Shown here one piece after another: positions 1 to 64,000 of a stretch of 64,000 bases of DNA. The notes under the pieces were generated by a model, which searched no databases, was not told the DNA's origin, and worked only from the letters and a program-made list of their open reading frames with translations. A program made the translations under genes and the position numbers. Numbering within the stretch: the first letter of the stretch is position 1; the number at the start of each line of letters is the position of its first letter. Source of the stretch: Syntrophales bacterium (GTDB lineage Bacteria; Desulfobacterota; Syntrophia; Syntrophales; UBA2210); contig CAXXKT010000001.1 in assembly GCA_963662405.2 (NCBI GenBank), positions 1,088,001 through 1,152,000 of the forward strand. Reading direction: 5' to 3'.

Positions 1-1
1 G

Positions 2-163
2 GAACAGTACGAACGTCTGGTCGCCGAGGGAAAGCTGGACGAATTGAAACGGGACCATCCGGGTATATTCACCAAGCTTGTGTCATCTGTCTTCGGATTG
101 GCGAGTCTCATCCTCGGCCTCCTCCTCGCCGTTATCATTCTCTGGTCGCTCATATTCCTGTAA
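2..163 (+). CDS. Partial CDS (3' end) of a membrane protein, possibly a cytochrome b/multiheme cytochrome fusion
   Basis: Open frame from the window edge, EQYERLVAEGKLDELKRDHPG..., followed by a hydrophobic helix and TAA at 161-163. The family guess is from recall of the 'EYERL..EGKL' tail. Confidence 0.55.
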   Translation, partial: EQYERLVAEGKLDELKRDHPGIFTKLVSSVFGLASLILGLLLAVIILWSLIFL

Positions 164-518
164 GGAGCGAGGAGGCATTGCCTCAGTCCACCGATACCGC
201 CCAAACGCCGATGTCCTTCACGTTTGTTCAGCCAAACAAGGCATTCGCGGTCTGCCACAGGAGTTTCAGAGTGACAGGCTGGACGTCCGTGGTTCCATGG
301 GGCTGGAGTCGTTGCTGGACGAGGGCATGTCTCTTTTGATAGGCCCTGGAGGGAAGAAAGATAGAGCAGTTCGAATTGGCGAGTGTCGGAACCGTCATAT
401 GAAATACCATTCGTATACGCACTCATAGCTACTATACACTCTCGCCAAGGGAAAAGACCGAGGCCCCCGACCGCCTTCTTGTTCGAAAGTACTGGTTGTC
501 TTGTGGGGTAGTCGCCTC

Positions 519-611
519 CTATGAGATCGTCTCGCCTATAATCTCCGTAACCGGCTTGATATCATGGATGAGAGCACCCACCTGCCCGTCTCCGGCAACG
601 ACGGCAACCAT
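519..611 (-). pseudogene. Remnant resembling the C-terminus of a nitronate monooxygenase/FabK-family flavoprotein
   Basis: Translates as MVAVVAGDGQVGALIHDIKPVTEIIGETIS*, similar to the 'GQVAGLI.DIKPV.EII' terminal motif. No upstream gene body is visible. Confidence 0.4.
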
Positions 612-939
612 GGTGGGATTGTTCGTGGAACCTGGTCGGCATCCCCATATATCGGACAGAAGGATACCCCCTTTCCGATTGAGCGATGGTTTCGTTCATC
701 ACCACCCCGGGCTCTCATCGTGCACAGGTGATCGGTGCCGGATCAAGGGATTTATATGGCACGCAAAGTTTTTTTGATTGAATGCAGCACCAATATCTGT
801 TATCATATGTTACCCCGTATGAAAGAATTTCAATGTGTTTCGCATCAGTTCGGCTGAGGTCGTTTTATTTTGTATACAATAGGTATGTCGGTGTGTCGTA
901 CACGGCCGGATACTCGCCATTCTACAAGGAAGGGAACCC

Positions 940-2412
940 ATGATTACATCAGCTGAAGATAGTCCTCTCTTTCGTATCGCCAATCCCCGAAGCATCGCCT
1001 GTTTCGGCGCCTCGAACAATTTTATGCGGATGGGATCCATCATGCTGTCATCCTTAGAGGCCCTCGGGTATGAAGGGGCAATCTATCCGATCCATCTTTC
1101 AGACGAAAAGGTGCGCGGGCACACGGCGTACAAGAGTGTCCTTGATCTCCCCGAAATACCCGACCTGGCAATCATTGTCCTCCCCACAGAGGTAGTCTGC
1201 GAGGCGATGGAAGAATGCGGCAAAAAGGGGGTCCGAAATGCAATCGTCGTATCCGGCGGGTTTCGGGAGGCCGGCGCCGAGGGCGCCGCGATGCAGAAGG
1301 ATCTTGAACGAATCGCCGCCGATTACGGGATCAGATTCCTGGGGCCCAACTGTCTCGGGGTGGCGAATCCGCATATCAAATTGAACCCGACCCCGCTCCC
1401 GGCCGAAGGCCCTCCGGGGTTTGTCGGTCTGGCGTCTCAGAGCGGGAGCTTTATCACCCAGATGTTCAACTATCTCCACCGCCACGGCTTGGGGTTCAGC
1501 ACCGCCCTGAGTGTCGGGAACGAGGCAAACATCGATATCGTCGATTGCATGGAATACCTCGGGAACTGCCCGAACACGAAGGTGATTGCCCTGTATGTCG
1601 AAGGGATCACCCGCGGGCGGGCCTTCATAGAAGCGGCACGGGCGATTACTCCCCGCAAGCCGATCGTGGCCCTCTATGTAGGCGGTTCCGAGGCGGGCAA
1701 GCAGGCGGGACTGTCGCATACCGGTTCCATGGCCGGTCCGGACGAGATTTACGATGGCATGTTCCGCCAGAGCGGTATCGTCCGGGCGCACAACCTCTCG
1801 GAACTCTTCGATTTCTGTCAGGCCCTGGGGACCCTCCCCCGGCCGGGGGGAAACCGGGTGATCGTCCAGACCCACTCGGGAGGACCGGGTGCCGTTGCCG
1901 CCGACGCCCTCGGGCGCGCGGGACTTTCTCTCCCCAGCCTCTCGGAAAGCACCATCACGAAACTGCGGGAGGTCATACCGAAGACGGCCAGCACGAACAA
2001 TCCGGTGGATATGACCTTCAGCAAAAACCCCATGGATGATTTTCACCGAATACCGAATATTCTTTTGCAGGAAGAAAATGCCGACATGCTCCTCGTCTAT
2101 TTCCTGGCGCCGAATGTCTTTATCGAACGAGGGATGCGGAACAGGGGTGCTTCCCCTGACACGATCCGGGAAGAGGTGAGCAAGCTAATCGATCAGAATA
2201 TGAAGGCCTTTTTCAACCTCACGAAACAGTATGACAAACCGGTTATCGGGTATACCTATCGGAGTCTCCAGGAACAAATGGCGCAAGGTCTCTTGGAACG
2301 GGGTGTCCCAATTTATCAGGGACCTGAGCGCGCGGCGCGGGCCATGGCCGCCCTGCTTGCCTACTATCGGATGCGTGACAACCTCGTGTCACAGACAACG
2401 CCCGATCGTTAA
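940..2412 (+). CDS. ADP-forming acyl-CoA synthetase, alpha-subunit type (CoA-binding protein)
   Basis: NPRSIACFGAS CoA-binding start, LGPNCLG, SQSG, SVGNEA and phospho-His motif SHTGSMAG. No ATP-grasp domain. Confidence 0.9.
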   Translation: MITSAEDSPLFRIANPRSIACFGASNNFMRMGSIMLSSLEALGYEGAIYPIHLSDEKVRGHTAYKSVLDLPEIPDLAIIVLPTEVVCEAMEECGKKGVRNAIVVSGGFREAGAEGAAMQKDLERIAADYGIRFLGPNCLGVANPHIKLNPTPLPAEGPPGFVGLASQSGSFITQMFNYLHRHGLGFSTALSVGNEANIDIVDCMEYLGNCPNTKVIALYVEGITRGRAFIEAARAITPRKPIVALYVGGSEAGKQAGLSHTGSMAGPDEIYDGMFRQSGIVRAHNLSELFDFCQALGTLPRPGGNRVIVQTHSGGPGAVAADALGRAGLSLPSLSESTITKLREVIPKTASTNNPVDMTFSKNPMDDFHRIPNILLQEENADMLLVYFLAPNVFIERGMRNRGASPDTIREEVSKLIDQNMKAFFNLTKQYDKPVIGYTYRSLQEQMAQGLLERGVPIYQGPERAARAMAALLAYYRMRDNLVSQTTPDR

Positions 2413-3302
2413 TCGGCCGTTAGTGAACCGCGTTGTTGCATGGTAACTTCGAGGCGCCGCATCACCAGCGAACAGGAAAAGGTCAGGCCGAAGTAGAGCG
2501 CCGTAATGGTGATCCAGATCTCGAAGGTCAGATAGGTGGCCGCCATTAGTTCCATCCCCTGGAAGGTCAGCTCCTGGATAGAGATGACGGAGACGATGGC
2601 GGAATCCTTGATGGTCGATATGAGTTGACCGGCGAGGGGCGGGAGCATCCGCGGGATCGCCTGGGGGAAGATCACGAACCGCATCTGCTGCCGCCGCGTC
2701 AACCCCGCGGCCGTCGAGGCCTCCCACTGTCCCCTCTCGATCGATTGGATACCCCCCCTGATAATTTCGGTCATGTAAGCCCCCTCGTAGATTACCATGG
2801 TCAGAAGTGCCGACAGAAAGGCGTTGAACCGGCCTGGCGGGGCGAAGAGGAAGGAGATCAGGGCCTGAGTCCCGTCGGAGCGGGAGAGAATCCACGCATC
2901 GATCCGCAGGGCGGTCATGATCTGATTACTGATGAAGAAATAAAAGAGAAAAACCAAGACGAGGGGAGGGACATTCCGGATCAATTCGACATAGGTCCTT
3001 CCCACCATGCGTCTGAAGAGGCTTCCGCTGATCCTGAGGAAACCCATTGCCGCCCCGAGGGGGAGGGCGAGAAGGGTGGCCCAGATGCTGAGTCTGATCG
3101 TGGTCAGAAATCCCTCCATGAGGAGGTTTGTCACCCACCGTCCCTTCTCGGGATCATACCGGAAGAGGTAAAGGGGGATAACGGACCAGTTCCACTGATA
3201 CTGGAGAACCGCGATGGTCCGGTGTGCGAGATAGGAGACGATCGCCACCAGGAGGAGGGTGACAGCGATATCAAGTCGGGTGAGAAAAGGTTTTCTGTTC
3301 AC
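2409..3302 (-). CDS. Polar amino-acid ABC transporter permease
   Basis: YVELIRNVPPLV, EAA loop (SIERGQWEASTAAG), STIKDSAIVS. Confidence 0.92.
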   Translation of the reverse strand: MNRKPFLTRLDIAVTLLLVAIVSYLAHRTIAVLQYQWNWSVIPLYLFRYDPEKGRWVTNLLMEGFLTTIRLSIWATLLALPLGAAMGFLRISGSLFRRMVGRTYVELIRNVPPLVLVFLFYFFISNQIMTALRIDAWILSRSDGTQALISFLFAPPGRFNAFLSALLTMVIYEGAYMTEIIRGGIQSIERGQWEASTAAGLTRRQQMRFVIFPQAIPRMLPPLAGQLISTIKDSAIVSVISIQELTFQGMELMAATYLTFEIWITITALYFGLTFSCSLVMRRLEVTMQQRGSLTAD

Positions 3303-3345
3303 GACGGCGTATCATCCCCCGCTTGTGTATTACAGATGAGCATTC

Positions 3346-4179
3346 CTACCGGATCAGATGCTCCCAGTCCCTCGTTTCAAACCAGTAATGCTGCCGTTCT
3401 TTGAGCCACCCTTCCGCATCGACCACGCGAATCCAGTTGTCGAAGAAGTTCAGGGTGTCGATATCCCCCTTCCGGATCGCGAATCCGTTGGGTTCTCTGG
3501 TGAAGCTTCCCTCCAATGGGAGAAAGAGCTTGTCGGGATACTTGATTGCCTGAAAGGCCGGGAGCGGTGCCGAGGCCACCAGGGCATGCACCCGTCCGTT
3601 GAGGAGTTCCTGGACCGCCTGTGCCTCATCATCGAAGAGACGGAGCCGGGCACGAGGCATGTGCTTCTTGGCTGCTGTCGCGGCGGTGGTGCCGATCCGT
3701 GCGGCGATCGAGACAGCGGAACGATTGAATGCCTGAAGGGTGTCGAACCCGGCGGCCTGTTCCCTGCTGGCGAGGAGCGACATCCCCGAATAGTTGTACG
3801 GGATGGAGAAGTTGACCTTCTGATTACGATCAGGGCGGATCCCCATTCCTCCGATAATGACGTCGAATTTCCCCGTCAGGAGCGCCGGAATGATCCCTGA
3901 CCACTTGGTGGGAACGAAATTAATCTTCACCCCCATGTCGGCCGCGAGTCTCGACGCCACGTCGATCTCGAAACCGATGAATCTTCCCGTCTTGTCCTTC
4001 ATGGCCCAGGGGACAAAGGTCGACATCCCGACATTGAGAACGCCGCGCCGCATCACCTGCTCGATCGTGCTCTCGGCGACCAGTTCTTGCCTGACTCCCT
4101 CGGCGAAGGCGGTCTGTTGCATTGCGACCGCCAAGACAATGATGACCATGTACCGGATGACAATTCGTGTCTGTTTCAT
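3346..4179 (-). CDS. Polar amino-acid ABC transporter substrate-binding protein
   Basis: Signal peptide; GFEIDVA and LLTGKFDVIIGGM motifs of SBP family 3. Confidence 0.92.
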   Translation of the reverse strand: MKQTRIVIRYMVIIVLAVAMQQTAFAEGVRQELVAESTIEQVMRRGVLNVGMSTFVPWAMKDKTGRFIGFEIDVASRLAADMGVKINFVPTKWSGIIPALLTGKFDVIIGGMGIRPDRNQKVNFSIPYNYSGMSLLASREQAAGFDTLQAFNRSAVSIAARIGTTAATAAKKHMPRARLRLFDDEAQAVQELLNGRVHALVASAPLPAFQAIKYPDKLFLPLEGSFTREPNGFAIRKGDIDTLNFFDNWIRVVDAEGWLKERQHYWFETRDWEHLIR

Positions 4180-4217
4180 CTTTTCTCTCCCCTATGCGAT
4201 GGTATCACACCCTACCC

Positions 4218-5015
4218 TTATCCTTGTGGAACCTTTCTCACGCGGAGGCGTCCCTCGACCCGGTGAATGAGGTATGAGATGCTGGCGGTCATGATAAAGT
4301 AGATTGCGGCAACGGTAAACCAGACCTCAAAGGTCAGGAAGGTCTCCGCTATGATAGCCTGCCCCTGCATGGTCAGGTCGTAGATAGCGATGGTACTGAC
4401 CAGGGCGGAATCCTTGATCAGCGAGATTACCTGCCCTGTCAGTGGGGGAAGGATCCGTCTGATCGCCTGCGGAATGATAACATGACGGTAGACACCGGCA
4501 CGAGTCATGCCGAGGCTGGAGGCCGCCTCCCACTGCCCCCGCTCAATGGAGACGATGCCCGCGCGGAAGATCTCCGACATATAGGCGCCCTCAAAGAGAC
4601 TGAGGGACAGGATCGCCGACGTAAAGGCGTTAATCTCGATGACCGGTGCGATGACAAAGTAGATGAAGAATATTTGGACCAGAAGCGGCGTATTCCGGAT
4701 GGACTCGAGATAGACCCGCGCCACCCCCCGCGCGACGAGGGAATCGGAAAGCCTGAAAAGGGCGGTGGTAATCCCGAAGGCGAGGGCGAAGATCATCCCG
4801 GCGGCGGTGATCCGGACGGTCATCCACAGCCCCTGGAGAAGGGGGCCGGCAGCCCCGTTGCTCCACAGGTAACGGGGGATACGGTACCACTGCCAGTGAT
4901 ACCCGAGGCGCTCCGTTCCGATCGCCAATCCGATGATAATCAGCCCGGTAAGCAGAAGGTACTTGACCACATCCAGCACTGTACGTGCCGGGACGGAAGA
5001 TATGCGTCGCGCCAT
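4218..5015 (-). CDS. Polar amino-acid ABC transporter permease
   Basis: YLESIRNTPLLVQ, SIERGQWEAASSLG, SLIKDSALVS. Start placed at the ATG at 5015. Confidence 0.9.
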   Translation of the reverse strand: MARRISSVPARTVLDVVKYLLLTGLIIIGLAIGTERLGYHWQWYRIPRYLWSNGAAGPLLQGLWMTVRITAAGMIFALAFGITTALFRLSDSLVARGVARVYLESIRNTPLLVQIFFIYFVIAPVIEINAFTSAILSLSLFEGAYMSEIFRAGIVSIERGQWEAASSLGMTRAGVYRHVIIPQAIRRILPPLTGQVISLIKDSALVSTIAIYDLTMQGQAIIAETFLTFEVWFTVAAIYFIMTASISYLIHRVEGRLRVRKVPQG

Positions 5016-5101
5016 GGGTGCTCTTTCATCATACCATGAGAGATTCACCACCTGACACAACATACAGATTTCGTTTCAATTGCGCAACAGAGAGATGGCC
5101 G

Positions 5102-6577
5102 TTACGCAGTTTTTGCTCCCGAAGTCGGCAGATTGAGAAAATGCCGGTAGTTGACCATCCGCATGAGGGCGCGGACGGCCCGCTCCGGTGTGGGGTATGA
5201 GACCACCTGGTGATTCATCAGATCCGACTTATGGTTATCGTATTCTCCCAGGGTGACCACGATGATCGGTTTTCCCGTTTTTTCGACCAGTCGCCGGGTT
5301 TCATTCAGGACGACATCGTCCTGTGCGGTGTATCCCTTTGCGAATTCCCGGGCGAAGGCGAGGGTTTCTTTCAGTTCTTTGGGTCCTTCCACGTTGTTTT
5401 TAAAGTCCATGGCACTCTGGATAGAGCCGCCCAGGGCTATGACGGAGTCGATCTCGTCCCATTCGGCCAGTACTTCCAAACACTTCAGATACGGTTCCGG
5501 CGTGATGACCGCCGCCATATCGACGGGGTTGCCATGACTCCAGTAAGGGGGGAGGACCGTGTTCAGTCGTTCGATGATCTCAGGCGAGAGTTTCGGTACG
5601 ACGAGGCCGTTTTCTTCGCAGGTATCGGCGGTGATGACCCCCCAGCCGCCGCCACGGGTCAGGATCCCCACACGATTACCGCGGGGAATCGGATAGGTGG
5701 AAAATGCCTTCGCGCAATCCGTGAGTCCCTGACTGTCCTCGAGTTCGATGATACCTGCCTGGCGGAAGGCCGCCCGCAGGACCCGCGATGAGACGGCCAT
5801 TGCCCCGCTGTGCGAGGCCGCGGCTGTGCCGCCTGTTTGTGTCCTTCCACCTTTAAATATCAGGACCGGTTTTTTTCGACATACCTCTCGGGCCACCTGA
5901 TATAGCTTGGAGTCGGTATCCAGTCCCTCCATGTAGGCGAGGATCACCTTTGTGTTCGGGTCCTCGGCAAAGTAGGCAAGATAATCCTCACACTTCAGAT
6001 CTCCCTCGTTCCCGCTGCTGACGAATTTTTCGTATCCGATTCCCTTGTTGTTTCCCCAGTAGAGCATCTGGACACCCACATTGCCGCTCTGTGAAAACAT
6101 CGATATTCCCCCGTGAAGTGGAACGACCGGGGGCATCAGGGCGTGGAGGCTGGACCGGGCGCCAAAGACCCCCATGGTATTGGGACCCACGAGATTGATC
6201 CCGTGCTCACGGGCCTTCGACACGATCTCCTCTTCCATCCGGGCACCTTCGGGACCCGTTTCACTGAAACCGGAGGTGATGACGACCACGTTTCCTACTC
6301 CCTTCCGGCCGCATTCGTCTATCAGTGCCGAAACGGTCGGTGCCGGGGTGGTGATGATGGCCAGATCGACCGTTCCCGGAATTGCCTCGAGAGACGGGTA
6401 GCAGCGAACTCCCAGAATCGACTCCAGTTTGGGATTGACCGGATAGACCTCTCCTTTGAAGCCCTCCTTCAGGATATTCAATAGGACGATAAACCCCCAT
6501 TTTACGGGGGTTGCGGAGGCCCCTATCATCGCGATACTCTCCGGGTTGAAGAGCCTGTCAAGATTTCTGTGCTGCAT
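5102..6577 (-). CDS. ADP-forming acyl-CoA synthetase, alpha-subunit type
   Basis: LFNPESIAMIGAS, VGPNTMG, SQSGNVG, SSGNEGD, SHSGAMA. AAGGAG RBS before the ATG at 6577. Confidence 0.9.
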   Translation of the reverse strand: MQHRNLDRLFNPESIAMIGASATPVKWGFIVLLNILKEGFKGEVYPVNPKLESILGVRCYPSLEAIPGTVDLAIITTPAPTVSALIDECGRKGVGNVVVITSGFSETGPEGARMEEEIVSKAREHGINLVGPNTMGVFGARSSLHALMPPVVPLHGGISMFSQSGNVGVQMLYWGNNKGIGYEKFVSSGNEGDLKCEDYLAYFAEDPNTKVILAYMEGLDTDSKLYQVAREVCRKKPVLIFKGGRTQTGGTAAASHSGAMAVSSRVLRAAFRQAGIIELEDSQGLTDCAKAFSTYPIPRGNRVGILTRGGGWGVITADTCEENGLVVPKLSPEIIERLNTVLPPYWSHGNPVDMAAVITPEPYLKCLEVLAEWDEIDSVIALGGSIQSAMDFKNNVEGPKELKETLAFAREFAKGYTAQDDVVLNETRRLVEKTGKPIIVVTLGEYDNHKSDLMNHQVVSYPTPERAVRALMRMVNYRHFLNLPTSGAKTA

Positions 6578-6613
6578 CGTGTTACTCCTTGATGGGGTTT
6601 TTAACCCTCCTAT

Positions 6614-6652
6614 AAAATAACAGACCCCCTCCCGTGGCGGGAGAGGGTCTGT
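6614..6652 (-). terminator. Putative intrinsic terminator after the acyl-CoA dehydrogenase
   Basis: Stem acagaccc(c)ctcccg/cgggag(a)gggtctgt followed by a U-rich tract on the minus strand. Confidence 0.55.
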
Positions 6653-6720
6653 ATCAGATCTCGTGCCTGATGTCAAATACGAGATGCCACCAGAGAAAAT
6701 ATCATTCGTTTCGTATCTAT

Positions 6721-8526
6721 CTACTCATTGAAACTATTTTCCGCTATATCGACCGTCAGGCCGTCCGCCTCCGTCAGGACCGTAGCGAGGCCCTTAATCT
6801 TGGGAAGCTCGTACCCGAAGTGGTACCGCATGGTAACGAGTTTGCCCTGATAAAAATCGACGTTTTCGGGAGGCGCACCACTATCCAGGGCCTTCTGGGC
6901 GACGATCGCCTGCTTGAGCCACTGCCAGGCGATGGCGATGTACCCGAAGAACTCCAGATACACGGTGGCGTCGGCAAGGAAATAATCGGGCCCTTTGTTC
7001 GCTGCGATATCCATCATGTGACGGGTGACCTCCTGTTGGGTCCCCATCGCCTCTTTCAGGGCCTGGGCGTACTTCTTCAGGGGTTCCAGTGCTTCGGCCT
7101 CAGCGATGGTCTTCATGACCTCGTCCGCGTAAAGCTGCGCAGCCTTGCCCTTTTTCATCGTCATCTTCCGGCCGAGGAGATCCTGCCCCTGTACCCCTGT
7201 CGATCCCTCATGAATCGGATGGATACGCACATCGCGATAATGCTGTTCCAGGGGGAATTCCTCGCAGTAGCCGTATCCGCCCAGGCACTGGAGCCCGGCG
7301 CTCGTGGAGAGGATACCCATCTCGGAGGGATAGGTCTTGGCCACCGGCGTTAGGAGTTCGAGGAGTAAGTTATATTTTTCCTTTTCTTCCCCTTCGGTCA
7401 CGTGCTCGAGATCGTGGTAGATCGCGCATTGTGTCAGGAGGGAGATCGATCCCTCTACGATAGCACGTTGCAGGAGGAGAAGGCGCCTGATATCGCTGTG
7501 CTCGATGATCGGGACCTGGGGCGTCAAGGGATCTTTCTGGGAGAGTCTGCGTCCCTGAAGCCGTTCCTTTGTATACTGAAGCGACGCGTAGTATGCAGCC
7601 GAGGCGACTCCGGATGCCTCGAGACCGACACCGATACGTGCTCCGTTCATCATCTGGAACATATAGGCCAATCCCCTGTTCGGCTCCCCGACGAGCCAGC
7701 CGCGACAGTCATCCTCTTCGCCCAGACTGAGCTGGACGATGGGCGAACCGCGGTATCCCATCTTGTGATAGATCCCCGCTGAATGGACATCGTTGAATTC
7801 GAGCCCGCCATCAGCGGTGTATCGTTCCCGCGGAACCACAAAGAGGGAGATCCCTTTCACGCCCGCCGGTGCCCCCTTAATCTTTCCCAAGAGCAGGTGA
7901 ACGAAATTGTCGGCGCCGTCGTGGTCGGCTGCGGAGATGAAGATCTTCTGTCCTTTTACTTTATAGTAACCCTCATCGGTGGGCTCGGCTGTCGTGGCAA
8001 TGTCGGAGAGCGAACTACCCGCCTGGGGTTCCGTCAGGGCCATGGTCCCCTGCCACTCACCCGCCATCATCTTGGGGAGATATTTCTCCTTCATCTCGTC
8101 CGTTCCGAAGGACTGGATCAGACCGGCGGCCCCGGTTGTCAGGGAAGAAAAAACGGAGGCCGAAAAATTGGCGGCGCAGAAGATAAATTCGGCCAGAAGA
8201 TTAATCGTCAAAGGGAGCTGCTGCCCACCCACTTCATAGGGGAATTCGGCACCGATCCATCCGCCCGCTCCACACTCCCGCATGATTGTTCGCACATGGG
8301 GGTGCACCTTGACCCGTCCGTCCACTAACTCCACCGGGAGTCGGTCCATCTCTTCAAAATAAGGGTTGAATAGATCTTCTCCCATCTTGAGGGCCGTATC
8401 GAGGACCATGTCGAATACATCCCTGCTGTGATCGGCATAGTAAGGATACTGGGTCAACTGGCTTACATCAAAGACTTCATGAAGCAAAAACTTAAGATTC
8501 TTGTCACTTACGAACTTTTCAGCCAT
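6721..8526 (-). CDS. Acyl-CoA dehydrogenase (~600-aa type)
   Basis: GTMALTEPQAGS, KGQKIFIS, GGYGY, IHEGSTGVQ. Confidence 0.93.
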   Translation of the reverse strand: MAEKFVSDKNLKFLLHEVFDVSQLTQYPYYADHSRDVFDMVLDTALKMGEDLFNPYFEEMDRLPVELVDGRVKVHPHVRTIMRECGAGGWIGAEFPYEVGGQQLPLTINLLAEFIFCAANFSASVFSSLTTGAAGLIQSFGTDEMKEKYLPKMMAGEWQGTMALTEPQAGSSLSDIATTAEPTDEGYYKVKGQKIFISAADHDGADNFVHLLLGKIKGAPAGVKGISLFVVPRERYTADGGLEFNDVHSAGIYHKMGYRGSPIVQLSLGEEDDCRGWLVGEPNRGLAYMFQMMNGARIGVGLEASGVASAAYYASLQYTKERLQGRRLSQKDPLTPQVPIIEHSDIRRLLLLQRAIVEGSISLLTQCAIYHDLEHVTEGEEKEKYNLLLELLTPVAKTYPSEMGILSTSAGLQCLGGYGYCEEFPLEQHYRDVRIHPIHEGSTGVQGQDLLGRKMTMKKGKAAQLYADEVMKTIAEAEALEPLKKYAQALKEAMGTQQEVTRHMMDIAANKGPDYFLADATVYLEFFGYIAIAWQWLKQAIVAQKALDSGAPPENVDFYQGKLVTMRYHFGYELPKIKGLATVLTEADGLTVDIAENSFNE

Positions 8527-8878
8527 TCTCTCGTCTCCTTAGAATTAGTAGATTTTTCTCTCCTGTACCCGCACCGAATTCCGTATCACAAATTGAAAAA
8601 AGTTCAAAGAGGAAACAACCAATCTTTCATCCCGGAAATCGGCGAGGGTTTCATCCTGCGAATCTCCCGTTTGAAGAAGCGGGATGTCGCTTGTTTTCCC
8701 GCTTGACTTTGCTTGTCAAATAGGAATAATCACATACATATAGCACGCGGTGGGTCGTTGTTTAGGCCGCGTCGCTTCTCATATGTGAATGGGCAGATCC
8801 CGTCAGGGGGAACGGGATGCGCTGCTCTTCTGTTAAGCAATCATCTTCAATACACCCATCTTCGTCAAGGAGGGGCCT

Positions 8879-10663
8879 ATGAATGCAAACGCGGGTAAGC
8901 TGTTTAGCGGTTTGATGGTTTTCGCCCTGGCGCTGATTCTGGGGGGAGGTTTCCTGGCCTCCATGATTCAGACAGGCGGTGGAGATATTGAAGTCAAAGA
9001 TGTACGGTGTGTCGGGCAGAACGGCAGACTGGTCAGCGCCCTGCTTTATATCCCGAAAGGGGTGGACCAGAAGAATCCCGCCCCGGGAATCGTTGCGACG
9101 CACGGCTACATCAACTCGCGCGAGACACAGGATGGCTTCGCCATTGAGTTCGCGCGCCGCGGCTACGTAGTCCTGGCCGTCGACCAACCGGGACACGGCT
9201 ATTCGGACCCGCCGGCCTTCGCCAGCGGCTTCGGCGGGATGGACTCGCTGAAATATCTCCGCTCCTTCGATATCGTCGACAAGGACAATATCGGCCTTGA
9301 GGGGCATTCCATGGGCGGATGGGCCTCCGTCATCGCCGCCGCCGTCAATCCGGGGGGGTATCAGTCCCTGACCCTGGCGAGTTCGTCCACCGGGACCTAT
9401 GGGGCACCTGACGGGACCGCGACCTTTCCGCGCAACATGGCACTCATATTCAGCAGGTATGACGAATTCTCCGGACTGATGTGGGGGAGCCCCGTTCCGG
9501 CGGATGTCGTGAAGACGGAAAAGCTGCAGACAGTCTTCGGGACGACCGAACCGGTGGAAGTGGGCAAACTTTACGGTTCCATTGAAGAAGGGACCGCCCG
9601 GAAGCTGTACCAGCCGAACCTGATTCACCCCCGCACCCATTTCTGCTCGGAGTCGATCGGGAACGCCATCGAGTGGATGCAGATGACACTGAAAGGGGGC
9701 ACAGATATTCCCCCCGCTGATCAGACCTGGTACTGGAAGGAACTCGGGACCTTCATCGCCATGATCGGGATGATCCTCATGCTCTTTCCGCTGGGGAGGT
9801 ATCTCCTCGGGACAGCGTTCTTCAGGGAACTGAACGAAGCCCCCTCCGGGCGCAAGGCACTCTCCGGGTGGGGATGGGGGGTTGGCGCGGTGATCACGGT
9901 TCTCCTCCCGATCCCGGTTTATCTGTGGGCCTGGAGTTTCAACGGCAAGGGGATCGCGAAGGCCACCTATCTCTGGCCGCAGGAGATTACGACGACCATC
10001 ATGTTCTGGGCCTTTACCGTGGGGGTGATCTCTCTGATCCTGTTCCTGTTGTGGCACCTCCTCGGCAACAGGAAGAAGGGGGGCACCATGGCGAGTTATG
10101 GCCTGTCCTGGCAGGATGGTTTACAATGGGGACGGATCGGCAAGTCCTTTCTCCTGGCCTTCGTGGTGGTATTCTTCGCCCACCTCACGCTCATGATCTC
10201 TGACTGGCTGTTCCTGACGGACTACCGCCTCTGGATCTTTGCCATCAAGCCGCTGGATGAGCCCCACTTCGCCATGGTATTGAACTACATAATCCCCTTT
10301 GCCTTCTATTTCCTGATTGCCGGTACCGTCCTCCACGGTCAGCTGCGCCTCGGCCGGAAGGACGGCGGTGACCTGACCGGCTGGGGGGAGATGGCAGTGA
10401 ATATCATCCTCCTCATCGGCGGCTATATCCTGTTCCTCATCTTCCAGTATGCCCCGCTTTTCGGGGGCGGGACGCTGGCGATCCCCGAGGGGCACCTCCT
10501 GGGGATCGTCCTGTGCCAGTTTGTCCCGATCTTCATGATCGTGGCGCTGGTTTCGACCTATTTCTACCGAAAGACCGGTCACATATATGTCGGCGCGTTT
10601 ATCAACGCCATGCTGGTAACCTGGATCGTGGTGGCGGGGCAGGCGACCCACTTCGCCTTCTAG
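8879..10663 (+). CDS. Membrane-anchored alpha/beta hydrolase with a multi-TM C-terminal region
   Basis: HGY oxyanion motif, GHSMGG nucleophile elbow, many C-terminal hydrophobic helices, AAGGAGG RBS. Confidence 0.85.
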   Translation: MNANAGKLFSGLMVFALALILGGGFLASMIQTGGGDIEVKDVRCVGQNGRLVSALLYIPKGVDQKNPAPGIVATHGYINSRETQDGFAIEFARRGYVVLAVDQPGHGYSDPPAFASGFGGMDSLKYLRSFDIVDKDNIGLEGHSMGGWASVIAAAVNPGGYQSLTLASSSTGTYGAPDGTATFPRNMALIFSRYDEFSGLMWGSPVPADVVKTEKLQTVFGTTEPVEVGKLYGSIEEGTARKLYQPNLIHPRTHFCSESIGNAIEWMQMTLKGGTDIPPADQTWYWKELGTFIAMIGMILMLFPLGRYLLGTAFFRELNEAPSGRKALSGWGWGVGAVITVLLPIPVYLWAWSFNGKGIAKATYLWPQEITTTIMFWAFTVGVISLILFLLWHLLGNRKKGGTMASYGLSWQDGLQWGRIGKSFLLAFVVVFFAHLTLMISDWLFLTDYRLWIFAIKPLDEPHFAMVLNYIIPFAFYFLIAGTVLHGQLRLGRKDGGDLTGWGEMAVNIILLIGGYILFLIFQYAPLFGGGTLAIPEGHLLGIVLCQFVPIFMIVALVSTYFYRKTGHIYVGAFINAMLVTWIVVAGQATHFAF

Positions 10664-10714
10664 GAAAGGGACAGGGATAAACGATCAACACACAATCGGT
10701 GCCGTAACCAAATA

Positions 10715-10839
10715 GAACGGGGGCTCCTACATGGTGCCCCCGTTCCCTCCAGCTGCAGCGTCAAGTCCTTGTTTCAAAAATTGCATCGCCTTTGTTTCAC
10801 GACGCATCCCCCTTCTTCACGGGAAAGGGATGCGTCGTG
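10715..10839. terminator. Two hairpins between convergent genes
   Basis: gaacgggggc...gcccccgttc (10715-10745) and cacgacgcatccc...gggatgcgtcgtg (10798-10839). Confidence 0.55.
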
Positions 10840-10858
10840 TTGAACGCGGTCGCTTGTG

Positions 10859-12532
10859 TTATTTCACCTTTTCTATCTTGATCAGACCACGGTTCGCCGT
10901 CGTCAGATAGATGTCCCCCTTGCCGCATACCGTCATGGGCGAGGGGAATTCGATGACCGGATAGCTCCCGATGGGGCTGTAGCTGACCGGGACGTCTTTC
11001 GCGATCAGGTCGAGCGCCAGGGTCTTTGGATTGATCCTGACAATCTTCTGGCCGGCGCCGTCGAGGACGAGCAGATTTCCCTTACCGTCACCCGCGAGGG
11101 CGACCGGTTTCCCGACCATTGAGGAGACCAGTACAGACTTCTTCCCCGAAGCGGGGTCAACTATGCTGATCCGTCCCGGTTTCGCCTCCGCCACATACAG
11201 GGCCCCGTCGATCAGGGCCAGCGCGAGGGGACCTTCCAGGTCCTTGGTGAGAACGGTTTTCGCGCCGTCGGTGAGACTGACCGCCGTGATCTGCCCTCCG
11301 GCATATTCGGCAACAAAGAGTTTTGACCCATCGCCGCTCATGAGCGCCGCTGCAGGGCGGTTCAGACCGCCGGCAACAGGCTTGAATTCTCCCGTCGCCG
11401 GGTTGCCGATGGCCACGGCGCCGTGAATGCAATCGGTCCAGAAGAGTTGATCGCCCGGCCCATCCGTCAGACTCAAGGTCAGAGGCATCCCGTGCGAGGC
11501 CCAGGCGTTCAGCTTGGTATAGTTGTATTTCCCGTCCGTTGCGTTCCGTATCATGATGGCATCGGCAACGAATATCGTCCCCTTCTTGACGACAAGGCCG
11601 AGGGGCTGGTTCGGGCCCGCAGGAAAGAGCTGTTTATAGGTGCCGCTCCCGTCGGTGGCGACCTCGTAGATCGTGGCGTTCCAGTAGCTGGTGACGAAGA
11701 GGCGACCTTCTTTCGTAATGGCCACGTTGTCCAGACCCGGGGGCAACTGGGCGAGTTTTTCCACCTTCGAACCGTCGAGACTCACCCGGTACACCACCCC
11801 GGAAAGGGTGGGGACATAGATCTTCTTCTCCGGGCCGATCGTCAGGGCGATACAGGAGGCGATCTTTTCCGCCACGGTGCTGATGGCGCCCGTATCGGGA
11901 TGTACCCTCAGGATCATCCCCGTCCCCAGGTCGGGGATGATCAGGTCGTTCGTATCGGGATCGAAATCGAAGCCCTCCGGGACGGGGATGATATCTTTAT
12001 CGATGAGAAGCCGCGCCTCCTTTTCCCCGGTGGGGTCGACTTCATAGACACGGTTTCCCTGAAAACACTCCGTAACGAAGAGTCGTCCCGTGCGTTTGTT
12101 ATATTCGATCCCGTTCGGGGCCGCCATCCCGTCGGCGATAATCGTCCGCACCCCGTTTTTATCGATTCGGTACACCTCCCCCACCAGCGGCGTCGTCCCC
12201 GTCGCGTAGATGTTTCCCTTGTCGTCTGCCGCGATATCGTCAATGATATATGACGCCTGGTACGGTTTGACGAAGGGCTCCGGTTTCATCGTCTTCAGGC
12301 TTATCTTCGTAATCGTGCCGTTCCCCGTGTGGCTCACATAGAGATCCCCGTCGGGACCGATGGTCGCGCCGTTCACCCCGGGAAACGGCGTGTCGCCAAT
12401 CAGCCTCACCGCCTGATAGCCCTTGTCCAGAACGGTTATCCCCTCCGCAAAGACCGTCCCGGACATGGCAAACGCATAGATTACACACACGGAAATGAAA
12501 GATACTGCCCATCTCTTCTTGATATGTCTCAT
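10859..12532 (-). CDS. Secreted SMP-30/gluconolactonase-like tandem beta-propeller protein
   Basis: Signal peptide; repeated blades (GATIGPDGDLYV, APNGIE, PEGFDFD, LDNVAI, PLALAL); AGGAGG RBS before the ATG at 12532. Confidence 0.8.
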   Translation of the reverse strand: MRHIKKRWAVSFISVCVIYAFAMSGTVFAEGITVLDKGYQAVRLIGDTPFPGVNGATIGPDGDLYVSHTGNGTITKISLKTMKPEPFVKPYQASYIIDDIAADDKGNIYATGTTPLVGEVYRIDKNGVRTIIADGMAAPNGIEYNKRTGRLFVTECFQGNRVYEVDPTGEKEARLLIDKDIIPVPEGFDFDPDTNDLIIPDLGTGMILRVHPDTGAISTVAEKIASCIALTIGPEKKIYVPTLSGVVYRVSLDGSKVEKLAQLPPGLDNVAITKEGRLFVTSYWNATIYEVATDGSGTYKQLFPAGPNQPLGLVVKKGTIFVADAIMIRNATDGKYNYTKLNAWASHGMPLTLSLTDGPGDQLFWTDCIHGAVAIGNPATGEFKPVAGGLNRPAAALMSGDGSKLFVAEYAGGQITAVSLTDGAKTVLTKDLEGPLALALIDGALYVAEAKPGRISIVDPASGKKSVLVSSMVGKPVALAGDGKGNLLVLDGAGQKIVRINPKTLALDLIAKDVPVSYSPIGSYPVIEFPSPMTVCGKGDIYLTTANRGLIKIEKVK

Positions 12533-12635
12533 ACGAATCCCTCCTTTGTGTGATGTTGCTGATGAACGGTATATGAAAAACGCTCCTCCTCTTTGCCGAA
12601 TGGAAGCGAATAGACCTTTCACCGGCGTGAGTCGG

Positions 12636-12650
12636 GCCAAAACCGTGCCG
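12636..12650 (-). promoter_or_regulatory. Possible sigma-54 promoter for the beta-propeller gene
   Basis: Minus strand CGGCACGGTTTTGGC has GG-N10-GC spacing, but the -12 box is imperfect. Confidence 0.3.
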
Positions 12651-13272
12651 CCACGGTATCGAGCCGGTATATCCCCCGTTTATGAACGATACGCTCTCAT
12701 ACGATCTGGTTGTAAATTGTGGTGTCAACTGCTTTTTATATGACGACATGGAGTCAAAGAAACCTGACTACCCCCCTGTTTCCACTTATGTATAAAACGA
12801 TATGTCCGTATCGGAGAGGCCGGTTTCCGGAGGTGCAGGGCATCGACATGAGGTGGTGTGATAAACAAATTGCATATACGCAGGGACACACGCAATCAGC
12901 ACTGTTCAATCGGCAGGGTAAAGATGCCAAATTTTTATACGAGTTCTTGCCCGTACAACAAAATCTCACATCTTGATGTGGTTCAAGGTGACATAACTAC
13001 ACGAGAAAAGCAAGGACTGAGTATACGATCGAATATAAAAGGGAACGCTCGTGTTCTCCGAACCGGCACAACATCCTCATCACGGAAAAAACGAGGACCG
13101 GACATGCGGACAACTCGTTTCCCGATCGCCTGATACATCATTCGTTGATAAAAGAATTATGAGAGTGTATGCTTTTCCCTGTCTTCGCCTTGATACGATT
13201 CTTCACGATGTGACAAACAGCGGCGGGGGATTTCTTCCATTATTTTTGCCGGTTCTCCGAGGGGGGTAATCG

Positions 13273-14610
13273 ATGCAAAAGATCGTAGGTGCCGTCAAGC
13301 GTTTCGTCGATTTTATCAGGGGTGACGTCTGGCGGGTTCGTCTCAAGGACCTGCCGCGCAGACAATCCTTTCTTATCAAACAGTTGCGGGTCTTTCTCCT
13401 TTCGGTCCGCGGATTCGACGAGGACAAATGCCAGCTCCGGGCGTCGGCCCTCACCTTTTATTCCCTGATTTCCATTGTCCCCGTGGCGGCCATGGTCTTC
13501 GGCATCGCCAAAGGATTCGGTTTCGAGAAGCGTCTCCAGACACAGCTCCTGGAACAGTTCCAGGGGCAGGAGGAGGTGATTACGCGGGTCATCACCTTCG
13601 CCCAATCACTTCTCGCCAACACGAAAGGGGGGCTGATTGCCGGGATCGGTGTCGTCCTCCTCTTCTGGGCGGTCATCAAGGTTTTGGGGAATATCGAGGA
13701 ATCGTTCAACGATATCTGGGGGATACGAGAACAAAGGAGGCTGGGGAGAAAATTCAGCGACTACCTTTCCGTGATGCTCCTCGGCCCGATTCTCATGATC
13801 CTGTCGAGCAGTGCCACGGTCTTTATCACCACCCAGGTGACGCTGATCATGGAGAAGATCGCCCTCCTGGGGATTTTCAGTTCCCTGGTCTCGCTTGTCC
13901 TCACGCTGCTCCCCTACGGGATCGTCTGGGTCCTCTTCTCCTTCCTCTACATCTTCATGCCCAACACCCGGGTCAAATTCAGCTCGGGCATCATCGGCGG
14001 GATTATTGCCGGGACGATCTACCAGGTCGTCCAGTTCGGGTATATCACCTTCCAGGTGGGGGTCGCGAAGTACAACGCGATCTACGGGAGCTTCGCCGCC
14101 CTCCCCCTGTTTCTCATCTGGCTGCAGCTCAGCTGGTTGATCGTTCTCTTCGGGGCCGAATTCTCCTTCGCCCACCAGAATGTTGACACCTACGAGTTCG
14201 AACCCGATTCCCTCAAGATCAGCGGCACCTTCAAGCGGCTCCTCTCCCTACGGATCGCTCATCTCCTGGTCACGAACTTCGCCCAGGGGGAACGGCCGCT
14301 GACGGCGACACAGATATCACACCGTCTGGAGACACCGATCCGCCTGGTGCACCAGATCCTCTTTGAACTGACCGCCTCCGGGATCGTTTCCGACACCCGG
14401 ACGGAGGAATACAAAGAACCGGGCTACCAACCCGCCCGCGACATCAACACCCTCACCATACGGTTCATCATCGATGCCCTCGAAGATCAGGGAACGGACG
14501 CGATCCCCGTGGCCGAAACCGAAGAGGGGAAGGCCCTCTCCACGATACTGCAGACCTTCCGGGACGAGGTGGCACAATCCCCGTCGAACCGGCTGTTGAA
14601 GGACATATAG
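13273..14610 (+). CDS. YihY/BrkB family membrane protein with a C-terminal winged-helix-like domain
   Basis: ASALTFYSLISIVP, YNAIYGSFAALP.FLIW..LSW...LFGAE. Confidence 0.9.
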   Translation: MQKIVGAVKRFVDFIRGDVWRVRLKDLPRRQSFLIKQLRVFLLSVRGFDEDKCQLRASALTFYSLISIVPVAAMVFGIAKGFGFEKRLQTQLLEQFQGQEEVITRVITFAQSLLANTKGGLIAGIGVVLLFWAVIKVLGNIEESFNDIWGIREQRRLGRKFSDYLSVMLLGPILMILSSSATVFITTQVTLIMEKIALLGIFSSLVSLVLTLLPYGIVWVLFSFLYIFMPNTRVKFSSGIIGGIIAGTIYQVVQFGYITFQVGVAKYNAIYGSFAALPLFLIWLQLSWLIVLFGAEFSFAHQNVDTYEFEPDSLKISGTFKRLLSLRIAHLLVTNFAQGERPLTATQISHRLETPIRLVHQILFELTASGIVSDTRTEEYKEPGYQPARDINTLTIRFIIDALEDQGTDAIPVAETEEGKALSTILQTFRDEVAQSPSNRLLKDI

Positions 14611-14683
14611 GAACAACAAATGGCCGGTCGTGGTATGTACAGGTCTGCACAGTTACACACTTGAATGAAAGGAGAGCGTTTCC

Positions 14684-16186
14684 ATGGGCGCGTTCAAGGA
14701 ATATGACACATACGACGGTCTCGGGATGGCCGAGCTCGTCAGGAAGAAGGACATTTCACCCGCGGAACTCTGCGAAGAGGCGATAGGGCGGATCGAACGG
14801 CTCAACCCCGCGCTGAACGCGGTCATCAATCCCATGTTCGATCTGGGGCGAAAGGATATCGAAAACGGTCTCCCCGACGGTCCCTTCAGCGGGGTTCCCT
14901 TTCTCCTGAAAGACCTGGTCGCGGCGTATGCCGGGGTCCCCATGACCGGCGGGAGCCGGGCGTATCGGAACTACGTCCCGGATGAGGACTGTGAACTGGT
15001 CACGCGGTTCAAGAAGGCCGGCGTCGTGATCATGGGAAAGACGAACTGCCCGGAATGGGGTCTCTTGGGGATCACCGAGCCGGAACTGTTCGGGCCGACC
15101 CGCAACCCCTGGAATACCGACCATACGCCGGGCGGTTCGAGCGGCGGCTCCGCGGCCGCCGTCGCGGGCGGGATGGTTCCCATCGCCTCGGGGGGAGACG
15201 GCGGCGGTTCCATCCGCATCCCCTCGTCGTGCTGCGCCCTCTTCGGTCTCAAACCGACACGGGGCCGCAACCCCACCGGCCCGGAACACGGCGCGATCTG
15301 GCAGGGCGCCGTCGTTGAACATATCATTACCCGTTCTGTCAGGGACAGCGCGGCCATGCTGGACGCGACCTGCGGGACCGATGTGGGGGCTCCCTATATC
15401 ATCCCCGTGCCGGAGCGGCCGTACAGGGAAGAAATCGAAAAAGAGCCGGGTCCGCTGAAGATAGCCTTCAATACCCGTTCACCCGTGGAAACCGAGGTAC
15501 ACCCCGAGTGCGTACAGGCCGTGGAGGAAACGGCCCGGCTCCTCGAAGGACTCGGGCACACGGTTGTGGAGGATCGTCCTGCTATCGACGGCAAGGCCCT
15601 GGCGACCAGCTACTTCACCATGTATATGGGCGAGATAGCGGCCGATATAGAGGAACTGGAGCCCATACTGGGCCGGAAGGCGAAAAAGAGTGATGTGGAG
15701 GCCCTGACATGGATCTTTAACCTTCTTGGCCGCGCCTATTCCGCGGGCTATTTCGTCGAACAGTTGCGCCAGTGGGGAATGGCCTCCCGGGCGATGGGGC
15801 GCTTTCATGAGCAGTATGACCTCTACCTCACGCCGACCACCGCCTCCCCTCCCGTCAGGGTGGGGGAACTGCAGCCGAAACCCGCCGAGCGTGCCCTCCT
15901 GGGCGTCGTGAATGCTCTGGGGGGATTGGGGGGAAAATTGTTGAAACTCTCCGGCGTCATGGAAACGATCGCGGTGGAGAGCCTGGCGAAGACCCCCTTC
16001 ACGCAACTGGCAAACTTCACCGGCCAGCCCGCGATGTCCGTCCCCCTGCACTGGACGGCAGAGGGCCTGCCCTGCGGGGTCCAGTTCATCGGACGGTTCG
16101 GAGACGAAGCGACGCTGTTCCGCCTGGCGGCCCAACTGGAACAGGCACAGCCCTGGTTCGATAAGAGGCCGCCGGTGGTTGGATAA
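14684..16186 (+). CDS. Amidase (amidase signature family)
   Basis: PFLLKD, TPGGSSGGSAAAVA, GGDGGGSIRIP. Confidence 0.93.
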   Translation: MGAFKEYDTYDGLGMAELVRKKDISPAELCEEAIGRIERLNPALNAVINPMFDLGRKDIENGLPDGPFSGVPFLLKDLVAAYAGVPMTGGSRAYRNYVPDEDCELVTRFKKAGVVIMGKTNCPEWGLLGITEPELFGPTRNPWNTDHTPGGSSGGSAAAVAGGMVPIASGGDGGGSIRIPSSCCALFGLKPTRGRNPTGPEHGAIWQGAVVEHIITRSVRDSAAMLDATCGTDVGAPYIIPVPERPYREEIEKEPGPLKIAFNTRSPVETEVHPECVQAVEETARLLEGLGHTVVEDRPAIDGKALATSYFTMYMGEIAADIEELEPILGRKAKKSDVEALTWIFNLLGRAYSAGYFVEQLRQWGMASRAMGRFHEQYDLYLTPTTASPPVRVGELQPKPAERALLGVVNALGGLGGKLLKLSGVMETIAVESLAKTPFTQLANFTGQPAMSVPLHWTAEGLPCGVQFIGRFGDEATLFRLAAQLEQAQPWFDKRPPVVG

Positions 16187-16392
16187 GTGCGGCTCGCGAA
16201 AATGCGCATTTGGTGAAGCGTGGCGGTTATAAAAAATCGTTGGGCGCTCGGCAATATGAATTCTCCAGCGGCTTGTTTCGACGCTTTCCTACTGTGTGTG
16301 CTGTTATTCAAAGAGGGGCATAGAGATCAGGTTACATTCGACACGCCTCGATATACTATTTTGTATAAATATCATTTCTGCATATTTTTCTC

Positions 16393-16436
16393 TTGACGAA
16401 ACCACCCTCCTTATTTATATTATGCTGTAACAGCAT
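16393..16436 (+). promoter_or_regulatory. Sigma-70 promoter of the RM locus with an adjacent palindrome
   Basis: TTGACG (16393)-17 bp-TATATT (16416), followed directly by ATGCTG-taa-CAGCAT (16422-16436). Confidence 0.55.
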
Positions 16437-16441
16437 TTCTG

Positions 16442-17038
16442 ATGAATAAAATGGAGCGGCCGGTGATAGTTCCATTAAAAGACATAGCATCGATTCAAAT
16501 GGGGTACTCATTCCGAAGTCGCCTTGAATCAAGTACTGCAGGGACGGTAGCCGTTCTCCAGATGAAGGATTTGACGGATCGGAACCATGTGGACAGAAGT
16601 GATCCGGTTTTTGTTGACATGGAGATCCCCGCCAAGCACCATCTGTTAAAAGAGGGAGATCTTATTTTCCGGTCCCGCGGTCTGTCATCAACATCGGCGA
16701 TTCTCGACGAAGATCCCGGTACGGCCGTGGTTTCAGCGCCCCTTTTGCGGATCAGGATTACAAGTCCCAATGTCCTGCCCGAATATCTCAACTGGTTTAT
16801 CAGCCAGCCTCCCGCGCAGGCCTTTTTTACGAGCCGGGCGGATGGCACGGCACAGAGAATAATCAACAAAGAAACATTGGAGCACCTCGAAGTGTTTGTT
16901 CCTCCTCTTGAGAAGCAAAAGATGATAATTGCGCTGGCTTCTCTGATGGATAGAGAACAGGAGATCATGAAAAAACTGGCGGCGAAACGCAGGCAATACA
17001 CTTCAGCGATCTTAATGCGTCTGGCAGAAGGAGAATAA
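16442..17038 (+). CDS. hsdS: Half-size type I RM specificity subunit (single TRD plus helical arm)
   Basis: LKDIA start, LKEGDLIF, PEYLNWFI, VPPLEKQKMI followed by a coiled-coil tail; lies directly upstream of hsdM. Confidence 0.75.
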   Translation: MNKMERPVIVPLKDIASIQMGYSFRSRLESSTAGTVAVLQMKDLTDRNHVDRSDPVFVDMEIPAKHHLLKEGDLIFRSRGLSSTSAILDEDPGTAVVSAPLLRIRITSPNVLPEYLNWFISQPPAQAFFTSRADGTAQRIINKETLEHLEVFVPPLEKQKMIIALASLMDREQEIMKKLAAKRRQYTSAILMRLAEGE

Positions 17039-17042
17039 TACG

Positions 17043-18599
17043 ATGACGGCGAAAAAAATCGATCAGAAAGACATCAACAATACGGCTTGGGCGGCCTGTG
17101 ACACCTTCCGGGGGGTTGTCGATCCGGCGCAGTACAAGGATTACATCCTGGTCATGCTCTTTTTGAAATATATTTCCGATGTCTGGAAAGATCACTATGA
17201 AAAATATCGCGACCAATATGGCGACGACGATGTCCGTATCCGCCGCAAGCTTGGACGCGAGCGCTTTGTCCTGCCCTATGCGGAGCTGAAGGATCACAAT
17301 ACCGGTGCGGTGGAGGATCGATTCCTCGCCGACTATTACAGTCTCTATGAACGCCGTAGCGCGCCGAATATCGGCGAACTGATCAATATCGTACTGGACG
17401 CGGTCGAGGAGGCGAACAAGGCAAAGCTGGAAGGGGTCTTTCGCAACATAGATTTCAACAGCGAAAATCTCGGCAAAACGAAAGAACGAAACCGCCGCCT
17501 GAAAAACCTTCTGGAGGATTTTCACAAGCCCCAGTTGAACATGAGCCCCAGCAAGGTCTCGGAGGATGTAATCGGCAATACATACATCTACCTGATTGAA
17601 CGTTTTGCCGCCGACGCAGGAAAGAAGGCCGGAGAATTCTATACCCCGCACAAGGTCTCCGAACTGGTTGCCAAGCTGGCCGCACCGCAAAAGGGTAACC
17701 GCATCTGTGACCCGGCCTGCGGTTCCGGCGGACTTTTGATCGAGGCTTCCAGAGCGGTCAACGATCGCGATTTTGCCCTCTTCGGGATGGAATCCAACGG
17801 CAGCACCTGGGCGCTGGCGCGGATGAACATGTTCCTGCACGGGGCCGACTCAGCCCGCATCGAATGGTGCGACACCCTCAACAGCCCCGCGCTGGTGGAA
17901 AAGGACCGACTGATGAAATTCGACAGAGTCGTTGCCAATCCGCCCTTCTCTCTCGACAAGTGGGGGGCCGAAGAGGCGCAGAACGATCGGTATAACCGCT
18001 TCTGGCGGGGGGTGCCTCCGAAAAGCAAAGGCGACTGGGCATTCATCAGCCACATGATCGAGGCTGCCATCGAAAAAGAGGGGCGTGTGGCCGTCGTGGT
18101 TCCCCACGGTGTCCTTTTCCGCGGGGCTGCCGAGGGACGTATCCGGACGCACGTGATAGAAGAAAATCTTTTGGATGCCGTCGTCGGCCTGCCGGGCAAT
18201 CTCTTTCCCACCACCTCGATTCCCGTCGCCATCCTGGTCTTTGACCGAAGCCGCGAAAAAGGCGGCCCTCAGGAGTCCCGCAGGGATGTGATCTTTGTCG
18301 ATGCTGGCCGCGATTATCTGCCCGGTAAAAATCGGAATGCCCTTTCCGACGAGCATATCAAGAAGATCATCGAAACCGTCACGGCCCGGCAAGATGTCGA
18401 AAAATATGCCCACGTGGCGACATTCGAGGAAATCAGGGAAAACGATTTCAACCTCAATATCCCCCGCTATGTGGACACCTTCGAGGAAGAGGAAGAGATC
18501 GACATCGACGCCGTTCAGAAAGAAATCGACCAGTTGGAAAGCGAGCTGATCGACGTGCGGGCGAAGATGGCAAAGATGCTCCAAGAGATCGAGCAATGA
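17043..18599 (+). CDS. hsdM: Type I RM methyltransferase subunit M
   Basis: GEFYTP, DPACGSGG SAM-binding motif, NPPF catalytic motif, PHGVLFRG, NLNIPRYVD. Confidence 0.96.
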   Translation: MTAKKIDQKDINNTAWAACDTFRGVVDPAQYKDYILVMLFLKYISDVWKDHYEKYRDQYGDDDVRIRRKLGRERFVLPYAELKDHNTGAVEDRFLADYYSLYERRSAPNIGELINIVLDAVEEANKAKLEGVFRNIDFNSENLGKTKERNRRLKNLLEDFHKPQLNMSPSKVSEDVIGNTYIYLIERFAADAGKKAGEFYTPHKVSELVAKLAAPQKGNRICDPACGSGGLLIEASRAVNDRDFALFGMESNGSTWALARMNMFLHGADSARIEWCDTLNSPALVEKDRLMKFDRVVANPPFSLDKWGAEEAQNDRYNRFWRGVPPKSKGDWAFISHMIEAAIEKEGRVAVVVPHGVLFRGAAEGRIRTHVIEENLLDAVVGLPGNLFPTTSIPVAILVFDRSREKGGPQESRRDVIFVDAGRDYLPGKNRNALSDEHIKKIIETVTARQDVEKYAHVATFEEIRENDFNLNIPRYVDTFEEEEEIDIDAVQKEIDQLESELIDVRAKMAKMLQEIEQ

Positions 18600-18769
18600 G
18601 ACGCAGCCGGATTCACTCTACGCAATCTTGCGCACACAACCATGTCGAGGATGTCCTCGAAATGGCCAAATCTCCTCGGCAGACATTGGATAACCGCTCC
18701 TTTGACCATTTTTACCATGCGGTAAAAATGGTTGTGAACGAAATTCAGACTGCAACAGGAGGAATGTAA
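18596..18769 (+). other. Short 57-codon ORF or gene fragment with two DinD-like palindromic motifs
   Basis: ATGA overlap with the hsdM stop. Encodes NHVEDVLEM and DHFYHAVKMV. Inverted repeats at 18640-18665 and 18705-18732. Confidence 0.35.
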
Positions 18770-19837
18770 ATGACCGAAAACCTGCCTGTAAAAAGTGAGC
18801 TTCTCGTGTACCAGACCGATGACGGCCAGGTGAAACTGGAGGTCCGCCTGGAAAACGAGACGGTGTGGCTTACCCAGCAGATGATGGCCGAACTATTTCA
18901 AACGACCCAGCAGAACATCAGTCTCCATATCAAAAACATATATGAGGAAGGCGAATTGTCTGCCGAGGGAACTCACAAGAAATTCTTGTCAGTTCGACAG
19001 GAGGGCAATAGAAACATCAAACGTTATCTCGACTACTACAACCTGGACATGATCATTTCCGTCGGCTACCGCGTCAAGAGCCTGATCGCCACCCGCTTCC
19101 GCATCTGGGCTACCCAGCGTCTCAAAGAGTATATCGTCAAAGGGTTCGTCATGGACGATGAACGGCTGAAAAATCCCCCGGTTGCCGGGTCGGCCATCCC
19201 CGATTATTTCGACGAGATGCTGGAGCGCATCCGTGACATCCGCGCCAGCGAACGCCGCATGTACCTGCGTGTGCGGGAGATATTCTCCCTGGCGGGTGAT
19301 TACGATCCCTCCTGGTCGGAGACCACAAAATTCTTCAGCGTGATCCAGAACAAACTGCACTTTGCCGCCACCGGCCTCACGGCGGCGGAACTGATCAAAA
19401 GCCGGGCGGATCACACCCTGCCCAACATGGGCCTGACAAGCTGGAAGGCCGGCGACGTCCGCAAGACCGATGTGACAATCGCCAAGAACTATCTGGGTGA
19501 GAACGAGATCGACGGGCTGAACCGGATCGTGGTCATGTGGCTGGACTATGCCGAGGATCAGGCTAAATGCCGCAAACAGGTCTTCATGAAGGACTGGGAA
19601 AAAAAACTGGACGAGTTTCTGGCATTCAATGAACGCAGGGTTCTTCCCCACGCCGGAAGCGTCAGCAAGAAGGACGCCGACGATTTCGCGAAAAAGGAAT
19701 ATGACAAGTTTACCCGCCGCCGCCGGGAATACAAGGAGGCCATCGGGGAGGAAGAGACTATCAAACAGCTTGAAGAGGCAGCGAAGCAGGTGAAGTGGAA
19801 ACAGAAGAAATCGGATGTGGTGAAAAATGACGAATAG
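18770..19837 (+). CDS. rhuM: RhuM family protein
   Basis: ETVWLTQQMMAELF, YNLDMIISVGYRVKS, TRFRIWAT, ERIRDIRASERR. Confidence 0.9.
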   Translation: MTENLPVKSELLVYQTDDGQVKLEVRLENETVWLTQQMMAELFQTTQQNISLHIKNIYEEGELSAEGTHKKFLSVRQEGNRNIKRYLDYYNLDMIISVGYRVKSLIATRFRIWATQRLKEYIVKGFVMDDERLKNPPVAGSAIPDYFDEMLERIRDIRASERRMYLRVREIFSLAGDYDPSWSETTKFFSVIQNKLHFAATGLTAAELIKSRADHTLPNMGLTSWKAGDVRKTDVTIAKNYLGENEIDGLNRIVVMWLDYAEDQAKCRKQVFMKDWEKKLDEFLAFNERRVLPHAGSVSKKDADDFAKKEYDKFTRRRREYKEAIGEEETIKQLEEAAKQVKWKQKKSDVVKNDE

Positions 19838-20984
19838 AATATGGCTAAAAACCACATTAGGAGAACTTGCTACCAAGATTACTAGTGGTTCAAGAGGATG
19901 GGCGAAGTACTATTCACGTAATGGAGCTTTATTTCTTAGGATGACTAACTTGTCTAAAAATGGCATTAATCTCATGTTGCATGACAAAAAATATGTTTCC
20001 TTGAAATCCCTATCTCGTGAAGGGCAAAGAACAAGAGTTGAGAAAAATGACATCCTGATCTCAATCACCGCAGAACTCGGGAAGATCGGGTTTGTAGAAG
20101 ATGAACTTGGCGAAGCTTACGTTAACCAGCATGTTGCCTTGGTGCGCATAACTTCAAAACAGGCTAACCCAAAATTTGTCGCATATTATCTTGCGGAAGC
20201 CAATCAGAGAAACCTCTGGCAAAGACTAAACGATTCGGGTGCTAAGGCGGGGTTAAACCTACAGACAATAAATAAATACCCTATATACTTACCTTCATTA
20301 GCGGAACAAAACACCACCGCAGATTTGCTTTCCACTTGGGACCAGGCCATCGAAAAGGCTGAGCGGCTGATTGCAGCCAAGGAAAAAAGGTATTCGTGGT
20401 TACTAAGGAGGATGATCACAAAAGAATGTACACAGCCTGGGTGGAAACAGTCGAAGTTAAAGGATATTCTTGGAAAAGAATTGATCATTGAAAAAGGAAA
20501 AGCTCTCAGAAAGGACGATATTATCTAAGGAGAGACACCTGTTGTTGCTGGTGGGCAAACATATGCTTATTATCACGGCATAGCAACTCACGAAATGGCA
20601 ACAGTAACTGTCAGTGCGTCAGGCGCCTATGCTGGTTTTGTTTGGTACCATGATTACCCTATTTGGGCCTCCGACTGTAATGTTATATATGCAAAAAATG
20701 CTTTGCTTCAGTTCTTCTACTATGCCCTTAAATCCTTACAGGATAAAATTTATGCTCTTCAATCTGGTGGTGCACAGCCTCATGTGTATGAAAAAGATCT
20801 CAAAAATCTCATTATACCGGTTCCCCCGATTGAAATTCAAAAAGAAATCGTTAGTCTTCTTAATAATTCCAGGATGGAAATCGATCTTCTCAAAAAGCAG
20901 GCCGACGCCTACCGCAGACAGAAACGCGGCCTCATGCAGAAACTTCTGACCGGACAGTGGTGGATGAGAACAGAGAAAGGATGA
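19827..20984 (+). pseudogene. hsdS: Type I RM specificity subunit (two TRDs) interrupted by an in-frame TAA at 20526-20528
   Basis: ORFs 19827-20528 and 20595-20984 are in the same frame. Read-through gives ...KDDII*GETPVVAGGQ...; conserved regions LPSLAEQ and PPIEIQ...KRGLMQKLLTG are present. Confidence 0.88.
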
Positions 20985-20991
20985 TTATAAC

Positions 20992-22311
20992 GTGAATAGT
21001 CAAGGATCTTTTTCTCAGGAAAATTTAAACGAAATATTCAAAATTTCTCCCCAAAAACGTGATCGTGTCATTTCCCGTGAATCCAGATGCTTAGAGTTTA
21101 AAAAGTCTTTTGGTTGGATCAGTATTGCTAAATATCTGAAGACTTGCGCTGCGTTTGCTAACACTAAGGGTGGATATCTTGTTTTCGGGATATCAAATAG
21201 GCCCCATATTCTAATTGGATTAAAAGGAAAAAATCTTGAATCATTTGAAAACCTCGATCCTGAAAAAATGTCAAGGCATTTTAACGATCATTTTGCCCCA
21301 GAAATCGAGTGGGATATTCATCAATATGAACTCCATGGGAATGTTTTTGGGATACTTTATGTCCATGAATCACGTAATAAACCTGTTATTTGTTGTAAAA
21401 ACGAGGGAGAAGAATTGAAGGAAGGAGACATCTATTATCGTTATAGAGGACGCACTGAACGAATCAAATATCCCGAACTACGATTTATTCTTGAAGAAAA
21501 ACGTCAGCAAGAGCAAAAACTTTGGATGCAGCACCTTGCCAACATTTCCCGTATTGGTGTTAAAGAAGTAGGAGTTTTTGACCTTCATACAGGGCAAGTT
21601 ACGGGGTCCGGTGGATCGTTTCTGATCGATGAATCTCTTCTAAGCCAGTTGTCGTTTATAAAAGAAGGAGAGTTTTCAGAGGTAAAGGGAAAGCCCGCGC
21701 TAAAATTGATTGGTAACGTCCAAACACTTGAGAGTCTTCCTTCAAGTATCAATAAAAAGCAAATAGTCAAAACAAAGGGAATTAGAGTTGGCGACATTGT
21801 TAGTAGCTTTCTAAACCAAGATAAGGTTTTAGAACCACAGGAATTTTTTAAACAGATATGCTTTGAAGATACAGCTTTCTTGCCTTGTTATTATTATATC
21901 CGTCAGGCATCTCTTAGCAATGAAGATGCGAACGAAGTCCTTCAAGGAATTGTATCAAGATCGAAATCCAAAGCGAAACTCATAGAACGAATAAGGGAGG
22001 GTATGACTCAAAATCTGACCCTCCCTAAAGCTGACACGGCCACGACCAGAGAGAAACGAAACTATTTAGAACAACTAATGGGTCACTGTGTTGACCCCTC
22101 TCTTTCAGAAAAAAATCTCGAGTATTGTCTCCAAGCTATTCGTTGCCTTTCCATCGAGGATATTTCAAGCCATTCTAAATATTTGTGCGAATTATTGAAG
22201 ACATGGTTCAACAAATATTATGCTTCTGCCAGGGGCTCTTTAGCAGATAATCTCCGACGAGCGATATGCTGGGTTGATGAAGCTTTGTATAGGGAGAGTG
22301 TAAACCCTTAA
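20992..22311 (+). CDS. Schlafen/AlbA_2 domain protein with an uncharacterised C-terminal region
   Basis: ESRCLEFK (ExxxxExK), AAFANTKGGYLVFGI and YYRY motifs. Visibly more AT-rich than the flanking hsdM and hsdR. Confidence 0.85.
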   Translation: MNSQGSFSQENLNEIFKISPQKRDRVISRESRCLEFKKSFGWISIAKYLKTCAAFANTKGGYLVFGISNRPHILIGLKGKNLESFENLDPEKMSRHFNDHFAPEIEWDIHQYELHGNVFGILYVHESRNKPVICCKNEGEELKEGDIYYRYRGRTERIKYPELRFILEEKRQQEQKLWMQHLANISRIGVKEVGVFDLHTGQVTGSGGSFLIDESLLSQLSFIKEGEFSEVKGKPALKLIGNVQTLESLPSSINKKQIVKTKGIRVGDIVSSFLNQDKVLEPQEFFKQICFEDTAFLPCYYYIRQASLSNEDANEVLQGIVSRSKSKAKLIERIREGMTQNLTLPKADTATTREKRNYLEQLMGHCVDPSLSEKNLEYCLQAIRCLSIEDISSHSKYLCELLKTWFNKYYASARGSLADNLRRAICWVDEALYRESVNP

Positions 22312-22354
22312 ATTATATCATTATAAACAAAACCATATGGTCATGGGAGCGAAC

Positions 22355-25300
22355 ATGGACGGTTTCCGCTTCAACGAAAAATATCTCTCACAGATTCCGG
22401 CGCTGCAGTTGTTGATAAAACTGGGGTTTGAGTATCTGTCTCCCTCAAAGGCACTTGCCGCCCGCCAGGGAAAGACCGGAAATGTCCTGCTGGAAGGGAT
22501 ACTGGCGGACCAGCTCAAGCGGATCAACCGCATCCGGTACAAAGGACGCCACTTCCTCTTCAGCGAGGAGAATATACAGACGGCCGTCCAAAGGCTCAAG
22601 AACGTCAGATACGACGGACTGCTGAAGACCAACGAGGCGGTTTACGATCTCATGACCCTGGGGACGGCGCTTGAACAGACTATCGAAGGTGATTCCAAGA
22701 GCTTCAATCTCAATTATATCGACTGGCGCAACTATGAAAATAATGTATTCCACGTCACCGCCGAGTACAGCGTGGAACGGTCCCGCAGCACGGAAACCGC
22801 GCGTCCGGACATCGTCCTGTTCGTCAACGGCATTCCGCTGGCCGTCATCGAGTGCAAGTCTCCGAAAGTAGAGATCGAGCAGGCCGTATCACAGTCCATC
22901 CGTAACCAGGGCGACGAGTATATCCCCAGACTCTTTACCTTCGCCCAGCTCGTGATGGGGATCAATAAGAACGAGGCCCTATACGCCACGACCGGTTCCT
23001 CGGCAAAGTTCTGGAGTCTCTGGAAGGAACTGCGGGATCGCGATGAAGATATTTCGAGGCCCGTTCACGCAACCCTTACCGAGAGTCAGAACAAGGATCT
23101 CTTTCAGGGAGATTTTGCGTATTGCCGTTCCTTTTTCGATGCTCAGGAGGCGGAAGGCAACCGGCTTGTCACCGGGCAGGACAGGGCGCTCTACAGCCTG
23201 TGCCGGCCTGATCGGCTTCTGGAGATGGCCTTCAGGTTTACGGTCTTCGACGGCGGCATCAAGAAGATCGCCCACTACCAGCAGTATTTCGTCGTCAGAT
23301 CCACGCTGGAGAGGATCAAACAGCTCGACGGCGATGGGCGGCGCAAAGGTGGTATTATCTGGCACACACAGGGGTCGGGGAAATCTCTCTCCATGGTGAT
23401 GCTGACGAGGAATCTTGCCCTTGAGCCGGAGATCTCCAATCCGCGCATTGTCCTGGTGACGGATCGAGACGACCTGGACAGACAACTGAAAAATACCTTC
23501 GCGGCCTGCGGGCTCGAACCGAACCGGGCCACGTCGGGGAAGAACCTTCTCGAACTCATGATGGGAAAGGAAGCAAGCATTGTCACAACGTTGGTCCATA
23601 AATTCGATAAGGCTCTGAAACAGCGGAAGTATCAGGATGACTCGGCCGACATCTTCATGCTGGTTGACGAAAGTCACCGTTCCCATTTCGGTTCCTTTTC
23701 AGCACGAATGCGTCAGATGTTTCCCCGTGCCTGCTATCTCGGTTTTACCGGCACCCCGCTTCTGAAGAAAGAGAAGAACAGTTTCGTAAAGTTCGGCGGA
23801 CTGGTCGAACCGCACTATTCGATACAACAGGCGGTTGAGGACAAGGCCGTCGTCCCTCTGCTCTATGAGGGGCGCCATGTGGAGATGGAACAGAACAAGG
23901 AGGCCATCGATCTCTGGTTCGAACGCCATACGCAGGGTTTAACCCGGGAGCAGAAGGCTGATCTGAAGAGAAAGTATTCCCGTTCCGAAATGCTCAACAA
24001 GGCTGAACAGGTTATTTACATGCGGGCATTCGATATCAGTGAGCACTACCGCGAGACCTGGCAGGAGACGGGCTTCAAGGCGCAGCTTGTCGCGCCCAGC
24101 AAGGCCGCGGCCCTCCAGTACCATGAACATCTGAAAAATATCGGTTTTGTGACCTCCGAGGTGCTCATCTCCGCACCGGATGATCGCAAGGGGTATGAAG
24201 ACCCATACGAGGAACCGACGGACGAGGTGGTGAAATTCTGGAAGAAGATGATGAAACGCTTTGGCAAGGAAGTGGAATACAATAAGCAGATCATCAACCA
24301 GTTCAAGAACGGTTCGGAACCGGAGATCCTGATCGTGGTCAGCAAGCTGCTCACCGGCTTTGACGCGCCACGCGACGCGGTGATTTACCTCTGCAAGGAG
24401 CTCAAGGAGCACTCGCTTCTCCAGGCCATTGCCCGCGTGAACCGGGTATATGAAGACAAGGAGTACGGATACGTTGTCGATTACGTGGGCCTGCTGGGGG
24501 AACTGGACAAGGCCTTGACCATGTACAGCGCCTTTGAAACGTTCGATGAGGAAGATCTGAGAGGCGCGCTGACCTCGGTACATGCCGAGATAGAGAGACT
24601 GCCGCAACGGTATTCCGATCTCTGGGACATCTTCAAGGAAGTCAAGCACAGCTACGACGAAGAGTCCTATGAGGTCCTCCTCGCCGATAACGCCCCGCGG
24701 GAAGATTTCTACCAGCGCCTGGCCGAATATTCCAAGACACTGGCGATTGCCCTTTCGACGGAATCCTTCATTATGGCAATCGACGAGGATAAGCTATGGC
24801 GTTACAAGTCAGACCTCAAGCGCCTTCAGAACCTGAAGGCCTCCGTGAAATTGCGCTATGCGGAAGCGATCGACTACCGGGACTATGAACCGAAAATCAA
24901 AAAACTGCTCGATACGCATATCCAGGCCAACGAAGTCCTGCAGCTGAATGAACCGGTAAACATTTTCGATGAGGAAACATTCTCGGCGGTGAAAAAGGAT
25001 CTGGCTGTGTACGGGAAAAGTACGGCTGCCAAGGCGGATGCGATTGCCTACGCGACGCGAAAAGTGATTACGGAAAAGATGGGTGAAGACCCCGCTTTTT
25101 ATGAGAAGTTTTCCAGGTTGATCCAGCAGACGATCGATGACTTCCGGGCAAAACGACTGACTGATCTTGAATACCTGAACCGTGTCAAGGAGATACGGAA
25201 GAAGGTGGCAACCCGCCAACATGACGATATGCCTGCAAAACTTACAGGAAACGAGAACTCCATGGCCTATTATGGTGTTCTGAAGCCCTTCTTCACAGAA

Positions 25301-25552
25301 CAATCGCTCTCTCTGGAGGAGTGCGACGCCATTACTGCGGACACCGCACTGGCGATAGATTACATTATGGCTTGCCACTGGAAGGTACAGTTCTGGGATG
25401 ATGAGGATACCAAGAAACAGGTGATCAATGATATTGACGATTATCTCTTTGACGAAGTGAAGGGCCGAAGAGGGGTGGAAATCAGCCCTGATCAGATGGA
25501 CACCATGATCGAAAAGATCATGCAGGTGGCGGAAAGCAGGAGTGGGGCATGA
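22355..25552 (+). CDS. hsdR: Type I RM endonuclease subunit R
   Basis: RPDIVLFVNGIPLAVIECK nuclease motif, HTQGSGKS Walker A, DESHR, GFTGTP, LLTGFD, QAIARVNR. Alternative start at 22337. Confidence 0.96.
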   Translation: MDGFRFNEKYLSQIPALQLLIKLGFEYLSPSKALAARQGKTGNVLLEGILADQLKRINRIRYKGRHFLFSEENIQTAVQRLKNVRYDGLLKTNEAVYDLMTLGTALEQTIEGDSKSFNLNYIDWRNYENNVFHVTAEYSVERSRSTETARPDIVLFVNGIPLAVIECKSPKVEIEQAVSQSIRNQGDEYIPRLFTFAQLVMGINKNEALYATTGSSAKFWSLWKELRDRDEDISRPVHATLTESQNKDLFQGDFAYCRSFFDAQEAEGNRLVTGQDRALYSLCRPDRLLEMAFRFTVFDGGIKKIAHYQQYFVVRSTLERIKQLDGDGRRKGGIIWHTQGSGKSLSMVMLTRNLALEPEISNPRIVLVTDRDDLDRQLKNTFAACGLEPNRATSGKNLLELMMGKEASIVTTLVHKFDKALKQRKYQDDSADIFMLVDESHRSHFGSFSARMRQMFPRACYLGFTGTPLLKKEKNSFVKFGGLVEPHYSIQQAVEDKAVVPLLYEGRHVEMEQNKEAIDLWFERHTQGLTREQKADLKRKYSRSEMLNKAEQVIYMRAFDISEHYRETWQETGFKAQLVAPSKAAALQYHEHLKNIGFVTSEVLISAPDDRKGYEDPYEEPTDEVVKFWKKMMKRFGKEVEYNKQIINQFKNGSEPEILIVVSKLLTGFDAPRDAVIYLCKELKEHSLLQAIARVNRVYEDKEYGYVVDYVGLLGELDKALTMYSAFETFDEEDLRGALTSVHAEIERLPQRYSDLWDIFKEVKHSYDEESYEVLLADNAPREDFYQRLAEYSKTLAIALSTESFIMAIDEDKLWRYKSDLKRLQNLKASVKLRYAEAIDYRDYEPKIKKLLDTHIQANEVLQLNEPVNIFDEETFSAVKKDLAVYGKSTAAKADAIAYATRKVITEKMGEDPAFYEKFSRLIQQTIDDFRAKRLTDLEYLNRVKEIRKKVATRQHDDMPAKLTGNENSMAYYGVLKPFFTEQSLSLEECDAITADTALAIDYIMACHWKVQFWDDEDTKKQVINDIDDYLFDEVKGRRGVEISPDQMDTMIEKIMQVAESRSGA

Positions 25553-26262
25553 AACAATTCTCCGGCACCATCGCCTACGGGAGAGAGAAGATAGAATTCA
25601 GTTTTTTCCATGTTGAGCGAAAAACCATGGAAATCTCTGTCCATCCCGACCAGCGTGTGGTTGTCAAAGTCCCCTTCGAAATCGATATAGAAGAAATCAA
25701 AAAAAAGATATCCAAACGTGCCCGCTGGATATTGAAACAGCAGGCTTTCTTCCGCCAATTTGACCCGAGAACTCCGGAACGACGATATGTCGGAGGAGAG
25801 ACACACCTGTACCTGGGAAAACAGTATCGACTCAAGATCAACAGCGGGAAAGATGCCACGGTGAAACTGAAAAAAGGATTTTTCGAAATCCGGGTGCAGG
25901 GGGAGATCTCTTCCGAGAAGGTCAAGAGGCTGATCGACAAGTGGTACAAGGAGAAAGCAAAGACGAGATTTTCAGAAAGTCTTGATCGATGCTGGGTTTA
26001 TTTCGACAAATTTTCTTCCACAAAACCAAAGATACAGATTAAACGGATGCGAAAGCGCTGGGGGAGTTTGTCAGTCACGGGCATGTTGACCCTGAACATC
26101 GATTTGATCCGAGCCCCCAGAGACTGTATTGATTATGTTGTTATTCACGAATTGAACCATCTTCAGCACAGAAATCATACCCCGGAGTTTTACCGGTTTC
26201 TTGAGCAGATACTGCCTGACTGGGAAAAAAGAAAACACAGGCTGGAAATCTCGTTGGCTTGA
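25549..26262 (+). CDS. YgjP/DUF45 (M48-like) metal-dependent hydrolase typical of type I RM loci
   Basis: RWGS and IDYVVIHELNHL (HExxH) motifs; ATGA overlap with hsdR. Confidence 0.9.
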   Translation: MKQFSGTIAYGREKIEFSFFHVERKTMEISVHPDQRVVVKVPFEIDIEEIKKKISKRARWILKQQAFFRQFDPRTPERRYVGGETHLYLGKQYRLKINSGKDATVKLKKGFFEIRVQGEISSEKVKRLIDKWYKEKAKTRFSESLDRCWVYFDKFSSTKPKIQIKRMRKRWGSLSVTGMLTLNIDLIRAPRDCIDYVVIHELNHLQHRNHTPEFYRFLEQILPDWEKRKHRLEISLA

Positions 26263-26381
26263 TTTTGTTAGTGTTGTGCCGTCAAATTGTATGCTGGAAA
26301 TTTAGAAACAAAGAGAAAGAAACTTGCAAAGCCTCTGGTAGCCTATCCGGGGACACAGGTCTTCCAAAAACTTTTGCCAAG

Positions 26382-26642
26382 GCGGCGTTCAAAATACTGA
26401 AAAGCTCCGAGACGGATATTTTTTATCTGATATAAAAAAGGGATGCCGAACCGAAAAATCGGCTAGCATCCCCGCTATCCTTGAACGTCCGGCGGATTCT
26501 TTTAACCGATATAGATCTCCTGCTCTTTGCGCATGTGAGCGAGCCACCGTTCATGGTGGTTGGCCCGCGCCTTGAAATATTCCAGAATTTCCGGATGGGG
26601 CAGAATAAAGAACTCCTCTTTTTCCAGCGCGTCCACCACATA
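26382..26642. repeat. Direct repeat copy A (261 bp): displaced 3' end and terminator of the SDR gene
   Basis: Aligns without gaps to 31213-31473; 9 mismatches by manual count. Confidence 0.95.
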
Positions 26643-27393
26643 CTCGGAGCATCTGCTGTAAAATCCTGCCCAAGAAGGTTTTCGGCTATCGGCAAATTGT
26701 GCTTTGAATCCGTGGTAATCTTAAATCTGCGCTTTGTCTTTGCCATTATTCCGTTCTCTCGCATAAGACGGGCAACACGGTTCTTACCGCACCTGATGCC
26801 TCGTGCACGCAATTGGGCGGTAATTCTGGGGCTACCATAGGCCTTGCGACTCTTTCCATGGACCAGCCTGATCGTAAAAACAAGACTCTCGTTTTCCTCG
26901 TCTCTCATGCTCTTGCGACGCCTCTTCCATGCGTAATAACTGCTCCGGCCTATATGCAATATCCGGCACATCTTTCCCACTCGATATGCGGAGCGGTATT
27001 TGTCAATGAACTGATATTTCATCGAGGGTGTTTTGAAAAGATGGCCAACGCTTTTTTTAATATGTCTCGCTCCTCCGTCACATCGGCCAGCGTCTTCTTT
27101 AACTTTCGCATCTCATCTCCTTCGGGTTTCATACGCCCTTTACCAGGAAATGCATCCTCAATGTCTTCCAGACACTCTCGCTTCCATCGGTGTATCGCAT
27201 TAGGGTGGATATCTAAATCCCGCACTACTTCTAAAAAACCTTCCGTCCTCTTCCTGTAACTAAATGGACTACTTCCTTCTTGAATTCTTTGTCAAAACTT
27301 CTCCGCTCTCTCTTATTTCCCACTGCACACCTCCAAGTCCTTCTTCCTTTATCTCTACCGTTTCGGTGTGTCCATCATTTTGGGGGAACTTCA
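26643..27393 (-). mobile_element. Truncated IS3-family element (left end, frameshifted orfA, orfB cut before the DDE core)
   Basis: End sequence TGAAGTTCCCCCAAAATGATGGACAC at 27393. orfA starts at GTG 27323 (RRSFDKEFKKE...ERDILKKA) with an extra base in the run at 27233-27238. A7G slippery site and ATGA orfA/orfB overlap. orfB has YGSPRI and RVARLMR and breaks off after FTADAP. Confidence 0.9.
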
Positions 27394-27469
27394 AAATGCA
27401 AGAAGAAAAATCCAAAAAAACCGGGGAGTATCCATCATTTGCTTCCCAATTTCCTGTCTACCGTCTTCC

Positions 27470-29401
27470 TTATTCCGCTCTGTTATTCAGCAGCAGCAGG
27501 GGGAGGAATGGCAAATTGCGATGGCTACTACTCGCCTCATTCACCGCCCAGATCTCCACGTCGTCAATATTCCAGCCGCAGTATCGCACCAATGAGTCCG
27601 TGGTGCCCATTGTCCAGCGGAGGTATACCGTCGCCTGTCCGTCGGCAATATCGGAAATATCGAATTCCTGGATTTTCCATGAGGAGTCAGTGACAGATGT
27701 GGCGTTCTCCCAGACAGTGCTCCAGGTGCTTCCATCATTACTCACGCGTACATATGCATGATCATACAAAGGCGACTCAACCCCCAGCCATCGCAAGAAC
27801 TTTAACGTGACCTGCGACATTTCCCTGCAATCGATGGCCCCGGTTGTCAGGCGCCGCTCAGGGAGATCATTCTCGTAGTCACCCGACAGGTTATATCCGT
27901 AGACATTATCCCCCGTGCATCCGCTTGTCGGATCCGGATTGCCGTACTGCCCTCCGCTCCCCATTGGCTGGCCCCACTCCCACAGGCCTTCGGTGTTCCA
28001 CCCCGGGTCACTGTCCATATTCCAGGCATATCGAAGCGTCAATATTCCCACCGTGAGCGTTACCTCACGGGTGGTATCACCTTCGTGATCGGTTGTGTTT
28101 GTAAAGGTCACCGTATCTGTGTAACTGCCATTCGCAAGCGAGTCGGCATTTGAATTAATCGAAACGGTGACATCTGTCGTGGCGTGACCTGCCAGAGTGC
28201 CCCCCGAGCTACTCAGCGACACCCAGGGTTCGCCCTTGCTCACGGTATAGTCGATCGCACCAGCTGTCCGATTCTCAAGCGTGTAAACGATACCGGCGGG
28301 ACTGAAGGGCCCACCCGCATTTCCGATGGAGGAGAGACCATCGCCCGGGAAGACGGTCAATCCCGGGGCCGGGTCAAGCCTCAACACGGTGACTCCATAA
28401 TGGGTCATCCCTGCATACACGCCGCCCCAAAACATTGAATGGTCTGAGTAATCCCAGGTGTCATGGATATAGACAATCGATCCGTCATCGTGATAGCCGT
28501 ACCCAAGCATCGTGTGGCCTGTGACTTGTATCAGCACGGGACGGCCCGCATCGATTTCATCCTTAAAATCGGTGAAAGTAAACCCCTGGGTGTTTTCATT
28601 ATAGCCATAAATGTACTGAGAGAAATTTGTGACAACCGTATATCCCCGCGACTCGGCAAAATCCCTCAGGCCGTGGCAACCGTCACGGTATTCAGGCTCA
28701 CTGCCGGTATAATCATAAAGTGGTGTGCCATCTCTGTAATTGTAAAATATCGTGGAACCGTCCGTATTTTCAAGCAAAGACTGGTTGGTGCCCATATAAT
28801 CACCGGTGCAGTCCCCATAGGCATGTTCCGTCCAATTACCGATAAAGGGATCGGAACCTTCGCTTCCATACTTGATCCAGTAGTCATCGACGTGTCCCTT
28901 GGTTGCCCGGCCATCAAGGCCTTGACGGGTGGCGCTGAGGGGGCACAGGGCCCGTGTCTCGCCGTTAATGTCCACGGTTCCCCATGTCTCGTTCGTCATG
29001 GGGAACACACCGCCATTGGTAGGACCGGTGTACATATTCGTGTAACCTTCATTGTCGTAATGACCGTACATCATGGCGGCGGATGTGGCCGAACATCCAA
29101 AGCACCACGTCATAGCAGGGACGTTGGGAATGGTGTTTATGCCGGCTTCGATATCGGGTTCGGGGACCCTGACAACCCGTGGGCTGAACCCCTCGGGAGG
29201 CTCGGGACGGCTCGGGACGATGACCATGTCTATCTCTTTCCCGTTCTCGATAAACCGGTCTGCGACGTATGGATTCGTCGAGCGAATACCGTATTGATTA
29301 AGAGGGATAGCTGTTTCATCTGAAATTGCCGGAACGGTGAATAAGAGACATGTCAGTACAAAAACTGCACAACAGAGAAATGTCCTTACCGTCTTAGACA
29401 T
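27470..29401 (-). CDS. Secreted C39-like cysteine peptidase with BACON/Ig-like and beta-sandwich domains
   Basis: Signal peptide; Cys in GCSATSAAM, EIDAGRPVLI, His in GHTMLGYGY, Asp in HDTWD; PWVSLS..GTL BACON-like segment; GWNIDDV; hydrophobic tail LPFLPLLLL. Confidence 0.75.
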   Translation of the reverse strand: MSKTVRTFLCCAVFVLTCLLFTVPAISDETAIPLNQYGIRSTNPYVADRFIENGKEIDMVIVPSRPEPPEGFSPRVVRVPEPDIEAGINTIPNVPAMTWCFGCSATSAAMMYGHYDNEGYTNMYTGPTNGGVFPMTNETWGTVDINGETRALCPLSATRQGLDGRATKGHVDDYWIKYGSEGSDPFIGNWTEHAYGDCTGDYMGTNQSLLENTDGSTIFYNYRDGTPLYDYTGSEPEYRDGCHGLRDFAESRGYTVVTNFSQYIYGYNENTQGFTFTDFKDEIDAGRPVLIQVTGHTMLGYGYHDDGSIVYIHDTWDYSDHSMFWGGVYAGMTHYGVTVLRLDPAPGLTVFPGDGLSSIGNAGGPFSPAGIVYTLENRTAGAIDYTVSKGEPWVSLSSSGGTLAGHATTDVTVSINSNADSLANGSYTDTVTFTNTTDHEGDTTREVTLTVGILTLRYAWNMDSDPGWNTEGLWEWGQPMGSGGQYGNPDPTSGCTGDNVYGYNLSGDYENDLPERRLTTGAIDCREMSQVTLKFLRWLGVESPLYDHAYVRVSNDGSTWSTVWENATSVTDSSWKIQEFDISDIADGQATVYLRWTMGTTDSLVRYCGWNIDDVEIWAVNEASSSHRNLPFLPLLLLNNRAE

Positions 29402-30081
29402 TATTCGTCCTTCCCGGAATGTGAGTTGACGAACGCTTCGATTACATTGATGAACGTCTCCTCAGATCCCACATACGGTTGCATATCGGGAGCAAAACCA
29501 AAATAAAGTGCCTTAATCCCACCACCTTCTATAAGAAACTCACAGAGGTGCTTATCGAATGTGCCGGAGCCCAGAGGCCTGTATTGATCGGTTCCTGCAA
29601 CATGTGCAAGCAACACAATTACTCTGGAACCTTGCTGGTATCTTCCGTGGTATCTTCTCGGCCCAACTGTCACGCCGATGATTGGTGTTGCTGATTTCCC
29701 TTTGTCGCTCGGCCCGGAATCAACCAAGGAAGAATGAAAAGTCGGATAGGTTTCTTGAATTGTCAACACCTTACCAAAAGCGTCTCCCTTTAATAACTTT
29801 TTTATCCTCAGGGACGCAGCTATTGAAGTACTTCTTTCCTTCCCGTCGATAATTTCGGTTTCCTTCACATGCAGTATCTCTCCTGCAATAATGATGTCAG
29901 CTTCTGAAACAAGCTCTCTCAATTGCACGAGATCCAGCGGTGCCGGAGGAGGTTGCATCGCATACCCCGGCTGAGCAATATACAGGATCAGGCAGGCTGA
30001 TACTGCCACCCTTGCCCATGTCGTCGTTCTGTTGTGTGTAGATTCACAGAATAAATTCGGGGACATCATAGCTATTTCCAT
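29401..30081 (-). CDS. Exported hypothetical protein, possibly TIMP/NTR-like OB fold
   Basis: Signal-like N-terminus; ADIIIAGEI...IKKLLKG...GSRVIVLL pattern; TAATG overlap with the peptidase start. Confidence 0.6.
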   Translation of the reverse strand: MEIAMMSPNLFCESTHNRTTTWARVAVSACLILYIAQPGYAMQPPPAPLDLVQLRELVSEADIIIAGEILHVKETEIIDGKERSTSIAASLRIKKLLKGDAFGKVLTIQETYPTFHSSLVDSGPSDKGKSATPIIGVTVGPRRYHGRYQQGSRVIVLLAHVAGTDQYRPLGSGTFDKHLCEFLIEGGGIKALYFGFAPDMQPYVGSEETFINVIEAFVNSHSGKDE

Positions 30082-30314
30082 TCAATCAGGGTGAATTGCC
30101 GTGGCGCTATCTATAAACAGTCAAACCCTTATTCCTCCTTTAATCCAGGTTCACTACAAAAGACAACGGCCTCATCTCTCTTTTGAGAAACGAAGCTTTG
30201 ATGATCAGATCATCATACCCCTTGGCTACAGCCGTTCACAAGCAGAACAAAAGTTAAGATCAAAACATTTCTTCAGCTAACTCTTCAACAGGCAATCGAA
30301 AGCCTGCTTTTTCC

Positions 30315-31212
30315 CTATGTCATATTTTTGAAGAAAAGTCGATCCCGGATACCGGCAGGGTAACGGAGGCGGCATGCGCCACGGATTCCTTTACGGCGCG
30401 GTGAATGATGGATAATTCGGGGGGGCTGGATGACCTCTCTCAATTCAAAGTTATCGCTGGGATCAAATATTGATCTCTTTTTAACGTAACGCCACTCCAT
30501 CATGAACTTGTCCATAAGATAGAGCGGACCTATGCAGAAATCCTGGTTCATCACCTTAAGGTAAACGCGGAGTTTCACCTCTTGAATATTTTCGGTATGC
30601 GCACCGCCGAGGGCATACCCCATCGGTCCATTAAATGAATAGTCCTGCCGCCTGAAACTTCGATTTCGTAAACGATGGATGGATCAAGGAAACTGTTGAA
30701 GAAGGAATCTGCATCAGATTGATCCATGATGAAACCGGCAAGCGTTCCTGCTCCGTCTGCGAGTCCATCAAGACCAAAAATAAAAGGATCCTCCACACCG
30801 AACAGTTCACTGCTGATACTGACGTAGCACCAGTTGTGACCGCTGAGATTCAGGAAAACGCTGGAAAAAATCGGCGGCCGTCCCGTCAGTAGAGTAAAAT
30901 ATGCTCCCGGCGAAATCGAAGACGCCGAAAGCGGTGGTTGTCTTGTAGCCATCCGTCCAGTAGGTACCCGGAACCTCGTCGACCCTGTTCCAGGCGGATG
31001 TGGTCCAGTTGCCAAGTGAATCATCCGCTTCGGTAATCTCTGGCAGGTTAAAGGTACCCACGTCTTGTGTCGGAGAGTTCACCGTGATCTGGCCACCAAC
31101 CGGGGCGTAACCGTCTTTTGAGCAGACGATGCGGTACGATGATCCGCCGGGTAGTACGTAGGGAAAATAATAGGGACAACTCCCATTTACTCGAATTGAT
31201 CGTCCTGCCGGC
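30315..31212 (-). pseudogene. 5'-truncated, twice-frameshifted surface-protein gene with a carboxypeptidase-regulatory-like segment
   Basis: Three overlapping ORF pieces join at homopolymer runs (near 30865-30870 and near 30620). SYRIVCSKDGY motif. Cut at repeat copy B. Confidence 0.55.
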
Positions 31213-31473
31213 GCGGCGTTCAAAATACTGAAAAGCTCCGAGACGGACATTTTTTATCTGATATAAAAAAGGGATGCCGAACCGAAAAATCGGCCGGCAT
31301 CCCCGCTATCCTTGAACGTCCGACGGATTCTTTTAACCGATATAGGTCTCCTGCTCTTTGCGCATGTGAGCGAGCCATCTTTCATGGTGATTGGCCCGTG
31401 CCTTGAAATATTCCAGAATTTCCGGATGGGGCAGAATAAAGAACTCCTCTTTTTCCAGCGCGTCCACCACATA
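31213..31473. repeat. Direct repeat copy B (261 bp): functional 3' end of the SDR gene and its terminator
   Basis: Matches 26382-26642. Confidence 0.95.
31265..31303 (-). terminator. Intrinsic terminator of the SDR gene
   Basis: Stem gggatgccg/cggcatccc followed by T6 on the minus strand. Confidence 0.7.
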
Positions 31474-32103
31474 GTCGGCGCACTGCTCAGGCGTAATGGC
31501 CGTCTTTAAGATGACTTGTCCCACACCGTCCGCGTCTTCCGGGAGCATGCCGGAGATGACGCCGAAGGGACAGAGACAACTGACCTTGATCCCCTGGCGC
31601 GCATGGGTGATCGACAACCATTCCGCAAAGGCGACGGCGGCGTGCTTGGAGACCGCATACGGTGCCTGTCCCAGCGTCGTGAGCAATCCGCCGGCCGAAC
31701 CCGTCTGGAGCAGGTATCCGCTCTTGCGCTCGATCATCGATGGCAACACGGCGCGGGCCGCATAGACATGGGCCATGACGTGGACATCCCAACAGCGCTG
31801 CCATACCTCATTCGGTGCTTCCGCGCCGCCCTCTGAGGGGATGCCGGCATTGGAACAGAACAGATCGATCGGTCCGTACTGCCGAGAGGTCATTTCCACC
31901 AGTCTTTGAATATCCTCTTCCTTGCCGACATCGGCCGTCACGGCAAGGCCGCCGATGTCCGCGGCCACCTTTGCCGCCTCTTCCCCGTTATAATCGGAAA
32001 CCACGATCCCTTTGGGTTTCTCGTCGGCGAAACGATAACACAATCCACGACCGATTCCGGAGGCCGCGCCCGTCACGACAACAACCTTGTCTTTGATCTT
32101 CAT
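31333..32103 (-). CDS. Short-chain dehydrogenase/reductase
   Basis: TGAASGIG, SNAG, YAVSK. GGAGG RBS before the ATG at 32103. Confidence 0.93.
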   Translation of the reverse strand: MKIKDKVVVVTGAASGIGRGLCYRFADEKPKGIVVSDYNGEEAAKVAADIGGLAVTADVGKEEDIQRLVEMTSRQYGPIDLFCSNAGIPSEGGAEAPNEVWQRCWDVHVMAHVYAARAVLPSMIERKSGYLLQTGSAGGLLTTLGQAPYAVSKHAAVAFAEWLSITHARQGIKVSCLCPFGVISGMLPEDADGVGQVILKTAITPEQCADYVVDALEKEEFFILPHPEILEYFKARANHHERWLAHMRKEQETYIG

Positions 32104-32475
32104 ATACCCTCCTTCACTGCAAAATCGTCCCACACTCTTTCCGGGATTTACATAGACAGAAGCTGCGCAAAATGCAAACACTAAAAAACGGGTATTTTTC
32201 TCTTGCCGGAGCCTATTCTCTTCTCCGTTCCGGTTTAACAACCGTAACACCGATATCTTCTCATTGCTCTTAAAGAACTCCCGAAATAAACCGATATTCT
32301 CGTCAAGCGTCTTGAATCACGATTGGGATATCAGAGGGGTCTGCCATCCCCAGTGGATGAGATGCTTGATGACGGTTACATATGCAAAGTCTCTGAGGGG
32401 TGTTGTGCCGCATACTGTGCGGTGCTTGTCATATGATAGGAGATCCACATAGACATTGAAAGAAAAGGGTGCCAT

Positions 32476-32997
32476 ATGATCGCTTCATTCATTAAACTCG
32501 TTTTGTCGAATCCTACCGTTTCTCTCCTCGTCATGGGCCTGATCGGTTCACTGGTATCGATCTATTCCAAGAAAGGGCGGAGAACAAAGCCCGTCATTGT
32601 CGAAGCCCTCGTCGCCTATTTTTTCCTGTTCAGCATAGGGATCGGCTATCTGGACAACTTCGTGATGCATGTGGTGTTTGCCGAGTATACGGCGAAATTT
32701 ATCGGGTGGGCGAACAGCCCCTTTCAACTGGAAGTGGGGTTTGCCAGCCTCGGCATGGGCGTGGCGGGCATCATAGCTTTCAGACAAAACCTGGCATTCC
32801 GGGTAGCCACATTTCTCCCCCCCGCTTTCTTCCTCTTGGGCGCGGCGGGAGGGCATATCTACCAGATTTGTACAACGCACAATATGGCTGCGGGAAACGC
32901 CGGCGCCATTCTGTGGACCGATATCCTGTTGCCCGTTATCGGCTTCGGGCTGCTCTGTGCGCAGGCGAAGGTCCTTCGCGGAACTCGCGAAAAGTAA
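32476..32997 (+). CDS. Conserved membrane protein (DUF6790-like)
   Basis: Several TM helices; IGW..SPFQLEVGFA and GNAG motifs. Confidence 0.7.
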   Translation: MIASFIKLVLSNPTVSLLVMGLIGSLVSIYSKKGRRTKPVIVEALVAYFFLFSIGIGYLDNFVMHVVFAEYTAKFIGWANSPFQLEVGFASLGMGVAGIIAFRQNLAFRVATFLPPAFFLLGAAGGHIYQICTTHNMAAGNAGAILWTDILLPVIGFGLLCAQAKVLRGTREK

Positions 32998-33299
32998 GAG
33001 AATAGAGGGTTGAAGAAGACAGTACGGCCAATTGCTCCACCCCGCTCGCTTTCTCCGGTAATGATTGTTGAGACTTTTTCCTCCAGATTTTATAAATTGT
33101 AGGGAATGATCGATACATACTTTTCCATCCATATTGTAAAATCTGCACGTCATCAAAATGCTGAGTGAGCCTCTTTTCAGATCTTGTCCAGGCTGAGCCC
33201 CAGCCGTTTCAAACATGTCCCGGCATACTATCATTTCGTCCTACGGTTGTTCCGTGCTTTATGGTATGAAAAATCACATCGATTCCTTCAGGAGGTACC

Positions 33300-34751
33300 A
33301 TGGAAACAGCAGAGCGCAGCCTATTCGACGCGATCTTCGATCCCCGTGCCGTCGCGATCATCGGGGCGTCCCCTTCCGATCAGGCGACCCTGGCCCAGAT
33401 CAGGACGAAACTCAGAGACCGCCTCTACCTGGTCAACCCGAAATATACGGAACTGATGGGCAAGAAATGCTACCCGACCATCCTGGATGTGGAGGCCGAG
33501 GTCGATTACGTGAGTATCGGCATCTCCTCGTCGCTCCTGCCGCAGGTCCTGGAGCAGTGTATTCAAAAAGGTGTTCGGGTCGCCCAGATCTTCACGGCCG
33601 GTTTCAGCGAGACGGGTATCCCCGAACGGATCAGGCAGGAGGAAGAACTGAAGCAATTGGCACAAGGCCGAATCCGGCTCATCGGCCCTAATTGTTTCGG
33701 TGTTTACTGTCCCAGGACGGGTCAGGCCATCGTGCCGGAAGCCCCGACGGAGGAGGGGGCCATCGGTGTTGTCGCCCAGAGCGGCAGTTTTGCCGAGTCG
33801 TTCTCGTATTTCGCCGACGCGAAGAATCTCCGGTTCAGCAAGGTGGTCAGTTACGGCAACGCCGCAGACCTGGACGGCGCCGATTTTCTGGAATACCTGG
33901 CCGATGACGAGGGCACGAAGCTGATCGCCTTTTATATCGAAGGGACCAGTGACACATCACATCTGCGCGCGGCCCTGACAAAGGCGGCCAGGCGAAAGCC
34001 GGTGATCGCCATTAAGGGGGGAATGACCGATCAGGGGATGCGGGCGGCGGCCTCACATACGGGGGCCCTGGCGGGTTCCCCGGATATCTGGCGCGCCTTT
34101 TTCAGGCAGTGCGGGGCGCTGCAGGTGGACACCTTCGACGAGATGGCGAGCACCCTGATAGCGTTTCAGAACGCCCCGCTCCCCGCGGGGCGGACTATGG
34201 CCCTGATCACCAACTCCGGCGGCTTCGGCGTCATCCAGACGGACCTCTGCCTGCGGGCCGGGATCGAGGTGCCCCCGTTTACGCCCGAGACCGTCGAGAC
34301 CCTGCGCGCCCTGGTCCCCGCGGCCGGGACCAGCATACGGAATCCCCTGGATGCCTGGCCCATCTATTACAATGTCGGGGAGACGGGGAATATCGCCGAT
34401 ATTATCAGGACCGTCGCCGCTGATCCTCAGATCGATACACTGGTCTTCCAGTTCGATCAGTTCCGCTATCTGCGGCGCATTATCGGGCCGGAAGCCATTG
34501 ATGCCCATATGGAACGACTCATTGCGTTGATGGTTGAAGGGTGCGAACAGGCCCGTGAGCAAGAGCGGAAACCCGTCATGATCACGGTTTCCCTCGATCC
34601 GTACCTGGAGGACGAAAAGGATCGGCAGTACAATCTGCTTCTCAAAAAGACCTTTGCCGCCGGGGGGTTTCCCGTGTACGCCACCCTGGACGCAACGGTC
34701 AGGGCCCTTGCCAATCTGTGCCGGTATGCTGAAGGCCGCAGGGGAGAATAG
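33300..34751 (+). CDS. ADP-forming acyl-CoA synthetase, alpha-subunit type
   Basis: FDPRAVAIIGAS, IGPNCFG, AQSG, SYGNAAD, SHTGALAG, NPLD. Confidence 0.9.
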   Translation: METAERSLFDAIFDPRAVAIIGASPSDQATLAQIRTKLRDRLYLVNPKYTELMGKKCYPTILDVEAEVDYVSIGISSSLLPQVLEQCIQKGVRVAQIFTAGFSETGIPERIRQEEELKQLAQGRIRLIGPNCFGVYCPRTGQAIVPEAPTEEGAIGVVAQSGSFAESFSYFADAKNLRFSKVVSYGNAADLDGADFLEYLADDEGTKLIAFYIEGTSDTSHLRAALTKAARRKPVIAIKGGMTDQGMRAAASHTGALAGSPDIWRAFFRQCGALQVDTFDEMASTLIAFQNAPLPAGRTMALITNSGGFGVIQTDLCLRAGIEVPPFTPETVETLRALVPAAGTSIRNPLDAWPIYYNVGETGNIADIIRTVAADPQIDTLVFQFDQFRYLRRIIGPEAIDAHMERLIALMVEGCEQAREQERKPVMITVSLDPYLEDEKDRQYNLLLKKTFAAGGFPVYATLDATVRALANLCRYAEGRRGE

Positions 34752-34889
34752 CGTCGATGAGGCGCAGGAACACGCCGCGCATGAGGCTCCATCGATCACG
34801 ATGGCCGCTGTATCTCCATAGAGCAGCACGCTGATGGATGCCTCGCGGGCGGAATTTTCCTTACGAGTGCGGAACTGCGGGTGTTTTGT

Positions 34890-35300
34890 CTACTTTTCAA
34901 CCCACGATTCGTGAGAATAGAGGATCTTCCAGCCGCCCTCCTCTTTTTTCCATATCATCGTGAAGACATGCGCTGATTGCATGCGTTGCCCATCCGTAAA
35001 AAGCATCTTCGATTTTTCCTGACTCGTCAAAAGGGCCAGATCGGGCGCCAGGGGCGTAACCTGCACAGCCAATACTTCGACCTGTTGTTGTTCTCTCGTC
35101 GCGAAGTACGACGTTACCGTATCCACCCATTCCCTTCGGGTGGCAGAGCGATCCGCGCCGGCAACGGCGGACAGGAACCCGTCCCTACTGTAATGATCGG
35201 CCCAGGCGGGGGCGTCGAGTGTGTTGAGGGCGTCGATCAGGTTATTAAACTGTTCTTTTACCTCTTTCTGAATCGTTTCTGCCTCGGGGAATGGCTGCAT
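34890..35300 (-). CDS. NTF2/SnoaL-like protein
   Basis: C-terminal FTMIWKKEEGGWKILYSHES. Start placed at the ATG at 35300. Confidence 0.8.
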   Translation of the reverse strand: MQPFPEAETIQKEVKEQFNNLIDALNTLDAPAWADHYSRDGFLSAVAGADRSATRREWVDTVTSYFATREQQQVEVLAVQVTPLAPDLALLTSQEKSKMLFTDGQRMQSAHVFTMIWKKEEGGWKILYSHESWVEK

Positions 35301-35394
35301 GCGGCATCCTTTCTTTTGCTGGTTTCGGGTGCTTGCATATGGCACCTTTCCATTTAACTGCCTGGTACCTGTGCGGCTTCTCAAGAGCACACAA

Positions 35395-36153
35395 CTACGT
35401 CGTCGGCATGTTCCGAGAGGTCCCTTTGTCCAGCGCTTCCTTCGGTGTTATACCCGCATCGATGTACTCCTGCCACATGGCATTGCCGTACTCGCGCATG
35501 GTCTGTAGATCGACGATGGGTTGTTTGATTCTCTTCATGGTCTCATCCGATACCGAGAAGGTCTTGACGAGTTCCACGCCGGCCTTTCTGACCGCGTCAA
35601 GGATATCGTCGCGAATCTGTTCGAAGCCGGTTTGGGTCATCGTTTCGGCGGCGGGGCGGTAGATCTCCGCGATGAGGGCTCTACCGTAGATGTATCGCAG
35701 GTGTGAAGACATCAGGTCGAATATGGAGTTCTCGGGGAATCCGGCGACGGAAAGGGAGACAATGAGCGGATGACGACCCCGCAGTGGGTGTGAGGCCTTA
35801 CCGTTGTGCTCGATGATGAACGGTTCGACAGCGGGGAGTGTTCGTTCGATAAATGCCTTGAGCTGGGCGTTGACACCGAAGTGGTAAAGCGGCGTGGCAT
35901 AGATCGCGATATCGGATTCCATGAATTTCGGAAAGAGCTCTCGGCTCATGTCGTCCTTATGGACACAGGTACCGGGTGTCTTTGTCCAGCAGGTGTAGCA
36001 GCCGATACAGTACCTGATCTTGTGGGACCGGAGATTGATGATCTCTACATCGGCATCCGCCGAACGCATCCCCTCGACGAGTGATTCGAGCAGGAGTTCC
36101 GTTTTACTCTGATCCTTCCCCCGCGGACTTGAATTGAGCGCTACTACTTTCAT
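35395..36153 (-). CDS. Iron-sulfur flavoprotein (flavodoxin/FMN reductase family)
   Basis: LNSSPRG, CIGCYTCW...C..KDDM, ATPLY. Confidence 0.88.
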   Translation of the reverse strand: MKVVALNSSPRGKDQSKTELLLESLVEGMRSADADVEIINLRSHKIRYCIGCYTCWTKTPGTCVHKDDMSRELFPKFMESDIAIYATPLYHFGVNAQLKAFIERTLPAVEPFIIEHNGKASHPLRGRHPLIVSLSVAGFPENSIFDLMSSHLRYIYGRALIAEIYRPAAETMTQTGFEQIRDDILDAVRKAGVELVKTFSVSDETMKRIKQPIVDLQTMREYGNAMWQEYIDAGITPKEALDKGTSRNMPTT

Positions 36154-36313
36154 ATCTCCCCTCCCCCTTGAGTATGGAGTACGATAGGCACGGACATTCC
36201 GGTATCCACACGATGCCGTGACTATCGTTGCATCAGATGGAACATATGAAGAAGGGATGTGTGTGTCAAGGAGAAAGGAAGGACTCCCGTGGTTGATGGT
36301 CAGATGGTGTCTG

Positions 36314-37333
36314 TCATTCAACGTGGACCATGCATCCCGTAGGGACGGTCACAGCGCGACCCGAGGAGGTGGTGAAATGAAGGGTAATCCCGTACGAACC
36401 GGGCGTCAGGGTTTTCCCGTCAAAACGGGCAGACCAGCCGAAATAGGGGTATCCCCCCCTGTCTCCGCCGGGGATATCGAGGTACCGTGCCACATCGGGA
36501 CGGGGGTGTGAGAAGGCCGCCGGCGCGGTCACGGTGTTGCCCAGGCCGACGGTCACAGTTTCCATTCTTTTGTGATGACGGCGGTCGTAGGCCCACCCCG
36601 CTACCGTCACCTGAGAGATGCCGGAAGGGAGCGTTATGGACCGTTCGTCACCGGAACCATCGCGCTTCAGCACGGTTCCTTCCACCGTATCAACCGAATA
36701 TTCAATGCTTCCGTTGCCGTCGATGTAGTCCTCCCGTATCCATGATCGAAGAACCTCCGGGCTGTGTTCGACACCCGTCTCCCGGAGCCATGATTCGTAT
36801 TGATCGAAGAAGAGTGGTCCGGTCGATTTCTTGCCGGGAAAAACCCCGAATCGCCATGAAATCTCCTTCATGGCGGTTTCATACGGGACATCATCCTGCA
36901 GTGCCAGAACCAGCGCACTGACAAAACTGGTTCGATCGGCGCCGTGCTGACAGTGGACGAGGAGAGGCACCCTGGCTGTTTCGAGGCGATCCAGCAGTTC
37001 AAGAAGCGGCATGACATCCGGCAGGGCGGAGGCATTGAAGGGGAAGTCATGAAGCGCGACATTGTACGATGCGGCGATCTGTTTCTCGGTATCGTACCAT
37101 CCGGTCCCGTCGTTTTCCCCCCGGAGGTTGAAGATGGCCTTCAGCCCGTATGCTTTGATTGCCTCTTCCAACTGATGCCCGTCAAGTTGCCCGCTCCGGT
37201 ATACCGTCTTGTCCATGACCGGATATACGTCGCCCCTCCCGCAGGCATAATAGCAGCACACTATCGTTACCGTCAGGGCAATCATTATGATCGCCGGGCC
37301 ATGTTTTTTGAGCGCGGGGGTCTTGATTTTCAT
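36314..37333 (-). CDS. Membrane-anchored or exported protein-tyrosine/dual-specificity phosphatase family protein with a C-terminal beta-rich domain
   Basis: N-terminal TM segment, YRSGQ, NLRG, HCQHGADRT (CX5R). Confidence 0.8.
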   Translation of the reverse strand: MKIKTPALKKHGPAIIMIALTVTIVCCYYACGRGDVYPVMDKTVYRSGQLDGHQLEEAIKAYGLKAIFNLRGENDGTGWYDTEKQIAASYNVALHDFPFNASALPDVMPLLELLDRLETARVPLLVHCQHGADRTSFVSALVLALQDDVPYETAMKEISWRFGVFPGKKSTGPLFFDQYESWLRETGVEHSPEVLRSWIREDYIDGNGSIEYSVDTVEGTVLKRDGSGDERSITLPSGISQVTVAGWAYDRRHHKRMETVTVGLGNTVTAPAAFSHPRPDVARYLDIPGGDRGGYPYFGWSARFDGKTLTPGSYGITLHFTTSSGRAVTVPTGCMVHVE

Positions 37334-37424
37334 TATACCATATCGGGAGGAACGCCTTGAGGCCTTCCTCCCGGGTTGGGCAACTGGCGGAATAACGGTC
37401 TGAATTGCATGCCCGGATATTCCT

Positions 37425-38387
37425 TTACAGTGATCGTATCTCCTGTTTCATGAATATGATGTAGGAGATGGCAAAGCAAATCACGGTGATGGCGATAAGC
37501 GAAAGGATATGAGGTAATACGATGAACAGGCTCTGCAGCAATGACAGGGGCCTCTGGAATCGCTCCAGTGACATCCGCTCAATCGGTCCGATCATGACGA
37601 ACTGTCGGGTCGTTTTCCGTGTCGGATCGATCACGATAGATGTGGCGTCGTTATAAAGCTTCATAGGGGAGAGGAGGGATACATTCCTCTGTATGGCTAA
37701 CCGTTTCAACATGAGTTCGGGATTTTGCTGCCCCTGAGCATCCATGGGAACCATGACGCTCGCGGTCACGCTGGCACCGATGGAGATAAAGAAGGAGAAG
37801 AAAATCCAGACCGCAAGGGTGGCAAGGGCTGACGTCGCGACACCTCTGAAAAGGATCGAAAAGAGGATGCTGGCACCGAGCCAGAAGGAAATATAGACAA
37901 TACTGATCACCAAATAAAGGATGATCCGCAGTATCTCTTCCGGACCGGGCACCACACCGATCAGTTTCAACCCGAGGCCGGTCACCACCAGGACGATGGC
38001 GACGAGCATTATGGAGATCGTGGCTACTCCCGCCAGGAATTTCCCGTTGATAATGGAATCACGGTAGATCGGTTGTGACACAAGGGTGCTGAGCGTTCCG
38101 CTGCTCCGTTCACGATTGATGGCATCGAAGCCCAGCAGAAGCCCGATCAACGGACCAAAAAAGGCAACGAACTGTACCAGCGAGAAGACCGATCCGGTGG
38201 AGGTAAAGAGCATGAGAAAGACAAAATTGGGCTTAGCCACCCCGGCCAGTTCTTCCTTGAGCCCCATCCCCGCCATATAGGTGGCGATCAGACTGGCCAT
38301 AGCGATCAACGCAAAAATGATGGTAAAGCGATAGCTGCTGAAGTGATCGGACAGCTCTTTCTTGACAATAGATCCGATGCCGGTCAT
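37425..38387 (-). CDS. ABC-2 type permease
   Basis: GFDAINRERSSGTL..LVSQP, GKFL. Confidence 0.88.
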   Translation of the reverse strand: MTGIGSIVKKELSDHFSSYRFTIIFALIAMASLIATYMAGMGLKEELAGVAKPNFVFLMLFTSTGSVFSLVQFVAFFGPLIGLLLGFDAINRERSSGTLSTLVSQPIYRDSIINGKFLAGVATISIMLVAIVLVVTGLGLKLIGVVPGPEEILRIILYLVISIVYISFWLGASILFSILFRGVATSALATLAVWIFFSFFISIGASVTASVMVPMDAQGQQNPELMLKRLAIQRNVSLLSPMKLYNDATSIVIDPTRKTTRQFVMIGPIERMSLERFQRPLSLLQSLFIVLPHILSLIAITVICFAISYIIFMKQEIRSL

Positions 38388-39142
38388 AGGGTCACCTCCT
38401 GAAAATATTTCAAGTAGAGGTCGTCCAGAGAGATCTTGTGGTCTCCGATCCCGAATTGTTCCGTGGCCAGCTCTTCGAGGCTTCCCGCAGCGATCATCTG
38501 TCCTTCGAGCATGATGCCGACCCTGTCGGCGATCTTTTGGACCTGCTTCAGGTCGTGGGACGAGAGGATAACCGTGATATGTTTGGCCTTACTCAGGGAC
38601 TGGATGTACTCGATGTTTTTGGTCGTTGCCTCCGGGTCGAGTCCCAGGGTCGGCTCGTCGAGAAAGGCGATCCGGGGTTCTTTGAGGATGATCACCGCGA
38701 TGCCGAGCCGCTGGCGCATACCACGGGAATAGGCGCCGACCTTTTTGTCGAATTCTCCCGAAAGCCCCACGCTCGCCAGGGCCTCCGTGATCTTGCCGGT
38801 GCTCACGGAATCGGGAATCCCATTGAGCTGCGCGATAAAGTGTAGATTTTCCGCGGCGGTCATGTCCTCGTAGAACCCTATGTTCTCAGGAACATACCCT
38901 ATAATTCTTTTTACCTGCATCGATTCCCGCAGGGGATCGAATCCCGCCACTCGCGCCCATCCGCTGGTCGGCTCCGTCAGCCCGAGGAGCATCAGAAGCG
39001 TGGTTGTTTTTCCCGATCCGTTTGGACCCAGGAAACCGAATATTTCACCCTCCCGCACGGTCAAGCTCAAATTATTGACGGCCCGTTGGGTACCATAGAT
39101 CTTGGTCAGCCCTTCGGTTTGAATGATGCTCTCCTCGCTCAT
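38384..39142 (-). CDS. ABC transporter ATP-binding protein
   Basis: GPNGSGKTT, YSRGMRQR, LDEPT. Confidence 0.93.
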   Translation of the reverse strand: MSEESIIQTEGLTKIYGTQRAVNNLSLTVREGEIFGFLGPNGSGKTTTLLMLLGLTEPTSGWARVAGFDPLRESMQVKRIIGYVPENIGFYEDMTAAENLHFIAQLNGIPDSVSTGKITEALASVGLSGEFDKKVGAYSRGMRQRLGIAVIILKEPRIAFLDEPTLGLDPEATTKNIEYIQSLSKAKHITVILSSHDLKQVQKIADRVGIMLEGQMIAAGSLEELATEQFGIGDHKISLDDLYLKYFQEVTL

Positions 39143-39143
39143 C

Positions 39144-40364
39144 TTATCTCCTTCCCAGTGCCCGGAAAAGACCGAACAGACCTGCAATAACGAGGCAGAT
39201 GATCCCCAGACCGATCCATCCCCAGGCGGCGGATGCCTTAACGGTCACCCGCAGCTCGAGATTGTCTGAGCTCTTTTCGGCATTGACGCTCACGCCGACG
39301 GCATAGTCTCCCACCAGGGAATCTTCGCCCGGTTCAATCGAAACCTCGATCTGTTCGAGCTTCCCCGGATCGAGAGAGACTATTTTCTCCGGGCTGAACG
39401 TTACCTTCCAATTCTCCGGCTTTACCGAGAGGAGAGAAACATCCTGCAGGGTGGCGGACCCGGTGTTTTGCACATAGATGGAGAGGGTGGAGGCTTTCCC
39501 TCTTTGGGTGCTCAGCGAGAGGAGCCCCGTATCGGTGCCGACATCGACCTTGTACGTCCCCGTGATGATCACCTTCAGGGATGCCTCCGCCTTAAAACCC
39601 TCCGCCATGACGGTAATCGGTATGGTGAACTCGTTCGCTGTCGCAAAGGGATCGGGTGTCACCAGGACAGTTACGTTTTCGCTTTCTTCGGGCTTCAACA
39701 TGAGGCTCGAAATATAGGTGTCCTTGAAGGGAGGTTTGAAATTGACGTTCCACCCCTTGGGCGGAGCCGCGATGAGATTAAAGGGCAATTCCTTTCGTGT
39801 CTTATTGTTGACGCTCAGTGCAAACTCGAATTTGCCGTCACTTGAGCCCTGGAGGACGGGATACGAGGTAGTCAGTATGATTTCACCCTCCTTCTGTTTT
39901 TCTTTTGCCAGAAGGGTCACCTTCAGCTTTTGTGAAGCCTTCAGGGCGCCATCCTGCGTACGTGCGTCCAATTTGAAGTAGTACACACCGGCGCCCGTAT
40001 TCCCGTCCGGTATAATGCCGAACGTGACGGACTTGACCTCGCCGGTCGGGAGATAGAGGGCGGTTACGGCAGCGCCATAACCCTCCGCACTGGCCCGCCA
40101 CCCTGCGGGGATTTGATAGTTGAAATATATGGTTTCGTCTTGTTTTCCCTTGTTGTTGAAGGATAGATTGAGATCGACCTTTTTGTTCCCTCCGGGGAGG
40201 ATGATTTCAGGATAGTCAAAATACATGGCGAAGCTACGGTCGGGACCGCCCCCCTTTCCCCCCTGGTCCTGCTGGGCAAAGCAGGGCAGTACAACAAAGG
40301 CACAGACCCCTATGAGCGTCATCAACGCAACGATCACACCATATTTCCCATTCACAGTTCTCAT
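39144..40364 (-). CDS. NEW3-domain (Ig-like repeats) surface protein with a C-terminal TM anchor
   Basis: Signal peptide; three PxGW/PxNW-containing Ig-like repeats; C-terminal WGWIG helix; adjacent to the ABC genes. Confidence 0.8.
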   Translation of the reverse strand: MRTVNGKYGVIVALMTLIGVCAFVVLPCFAQQDQGGKGGGPDRSFAMYFDYPEIILPGGNKKVDLNLSFNNKGKQDETIYFNYQIPAGWRASAEGYGAAVTALYLPTGEVKSVTFGIIPDGNTGAGVYYFKLDARTQDGALKASQKLKVTLLAKEKQKEGEIILTTSYPVLQGSSDGKFEFALSVNNKTRKELPFNLIAAPPKGWNVNFKPPFKDTYISSLMLKPEESENVTVLVTPDPFATANEFTIPITVMAEGFKAEASLKVIITGTYKVDVGTDTGLLSLSTQRGKASTLSIYVQNTGSATLQDVSLLSVKPENWKVTFSPEKIVSLDPGKLEQIEVSIEPGEDSLVGDYAVGVSVNAEKSSDNLELRVTVKASAAWGWIGLGIICLVIAGLFGLFRALGRR

Positions 40365-40606
40365 TTTATCTCCTCCATGTGTGCCGAATCACCGAAGTGC
40401 GTCGACGGTATTGGTAACAGTAAAACAGTCAACTATCCGCGAGTCTTATCCCAAAAGAGGTATGGTGAGAGGTTCCCTCTCCCTACCGTGTCTACCATCA
40501 GCGACGTTCCGGATACCCTTACGCCACTACCTACAATGAAAGAGGAATAGAAGTCAAATGTTCCAAGGGTTCTATTACCCACCCCTTGGGTAATTTGATA
40601 GAGTCC

Positions 40607-40638
40607 CCGATACCCCACCGTTTTCGGTGGGGTATCGG
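40607..40638 (-). terminator. Hairpin downstream of satP
   Basis: Perfect 14-bp stem ccgataccccaccg-tttt-cggtggggtatcgg. Confidence 0.65.
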
Positions 40639-40652
40639 ATAGTTATGTAATA

Positions 40653-41216
40653 CTATTTTTCCCCCAAGGGCAGGATGACCCGGCCATAATTCTCGTTAAG
40701 GACCTGGGCCATAGCGCAGTAGATGGCCGATGCGCCGCAGAAGATCCCTTCATAGCCGGTCAGGGCTGCCCAGGATCCCGTCCAGCCGAAGGCGTCGCGC
40801 GCGGCGAGCATCCAGAAGAGGATTGTCAGGGACAGAAAGACCACCTGGAGCCCCCGGTTTGCCTTCCACGTGCCGATCCACATGAAGAAGGTGAAGACGC
40901 CCCACAGGAAGAGGTACCAGGCCACAAAACCGATATCATTCGCGGGCATTCCGAATTTTCCGTTGCAATAGATGAGATATACGAGTGTCAGCCAGAAGAG
41001 CCCATATGATGTGAAAGCGGTAGTCCCGAAGGTGTTCCCTTTTTTGAATTCCATGCAACCCGCGATGATCTGGGCGATGCCGCCATAGAATATCCCCATT
41101 GCCATGATGACGGCGCTGATCTCGTACAGGCCGGCGTTGTGCAGGTTCAAAAGAATCGTCGTCATACCAAAGCCCATCAAACCGAGTGGTGCAGGATTCG
41201 CAAGATTCTCAGACAT
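40653..41216 (-). CDS. satP: Acetate uptake/export channel (GPR1/FUN34/YaaH family)
   Basis: [13 protein letters not shown] signature, [15 protein letters not shown]. Confidence 0.93.
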
Positions 41217-41358
41217 AGAAAAACCCCCTCAATTATAAATTTTGAGCCACCATAGTAAAATTTAGACTGTTAGTCAAACGGGGAATCGCAGCTCGGCGAT
41301 TTTTTCGCGAGTGCGAAATTGATTGCAACTCACGACAGCCGGTTTCTCGAGCATTCCG

Positions 41359-42675
41359 TCATTTATGGGGAGGTCTTGACATCAGGGTAATGGCGGCCCC
41401 CAGAAGGCATGCCACACCTGCTATGATAAAGGGCGTGATCCATGCCGAAGGATCACCGCCTCCCCGGGCGGCGTCCTTGAAGTACCCGGCGATCTGGGGA
41501 CCGATGACCCCGGCGATGCCGTACGACACGAATATGAAGCCGTAGTTCAGCCCGACGTTCTTGTTGCCGAAATAGTCAGCCGTCACGGCGGGGAAGAGGG
41601 CGAAGTTTCCCCCGAAGTTGAACCCGATAATGCAGGCGCCAATGATGAGGGTGAAGACGGTCCCACCCATCCGATAAAAGAGGAGCATGATGATTCCCTG
41701 GAAGAGACACATGAGAAAGATGGACATCTTTCTTCCGATCTTGTCGGAGACCGTCCCCCAGATGATCCGACCGAGGCCGTTGAATATTGCGTACAAGGCC
41801 ATGGCGGTTCCAGCCGCCGCTGAGGCCGCGGCCGCCGTCATCCCGGCTGTTTGAAGGGAGTCGATCCCGAACAGCTTGATACAGTAGATGACCATGAGGC
41901 CGGCAATGGCGGAAAAGAGAAAGGTAAGCCATGTCATGTAAAACTGAGGGGTTTTCATCATTGCGCCTGATGTGAACTCGGTCATGCCCAAGGCGGCGTT
42001 TCCCGGATTGTCGGATGATGCCGGTGCGGGAGGGGTCCATCCTTCCGGCACATACCCCTCCGGAGGATCAACCATCACGACGCTCCCCACCAGTACGGCC
42101 AGAAGAAAGATGATGCCGTATAACAGAAAGACGCTCTGCACCCCGCCGAGACCGAAGAAGTCGAGGTGTTCGATGAGACCGAACCAGGAGCCGGCCGATT
42201 TGACCCAGATCGTCGCGCCAAAGCCGAAGCCGGCCACGGCCAGACCGGTGACCATCCCCTTCTTGTCCGGGAACCACTTGACTCCCACGGCGATGGGGAC
42301 GACATAAGCCAGGCCGATACCGGCACCACCGATGATCCCGATGAATACCAGCTGTGAAAAGAAAGAGGATCCGAACAGTCCCCCCAGGATGTATCCGGCA
42401 CCCAGAACGATCCCACCGAGGGATGCCAGTTTCCGCGGGCCTGTCTTCGCGAGCATGCGTCCGGAAATGATCATGACGACCGAGAACACCAAAAGGCCGA
42501 TTGAAAATATCCACGCCGCTTGGGTCGCGCTGAAGCCGTATGTGCCCCCCTTGTCGAGGGAAAGGGTCAATGTGGGTGTGAATACGGACCACGCGTAGAT
42601 CGCGCCGAGACACAATTGGATCAATATTGCGCCGATAACAACGTGCCATCGATTCATTACTTTGCCTTCTGCCAT
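41359..42675 (-). CDS. MFS transporter, oxalate/formate antiporter (OFA) family
   Basis: GAIYAWSVF, KWFPDKKG, NGLGRIIWG.VSDKIGR. Confidence 0.9.
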   Translation of the reverse strand: MAEGKVMNRWHVVIGAILIQLCLGAIYAWSVFTPTLTLSLDKGGTYGFSATQAAWIFSIGLLVFSVVMIISGRMLAKTGPRKLASLGGIVLGAGYILGGLFGSSFFSQLVFIGIIGGAGIGLAYVVPIAVGVKWFPDKKGMVTGLAVAGFGFGATIWVKSAGSWFGLIEHLDFFGLGGVQSVFLLYGIIFLLAVLVGSVVMVDPPEGYVPEGWTPPAPASSDNPGNAALGMTEFTSGAMMKTPQFYMTWLTFLFSAIAGLMVIYCIKLFGIDSLQTAGMTAAAASAAAGTAMALYAIFNGLGRIIWGTVSDKIGRKMSIFLMCLFQGIIMLLFYRMGGTVFTLIIGACIIGFNFGGNFALFPAVTADYFGNKNVGLNYGFIFVSYGIAGVIGPQIAGYFKDAARGGGDPSAWITPFIIAGVACLLGAAITLMSRPPHK

Positions 42676-42903
42676 GCGCATCTCTCCTTTTTTCGTTTGG
42701 AGTTGAATCCCCCCTAATTTTGAGAAAACTTCTGTGCGAGTTACCCAAAATCGATATAAAGATCAAGGAGAAAATAGGGACGGACGGATTTGTTTCGACA
42801 ATTAGCTGATATAATGGAGATATTAATGAAGGCGTAGGGACGTACGAACTGCCTGATGCTATCGGGACGCGAGAAACTGCCGGTCAGGAGCGAAGCGGTA
42901 TGT

Positions 42904-43230
42904 TCAGGACTTGGCCTGTTTCTTGAGAGCCTTTGACTCTTTCTTTTTCTGCTTTACCAGGCCCTTAGCCAGCTTTTTCTCCTGTTTTGCATGCTCCTCG
43001 GGGGATATGGCGAAAGAGGGCGGCGCCGGTGTTCCGGAGCCCCTTTCCGTCTCACCTTTTCCTCCGCTCGGAGGAACTTCCGCTTCAAGTTTCGGAGCGG
43101 CACCCTTCTTCTTCAACCGGGTCTTCTCCATCAGGTGCTTGGCGAAGGTCTTGCCGAACTGTCCGATAAAGCCAGCCAGCAAGACGATAAGGACCCATTT
43201 GATAATCCTGAGATAATCAAGATCAGTCAT
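42904..43230 (-). CDS. Small membrane-anchored hypothetical protein with a Lys-rich tail
   Basis: AGGAG RBS, N-terminal TM helix, overlaps the end of mobB. Confidence 0.65.
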   Translation of the reverse strand: MTDLDYLRIIKWVLIVLLAGFIGQFGKTFAKHLMEKTRLKKKGAAPKLEAEVPPSGGKGETERGSGTPAPPSFAISPEEHAKQEKKLAKGLVKQKKKESKALKKQAKS

Positions 43231-43777
43231 TGGTATGCTTCTCCTGCGGCAATCGCAGAAACAGATCTGTGATCAGTCGGGCGATGCCTGTTACATCGTT
43301 GATATCAAAACAGGGAACACCAATGTCCAACGGTACATCGCCGGCGACGGCGATCAGGTTGTCTTCCGCTGTGCAGAGCAGTTCCCGCTTCAAATCCGAC
43401 CGAAAGACCTCTATCTTCGGATAGAGATTTCCCTTGAAACCCTCCGAGAGAACGATATCGACGTCATGGCCACAAATGTACCGGTCACGCAATTCCCCGA
43501 TATCGAGTTCCTGATTGACATCCTCAATGACGGCGATCTGTTCGGGAGAGACCATAACCGTCATGCGGGCTCCCGCCTTTCGATGGCGCCAGCTGTCCTT
43601 CCCCTCGCGGTCGATATCGAAGCCACGGCGACTGTGTTTGATGGTGGCGACGCGCCAACCGGCATCGATCAACTCCGGGATGATCCTCTCGATCAGGGTT
43701 GTTTTCCCTGATTCTGATTTTCCCACGATGGAAACAACGGGGATCGTCTCGGGGATGTGAGGATTACTTGTCTGCAT
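43223..43777 (-). CDS. mobB: Molybdopterin-guanine dinucleotide biosynthesis protein B
   Basis: VGKSESGKTTLIE, TIKH, GKDSWRH, EGFK..PKIEV. Confidence 0.9.
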   Translation of the reverse strand: MQTSNPHIPETIPVVSIVGKSESGKTTLIERIIPELIDAGWRVATIKHSRRGFDIDREGKDSWRHRKAGARMTVMVSPEQIAVIEDVNQELDIGELRDRYICGHDVDIVLSEGFKGNLYPKIEVFRSDLKRELLCTAEDNLIAVAGDVPLDIGVPCFDINDVTGIARLITDLFLRLPQEKHTND

Positions 43778-44543
43778 GGTGATCGATCGTCCTGTCGATA
43801 AACCGGAGGTGGGGACGCATATGGGGTGTTCCGCCCCCCTCTGAAATAATCTGCATGATCTTCCGTGGATTGCGTATGGCTGATCCGCCGAGATGGGTGA
43901 CCGGTGTCCGGACAAATGCCTCCTCACAGATAGGTGTGGAGGGCCCCAGAACGGTGACATGCCGTGGGCTCCCCAGGCAGTTGAGAATCTCTTCGATTGT
44001 GTTGTTCAGGATCGACGTGGCGGTCACAATAGCCACGGTGCAATCTCCGAGGATCTTGTTCCGCTCCGTACGGTCGAGGATATCCCCTGTCCGATTTGGA
44101 TCTTTCTCGATGATCCGGAGGGTTGCCCCGGTCTTTTGTATCCGTTGTACCAGGGGACCAAAGTATCCCACCATTGCTACCCGATCATTGGGGGAAAGAT
44201 CCATCAGGGCAATTGAGTCTTGCTCCGTTTCTTCGGAGGAATCCGGATTCAGAAGCGCATTCGCCGTGGCAAGCCCCAGCGCCTTTTCCAGGGGGTTGGT
44301 CCCTGCAACGATCAAGTTCAAGAGATCCGAAGCCGCCGAGCCGGCCAGCGTTCCCGCTTTACCGATGGTTGCACACCCGGGTTTCAGTTCGTTTCTCAGG
44401 ACAGCGGCTACCCCTGTTCGCTCTCCGTCCAGTATAACGCCGATATACCCGAGTCCGATTCGTACCTCTTCCACCTGCAGCGCTCCGGCTTTGCCTGCGA
44501 GCTTGTCATGGATACTATGGGATATGGTGCCTGCTGGTATCAT
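43764..44543 (-). CDS. DUF364/DUF4213-like Rossmann-fold protein
   Basis: RIGLGY, ALGLATANA, VAMVGYFGP, TATSILNNT, LGPSTP. Confidence 0.8.
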   Translation of the reverse strand: MIPAGTISHSIHDKLAGKAGALQVEEVRIGLGYIGVILDGERTGVAAVLRNELKPGCATIGKAGTLAGSAASDLLNLIVAGTNPLEKALGLATANALLNPDSSEETEQDSIALMDLSPNDRVAMVGYFGPLVQRIQKTGATLRIIEKDPNRTGDILDRTERNKILGDCTVAIVTATSILNNTIEEILNCLGSPRHVTVLGPSTPICEEAFVRTPVTHLGGSAIRNPRKIMQIISEGGGTPHMRPHLRFIDRTIDHHADK

Positions 44544-44557
44544 GGATCTGATCTCTC

Positions 44558-45319
44558 CTATGACGGCACGGGCTGCTTGCCGCTGTTTTGCAATAGAAAC
44601 TCTTTTATCTTTGTTTTTCCGATGAGGACCCGCTTTTCCATGCTGTCGTTTACGAAGAGGACCGGTATCTCGTAGATGTGCATCCCTTCCAGGAGGTCAA
44701 AATGCTCGTCCGCATCCACCTTGTTTACAACGATATCACATGATTTACAGAGATGCTCTATTTCCTCACAGCTCGAGCAGGAAGTGCTGTAAAAAAGTGT
44801 CAGGTAACTCTCGTCGAGATGGTCTCCCAGGTTTTCCGTGCTGGTCACGGTTGGTAATATCAGGTAAAAACAGGCGAAAACGACGGCAAAACCGGCAAAA
44901 CCGGTGACGGCTTCCCATCGTCCCGACAGGAGCCAGATGATACCGAGTAGAACAAACAGGGCAAAAACCGACAGACAAAACCAGCAGGGGGCATAAACCC
45001 GGAATGCCTGATACCCGACGAGAAATCCTTCGGAGGCAATTGCCGCGCAGAGGATCGTGCTGATAAGTTTGTTCTTGTATCGGCTCAATAAAAGTGATCC
45101 TGGCCGTGACAGGACGGCGAGGAACGAAAAGACCAGAAGACCCGGTATGAGGAGCGATATGTCACCGTACCGGGCGTATCTCGCAACGGTTTTACAACCC
45201 TCTGATGTACACAGGCTGGTTTGCCAGAGGTTCATAGCGACCTCAATGAGGACAATGATGGTGCCGACAATACTCAGTATAAAAAAGACAACCGGTGTGG
45301 TTTTCTCTTTCCCGTTCAT
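44558..45319 (-). CDS. Vitamin K epoxide reductase (VKOR) family protein fused to a thioredoxin-like domain
   Basis: Loop cysteines CTSEGC, membrane CWFC, C-terminal CSSC. Confidence 0.7.
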   Translation of the reverse strand: MNGKEKTTPVVFFILSIVGTIIVLIEVAMNLWQTSLCTSEGCKTVARYARYGDISLLIPGLLVFSFLAVLSRPGSLLLSRYKNKLISTILCAAIASEGFLVGYQAFRVYAPCWFCLSVFALFVLLGIIWLLSGRWEAVTGFAGFAVVFACFYLILPTVTSTENLGDHLDESYLTLFYSTSCSSCEEIEHLCKSCDIVVNKVDADEHFDLLEGMHIYEIPVLFVNDSMEKRVLIGKTKIKEFLLQNSGKQPVPS

Positions 45320-45543
45320 CCTGGAACTCCTTTGCTCGAACAGCTTTAACAAAAATCGATACGGACCTGACGTGAGACGCCCCTGGCGCCGTTTTGCCGG
45401 TTAGTCCGTAATGAGCGGAGTGCATTATACCAAAAAAGTTAAGGCAGGCAAGGATAAAGACAGGATAAAGACAACGGTCCCGTGCCAGTGGTCATGCCGG
45501 ACGGATGGGTGCGTTATGATGGCGGTGTGGTTCGCCGATATTG

Positions 45544-46185
45544 TCAGTAGTTGTGTCCCGGTCGCTGGGGAAGGGTAAAGACGCAGGCGGCAAATCGTCC
45601 ATCATGGCTCAGGCTGAGGATCACGGGAAGCACCTCCTCTTTTATCCGGACCTCAGGGGGCGCCAGACCGTAATCCTCTTTCGGACGGATAATCGCGATT
45701 TCCTCCGGGTCGTTACCGAACAGGACCGACAGATTCTGCCTTGTCATGTGACGGACGAAGTCCGATTCGTCGGTGGATACACCGTGGTCCCGGGGTATCT
45801 CTCGGACATCCCATATGATCTTGTTGATTGTTTCGTGGTCCGCCGCACCGATACAGTGAACGTAATCGTCCGTGAATGTGAAACTGACGGAGATCGTACC
45901 ACGGGGGGTATGAACGGTCCCCGATTCCGGAACAGAATGATTGTGAGAAGACAACTTCACCTCATACCGTCTCGGGGCGGAAGAGACAGCAGGAGAACAC
46001 CTTCGCACCACCTTGTATGCCGTCTCTTTTCCCGCCCACAGCCGCCAGAGCATCCTGTCCGGATCGTCGTTGTCCCGAATCAGCCGTTGCTCATCCGGCG
46101 TGAACACCCTGCTCATGAAGCGGATATCGCGACTTTTCCCTGCTGTCCGAGGATCCGTAAGATCCACGATATCGTTGCCGATCAA
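45544..46185 (-). CDS. 4'-phosphopantetheinyl transferase
   Basis: IGNDIVD, LWAGKETAYK, LSLSHDG; TTG start. Confidence 0.88.
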   Translation of the reverse strand: MIGNDIVDLTDPRTAGKSRDIRFMSRVFTPDEQRLIRDNDDPDRMLWRLWAGKETAYKVVRRCSPAVSSAPRRYEVKLSSHNHSVPESGTVHTPRGTISVSFTFTDDYVHCIGAADHETINKIIWDVREIPRDHGVSTDESDFVRHMTRQNLSVLFGNDPEEIAIIRPKEDYGLAPPEVRIKEEVLPVILSLSHDGRFAACVFTLPQRPGHNY

Positions 46186-46912
46186 AGTACTCTTCCTCCA
46201 TGCGGGCTAGGTTCCCCACGATCTGCCGTGCGCAACTTCGCTGAGCCTTTAACCCCTGCCCGACCATTTCCGGAGAGAAGGGCTCAAGCTTCATGGTAAA
46301 GCGCTCACCGAACCGAGGGAGGCCACTGTACGTCTCCTGGCCGTCCCCTCTGAGATAAATACACATTACCCGGCAATCGGGGGCGTTGGCCACCAGGCGC
46401 CCGACACCGTATGAGGCATTCTCCACGTTTACCCTGCCTGTCCGGGAACGTCCCCCTTCCGGGAATATGAGGAGGCTGTTCTTCTTCTGCATGAGATAGA
46501 GGCACCGATCGAAGGTGGATCTCATATGTGTCCTGTCGCCGCCGCGGTTGATGGGGATGCACTTCGACAGGTAGCAAAAGACCGTCAGGAAGATATTCTT
46601 CTGAAAATTGGCTCGTTCCGGGAGATTCCAGGGGAGCCGTCGATAGCGCACCAGGTACCCGAAGAGGGGCGCCATGGCGCACTGAAGGATAAGAGAATCG
46701 ATCATGGTCAGGTGATTCGGACAGATAATCCACGGTCCCGTATGTTCCCGAAAGAGCAATCTGACCGTTCTTCGAACCTGCCTCAGATCGCGGACCCGGT
46801 ACCGCATCAGCCGGAGAAACAGATACGTGCTGGTACCGACAACCAGGGTAGACAGCCATCCCAGGATGGCCTGCAACCTATGGAGATAACGTTTCGTCCG
46901 GTTCATGGTCAT
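46091..46912 (-). CDS. PlsC-like lysophospholipid acyltransferase
   Basis: NHLTMID (HX4D), PINRG, IFPEGGRS. Confidence 0.9.
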   Translation of the reverse strand: MTMNRTKRYLHRLQAILGWLSTLVVGTSTYLFLRLMRYRVRDLRQVRRTVRLLFREHTGPWIICPNHLTMIDSLILQCAMAPLFGYLVRYRRLPWNLPERANFQKNIFLTVFCYLSKCIPINRGGDRTHMRSTFDRCLYLMQKKNSLLIFPEGGRSRTGRVNVENASYGVGRLVANAPDCRVMCIYLRGDGQETYSGLPRFGERFTMKLEPFSPEMVGQGLKAQRSCARQIVGNLARMEEEYFDRQRYRGSYGSSDSREKSRYPLHEQGVHAG

Positions 46913-46915
46913 GGC

Positions 46916-47164
46916 CTATTGCAACTTTCCCTTGACGATGTCGACGGCATTCCCGATCGTTCGAATCTGATCGGCATCATCATCGTCGATCTCGATGTCG
47001 AAGGCATCTTCACACTTGATAATCACATCAACCAGGCGCGCGGAATTGACCTTCAGATCGTCGAGGATATGGGTGTCATTTGTCACACCTTCCAGCAGTG
47101 CCGGATCCTTGACGTACGGTCTCAAGATATCTACCATTTCTTTAAAGATCTGTTGTTCTTCCAT
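46916..47164 (-). CDS. Acyl carrier protein with an atypical NSA motif
   Basis: Acidic 82-aa protein, DDLKVNSARLVDVI, EDAFDIEI. Confidence 0.88.
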   Translation of the reverse strand: MEEQQIFKEMVDILRPYVKDPALLEGVTNDTHILDDLKVNSARLVDVIIKCEDAFDIEIDDDDADQIRTIGNAVDIVKGKLQ

Positions 47165-47206
47165 TTTCTTTCTCCTTATGATGTATTTTTATATGTTTGA
47201 TTGTGC

Positions 47207-48484
47207 TTATGCCGCGTCCCACTTCTTGACGATGAGGCAGCTGTTCACATCCCCGAAACCGAAACTGGCCTTGGCGATGATGCTCAACTCAGGGTATTCC
47301 ATGGTCTCCCGCGGGATCTTTTCCGTAAAGGCCTCAATCTCGGGATGGATATCCTCACAATTGATGGAGGGATGGAGAAAACCCTTGTGCAACTGGAGAG
47401 CAACAGCCACCGTCTCGATGGCCCCCGCTGCACCGAGACAGTGCCCGACCATCGATTTTGTCGAGTTGATGTAAGGAAAGGTGTCGGGGGCCCGATTCAG
47501 GGCCTTTGACCAGTTCCAGACCTCTGAAGGGTCTGCGAAGGTCGCGGTGAGATGACCGCTGATGGCGTCGATATCTGCGGGAGTTATCCCCGCATCGGCT
47601 ATCGCCCCCCTGATGCAGGATTGAACCCCTGCCGGATTCGGCGCCGTCATGCTGCCGCCGCCTCGCTGACCGCCGCAGTTGACGACCCCGCCCCCGATTT
47701 CCGCGTAGATCCGCGCACCCCGCGTTCGTGCCGCTTCCAGCTCTTCGAGGACCAGGACGGCCGCCCCTGCGCCGGGAACAAATCCGTTTGCCGTGGCGCT
47801 CATCGGTCGTGAACCCTTCTCGGGATGATCGTTGAATTTGCGGGCGATGACCCGCATCGAATCGAAACCGGCCCAGATGTAGGGAGAAGGTCCTTCGGAC
47901 CCCCCCGCCAGCATGCGTGTTGCCTGCCCGGTTCGTATCCTCCACAGGGCATCGACGATCGCCTCTGTTCCGGTACTGCAGGCGGAGGAATTCGAGGTCA
48001 CCTGATTTCCGAGACCCAGGAGACCTCCCACGCGTGCGCTCGTCCCGCTGTTCATCACCTGCTCGACAATCGTGCTTCCCATCCGCCGTGTTCTCCCCGC
48101 ATTGACCATGGGGACCACCGTTTCGGCGATCGTGTCCATCCCGCCGATACCGCACCCGAGGATGGCTCCCGTTTCCCAGTCCACCGGATCGTTGTCCCCG
48201 GGGATCTCGAAGCCCGCATCGCGCCACGCATCCACGGCGGATATGGAAACATACCCGATGTTCTGGTTCATGGAGAGGCGCTCCTCTTCATTGAAGTAAT
48301 CGGGCAGGATCTCCTCGATCCCCTCCGGTGCCCCTCCGATCTGGCAACCGAACTTCAGTTCCTCCAGTCGGGGAAAAAACCGGACTCCCGAACGCCCCTC
48401 GCGCAGGGCCTGTTCGAACGTATCAAGCCCATGGCCGTTCGGCGCTACCACTCCCATACCTGTAATCACAACTCTACGTTTCAT
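47207..48484 (-). CDS. Beta-ketoacyl-ACP synthase (FabF-like)
   Basis: RRVVITGMG; catalytic Cys (SACST), His (GHLTAT) and His (GHCLGA); SFGFG. Confidence 0.92.
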   Translation of the reverse strand: MKRRVVITGMGVVAPNGHGLDTFEQALREGRSGVRFFPRLEELKFGCQIGGAPEGIEEILPDYFNEEERLSMNQNIGYVSISAVDAWRDAGFEIPGDNDPVDWETGAILGCGIGGMDTIAETVVPMVNAGRTRRMGSTIVEQVMNSGTSARVGGLLGLGNQVTSNSSACSTGTEAIVDALWRIRTGQATRMLAGGSEGPSPYIWAGFDSMRVIARKFNDHPEKGSRPMSATANGFVPGAGAAVLVLEELEAARTRGARIYAEIGGGVVNCGGQRGGGSMTAPNPAGVQSCIRGAIADAGITPADIDAISGHLTATFADPSEVWNWSKALNRAPDTFPYINSTKSMVGHCLGAAGAIETVAVALQLHKGFLHPSINCEDIHPEIEAFTEKIPRETMEYPELSIIAKASFGFGDVNSCLIVKKWDAA

Positions 48485-48950
48485 GAGAATCAACCCCTCT
48501 GCCGGTCAGTGTCCCGGAACAGATAAGTTCGCCGTGTTCCCGTTCCATACTGACCTTTGTTTTCAGGTTTCCCCTGCGGAGATAGACCTTTTCGCCTCTG
48601 ATGACGACCCTCTCGCCGGGACGGACGATGGCGTGAAACTCACACTCGTCGGCCATGACGAAGAGGGTAACCATGTGGCGAATGCTTTCAGGCAACACAC
48701 CCTGGAGTATCAGCAGGTATATCCCGAAGGCGACGACCCCCGTCTGCGCCATCGTCTCGATCAGGATGACCCCGGGGGTGACGGGTCGTCCGGGGAAATG
48801 CCCCCGGTAGAAGTACTCGTTCTCCCGGAAGCGGTATGTCCCGACTATGTGATCCTCGTCCATCTCCAGGATGTCATCGATAAAGCGAAACGGAGGTCTC
48901 TGGGGCACCATCTCCAGGACCTGCCGTACCGTTTCGGAATCAACCGCCAT
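48474..48950 (-). CDS. FabZ-like 3-hydroxyacyl-ACP dehydratase
   Basis: PQRPPFRFID, GHFPGRPVTPGVILIETMAQ. Confidence 0.9.
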   Translation of the reverse strand: MAVDSETVRQVLEMVPQRPPFRFIDDILEMDEDHIVGTYRFRENEYFYRGHFPGRPVTPGVILIETMAQTGVVAFGIYLLILQGVLPESIRHMVTLFVMADECEFHAIVRPGERVVIRGEKVYLRRGNLKTKVSMEREHGELICSGTLTGRGVDSHET

Positions 48951-49692
48951 ACAGCCCTCCGTTTACATGAATCACGCTCCCCGTAACGTACGTACCCCTG
49001 CGGGAGAGGAAGGCAACCACGTCTGCCACCTCTTCGGGACGTCCCATCCGCCCCAGGGGAATATTCTGGGCGATACCCTGCCGCACCTCGTCGGAGAGTT
49101 CCGTGGTCATCGCCGTATCGATGAATCCCGGCGCCACCGAGTTGACGAGGATATTACGCCCCTCCAGCTCTTTGGTGAGTGATTTGGTGAAGGCATCGAG
49201 GGCCGCTTTCTCCATCGTGTACGGTATCTGCCATTTGTTGCCGGTGTGGCCCACTACACTGGATATATTGATGATCCTGCCCTCCCCTGTCCGCAGCATG
49301 AAGAGGCGCAGTATCCGTTTGGTGAGATACCAGGTCCCGCGAAGCAGAGAGCGCTGCAGGTCGAACTCCTCGATCTTCATCGAGTTGATATCGTTATTGA
49401 CTGATATGCCGGCGTTATTGACCAGGACATCCACCCGTCCCGCCTCCCTCTTGATCGTCTTGACCATCGCCTCTCCGTCATCAGGGTCGGCGATATCGGC
49501 CTTGAGGAGAAAGCCGTTTCCAATACGGGAAAGGACCTCTTGCGCCGGCCCCTCGCTTGTACGATAGTGGATGCCGACCCTGAACCCTTCACCGGCGAGG
49601 GCCTCGCAACACGCGGCACCGATCCCGGTCCCCCCTCCCGTAACAATCGCCACGGGTCTTGACTCTGCGTCTGTACTGGCTGATCGGTTCAT
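48940..49692 (-). CDS. FabG-like 3-oxoacyl-ACP reductase
   Basis: TGGGTGIG, NNAG, YTMEK, VAPGFIDT, IPLGRMG. Confidence 0.9.
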   Translation of the reverse strand: MNRSASTDAESRPVAIVTGGGTGIGAACCEALAGEGFRVGIHYRTSEGPAQEVLSRIGNGFLLKADIADPDDGEAMVKTIKREAGRVDVLVNNAGISVNNDINSMKIEEFDLQRSLLRGTWYLTKRILRLFMLRTGEGRIINISSVVGHTGNKWQIPYTMEKAALDAFTKSLTKELEGRNILVNSVAPGFIDTAMTTELSDEVRQGIAQNIPLGRMGRPEEVADVVAFLSRRGTYVTGSVIHVNGGLYGG

Positions 49693-50285
49693 ATCTCCCT
49701 CTTGATAATGCCTCCCCGTGAATTGGAGGAGGGTTTTGGATAATCCGGATAGACGATCCCCTTGAAGATCCCCGTCCGGGCATTTTTGATGGTCATGATC
49801 AACTCGTCATCGACGAATACGGTGCCGTCACCGATGACGATGCTCGATCCGGAGTCCTTGAGATTCGAGAACCGTTTCACCTCGATTTCATACCGGACTA
49901 TCTGGTTATAGGGGCGTATCTGTCCATTGAAGACGATCTCCTCGCATCCCAGGGCCCTTCCGCCTCCCAGGCCACCCCTCCAGCAGCAGTAAAAACCAAG
50001 CAATTGCCAGATCGCGTCCACGCACAGGCACCCCGGCTGCACCGGGTCACCCGGCATGTGGCACTGAAAATACCAGGCGTCCATCCGGATGTCCTGCTCG
50101 GCCACGATGGTCCCTTTCCGTCCGTTCCCCAAAATTGAAAGGATCCGGTCAACCATCAAAAACGGCGGCGCGGGGAGCCGCGAGTCAAAAGATTCGGGCG
50201 GGTCGTCCACCAGTCGTCCGTAGGCGAAGGCAAGAAGATCGTTCAAGCAAAAGCTTTCCGTATTCATGAATTCAGTGTAATTCAA
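49689..50285 (-). CDS. fabA: FabA-type 3-hydroxyacyl-ACP dehydratase/isomerase
   Basis: LPAPPFLMVDRI, CHMPGDPVQPGCLCVDAIWQL (His/Asp dyad), GRALG. Confidence 0.88.
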   Translation of the reverse strand: MNYTEFMNTESFCLNDLLAFAYGRLVDDPPESFDSRLPAPPFLMVDRILSILGNGRKGTIVAEQDIRMDAWYFQCHMPGDPVQPGCLCVDAIWQLLGFYCCWRGGLGGGRALGCEEIVFNGQIRPYNQIVRYEIEVKRFSNLKDSGSSIVIGDGTVFVDDELIMTIKNARTGIFKGIVYPDYPKPSSNSRGGIIKREI

Positions 50286-50312
50286 CGTTTCCTCACAATC
50301 CGTTCAGTATCC

Positions 50313-51299
50313 TTATTGCACCACCCTGAGCATTGCCCGGACCCAGGTAAGCCCTCCCCCCACCAGGGCCAGCGCGATATGGTCGCCGGGACGCAGTTCA
50401 TCCCAGTGCTGGCTCAGCGTGCTGGGTGCCCCCGAACACCCGGCGTTGCCGTGCTCCACGATATTGTACCAGTGATTTTCTTCGGATATCCCGCACCGTT
50501 CGCACGTGGTTTGCAGCATCCCGAAGTTCGCCTGGTGCCCGATGAATTTGAATCTCCCCCCATCCACCGGGTACATCTCCTGTAATTCCCTGACTAGTTG
50601 TGTCGTCCTGCGTATCGCGAACCCCTGGACGGCGCTCCCCTCCTGGTCAAAGTGTCCGACGCGGGGGACGCGGACCTTGTCCCATGAAGAGGGACTCGAA
50701 TCGCAGAAGAAGGCCTCGCAGACTATCCGCGAGGGGACGGAGGCGGAGACGACGGCGGCACTGGTCCCGTCACCGAAGAGGGGCGCGGCCCGCCGGTCCG
50801 AATAATCGATGACCTTGGTCACATTTTCCGGCTGGACAATCAGGACATAGGGCGGAAGCGTTTCCGGCCTCATGTCGGAAAGAAACTTCAGCTGCATCCC
50901 GAAGGTAGAGCAGGCGGAATTCAGGTCGAAGCAGGGGACGTCGATCCCGATCTTCCCCGCTACCGTGGCTGCCTCCGCCGGGGTTATATAGTCGGACGCC
51001 GAACCGCCGGATATCACCATCCCGATATCTGCAGCTCTGAGCCCCGCCCTCTCGAGCGCGTGCTGCGCCGCGAGCGCTCCCGTCTGGGCGTTCGTATACA
51101 GCGCAGCCTCCGTGGCGGCCCGGAGATCCCTGTTCTTTGTTGCCTTGATATAATCCAAAGGGAGACCCGTCCGGCGGGTACGGATGCCGACCCGCTCAAG
51201 GATCCATTCCTCGCTGCTCCCGATGTCCAGTTCCTCCAGGAACCGGTTTGTGATCACATTCTCCGGGTGAAAGTGTCCCAACCCATGAAGATACAGCAT
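50313..51299 (-). CDS. FabH-like ketoacyl-ACP synthase III
   Basis: WILERVGI; catalytic Cys (SACST), His (GHQAN) and Asn (HGNAG); FGDG. Confidence 0.88.
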   Translation of the reverse strand: MLYLHGLGHFHPENVITNRFLEELDIGSSEEWILERVGIRTRRTGLPLDYIKATKNRDLRAATEAALYTNAQTGALAAQHALERAGLRAADIGMVISGGSASDYITPAEAATVAGKIGIDVPCFDLNSACSTFGMQLKFLSDMRPETLPPYVLIVQPENVTKVIDYSDRRAAPLFGDGTSAAVVSASVPSRIVCEAFFCDSSPSSWDKVRVPRVGHFDQEGSAVQGFAIRRTTQLVRELQEMYPVDGGRFKFIGHQANFGMLQTTCERCGISEENHWYNIVEHGNAGCSGAPSTLSQHWDELRPGDHIALALVGGGLTWVRAMLRVVQ

Positions 51300-51301
51300 C
51301 C

Positions 51302-52501
51302 CTATACCAGCTCCCGTCCGATGATCATGTCCTGCACCTCTCTGACGCCCTCATAGATATCAATGATATGGGCGTCCCGTGCCAGCTTGGAGATCTCGTA
51401 CTCCGCCATGAACCCGTACCCACCGTGCAGGTGAAGGCCCTCCGTGGCGCAGAAGAGGGCCGCCTCCGCGGCGACGTTTTTAGCCAGGGAGGCGTATACA
51501 CCCCGATCGTCCGCCCCTTCCTGGACCTTGGCCGCCGCCTTCATCAGGGCGAGGTCCGCCAGCTCGACCCGCTTCCACATCGCCACCAGGGCGTCGCGCG
51601 CCACCGGCATGTCGGAGATCCTCTGCCCGAACTGTTTGCGTTCCTTCGTGTATTCCAACGTAATATCAAAGGCGCGTTTTGCGAGGCCGACACCGATCGC
51701 CGCTACCATGGGGCGCGCGTAATCGAGAACATCCACGGCGTATTTGAAGCCGAGCCGTCGGTTCCCGATGATCTGATAGTCCTCGATGACGACATCTTCG
51801 AAGGTCACCGTCGCCGTATTCGAGAGACGCTGTCCGAGCTTGTCCTCGGGTTTTCCCGTCGTGATCGTGCCTCCCCCCGGGAGGGATATCACCCTCCCCC
51901 CCGTGGGTTGGGCGGTGATATCGGCCTCGGAAATCATACTGTACGGTATGATGACACAGGCCATCATCAGGCCCTTGGGACTTCCCGTCTTGCAGAAAAC
52001 GGTAAATTGGGAGGCATGCGAGGCATTGGTGATAAAACACTTCTCGCCGTTGAGGATATATTTTCCGTTGTCTCCCTTGCGTATGAAGGTTGTCATGGCG
52101 GAATTGTCGGAACCCGCCCCGGGTTCCGTCAGACAGAAGGCCGCAATAATGGGGGCCTCGACAAAGGGCGTAAGGAAGGCCTTTTTCTGCTCATCCGTCC
52201 CGTGCTGCGTGATCACCACATTGGCAAGATCATTACACATCGTTGATGTAGAGATGCCGGTGTCGCCGTAGGACAGATCCCTGACGATCAGGGCAGATGA
52301 GATGATATCCACCTCAAACCCCTTCACCGATTCGGGAACGGAGAGATTCATCAGCCCCATCTCCCACGCCTTTTCGATAAGATCTGCAGGGAAGACATGC
52401 CCTTGCTCCCGGTCCATAATATCGGGAGTTATTTCATTTTTGACGAATTTCCGGACCGTTTCCACGTATATCTTCTGGTCGTCGGTAAGATTGAAATCCA
52501 T
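51302..52501 (-). CDS. Acyl-CoA (possibly acyl-ACP) dehydrogenase
   Basis: FCLTEPGAGSD, NGEKCFITN, KLGQR, HGGYG, IYEG. Confidence 0.9.
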   Translation of the reverse strand: MDFNLTDDQKIYVETVRKFVKNEITPDIMDREQGHVFPADLIEKAWEMGLMNLSVPESVKGFEVDIISSALIVRDLSYGDTGISTSTMCNDLANVVITQHGTDEQKKAFLTPFVEAPIIAAFCLTEPGAGSDNSAMTTFIRKGDNGKYILNGEKCFITNASHASQFTVFCKTGSPKGLMMACVIIPYSMISEADITAQPTGGRVISLPGGGTITTGKPEDKLGQRLSNTATVTFEDVVIEDYQIIGNRRLGFKYAVDVLDYARPMVAAIGVGLAKRAFDITLEYTKERKQFGQRISDMPVARDALVAMWKRVELADLALMKAAAKVQEGADDRGVYASLAKNVAAEAALFCATEGLHLHGGYGFMAEYEISKLARDAHIIDIYEGVREVQDMIIGRELV

Positions 52502-52599
52502 GATATGCTTATTCTCCTGAGCAATAGGGGCTCTTTACAGAAACCGATCCGCTTGAGGCGCACCCTTCTCCTGCGGACCAATGTGGCAGCGGCTTCTTG

Positions 52600-53565
52600 T
52601 CATGGTTGTTTTTGATCGATGCCGGCCTTTTGAAAGACCCTCTGGGCGCCTGAAAAGGTCGTAATGGACTGACACTCCAACTGCATAGTCTTGAAAAATT
52701 TTCTGAGGGGCCAGCCGGGACCGATCTCGATGACGGAACCGGCGACAGCCGAGAGGGCTTCCATGTTCTTCCTCCACTGGACCGCATGACTCAGCTGTGA
52801 AACCAGCATGTCAATAATCTCTTTACTGCTGTTCGCGTGGAAGTAACCGGTCACATTTGCCGTCACCCGCGTCGCACCGTCGGGCTGCAGTCGCTCCACG
52901 ACCCCGCACAATACTTCCCGAAATCGCCCCTCGATTGTTTTCATAAAGCGACTGTGGAAGGGGGCGCTGACATTCAGACGGACGAAACGAAACGATGTAT
53001 TATCAATGAATACAGCCCTTATCTTCTGTTCCGCTTCGGAGATTGCCTGTGCCTCACCGCTGATAACGATCTGATTGGTTGAGTTGTCGTTTGCCAGATC
53101 GATCGGGGACCCCTCCAGCGCCTCAAGGAGCCCGTCTGCATCCAGATCATCCGCGATAACGGCCGCCATCGCCCCCATCCCGACCGGTGTCGCCTCCTGC
53201 ATGAGGCGGCCCCGTGTCTGGACCGTCTTCAGGGCATCGGGGAAGGGGAATACCCCCGCGGCGACCAGGGCGGTATATTCGCCGAGGCTGTGCCCCCCGA
53301 AATATGAGGGGCTGAAGTCATAGAGCGACTGAAGTCCCCGAAACATGGCTATTTCGGTCGCCAGGATACAGGGCTGGGAGTATTCAGTCAGATTCAGCCG
53401 TTCGTCTTCCTCGAAACACCTGGCGATCACATCCCATCCCAGGGCGTCGGAGGCCTCATGGTAGGTGTCCCGGCTTACCGGGATTGCATCGTAGAAATCC
53501 TTTCCCATCCCGGGGCGCTGTGAGCCTTGGCCCGGAAAAACGACTGCGGTGTTCCGATCATCCAT
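52600..53565 (-). CDS. fabD: Malonyl-CoA:ACP transacylase
   Basis: FPGQGSQ, GHSLGEY, VSAPFHS. Confidence 0.93.
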   Translation of the reverse strand: MDDRNTAVVFPGQGSQRPGMGKDFYDAIPVSRDTYHEASDALGWDVIARCFEEDERLNLTEYSQPCILATEIAMFRGLQSLYDFSPSYFGGHSLGEYTALVAAGVFPFPDALKTVQTRGRLMQEATPVGMGAMAAVIADDLDADGLLEALEGSPIDLANDNSTNQIVISGEAQAISEAEQKIRAVFIDNTSFRFVRLNVSAPFHSRFMKTIEGRFREVLCGVVERLQPDGATRVTANVTGYFHANSSKEIIDMLVSQLSHAVQWRKNMEALSAVAGSVIEIGPGWPLRKFFKTMQLECQSITTFSGAQRVFQKAGIDQKQP

Positions 53566-53614
53566 TCTCGCTTTTCACTTCCTTCCCGTGACATGCTGTA
53601 TCCGCATCACCTAC

Positions 53615-53629
53615 GCATATTACATGCCA
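53615..53629 (-). promoter_or_regulatory. Sigma-54 promoter of the lipid-synthesis cluster
   Basis: Minus strand TGGCATGTAATATGC (GG-N10-GC), 50 bp upstream of fabD. Confidence 0.65.
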
Positions 53630-53794
53630 TCTGCTCACCCCCTGTCGCATATCGAACCAGGGGACTGTAATTCTTTCCAAATCCGCGATTTGTGCCATCC
53701 ATCCGGAGAAGCAGGCAGAAGAGATTGGGTGCGTAACACCCTTCGCGGTCAGTAACGGATTACACAGTCGCATGCCATGCCGTCGCTCCGGTGC

Positions 53795-53812
53795 GGATTG
53801 TCATTACAATCC
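53795..53812. promoter_or_regulatory. Palindrome, candidate upstream activator sequence
   Basis: GGATTGT-catt-ACAATCC, about 170 bp upstream of the sigma-54 site. Confidence 0.4.
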
Positions 53813-54160
53813 CGATGTCCGTTGATCCATACCCTGTCATTCTGTTGCTCCGTAACTTGCCACACAGCGCATTCTCTGGTATCATCCGCGCACTTTTGGT
53901 AATATCGGAATTGGGCACGTCAGTGCCATGCCAGAAACCAAGCCGCGCTTTCATCACAATGGGCGAAATGCACAAAACCGTTTTTCAGTCGTTCTGTTTT
54001 TTCGGTCGAAAAAGGCGATTACGCCATAAAATCATTTTGCTGAGCACCAATGGCCTTTCAGGTAATTTGAGAATGCTTGTGCGAAAAAAAAGAAGTCGTC
54101 AGGTTGACTGAATGGCAATCTCGTAACTCGTGCTCGGGCTTACATAATGGAGAGCCTATC

Positions 54161-56320
54161 ATGGGTCAGGAGTTGAGCGAAGGGCTTACGAACAGAGTAA
54201 ACATCGTGCAGGACAACGCACGAAACGAACAGAGGTTGGAAGCAGCGTCAGATCTCTCGCAGAATGAAGAGAGAGTTCTTTTTGAGGCCTTACCCGTTGG
54301 CTTTTGCATCATCCATAACGGCCGATTCAACTATGTCAATTCTTGGTTGTCTCATATGTTAGGATACGAGCACTCCGGACAATTGATCGGAAAATCATTC
54401 CTCGATATCATTTACCCTTACGACAGAGATCGGGTTGCACGTGTAATGCAAAAAGGGAAGGATCACAATGCCCCAGAGCAAGGTATCTGCCGTGTACTCA
54501 AAAAAGACGGATCTGTTATCTGGGGAAGTCTAGGCGGACGAAGCATGATTCATAACGGAAAATATTCATATGCGGGATATATAACCGAAGTCACCATTTT
54601 GAGAGAAATGGAAGAATCTTTGAAAAAATATAAGACCGTGATCAATGAAATTGAAGACAGTATTGGCGAAACAGACATCAAGGGAAATCTACTTTTTATC
54701 AACGATGCCGTATGCAGACTCCGGGGATATACAAGGGAAGAAATGATCGGCAGAAATTATACCTCCTTCATTGACAAAGAAGGGGCAAAACGCTTACGAA
54801 AAGCCTTTAATACCGTGTATAAAACGGGGATTCCCGGCCGATATGTTCATGAAGTGATACTGAAAGACGGTACGCGTAGGATCGCTGAAGATTCCATCTC
54901 TTTGATCCGAGATGCGGACGGAACCACCACAGGGTTTCGATCGGTACAACGCGATGTAACCGACCGTGAGGAAGCAGGGACAAAGCTGATTGAACAACGC
55001 GCCCGTCTTGAGGCCATATTCAGAAGCGTACAAGATGCTATTATCACCGTAACCCCAGATTTGCGGGTCATTGCGGCCAATACCGCAACGGAGAACATCT
55101 GCGGGATCAAGGTGGAAGAGATCGAGGGAAAGCTATTTCCGCACTGTCTGAACCAGTGTAGTCGATCGTGCTGTGAGGTTTTGCGGCAGACCCTTGAAAA
55201 GAAAATACCCATTCAAGAATATCATATCGAATGCAATTCCCAAAGACGCCATCACCAGGTCGCAAGTGTGAGCAGTTCTCCACTTCTGGATCCGGAGGGC
55301 AGGTTTATGGGGGCCGTCCTGGTGATCCGAGATATTACCCTGCTCAGAAATCTGGAGCGGGAGTTGCACGAGAGACATCAATTTCAAAATATCATCGGCA
55401 AAAGTCAGAAGATGCAGGACATCTACCGGCTCTTAGAAGACTTGGCCAGCCTGGAGACCACGGTTTTAGTCACGGGAGAAAGTGGAACAGGAAAGGAAGT
55501 CATCGCCAAGGCGCTTCACTACAGCGGTCATCGCGCCGGCAAGCCGTTCGTCAAGGTAAGCTGTTCGGCACTGGCGGAAAACCTCTTGGAAAGCGAACTG
55601 TTCGGTCATGTCAAAGGGGCGTTTACAGGGGCCATTCATGACAAGCAGGGACGATTCCAGGCGGCTGATGGTGGAACAATCCTGCTGGACGAGATTGGTG
55701 ACGTTTCACCTCTCATCCAGCTCAAGCTTTTACGGGTTTTGCAGGATAAGGAATTTGAGCGAGTGGGGGAGACCATCACACGGAAGGTTGATGTCCGTGT
55801 GATTGCATGCACCAACAAAAACCTCAAAGAAAAAGTGAAAAATGGGGAATTCCGAGAAGACCTGTACTATCGTTTGAAAGTAGTTGAAATTCCTCTCCCT
55901 CGACTCCGCGAAAGGCTCAAAGACGTACCGTTGCTTGTCGATCACTTCTGCCGCATCTTTAATAAGAGTTTTCATAAAAAGATCGATGGGGTATCCAGTG
56001 ATGTCCTCGCTTGCTTCATGAATTATCCCTGGCCGGGGAATGTGCGGGAGCTTGAACATGCTGTCGAATGTGCGTTCGTGCTCTGCCACGAGAGGGTTAT
56101 CACCCTTGATCACTTGCCCCCGGAAATCAAAAACTACAAGGGGCCGACGCGGGCCACTGTCCCTGACATTCACTTGGAAAAGCGGGAAGAAGCCCGGAAT
56201 ATTCTGGATGCTCTCAACGAAACGTTGTGGAACAAGACTAAGGCTGCGCACCTACTTGGTATAAGTCGGCAGACGCTATATCGGAAAATTTACGCATATG
56301 AAATTATGAGCAAGGTGTAA
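54161..56320 (+). CDS. Sigma-54 enhancer-binding protein with three PAS domains
   Basis: PAS repeats, GESGTGKE, ESELFGHVKGAFTGA, FREDLYYRL, WPGNVREL, Fis-type HTH. Alternative start at 54077. Confidence 0.93.
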   Translation: MGQELSEGLTNRVNIVQDNARNEQRLEAASDLSQNEERVLFEALPVGFCIIHNGRFNYVNSWLSHMLGYEHSGQLIGKSFLDIIYPYDRDRVARVMQKGKDHNAPEQGICRVLKKDGSVIWGSLGGRSMIHNGKYSYAGYITEVTILREMEESLKKYKTVINEIEDSIGETDIKGNLLFINDAVCRLRGYTREEMIGRNYTSFIDKEGAKRLRKAFNTVYKTGIPGRYVHEVILKDGTRRIAEDSISLIRDADGTTTGFRSVQRDVTDREEAGTKLIEQRARLEAIFRSVQDAIITVTPDLRVIAANTATENICGIKVEEIEGKLFPHCLNQCSRSCCEVLRQTLEKKIPIQEYHIECNSQRRHHQVASVSSSPLLDPEGRFMGAVLVIRDITLLRNLERELHERHQFQNIIGKSQKMQDIYRLLEDLASLETTVLVTGESGTGKEVIAKALHYSGHRAGKPFVKVSCSALAENLLESELFGHVKGAFTGAIHDKQGRFQAADGGTILLDEIGDVSPLIQLKLLRVLQDKEFERVGETITRKVDVRVIACTNKNLKEKVKNGEFREDLYYRLKVVEIPLPRLRERLKDVPLLVDHFCRIFNKSFHKKIDGVSSDVLACFMNYPWPGNVRELEHAVECAFVLCHERVITLDHLPPEIKNYKGPTRATVPDIHLEKREEARNILDALNETLWNKTKAAHLLGISRQTLYRKIYAYEIMSKV

Positions 56321-56367
56321 CATAAAACGTAACATGTCACATACTGTAAATTTACATAATGTCACAT
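56316..56367. promoter_or_regulatory. Cluster of YGT(A/C)ACAT boxes and a palindrome, candidate enhancer
   Basis: tgtaacat (56316), cgtaacat (56328), tgtcacat (56335 and 56360), and the perfect palindrome tgtaaatttaca (56345-56356). Confidence 0.5.
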
Positions 56368-56461
56368 GATCCTTCATTCGGCATTTTCTAATGTATCTGT
56401 AGCATACCCTAAGAAACTGGATTAAATTCATTTTTTTCAACCCATTTACCTGTCCTGCGCG

Positions 56462-56476
56462 CGGCATGTATCTTGC
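56462..56476 (+). promoter_or_regulatory. Sigma-54 promoter of the SBP gene
   Basis: CGGCATGTATCTTGC (GG-N10-GC, with TTGC). Confidence 0.7.
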
Positions 56477-56565
56477 GCAGCCTGCTTGTTAGCCATATTT
56501 GATCCCGTTACAAAAGGGGCAGGGTAATCATGAAAAAGTATGCAATCGGAAAAGGAGGAAAGGCA

Positions 56566-57936
56566 ATGGGAAAAAACTTGAAATTTAGTCTGTTTGCTGT
56601 GGCAACGCTCGTACTAACGCTTTGCTTCCCAGCCGGGATGAGCGCCGCCCCGTCAGGGGAGCCAATCGTGATCGGGTATGCCGGTATGGTGCTCTCGCCG
56701 GGGACGAGACCCTCTATGGCCATCCAGAAGATAGCGGTCCAGGAAATCAACGATGCGGGCGGGGTGCTCGGGCACCCGCTGAAGTACGTAATCGCCGACA
56801 ACAAAGGAGCCACCTCCCTGACGGTGGAGGGCTGCCGGCGTCTGCTCCTCGAGGAAAAGGCGAAGTTCATCTTTGTAGAGGGAAGAACGGAGATTGGTCT
56901 CGCCGCCCAGGAAAACGCGGCGGCCATGTTCAAGGACTACCCGCACATAATGATCTTCAATGGGGCCATGGGAAGAGAACTGACCGACCGCGTAGCCGAT
57001 GAATACGAAAAGTACAAATTCTGCTTCCGCGACTTCGATCCAGAGGCGGGTCACTATGCCCAGAGAAGGTATTTCTCAGAACACATATATCCCAGGATGA
57101 TGCCAGGCTTCAAAAAGGTGGCGATTCTATGGGAAGACCTCGAGTGGACCAAGTTATTCCGAGAGGGGGACCCGTCCTTGGGATTGCCTGGCTGGGAAGA
57201 AATGATGGAGAAAGATTATGGGTACGATATTGTCTACAGCAAGAATGTCAAGCCGCGGGGAACAATGTACCTGCCCCTCTTCCAGCAGGTCGCCATGGAA
57301 AAAGCCGATTTTCTCTTCTACGTTACGTCCTGGTTTACCGACACGGAATCCTTCGCCAAGCAGTGGACCGATTCGGCTGCACGAGATATCCCAACATCTC
57401 TCTATGGGGGTGTTTCACAGACAAGAGATTTTTGGAAACTGACGGGAGGAAAATGTCTCGGCATTGTTAGTAGTTATGCCGATGCTATGCTTCCGGTCAC
57501 GGACAAAACCATTCCCTTCCTCGAGATGACCAAGAAGCACAATATCCCGGGTCAACAGGCTGTTCACATCGCCTATGCAGATATCTACTATATCAAGAAG
57601 GTGATCGAAACCGCCGGGGGTGTGGATGATATCGACAAGTTGATCAAGGCAATGGAGACAACTGAAATTACCTATTCACTCGGGAAGATGGCCTACGAGA
57701 CTCAGCGAATCAAACCCTTTTTCCATTCAAGAAAAAGGGTTGATCCGAACGATCCTCAGCATAAAAGCTATCCCGGCATGTTTTTCCAAGCGATGGCGCA
57801 ATATCAGAAGAACGGGGAGATGGGATATCTGGGAGGTTCCTGCAAGGAAAATGAGGAGCTTGCCCAAAACGCCGGCATGGGAAAACCGGAAAATTACGTT
57901 TATCCGGCCGAACTGAGAAAGAGGGAAAAGAAATAA
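56566..57936 (+). CDS. LivJ-like (branched-chain amino acid type) periplasmic substrate-binding protein, orphan
   Basis: Signal peptide, IAVQEINDAGGVLG motif, AGGAGG RBS. Confidence 0.85.
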   Translation: MGKNLKFSLFAVATLVLTLCFPAGMSAAPSGEPIVIGYAGMVLSPGTRPSMAIQKIAVQEINDAGGVLGHPLKYVIADNKGATSLTVEGCRRLLLEEKAKFIFVEGRTEIGLAAQENAAAMFKDYPHIMIFNGAMGRELTDRVADEYEKYKFCFRDFDPEAGHYAQRRYFSEHIYPRMMPGFKKVAILWEDLEWTKLFREGDPSLGLPGWEEMMEKDYGYDIVYSKNVKPRGTMYLPLFQQVAMEKADFLFYVTSWFTDTESFAKQWTDSAARDIPTSLYGGVSQTRDFWKLTGGKCLGIVSSYADAMLPVTDKTIPFLEMTKKHNIPGQQAVHIAYADIYYIKKVIETAGGVDDIDKLIKAMETTEITYSLGKMAYETQRIKPFFHSRKRVDPNDPQHKSYPGMFFQAMAQYQKNGEMGYLGGSCKENEELAQNAGMGKPENYVYPAELRKREKK

Positions 57937-57946
57937 TACCCCCCAG

Positions 57947-57989
57947 TGAAAGGCGGATCTCGCTGCAATATGGTGAGATCCGCCTTTCA
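57947..57989 (+). terminator. Hairpin after the SBP gene
   Basis: tgaaaggcggatctc...gagatccgcctttca. Confidence 0.6.
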
Positions 57990-58343
57990 ACCATCCCGCC
58001 TTTCGAATCCGCTTCCGTGAAAACCCTATAACAACACCAGCCAGGACCTTTTATCGATGAATATGTGATTACACTGTCTGCCAAACAGACGAGGTGGCGG
58101 CCCACAATGGTGTACAGCGAAAGAACCGCGTCAACGCGATCTGCCGGACGGCGCTTGAGCCGTCAACGAATCTTTTTCCCGTACAATCGACCGACTTTTT
58201 CGGAAAGATCATTTCACGCAAAATAACACGGCTCCTGTCGTTCTTGTAAAGCCACGGGGTGTATGATAGCATTTCCATGGTAAGATCTTGTGTGGACCTA
58301 TTCACTTGTTGAGCCCTACCGGTGTATCGGAGGAGCACTACAT

Positions 58344-59870
58344 ATGGAGACCTTTGCCTTGGGGGCGATCAGCCTGACGATTGCGGCATCGTTGCTCATA
58401 AAGAAAAACAAATCGCTGCTCCATGTCACTTTCGCCGTTCTCTGCCTGGGACTATTCCTTGAGAAGACCGGGACCTTCTTCGGCGATATTTTCGCCGCCG
58501 ATTTCTGGGCGACTATTCGTGCCTTGGGTTTCCTGATCGTTCCGCCCTTTCTGATTGCCTTCAGCCGGATATTTCTCGGTAACGAAGAGATACCAACACG
58601 TTTGCCGATCTATGCGGGTCTTATCAGCCTGATCATCGCCGTCGCCTATTTCCCCTTCCTCTTTCACTGGCGTTACACCGACATTATCCTATACACCTAC
58701 CTCGGCTTCGCCGTACTCTATTGTTTTGGTACACTCCTGCGCACCGTGTATCACGCCGAAGACGGGATCGCGCGGAAGCGGTTCGCCTATATCGTTGCAG
58801 CATGTGCCGTCTCAGCCCTTGTAAGTATGACGAACATCGTGCATGTCTACCATCCCGGAGTCCCCCTGCTGTCGGATATCGTCCTTGCGGGTTTGATCTA
58901 TTTCATCCTCATCATCATCACCTACCCCAGACTCCCCGAGCTGTATGAAATCATGGTCCGGGCGGCGATCGTTTTTCTCCTGATCATCTTTGCAACGGTC
59001 GTGTTCTATCTTGTACTCGGTATCTTCGGCGGGGACGAGGCAATTCCAGCCTTTACCCTGATCTTCATGTCATCATTTCTCATTGTCATCTTCATAGACC
59101 CCGTAAAACTGATCCTCAAAAGGGCCGGGATGTATTTCTTCCCCGAAGGGAAAGGATCCCTCAACTCGCTTTATACCATCGATGAAGAGGTAGAGCGTGA
59201 AAAATCACTCCTCCTGGAAGAGATGGCGAGTACGCTCGCACACGAGATCCGGAACCCCCTCGGCTCGATTAAGGCCGCAGCTCAATACCTGAAATCTGAC
59301 AGTGAGTCCGAGGAAAACCAGGCGATTTTTGATGTGATTACGGCAGAAATCGATCGCCTGAACAATGTGGTTTCTCGCTTTCTCACCTATGCCAAGCCGG
59401 AGACGATCGAACCGGATACCCGGAGTATCGGGGATATCCTGGAGCGGATCATCGCCCTGATAACGACACGGCATCTCCCCGCAGGGATCGTTGTCAGGCG
59501 AAACATCCCGCAGGATCTTTCCCCGGTCTGGGTTGACGGTGAACAGATAATGCAGGCGATCCTGAATATTGTCCTGAACGCCGTGGAGGCGATGCCGGAC
59601 GGGGGTACCCTCACGCTGTCGGCGCGAGACATCGATGAAGAGGAAAACCCGCGTGTTGAAGTGGTGATCGGTGATACGGGCGAGGGAATCACCAGTACAG
59701 CGATGCGCCGTATTTTTAAACCGTTTTATACCACCAAGGAGAAGGGGACCGGAATTGGCCTCGCCATCTCTCACAAGATCATCAAGGCCCATGGCGGAAC
59801 CATTGCCGTGACCTCCTCCGCGGGGCATGGAGCTGTCTTCCGCATCCGGATACCGGCATATCCGGTATAG
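58344..59870 (+). CDS. Membrane sensor histidine kinase
   Basis: Multi-TM N-terminus; AHEIRNPL H-box; N box; DTGEG; FKPFYTTK; GTGIGL. Confidence 0.92.
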   Translation: METFALGAISLTIAASLLIKKNKSLLHVTFAVLCLGLFLEKTGTFFGDIFAADFWATIRALGFLIVPPFLIAFSRIFLGNEEIPTRLPIYAGLISLIIAVAYFPFLFHWRYTDIILYTYLGFAVLYCFGTLLRTVYHAEDGIARKRFAYIVAACAVSALVSMTNIVHVYHPGVPLLSDIVLAGLIYFILIIITYPRLPELYEIMVRAAIVFLLIIFATVVFYLVLGIFGGDEAIPAFTLIFMSSFLIVIFIDPVKLILKRAGMYFFPEGKGSLNSLYTIDEEVEREKSLLLEEMASTLAHEIRNPLGSIKAAAQYLKSDSESEENQAIFDVITAEIDRLNNVVSRFLTYAKPETIEPDTRSIGDILERIIALITTRHLPAGIVVRRNIPQDLSPVWVDGEQIMQAILNIVLNAVEAMPDGGTLTLSARDIDEEENPRVEVVIGDTGEGITSTAMRRIFKPFYTTKEKGTGIGLAISHKIIKAHGGTIAVTSSAGHGAVFRIRIPAYPV

Positions 59871-60004
59871 AGATCGTGATGGTCTCTGGTGAAAAGAAGG
59901 CGTCTGCTCATCAGGAAAAGACTCTTCGGGAGCTTGACAGGGCTCTGTTCCTGTAATAGATTCAACCCTCGATAGAAGGCGGATATGTCACGCGTGAGAC
60001 CCAC

Positions 60005-61393
60005 ATGGCCACTATAAAACCAATGGAAAAGAAGACCGTTCTGGTCGTTGATGATGAAAAGAGTATGCGATTGGTTTTGTCCGCCATGCTCAAAAAGGAA
60101 GGGTACGGAGTTGCGACCGCCGCGGATGGCTTCGAGGGGCTCGATCTCCTCAAGAAGACCGATGTCTCTGTTGTTATCACCGATCTGAAGATGCCCCGGC
60201 TTGGGGGTATCGGTCTTTTGAACCGCGTCGTCGATAAATATCCCGCCCTGCCGGTGATCATTGTCACCGCCCACGGGACCATATCCAATGCCGTGGAAGC
60301 GGTCAAGAAGGGGGCCTTCGACTACATCACCAAGCCCTTCGACCAGGAAGATCTGAAGAACGTGATAGCCAAGGCGGTCAAGACCAAATCATTCAATGAC
60401 CGCGAACTGGTGTTTGATTCCCGGGACGATGATCAGTATGCCATTATCGGGACCAGCGGACCGATGCGGGAGATATTCGATATCATCAAAACGGTCGCAC
60501 CGACCCCGACGACCATATTGATCAACGGGGAGACGGGGACGGGGAAGGAACTCGTCGCCCGGGCGATCCATGAGAACAGTCCACGGAAGGATCATCCCTT
60601 CATCAAGATCAACTGTGCGGCGATCCCTGAAAATTTGATGGAGAGCGAGCTGTTCGGATACGAGAAGGGGGCCTTTACCGGGGCAGCCAACAGGAAACTC
60701 GGGAGATTCGAACAGGCCGACACGGGGACGCTCTTTCTCGATGAGATCGGTGACCTGCCGAAGGACATGCAGGCAAAGCTTCTCCGGACGATCCAGGACC
60801 GGGAGTTCGAGCGGGTCGGAGGGGTGCAGACTATCAAGGTCGATGTCAGGCTTATTGCCGCGACGAACAGGGATCTCATTCAGGACGTGCAGGACAAACA
60901 CTTCCGGGAGGATCTTTACTATCGGATTAATGTCCTGCCGATTATCCTCCCGGCCCTTCGGGAGAGGAAGGGCGATGTCCCGCTTCTCGTCGATCATTTC
61001 ATCGATAAATTCAACAGGAAGTTGAATCGGCACGTGCGGCGGGTCGAACCCGCGGTGGAACAGTTTTTTTGCGAGTATGACTGGCCCGGCAACATCAGGG
61101 AGATGGAGAATCTTTTGGAAAGGCTCATCCTTCTGGCAAACGATGATACCGTGCGGTACGGACAGCTCCCCACCGATATGTTTACCCCCTCTTCCGATGA
61201 TGTGATCACGCCCGAGTTGAAGCAGGGGTCTATCAAGGATATCGTCAAGGGACAGGCCGAGGCGGTGGAGAGTCATATCATCGCACGGGTACTCGACCAA
61301 TGCGGCAAGAATGTGACGCGGGCGGCCGATCGATTGGGGATCAGTCGCAAGGGGCTGCAATTGAAGATGATCAAATACGGGTTGAGAAAATAA
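60005..61393 (+). CDS. NtrC/AtoC-family sigma-54 response regulator
   Basis: VVDDE and TDLKMP receiver motifs, GETGTGKE, GAFTGA, WPGNIRE, HTH. Confidence 0.94.
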   Translation: MATIKPMEKKTVLVVDDEKSMRLVLSAMLKKEGYGVATAADGFEGLDLLKKTDVSVVITDLKMPRLGGIGLLNRVVDKYPALPVIIVTAHGTISNAVEAVKKGAFDYITKPFDQEDLKNVIAKAVKTKSFNDRELVFDSRDDDQYAIIGTSGPMREIFDIIKTVAPTPTTILINGETGTGKELVARAIHENSPRKDHPFIKINCAAIPENLMESELFGYEKGAFTGAANRKLGRFEQADTGTLFLDEIGDLPKDMQAKLLRTIQDREFERVGGVQTIKVDVRLIAATNRDLIQDVQDKHFREDLYYRINVLPIILPALRERKGDVPLLVDHFIDKFNRKLNRHVRRVEPAVEQFFCEYDWPGNIREMENLLERLILLANDDTVRYGQLPTDMFTPSSDDVITPELKQGSIKDIVKGQAEAVESHIIARVLDQCGKNVTRAADRLGISRKGLQLKMIKYGLRK

Positions 61394-61429
61394 CAACCAA
61401 GACACTCATATCGAATCTGGAGGTTCATC

Positions 61430-62437
61430 ATGTCTGTAAAAGTAGCTATCAATGGGTTTGGAAGGATAGGGAGATTTCTCGTCAGGGCCTGTCTGGAGAG
61501 GGATGATATCGAAATCGTTGCGATCAATACGCGGGCGGAGACAGCGACCCTTGCGCATCTCCTGAAGTACGACTCCGTGCATGGGAAGATTCATGCCGAT
61601 GTCACCGCGGATGGACAGTCTCTTGTCGTCGGGGGAAGGCGGATACAGGTCACAAACGCCACCGGCGATATGGAGAAGCTCCCCTGGAAGGAGCTGGGTG
61701 TCGATATCGTCATGGAGTCCACCGGAAAATTTCGGACGCGAGATGAGGCGGCCGTCCACCTCAGGGCCGGCGCGAAGAAGGTCATTATCGCGGCCCCCGG
61801 AAAGGGAGTCGATGGGACCTTTGTCATGGGGGTCAACGAAGAGACGTACGACCCGCAAAAACATGATGTCATATCGAATGCATCCTGCACGACCAACTGC
61901 CTCGCCCCGGTTGCCATGGTGTTGCAGGACACCTTTTCCATCGTCAAGGGGCTGATGACGACCGTCCACTCATATACGATGGATCAGCGGCTTCTCGACG
62001 GGTCGCACAAAGACCTGCGGAGGGCCCGGGCCGCCGCCATGTCCATCGTGCCGACCTCCACGGGAGCGGCGAAGGCAGTTGCCGAGGTTATCCCCGCACT
62101 CACGGGGAAGCTGGACGGGCTAGCGCTCAGGGTCCCGACACCGAATGTATCCCTCGTCGATCTCACGGTGGCGGTCGAAAAGGCGACTACGGCGGAGGAA
62201 GTCAACGCCGCGCTAAAGACCGCGGCCGAGGGGAAACTCAAGGGGATTATGGCGTTTTGTGAAGAAGAACTGGTCTCCGTCGATTTTACCTCCGACCCCC
62301 ATTCCTCCCTGGTGGATGCACCCCTTACAAAGGTAATCGGGGAGAACCTCGTCAAGGTCTTTTCGTGGTATGACAACGAAAGCGGTTACGCCTCCCGGAT
62401 GGTAGACCTTGCCATCTATATCGGTAAGGCACTATAA
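61430..62437 (+). CDS. gap: Glyceraldehyde-3-phosphate dehydrogenase
   Basis: [22 protein letters not shown]. Confidence 0.97.
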
Positions 62438-62467
62438 CCGACGAAAGACGCAGAGAGGTTAAAAAAC

Positions 62468-63214
62468 ATGATACGGCCAATGATAGCCGCGAACTGGAAG
62501 ATGCACAAAACCGCCACCGAGGCGGTGATGCTGGCGAGAGCATTGAAGGAAGCCTTCCCCGATCCGGGGGACCGTGATATTGTCATTGCCCCCCCCTTTA
62601 CGGCGCTGGGTGCCGTCGGAGCGATCCTGAAGGAGGCCCCGGTGCTTCTGGCGGCCCAAAACATGTACTGGGAGGAGAAAGGGGCCTATACCGGGGAGAT
62701 CGCTCCCGCCATGCTGATCGATGCCGGCTGTGACTTTGTCATCCTGGGGCATTCGGAGCGGCGTACCCTCTTCGGAGAGACCGACGAGATGGTTAACCGG
62801 AAGGTGCGCGCGGCATTGAAGGCCGGCCTGAGGCCCATATTCTGTATTGGGGAGACCCTTGAACAGCGAAAAACAGGGGTGACCTTTGGGATCCTCGAAC
62901 AACAGATAAAAGAAGGATTGAATAATGTAGATTCTGGTGATATAAGGCAGATTGCTGTCGCATATGAGCCCGTCTGGGCGATCGGTACCGGTGAAACGGC
63001 GAGGCCCTCCCAAGCACAGGAGGTGCACCGGTTCATCAGGGAGACGGTAATGTCGCTCGGTGGTGAAGAATCCTCGCAGGTGGTTATTATGTATGGGGGG
63101 AGTGTAAACCCCGAAAACATAGGTCCCCTGATGGATCAGCCTGACATCAACGGCGCTTTGGTGGGCGGGGCGAGTCTGAAGCTCGAAACATTCGCCGATA
63201 TCATACGATTTTAG
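62468..63214 (+). CDS. tpiA: Triosephosphate isomerase
   Basis: ANWKM, GHSERR, AYEPVWAIGTG, YGGSV. Confidence 0.97.
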   Translation: MIRPMIAANWKMHKTATEAVMLARALKEAFPDPGDRDIVIAPPFTALGAVGAILKEAPVLLAAQNMYWEEKGAYTGEIAPAMLIDAGCDFVILGHSERRTLFGETDEMVNRKVRAALKAGLRPIFCIGETLEQRKTGVTFGILEQQIKEGLNNVDSGDIRQIAVAYEPVWAIGTGETARPSQAQEVHRFIRETVMSLGGEESSQVVIMYGGSVNPENIGPLMDQPDINGALVGGASLKLETFADIIRF

Positions 63215-63236
63215 AGAAACAAGGAGACAAGACATA

Positions 63237-63596
63237 GTGCATACGGCTGTAGTGATTTTTCATATTGTAATGTGCATCGGGATGATTCTCATCGTCCTGT
63301 TGCAGACCGGTAAGGGGGCGGACATGGGGGCTGCATTCGGCGGCTCCAGCCAGACCGTCTTCGGGAGCAGTGGACCGGGTACGTTTCTCGGAAAGCTGAC
63401 CACGGGCGTCGCGATATGCTTCATGCTGACATCCCTCTGGCTTGCCTACTCATCGACCCATAAGACGAGTTCCATAATGGAGGGTGTATCCCCGGCCGCA
63501 GTCGAACGGACTGTCCCAACAGATCAAGGAGACAACGCCGCGGCAGGGGACGTAGCGGTGCCAGCACCGGAGCCGGTAAAAAAAGCAGCTGAGTGA
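63237..63596 (+). CDS. secG: Preprotein translocase subunit SecG
   Basis: VLLQTGKGADMGAAFGG.SQTVFGS, two TM helices. Confidence 0.95.
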   Translation: MHTAVVIFHIVMCIGMILIVLLQTGKGADMGAAFGGSSQTVFGSSGPGTFLGKLTTGVAICFMLTSLWLAYSSTHKTSSIMEGVSPAAVERTVPTDQGDNAAAGDVAVPAPEPVKKAAE

Positions 63597-63604
63597 TTTT
63601 TATA

Positions 63605-63633
63605 TTGACAAATCCGGAGAAAAAAATTAGGTT
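63605..63633 (+). promoter_or_regulatory. Sigma-70 promoter of tRNA-Leu
   Basis: TTGACA-17 bp-TAGGTT. Confidence 0.6.
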
Positions 63634-63643
63634 CCGGCCGAAT

Positions 63644-63730
63644 GCCGAAGTGGTGGAATATGGTAGACACGCTATCTTGAGGGGGTAGTGGCTTACGGCC
63701 GTCCCGGTTCAAGTCCGGGCTTCGGCACCA
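63644..63730 (+). tRNA. tRNA-Leu (anticodon GAG)
   Basis: Acceptor stem gccgaag/cttcggc, anticodon loop ttGAGgg, long variable arm, GTTCAAGTC T-loop, encoded CCA. Confidence 0.97.
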
Positions 63731-63737
63731 TGGATTG

Positions 63738-63769
63738 AAGGGGTTGGTTTTGAACCAGCCCCTTTTTTT
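63738..63769 (+). terminator. Intrinsic terminator after tRNA-Leu
   Basis: ggggttggtt-ttg-aaccagcccc followed by T7. Confidence 0.8.
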
Positions 63770-64000
63770 CTTTTTTCAGGAGGCACAGTTGAAATGTAAA
63801 CAGCTGCCTGTTTACAACACAAACCGGGCCACCGGTAGAACAACCAACTCCAAAGCAGAACAATATATTTGATTTTCTTGTTGAAACCGGATCGATGGGT
63901 GGGATCCTGTCCCGGCAGTTTCCCCGGTTCCTAACAACATGCCAGGGCCACGACACGCCGCAGGTACGGGTCTCGAGGCAAATCATACCACCCATCAAGG

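Follow-up and report, generated by a model that had tools for sequence, protein, structure and literature searches.

A probable sigma-54-controlled fatty-acid synthase operon of Syntrophales with an acyl-CoA dehydrogenase as candidate enoyl-ACP reductase

Among described systems, the closest to the operon reported here are the type II fatty-acid synthase of Escherichia coli, with its FabA/FabB branch for the anaerobic synthesis of unsaturated acids, and the FabL enzyme of Bacillus subtilis. The acyl-CoA dehydrogenase (ACAD) encoded in the operon has its counterparts in butyryl-CoA dehydrogenase (Bcd) with EtfAB, acryloyl-CoA reductase (AcrC) and caffeyl-CoA reductase (CarC), ACAD-fold enoyl-CoA reductases which run reductively with an ETF in anaerobes and whose genes usually adjoin etf genes. 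The enoyl-ACP reductases of bacteria were reviewed in 2022 with SDR-type enzymes and FabK as the subject, and a term search of the main text returned no acyl-CoA dehydrogenase (PMC9260719). No published description of the operon was found in the literature searched.

The window, i.e., the whole analysed stretch of 64,000 nucleotides, belongs to a genome (G000) that is 100% complete and consists of three contigs. ORF calling placed ten genes on the minus strand at 45544–53565, and all ten obtained the expected Pfam family, which bears out the initial annotation of ten co-oriented genes with the expected catalytic residues; we take the catalytic roles of the motif residues given below to be established knowledge. 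The operon starts with FabD, the malonyl-CoA:ACP transacylase (52600–53565, 321 aa, PF00698; 247 bits with TIGR00128 vs. a cutoff of 261; Ser93/Arg118/His204), followed by the MCAD-like ACAD with Pfam ACAD domains (51302–52501, 399 aa), the proposed ETF-linked enoyl-ACP reductase, and a FabH-like KAS III (50313–51299, 328 aa, PF08545/PF08541; Cys130/His255/Asn285). The next genes code for a FabA dehydratase/isomerase (49689–50285, 198 aa; 195 bits with NF003509, above the cutoff of 124; His76/Asp90 of the isomerase type), a FabG-type ketoreductase (48940–49692, 250 aa, best family TIGR01830; Tyr-x3-Lys motif with Ser144/Tyr158/Lys162) and a FabZ-type dehydratase (48474–48950, 158 aa, PF07977; His51/Glu65). 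The elongating ketosynthase (KS; 47207–48493, with a possible alternative ATG start at 48484; 428 aa; Cys172/His314/His351) forms its own subfamily with 33% identity to canonical FabF and stays below the FabF and FabB cutoffs (292 bits with TIGR03150 vs. 494). The last three genes encode a dedicated ACP (46916–47164, 82 aa, PF00550) with the attachment site Ser41 in an unusual N-S motif, which is invariant in 28 of 28 aligned ACPs, a PlsC-superfamily acyltransferase (46091–46912, 273 aa, PF01553; His67-x4-Asp72) and a dedicated phosphopantetheinyl transferase (PPTase; 45544–46185, 213 aa, PF01648). The acyltransferase gave no match to the NCBIfam PlsC models at E 1e-8 and no relative in a search of solved structures. 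From fabD to the PPTase gene, the intergenic gaps are 98, 2, 27, −4, −11, −20, 42, 3 and −95 bp.

A type II set of discrete FabD, FabH, elongating KS, FabG, dehydratase and ACP is present with catalytic residues, and the enzyme classes for loading, priming, elongation, keto reduction, dehydration and isomerisation are shared with the E. coli and B. subtilis systems. The operon differs from these in its own N-S ACP, PPTase and acyltransferase, its sigma-54 control, its divergent KS and the presence of the ACAD in the reductase slot; as first annotated, no enoyl-ACP reductase of the FabI, FabK, FabL or FabV families was detected within it by Pfam and NCBIfam scans. The ORF list and Pfam results show no second KS, chain-length factor or tailoring gene in the operon, and with its single elongating KS the gene content is contrary to an aryl-polyene, ladderane or type II PKS cluster.

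The operon had been regarded as a second pathway beside a housekeeping synthase. A separate canonical fab operon with an enoyl reductase was sought in the genome, and the search yielded an incomplete fabD-fabG-acpP-fabF block on contig C3 without plsX, fabH and fabZ, and no reductase of a known family above its cutoff. The sole PF07977 matches of the genome are the FabA and FabZ of the operon, and neither tblastn nor phmmer found a FabH paralogue elsewhere. Because rpmF abuts fabD and lpxD abuts lpxA, plsX, fabH and fabZ are gone from their usual places; PlsX was found in none of 61 Syntrophales genomes. Since the operon holds the only FabH, FabA and FabZ of the genome and the ordinary loci lack plsX, fabH and fabZ, the second-pathway view fits poorly and was not borne out. 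PlsB, two PlsC proteins and the one EtfAB pair found by motif are encoded outside the operon. A canonical full-length AccA was found in none of the 61 genomes, which gave partial matches mostly to carboxyltransferases of 500–600 aa, and in three of them (G014, G020 and G022) one such gene directly follows the acyltransferase gene.

Regarding the final reduction, FabI, FabL, FabV and over-cutoff FabK were not found in the source genome, where the families searched by name were FabI, FabK, FabL and FabV, and none of its 19 SDRs shows a Tyr-x6-Lys site. Among the 61 Syntrophales genomes, the FabI model matched in a single other genome (E 1e-45) and FabK above cutoff in none; FabV was absent from the four Syntrophales tested with a model that did match genome G307.

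A pointer to the function of the ACAD is the gene that takes its place in related operons. In genome G291, the same ten genes occur in the same order, but with a FabL-like SDR between fabD and fabH, and all five non-Syntrophales Desulfobacterota operons contain this SDR and lack the ACAD. The SDR was found in none of the 61 Syntrophales genomes. Among the 87 loci at which the KS is nearly full-length, 35 contain the ACAD, 35 the SDR, 17 neither and none both. In each of the 35 segments that include this site, the SDR shows Ser-x10-Tyr-x6-Lys, corresponding to the Ser-Xn-Tyr-X6-Lys signature given for FabL in the review (PMC9260719), and its sole solved match is FabL (3OIC). FabL was the best NCBIfam family for eight of nine SDRs scanned, the ninth being a different, FabG-like SDR; because these scores amount to 110–161 bits vs. 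a cutoff of 328, the SDR is assigned only a putative reductase role. The ACAD thus stands at the position that the putative last reductase holds in related operons, which makes it the best candidate for the missing enoyl reductase, as had been suggested. The alternative suggestion of an anaerobic desaturase is less likely, because the ACAD swaps with a FabL-like SDR and FabA already offers a route to cis double bonds.

By sequence and fold, the best solved match of the ACAD is MCAD (TM 0.89), and its three-domain fold carries the catalytic glutamate in the J-K loop, Glu384 aligning to Glu376 of MCAD. Glu384, Glu219, Arg248, Arg249 and Arg387 are invariant in 44 of 44 sequences. Arg248 and Arg249 lie near the adenine site, and such a pair occurs in none of the 16 paralogues of the genome; it would suit an acidic ACP. 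The protein also retains Asp260, Arg263 and Arg396, whose MCAD counterparts contact CoA. The best NCBIfam match is AcrC, with 263 bits vs. a cutoff of 640. A predicted ETF docking site was mapped by alignment: the pocket equivalents Tyr12, Gly49 and Ile72 and also Glu219, which corresponds to Glu212 of MCAD, are invariant with hydrophobic neighbours (MCAD residues named in PMC10925408).

The sigma-54 promoter assigned initially proved to be real. The GG-N10-GC site of the −24/−12 type upstream of fabD (53615–53629, minus strand) is weak taken alone, with a shuffle p of 0.07 and 924 sites of this kind across the genome. However, 28 of 33 ACAD-type operons and none of five SDR-type operons are preceded by a site that agrees with the consensus in 8 or more of its 10 bases, compared to an expectation of 1.5 sites from shuffling all 38 upstream regions. 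A double inverted repeat at about 53725–53772 (minus strand), conserved in seven of seven aligned upstream regions and with blastn matches to three loci (L131, L133 and L003), is probably the binding site of a sigma-54 activator. The PAS-type sigma-54 activator adjacent to the operon (54077–56320) lies within a segment of some 4.4 kb that was inserted recently (about 53801–58227, GC 0.487). The conserved regulators are instead a membrane histidine kinase (58290–59870, plus strand), the divergent neighbour of the operon that is conserved in relatives, and an NtrC-type sigma-54 response regulator (60005–61393, plus strand), which probably activates the operon, as suggested by the conserved linkage. 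At the sequence level, a conserved promoter, an upstream putative activator site and a linked activator, as in a sigma-54 regulon, are all present.

KS and ACAD occur together in 49 of the 61 Syntrophales genomes, whereas 11 contain neither and one the ACAD alone. As 11 genomes do without the operon, the order as a whole does not depend on it. The ACAD shows a mean identity of 77%, which places it in the best-conserved group of the ten proteins. The operon apparently is expressed in cultured Syntrophus aciditrophicus, where we matched it by tag order, names and lengths, not by sequence: the published protein list of cells with benzoate or crotonate as stated substrates contains 4 of the 10 gene products, namely SYN_01700 (FabD), SYN_01699 (ACAD, 27 PSMs), SYN_01697 (FabA) and SYN_01693 (ACP), as well as the regulator SYN_01702, and has no row for another ACP, for an enoyl-ACP reductase or for a nitropropane- or nitronate-named protein (PMC8942843, mmc5).

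These observations are best explained by a sigma-54-controlled fatty-acid synthase of most Syntrophales, which is the only complete one in the source genome. We consider it likely that the operon represents the main de novo synthase and somewhat favour the assignment of the ACAD as enoyl-ACP reductase from its gene context and residues; for the joint reading of a regulated de novo synthase with an ETF-linked ACAD as reductase, we see an even chance. The PPTase would arm the private ACP, FabD would load malonyl groups and FabH prime the chain, after which KS would elongate and FabG reduce it. Dehydration would be achieved by FabZ or FabA, the latter also being able to form cis-3 intermediates on the way to unsaturated acids. 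With ETF as the electron donor, the ACAD would then reduce trans-2-enoyl-ACP to acyl-ACP, a step that in the sister operons would fall to the NAD(P)H-dependent FabL-like SDR. The acyltransferase, together with PlsB and PlsC encoded elsewhere, would put the chains onto glycerolipids, while the leftover fabD-fabG-acpP-fabF block, without a complete cycle of its own, may make 3-hydroxyacyl-ACP for lipid A.

A rather unlikely alternative keeps the operon as the main synthase and assigns the reduction to a FabK/NMO-like or unrecognised enzyme encoded elsewhere, leaving the ACAD as an oxidative acyl-ACP dehydrogenase that provides FabA with trans-2 chains or as an enzyme for acyl-CoA primers or salvaged chains. 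The source genome indeed encodes seven FabK/NMO-like flavoproteins (best score 222 bits vs. a cutoff of 453), and at least one occurs in 57 of the 61 genomes; however, G003, G056 and G059 contain the operon without a full-length FabK/NMO protein and also without FabI, FabV or the sister SDR. Genome G046 and the metagenome loci L172 and L181 keep the ACAD in operons from which the two dehydratases are missing, and a PF07977 match is absent from the whole of G046, so an enoyl reductase would be without a known substrate source there; in G295, fabD and the ACAD lie beside an unrelated SDR resembling 3-hydroxyacyl-CoA dehydrogenases, and no operon KS was found. An oxidative role would also agree with MCAD as the nearest solved relative and with the naming of the carrier-protein ACAD-fold enzymes in NCBIfam (MbtN, PigA and RedW) as dehydrogenases, but would leave unexplained why none of the 87 loci combines the ACAD with the FabL-like SDR, and nitropropane- or nitronate-named proteins are missing from the S. 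aciditrophicus list. It is very improbable that the ACAD is a β-oxidation passenger sharing the promoter without a part in the cycle: the 16 other ACADs of the genome and the neighbouring SDR in G295 would fit, but in all 68 metagenome loci that extend far enough, fabH comes directly after the ACAD gene (here after 2 bp), and the ACAD is a single-copy protein accompanied by KS in 49 of 50 genomes.

We regard as unlikely the accessory, inducible pathway of the initial annotation, which would make one special or unsaturated chain for one lipid, with bulk chains scavenged or elongated as CoA esters and loaded by PlsB/PlsC. It would account for the private ACP, PPTase and acyltransferase, the sigma-54 control, the PlsB and PlsC genes elsewhere and the genomes without the operon, given that LpxA is present in 60 of the 61; in Coxiella, a block of similar gene order was presented as an extra route to unsaturated fatty acids (PMC5423948), and Bacteroidota relatives adjoin type III PKS genes. 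However, no further complete ACP-dependent cycle was found in the source genome, tailoring genes are absent from the operon, and the S. aciditrophicus list has the apparent counterparts in cells with benzoate or crotonate as stated substrates. Moreover, a single-chain acetyl-CoA carboxylase gene frequently closes the sister operons, and in three Syntrophales a carboxyltransferase gene comes right behind the acyltransferase gene, as for bulk synthesis. Points against the joint reading are the ACAD without dehydratases, the arrangement in G295 and the seven FabK-like flavoproteins, and further the 11 genomes without the operon, the kept CoA-contact residues, the four of ten proteins in the proteome and the missing AccA.

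That an ETF-fed ACAD-fold flavoenzyme has taken the place of the NAD(P)H-dependent enoyl-ACP reductase in Syntrophales, the operon displacing eroded canonical fab genes, is a scenario for which we hold the balance to be level. If true, the ACAD would represent a new enoyl-ACP reductase family and a novel way of carrying out an almost universal step, and an annotation gap of an order would be filled. Cells near the thermodynamic limit would spend high-potential β-oxidation electrons on lipid synthesis, and in these organisms, which have a central part in methanogenic degradation, the making of membranes would be tied to the ETF pool.

Among the systems compared, the uncharacterised sister operon, which occurs in Gemmatimonadota, Myxococcota, Spirochaetota, KSB1, Oligoflexus and other Desulfobacterota, shows homologous fabH-fabA-fabG-fabZ-KS-ACP-acyltransferase-PPTase genes in identical order and a 51–67% identical KS, but has the FabL-like SDR in place of the ACAD, frequently the added single-chain carboxylase and in none of five cases tested the conserved sigma-54 site. 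The module adjoining type III PKS genes which the core was said to resemble is indeed related and occurs in Bacteroidota, with a type III PKS, a methyltransferase and an FAD oxidoreductase beside SDR-fabZ-KS-ACP at locus L081 and a PKS also at L078; the operon itself is not this module, as the source genome gave no type III PKS match. The Coxiella burnetii genes CBU_0034–0038 (ACP, FabB, FabZ, FabA, FabH) share five gene kinds and the same tag order, a comparison of kinds and order, not of sequence; in the passage concerned, they are traced to a deltaproteobacterium or spirochaete and presented as a supplement to fab genes of vertical descent, with no ACAD or acyltransferase mentioned (PMC5423948). 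Bcd, AcrC and CarC share the fold of the ACAD, the Bcd and CarC structures matching, but act on CoA esters in energy metabolism, whereas the proposed substrate here is enoyl-ACP and etfAB lies elsewhere. MbtN, PigA and RedW, judged by family names, use the ACAD fold on carrier-bound thioesters, but for oxidative tailoring in secondary metabolism, and the ACAD reaches 37–187 bits vs. their cutoffs of 500–700. Finally, a 'secondary' synthase, the Type S lipid synthase, was proposed as the core system of Desulfobacterium autotrophicum, whose genome lacks fabA and fabZ; it is a Pfa-like multidomain system (PMC3098273), whereas the operon described here consists of dissociated genes.

The operon is real and conserved; it encodes a type II fatty-acid synthase and is linked to sigma-54. 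Its ten ORFs occupy positions 53565 to 45544 of the minus strand and mostly abut, and Pfam agreed for each with the family names of the initial annotation (fabD, the acyl-CoA dehydrogenase ACAD, fabH, fabA, fabG, fabZ, the elongating ketosynthase KS, ACP, acyltransferase and PPTase); the catalytic motifs were found as well. Because the NCBIfam scores of the proteins were mostly below the equivalog cutoffs, with the exception of FabA, and identities to the housekeeping genes on contig C3 were 33–44%, the operon genes form a subfamily of their own and do not derive from a recent duplication of the latter. The PPTase ORF shares 95 bp (46091–46185) with that of the acyltransferase. For the acyltransferase, a PDB search gave no match and an ESM Atlas match named it no more precisely than "acyltransferase"; its proposed role as a PlsX/PlsY replacement is weakened because one PlsB, along with two PlsC genes, is encoded elsewhere in the genome.

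The GG-N10-GC promoter of the initial annotation was located at 53629–53615. This sigma-54 promoter-like site is weak by itself and conserved in relatives, occurring in 28 of 33 upstream regions of ACAD-type operons and in none of five upstream regions of sister operons with a FabL-like SDR in the ACAD slot (SDR-type), with 1.5 expected across all 38. A double inverted repeat about 100–140 bp upstream of the site is conserved too, and scans for sigma-70 promoters and terminators stayed at chance level. In relatives, two regulatory genes, encoding a membrane kinase and a regulator of the NtrC type, diverge from fabD. In the window, about 4.4 kb of inserted DNA (about 53801–58227, GC 0.487) displaces them to 58290–61393 and separates the probable activator site of the operon from the kinase gene. 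Encoded in the insertion are a PAS sigma-54 activator (58–89% identical to close paralogues elsewhere in the genome) and a periplasmic binding protein (70–74% identical to its own). Because it belongs to the insertion, the PAS activator beside the promoter was dismissed as a candidate for the conserved regulator. One activator paralogue (C1:636642–638443) consists of two ORFs. Elsewhere in the window, 16442–27022 is presumably a type I restriction-modification locus that also contains additional genes and an IS fragment, and inside it 20001–22000 shows a low GC of 0.40.

The initial annotation took the operon for a second pathway. The gene content of the genome (three contigs, rated 100% complete) does not support a complete synthase alongside it: its only FabH found and its only PF07977 matches, FabA and FabZ, are those of the operon, and the canonical block is incomplete. 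The search for a separate canonical fab operon recovered fabD-fabG-acpP-fabF, arranged as yceD-rpmF-fabD-fabG-acpP-fabF and spaced too tightly to accommodate plsX or fabH; plsX, fabH and fabZ are missing from it, and lpxD adjoins lpxA without fabZ in this genome and five relatives listed. The loci concerned are C1:78596–80446 and L001:9457–11168, where fabZ would be expected to lie between lpxD and lpxA, and plsX-fabH to separate rpmF from fabD. Among 61 Syntrophales genomes including this one, PlsX was matched in none and PlsY in 13 others. LpxA is present in 60 of the 61, and this may explain the retention of the fabD-fabG-acpP-fabF remnant.

KS and ACAD occur together in 49 of these genomes and are both missing in 11; one further genome, 75% complete, has ACAD without KS. 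The operon appears to have replaced an eroded canonical pathway in most Syntrophales, and an excerpt of PMC3098273 provides a precedent in Desulfobacterium autotrophicum, where a "secondary" synthase was proposed as the core one. Against its reading as the main synthase, eleven Syntrophales genomes live without the operon; a FabA/FabZ match is absent in nine of them and weak in two. FabA/FabZ, PlsX and FabI are all unmatched in G008, G013, G015, G016, G017, G023, G033, G044 and G058, eight of which have LpxA. Two further loci on contig C1 carry carrier-protein genes: a third ACP lies among radical SAM, phosphotransacetylase-like and AcpS genes (L106:2966–5883; C1 about 685000–687900), and a 911-aa protein (L105:2259–4994; C1:2162258–2164993) joins acyl-CoA ligase, ACP and acyltransferase domains and is a possible fatty-acid salvage enzyme.

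The loci closest to the operon are labelled Syntrophales or Syntrophaceae. In a phylum sample of 251 genomes, with at most seven candidates scored per genome, the ACAD subfamily was present in all eight Syntrophales and in 0 of 243 others, and KS in 5 of these 243; a plasmid search for KS at E 1e-60 gave no match. First-look ACAD candidates, which are not copy numbers and come from kin that are not independent, had a median of 28 per genome without the operon vs. 15 with it.

The enoyl reductase missing from the operon was not recovered among known families elsewhere in the genome either: there is no FabI match, no FabK over the cutoff, and none of the 19 SDRs has a Tyr-x6-Lys site. Across the 61 Syntrophales, the FabI model matched in one genome and FabK exceeded the cutoff in none; FabV was unmatched in the four tested, using a model shown to work by its match in genome G307. 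FabK/NMO-like proteins occur in 57 of the 61 genomes, seven of them in this one, and such a protein could perform enoyl reduction in most genomes. Three genomes (G003, G056 and G059; 97, 99 and 92% complete) possess the operon, and FabI, FabV, the sister SDR and full-length FabK/NMO are all absent from them.

Homologous operons in Gemmatimonadota, Myxococcota, Spirochaetota, KSB1, Oligoflexus, Bacteroidota and other Desulfobacterota carry an SDR in the ACAD position; in genome G291, the ten-gene order is identical save for this exchange. Of 87 loci with near-full KS, 35 are of the SDR type and another 35 hold ACAD; 17 loci, many incomplete, have neither and none has both, these loci being kin and the counts not independent events. 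SDR was likewise found in none of 80 metagenome ACAD loci. The best family of the sister SDR is FabL, below the cutoff, and among solved structures it matches B. subtilis FabL alone; all 35 segments covering the site show Ser-x10-Tyr-x6-Lys, the FabL signature according to an excerpt of PMC9260719. Two trees, a quick one of KS and one built from seven proteins, nest four or five SDR-type operons of Desulfobacterota within the ACAD-type, which suggests repeated swaps. A single ACAD clade was also compatible with the data (AU test, p = 0.46), and the trees thus do not fix how many swaps took place or which way they went.

The ACAD is MCAD-like by sequence and predicted fold and retains the catalytic glutamate, as well as residues equivalent to the MCAD ETF pocket and Glu212 as named in an excerpt of PMC10925408. 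Arg248, Arg249 and Arg387 are invariant (44/44). The Arg-Arg pair is absent from all 16 ACAD paralogues in the genome, most of which carry an acidic residue at this site, and none of them has Arg at the equivalent of position 387. Arg248/249 are at the start of a helix whose LCAD counterpart bears the CoA-adenine-stacking residue, a placement that would be compatible with docking an acidic ACP. A predicted complex of ACAD dimer, FAD and ACP obtained a near-zero score and a low mark and is counted neither for nor against.

A search of sequencing runs turned up no RNA data set for this DNA. Products of an apparently corresponding operon are listed in the available part of the Syntrophus aciditrophicus proteome (PMC8942843; 979 rows including the methanogen partner, with benzoate or crotonate as stated substrates): FabD (SYN_01700, 321 aa), ACAD (SYN_01699, 414 aa, 27 PSMs), FabA (SYN_01697, 196 aa) and ACP (SYN_01693, 82 aa, 21 PSMs). 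The tags sit exactly as the ten-gene order predicts, the match being by tag order, names and lengths, and six of the ten products are not listed. The same list contains the sigma-54 regulator SYN_01702 and one ETF pair, and no further ACP row or enoyl-ACP reductase row; SYN_01699 was also found in a 2D-gel spot, and supplement mmc7, as available, has no ACAD or ACP row.

Some loci speak against ACAD as the reductase. The operons L100 (genome G046), L172 and L181 retain ACAD after losing fabA and fabZ, and G046 has no FabA/FabZ match anywhere in its genome. Genome G295 (L099:4796–7743, L120) keeps fabD-ACAD next to an unrelated 3-hydroxyacyl-CoA-dehydrogenase-like SDR, and its canonical block is down to acpP-fabF, with fabD and fabG lost. 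In the Syntrophales genome studied here, a motif-based search, a weak test, revealed no convincing MaoC-type dehydratase. Among the candidates for the enoyl-ACP reductase, ACAD ranks first, with a roughly even chance of filling this role.

A further result against concerns malonyl-CoA supply: full-length, canonical AccA was found in none of the 61 Syntrophales genomes. In G020, G014 and G022 (L126:12985–14435, L127:11107–12579 and L128:11006–12490), however, the gene after that of the acyltransferase encodes a PCC-beta-like carboxyltransferase; in other Syntrophales, the neighbourhood of the operon contains genes for biotin carboxylase, a sodium-decarboxylase beta subunit and birA. Directly after many sister operons comes a gene for a single-chain acetyl-CoA carboxylase (about 1870 aa), e.g., L043:13215–18836.

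In a literature search of mostly open papers, neither the operon nor an enoyl-ACP reductase of the ACAD type was found to be described. The operon resembles FAS II in its workings but differs from it in the reductase, which belongs to none of the known enoyl-ACP reductase families. An energetic rationale for an ETF-linked enzyme is that the enoyl/acyl couple lies far above NAD(P)H and close to the ETF pool. By family and structure names, known enzymes of the ACAD fold include ETF-linked enoyl-CoA reductases and also carrier-protein dehydrogenases.
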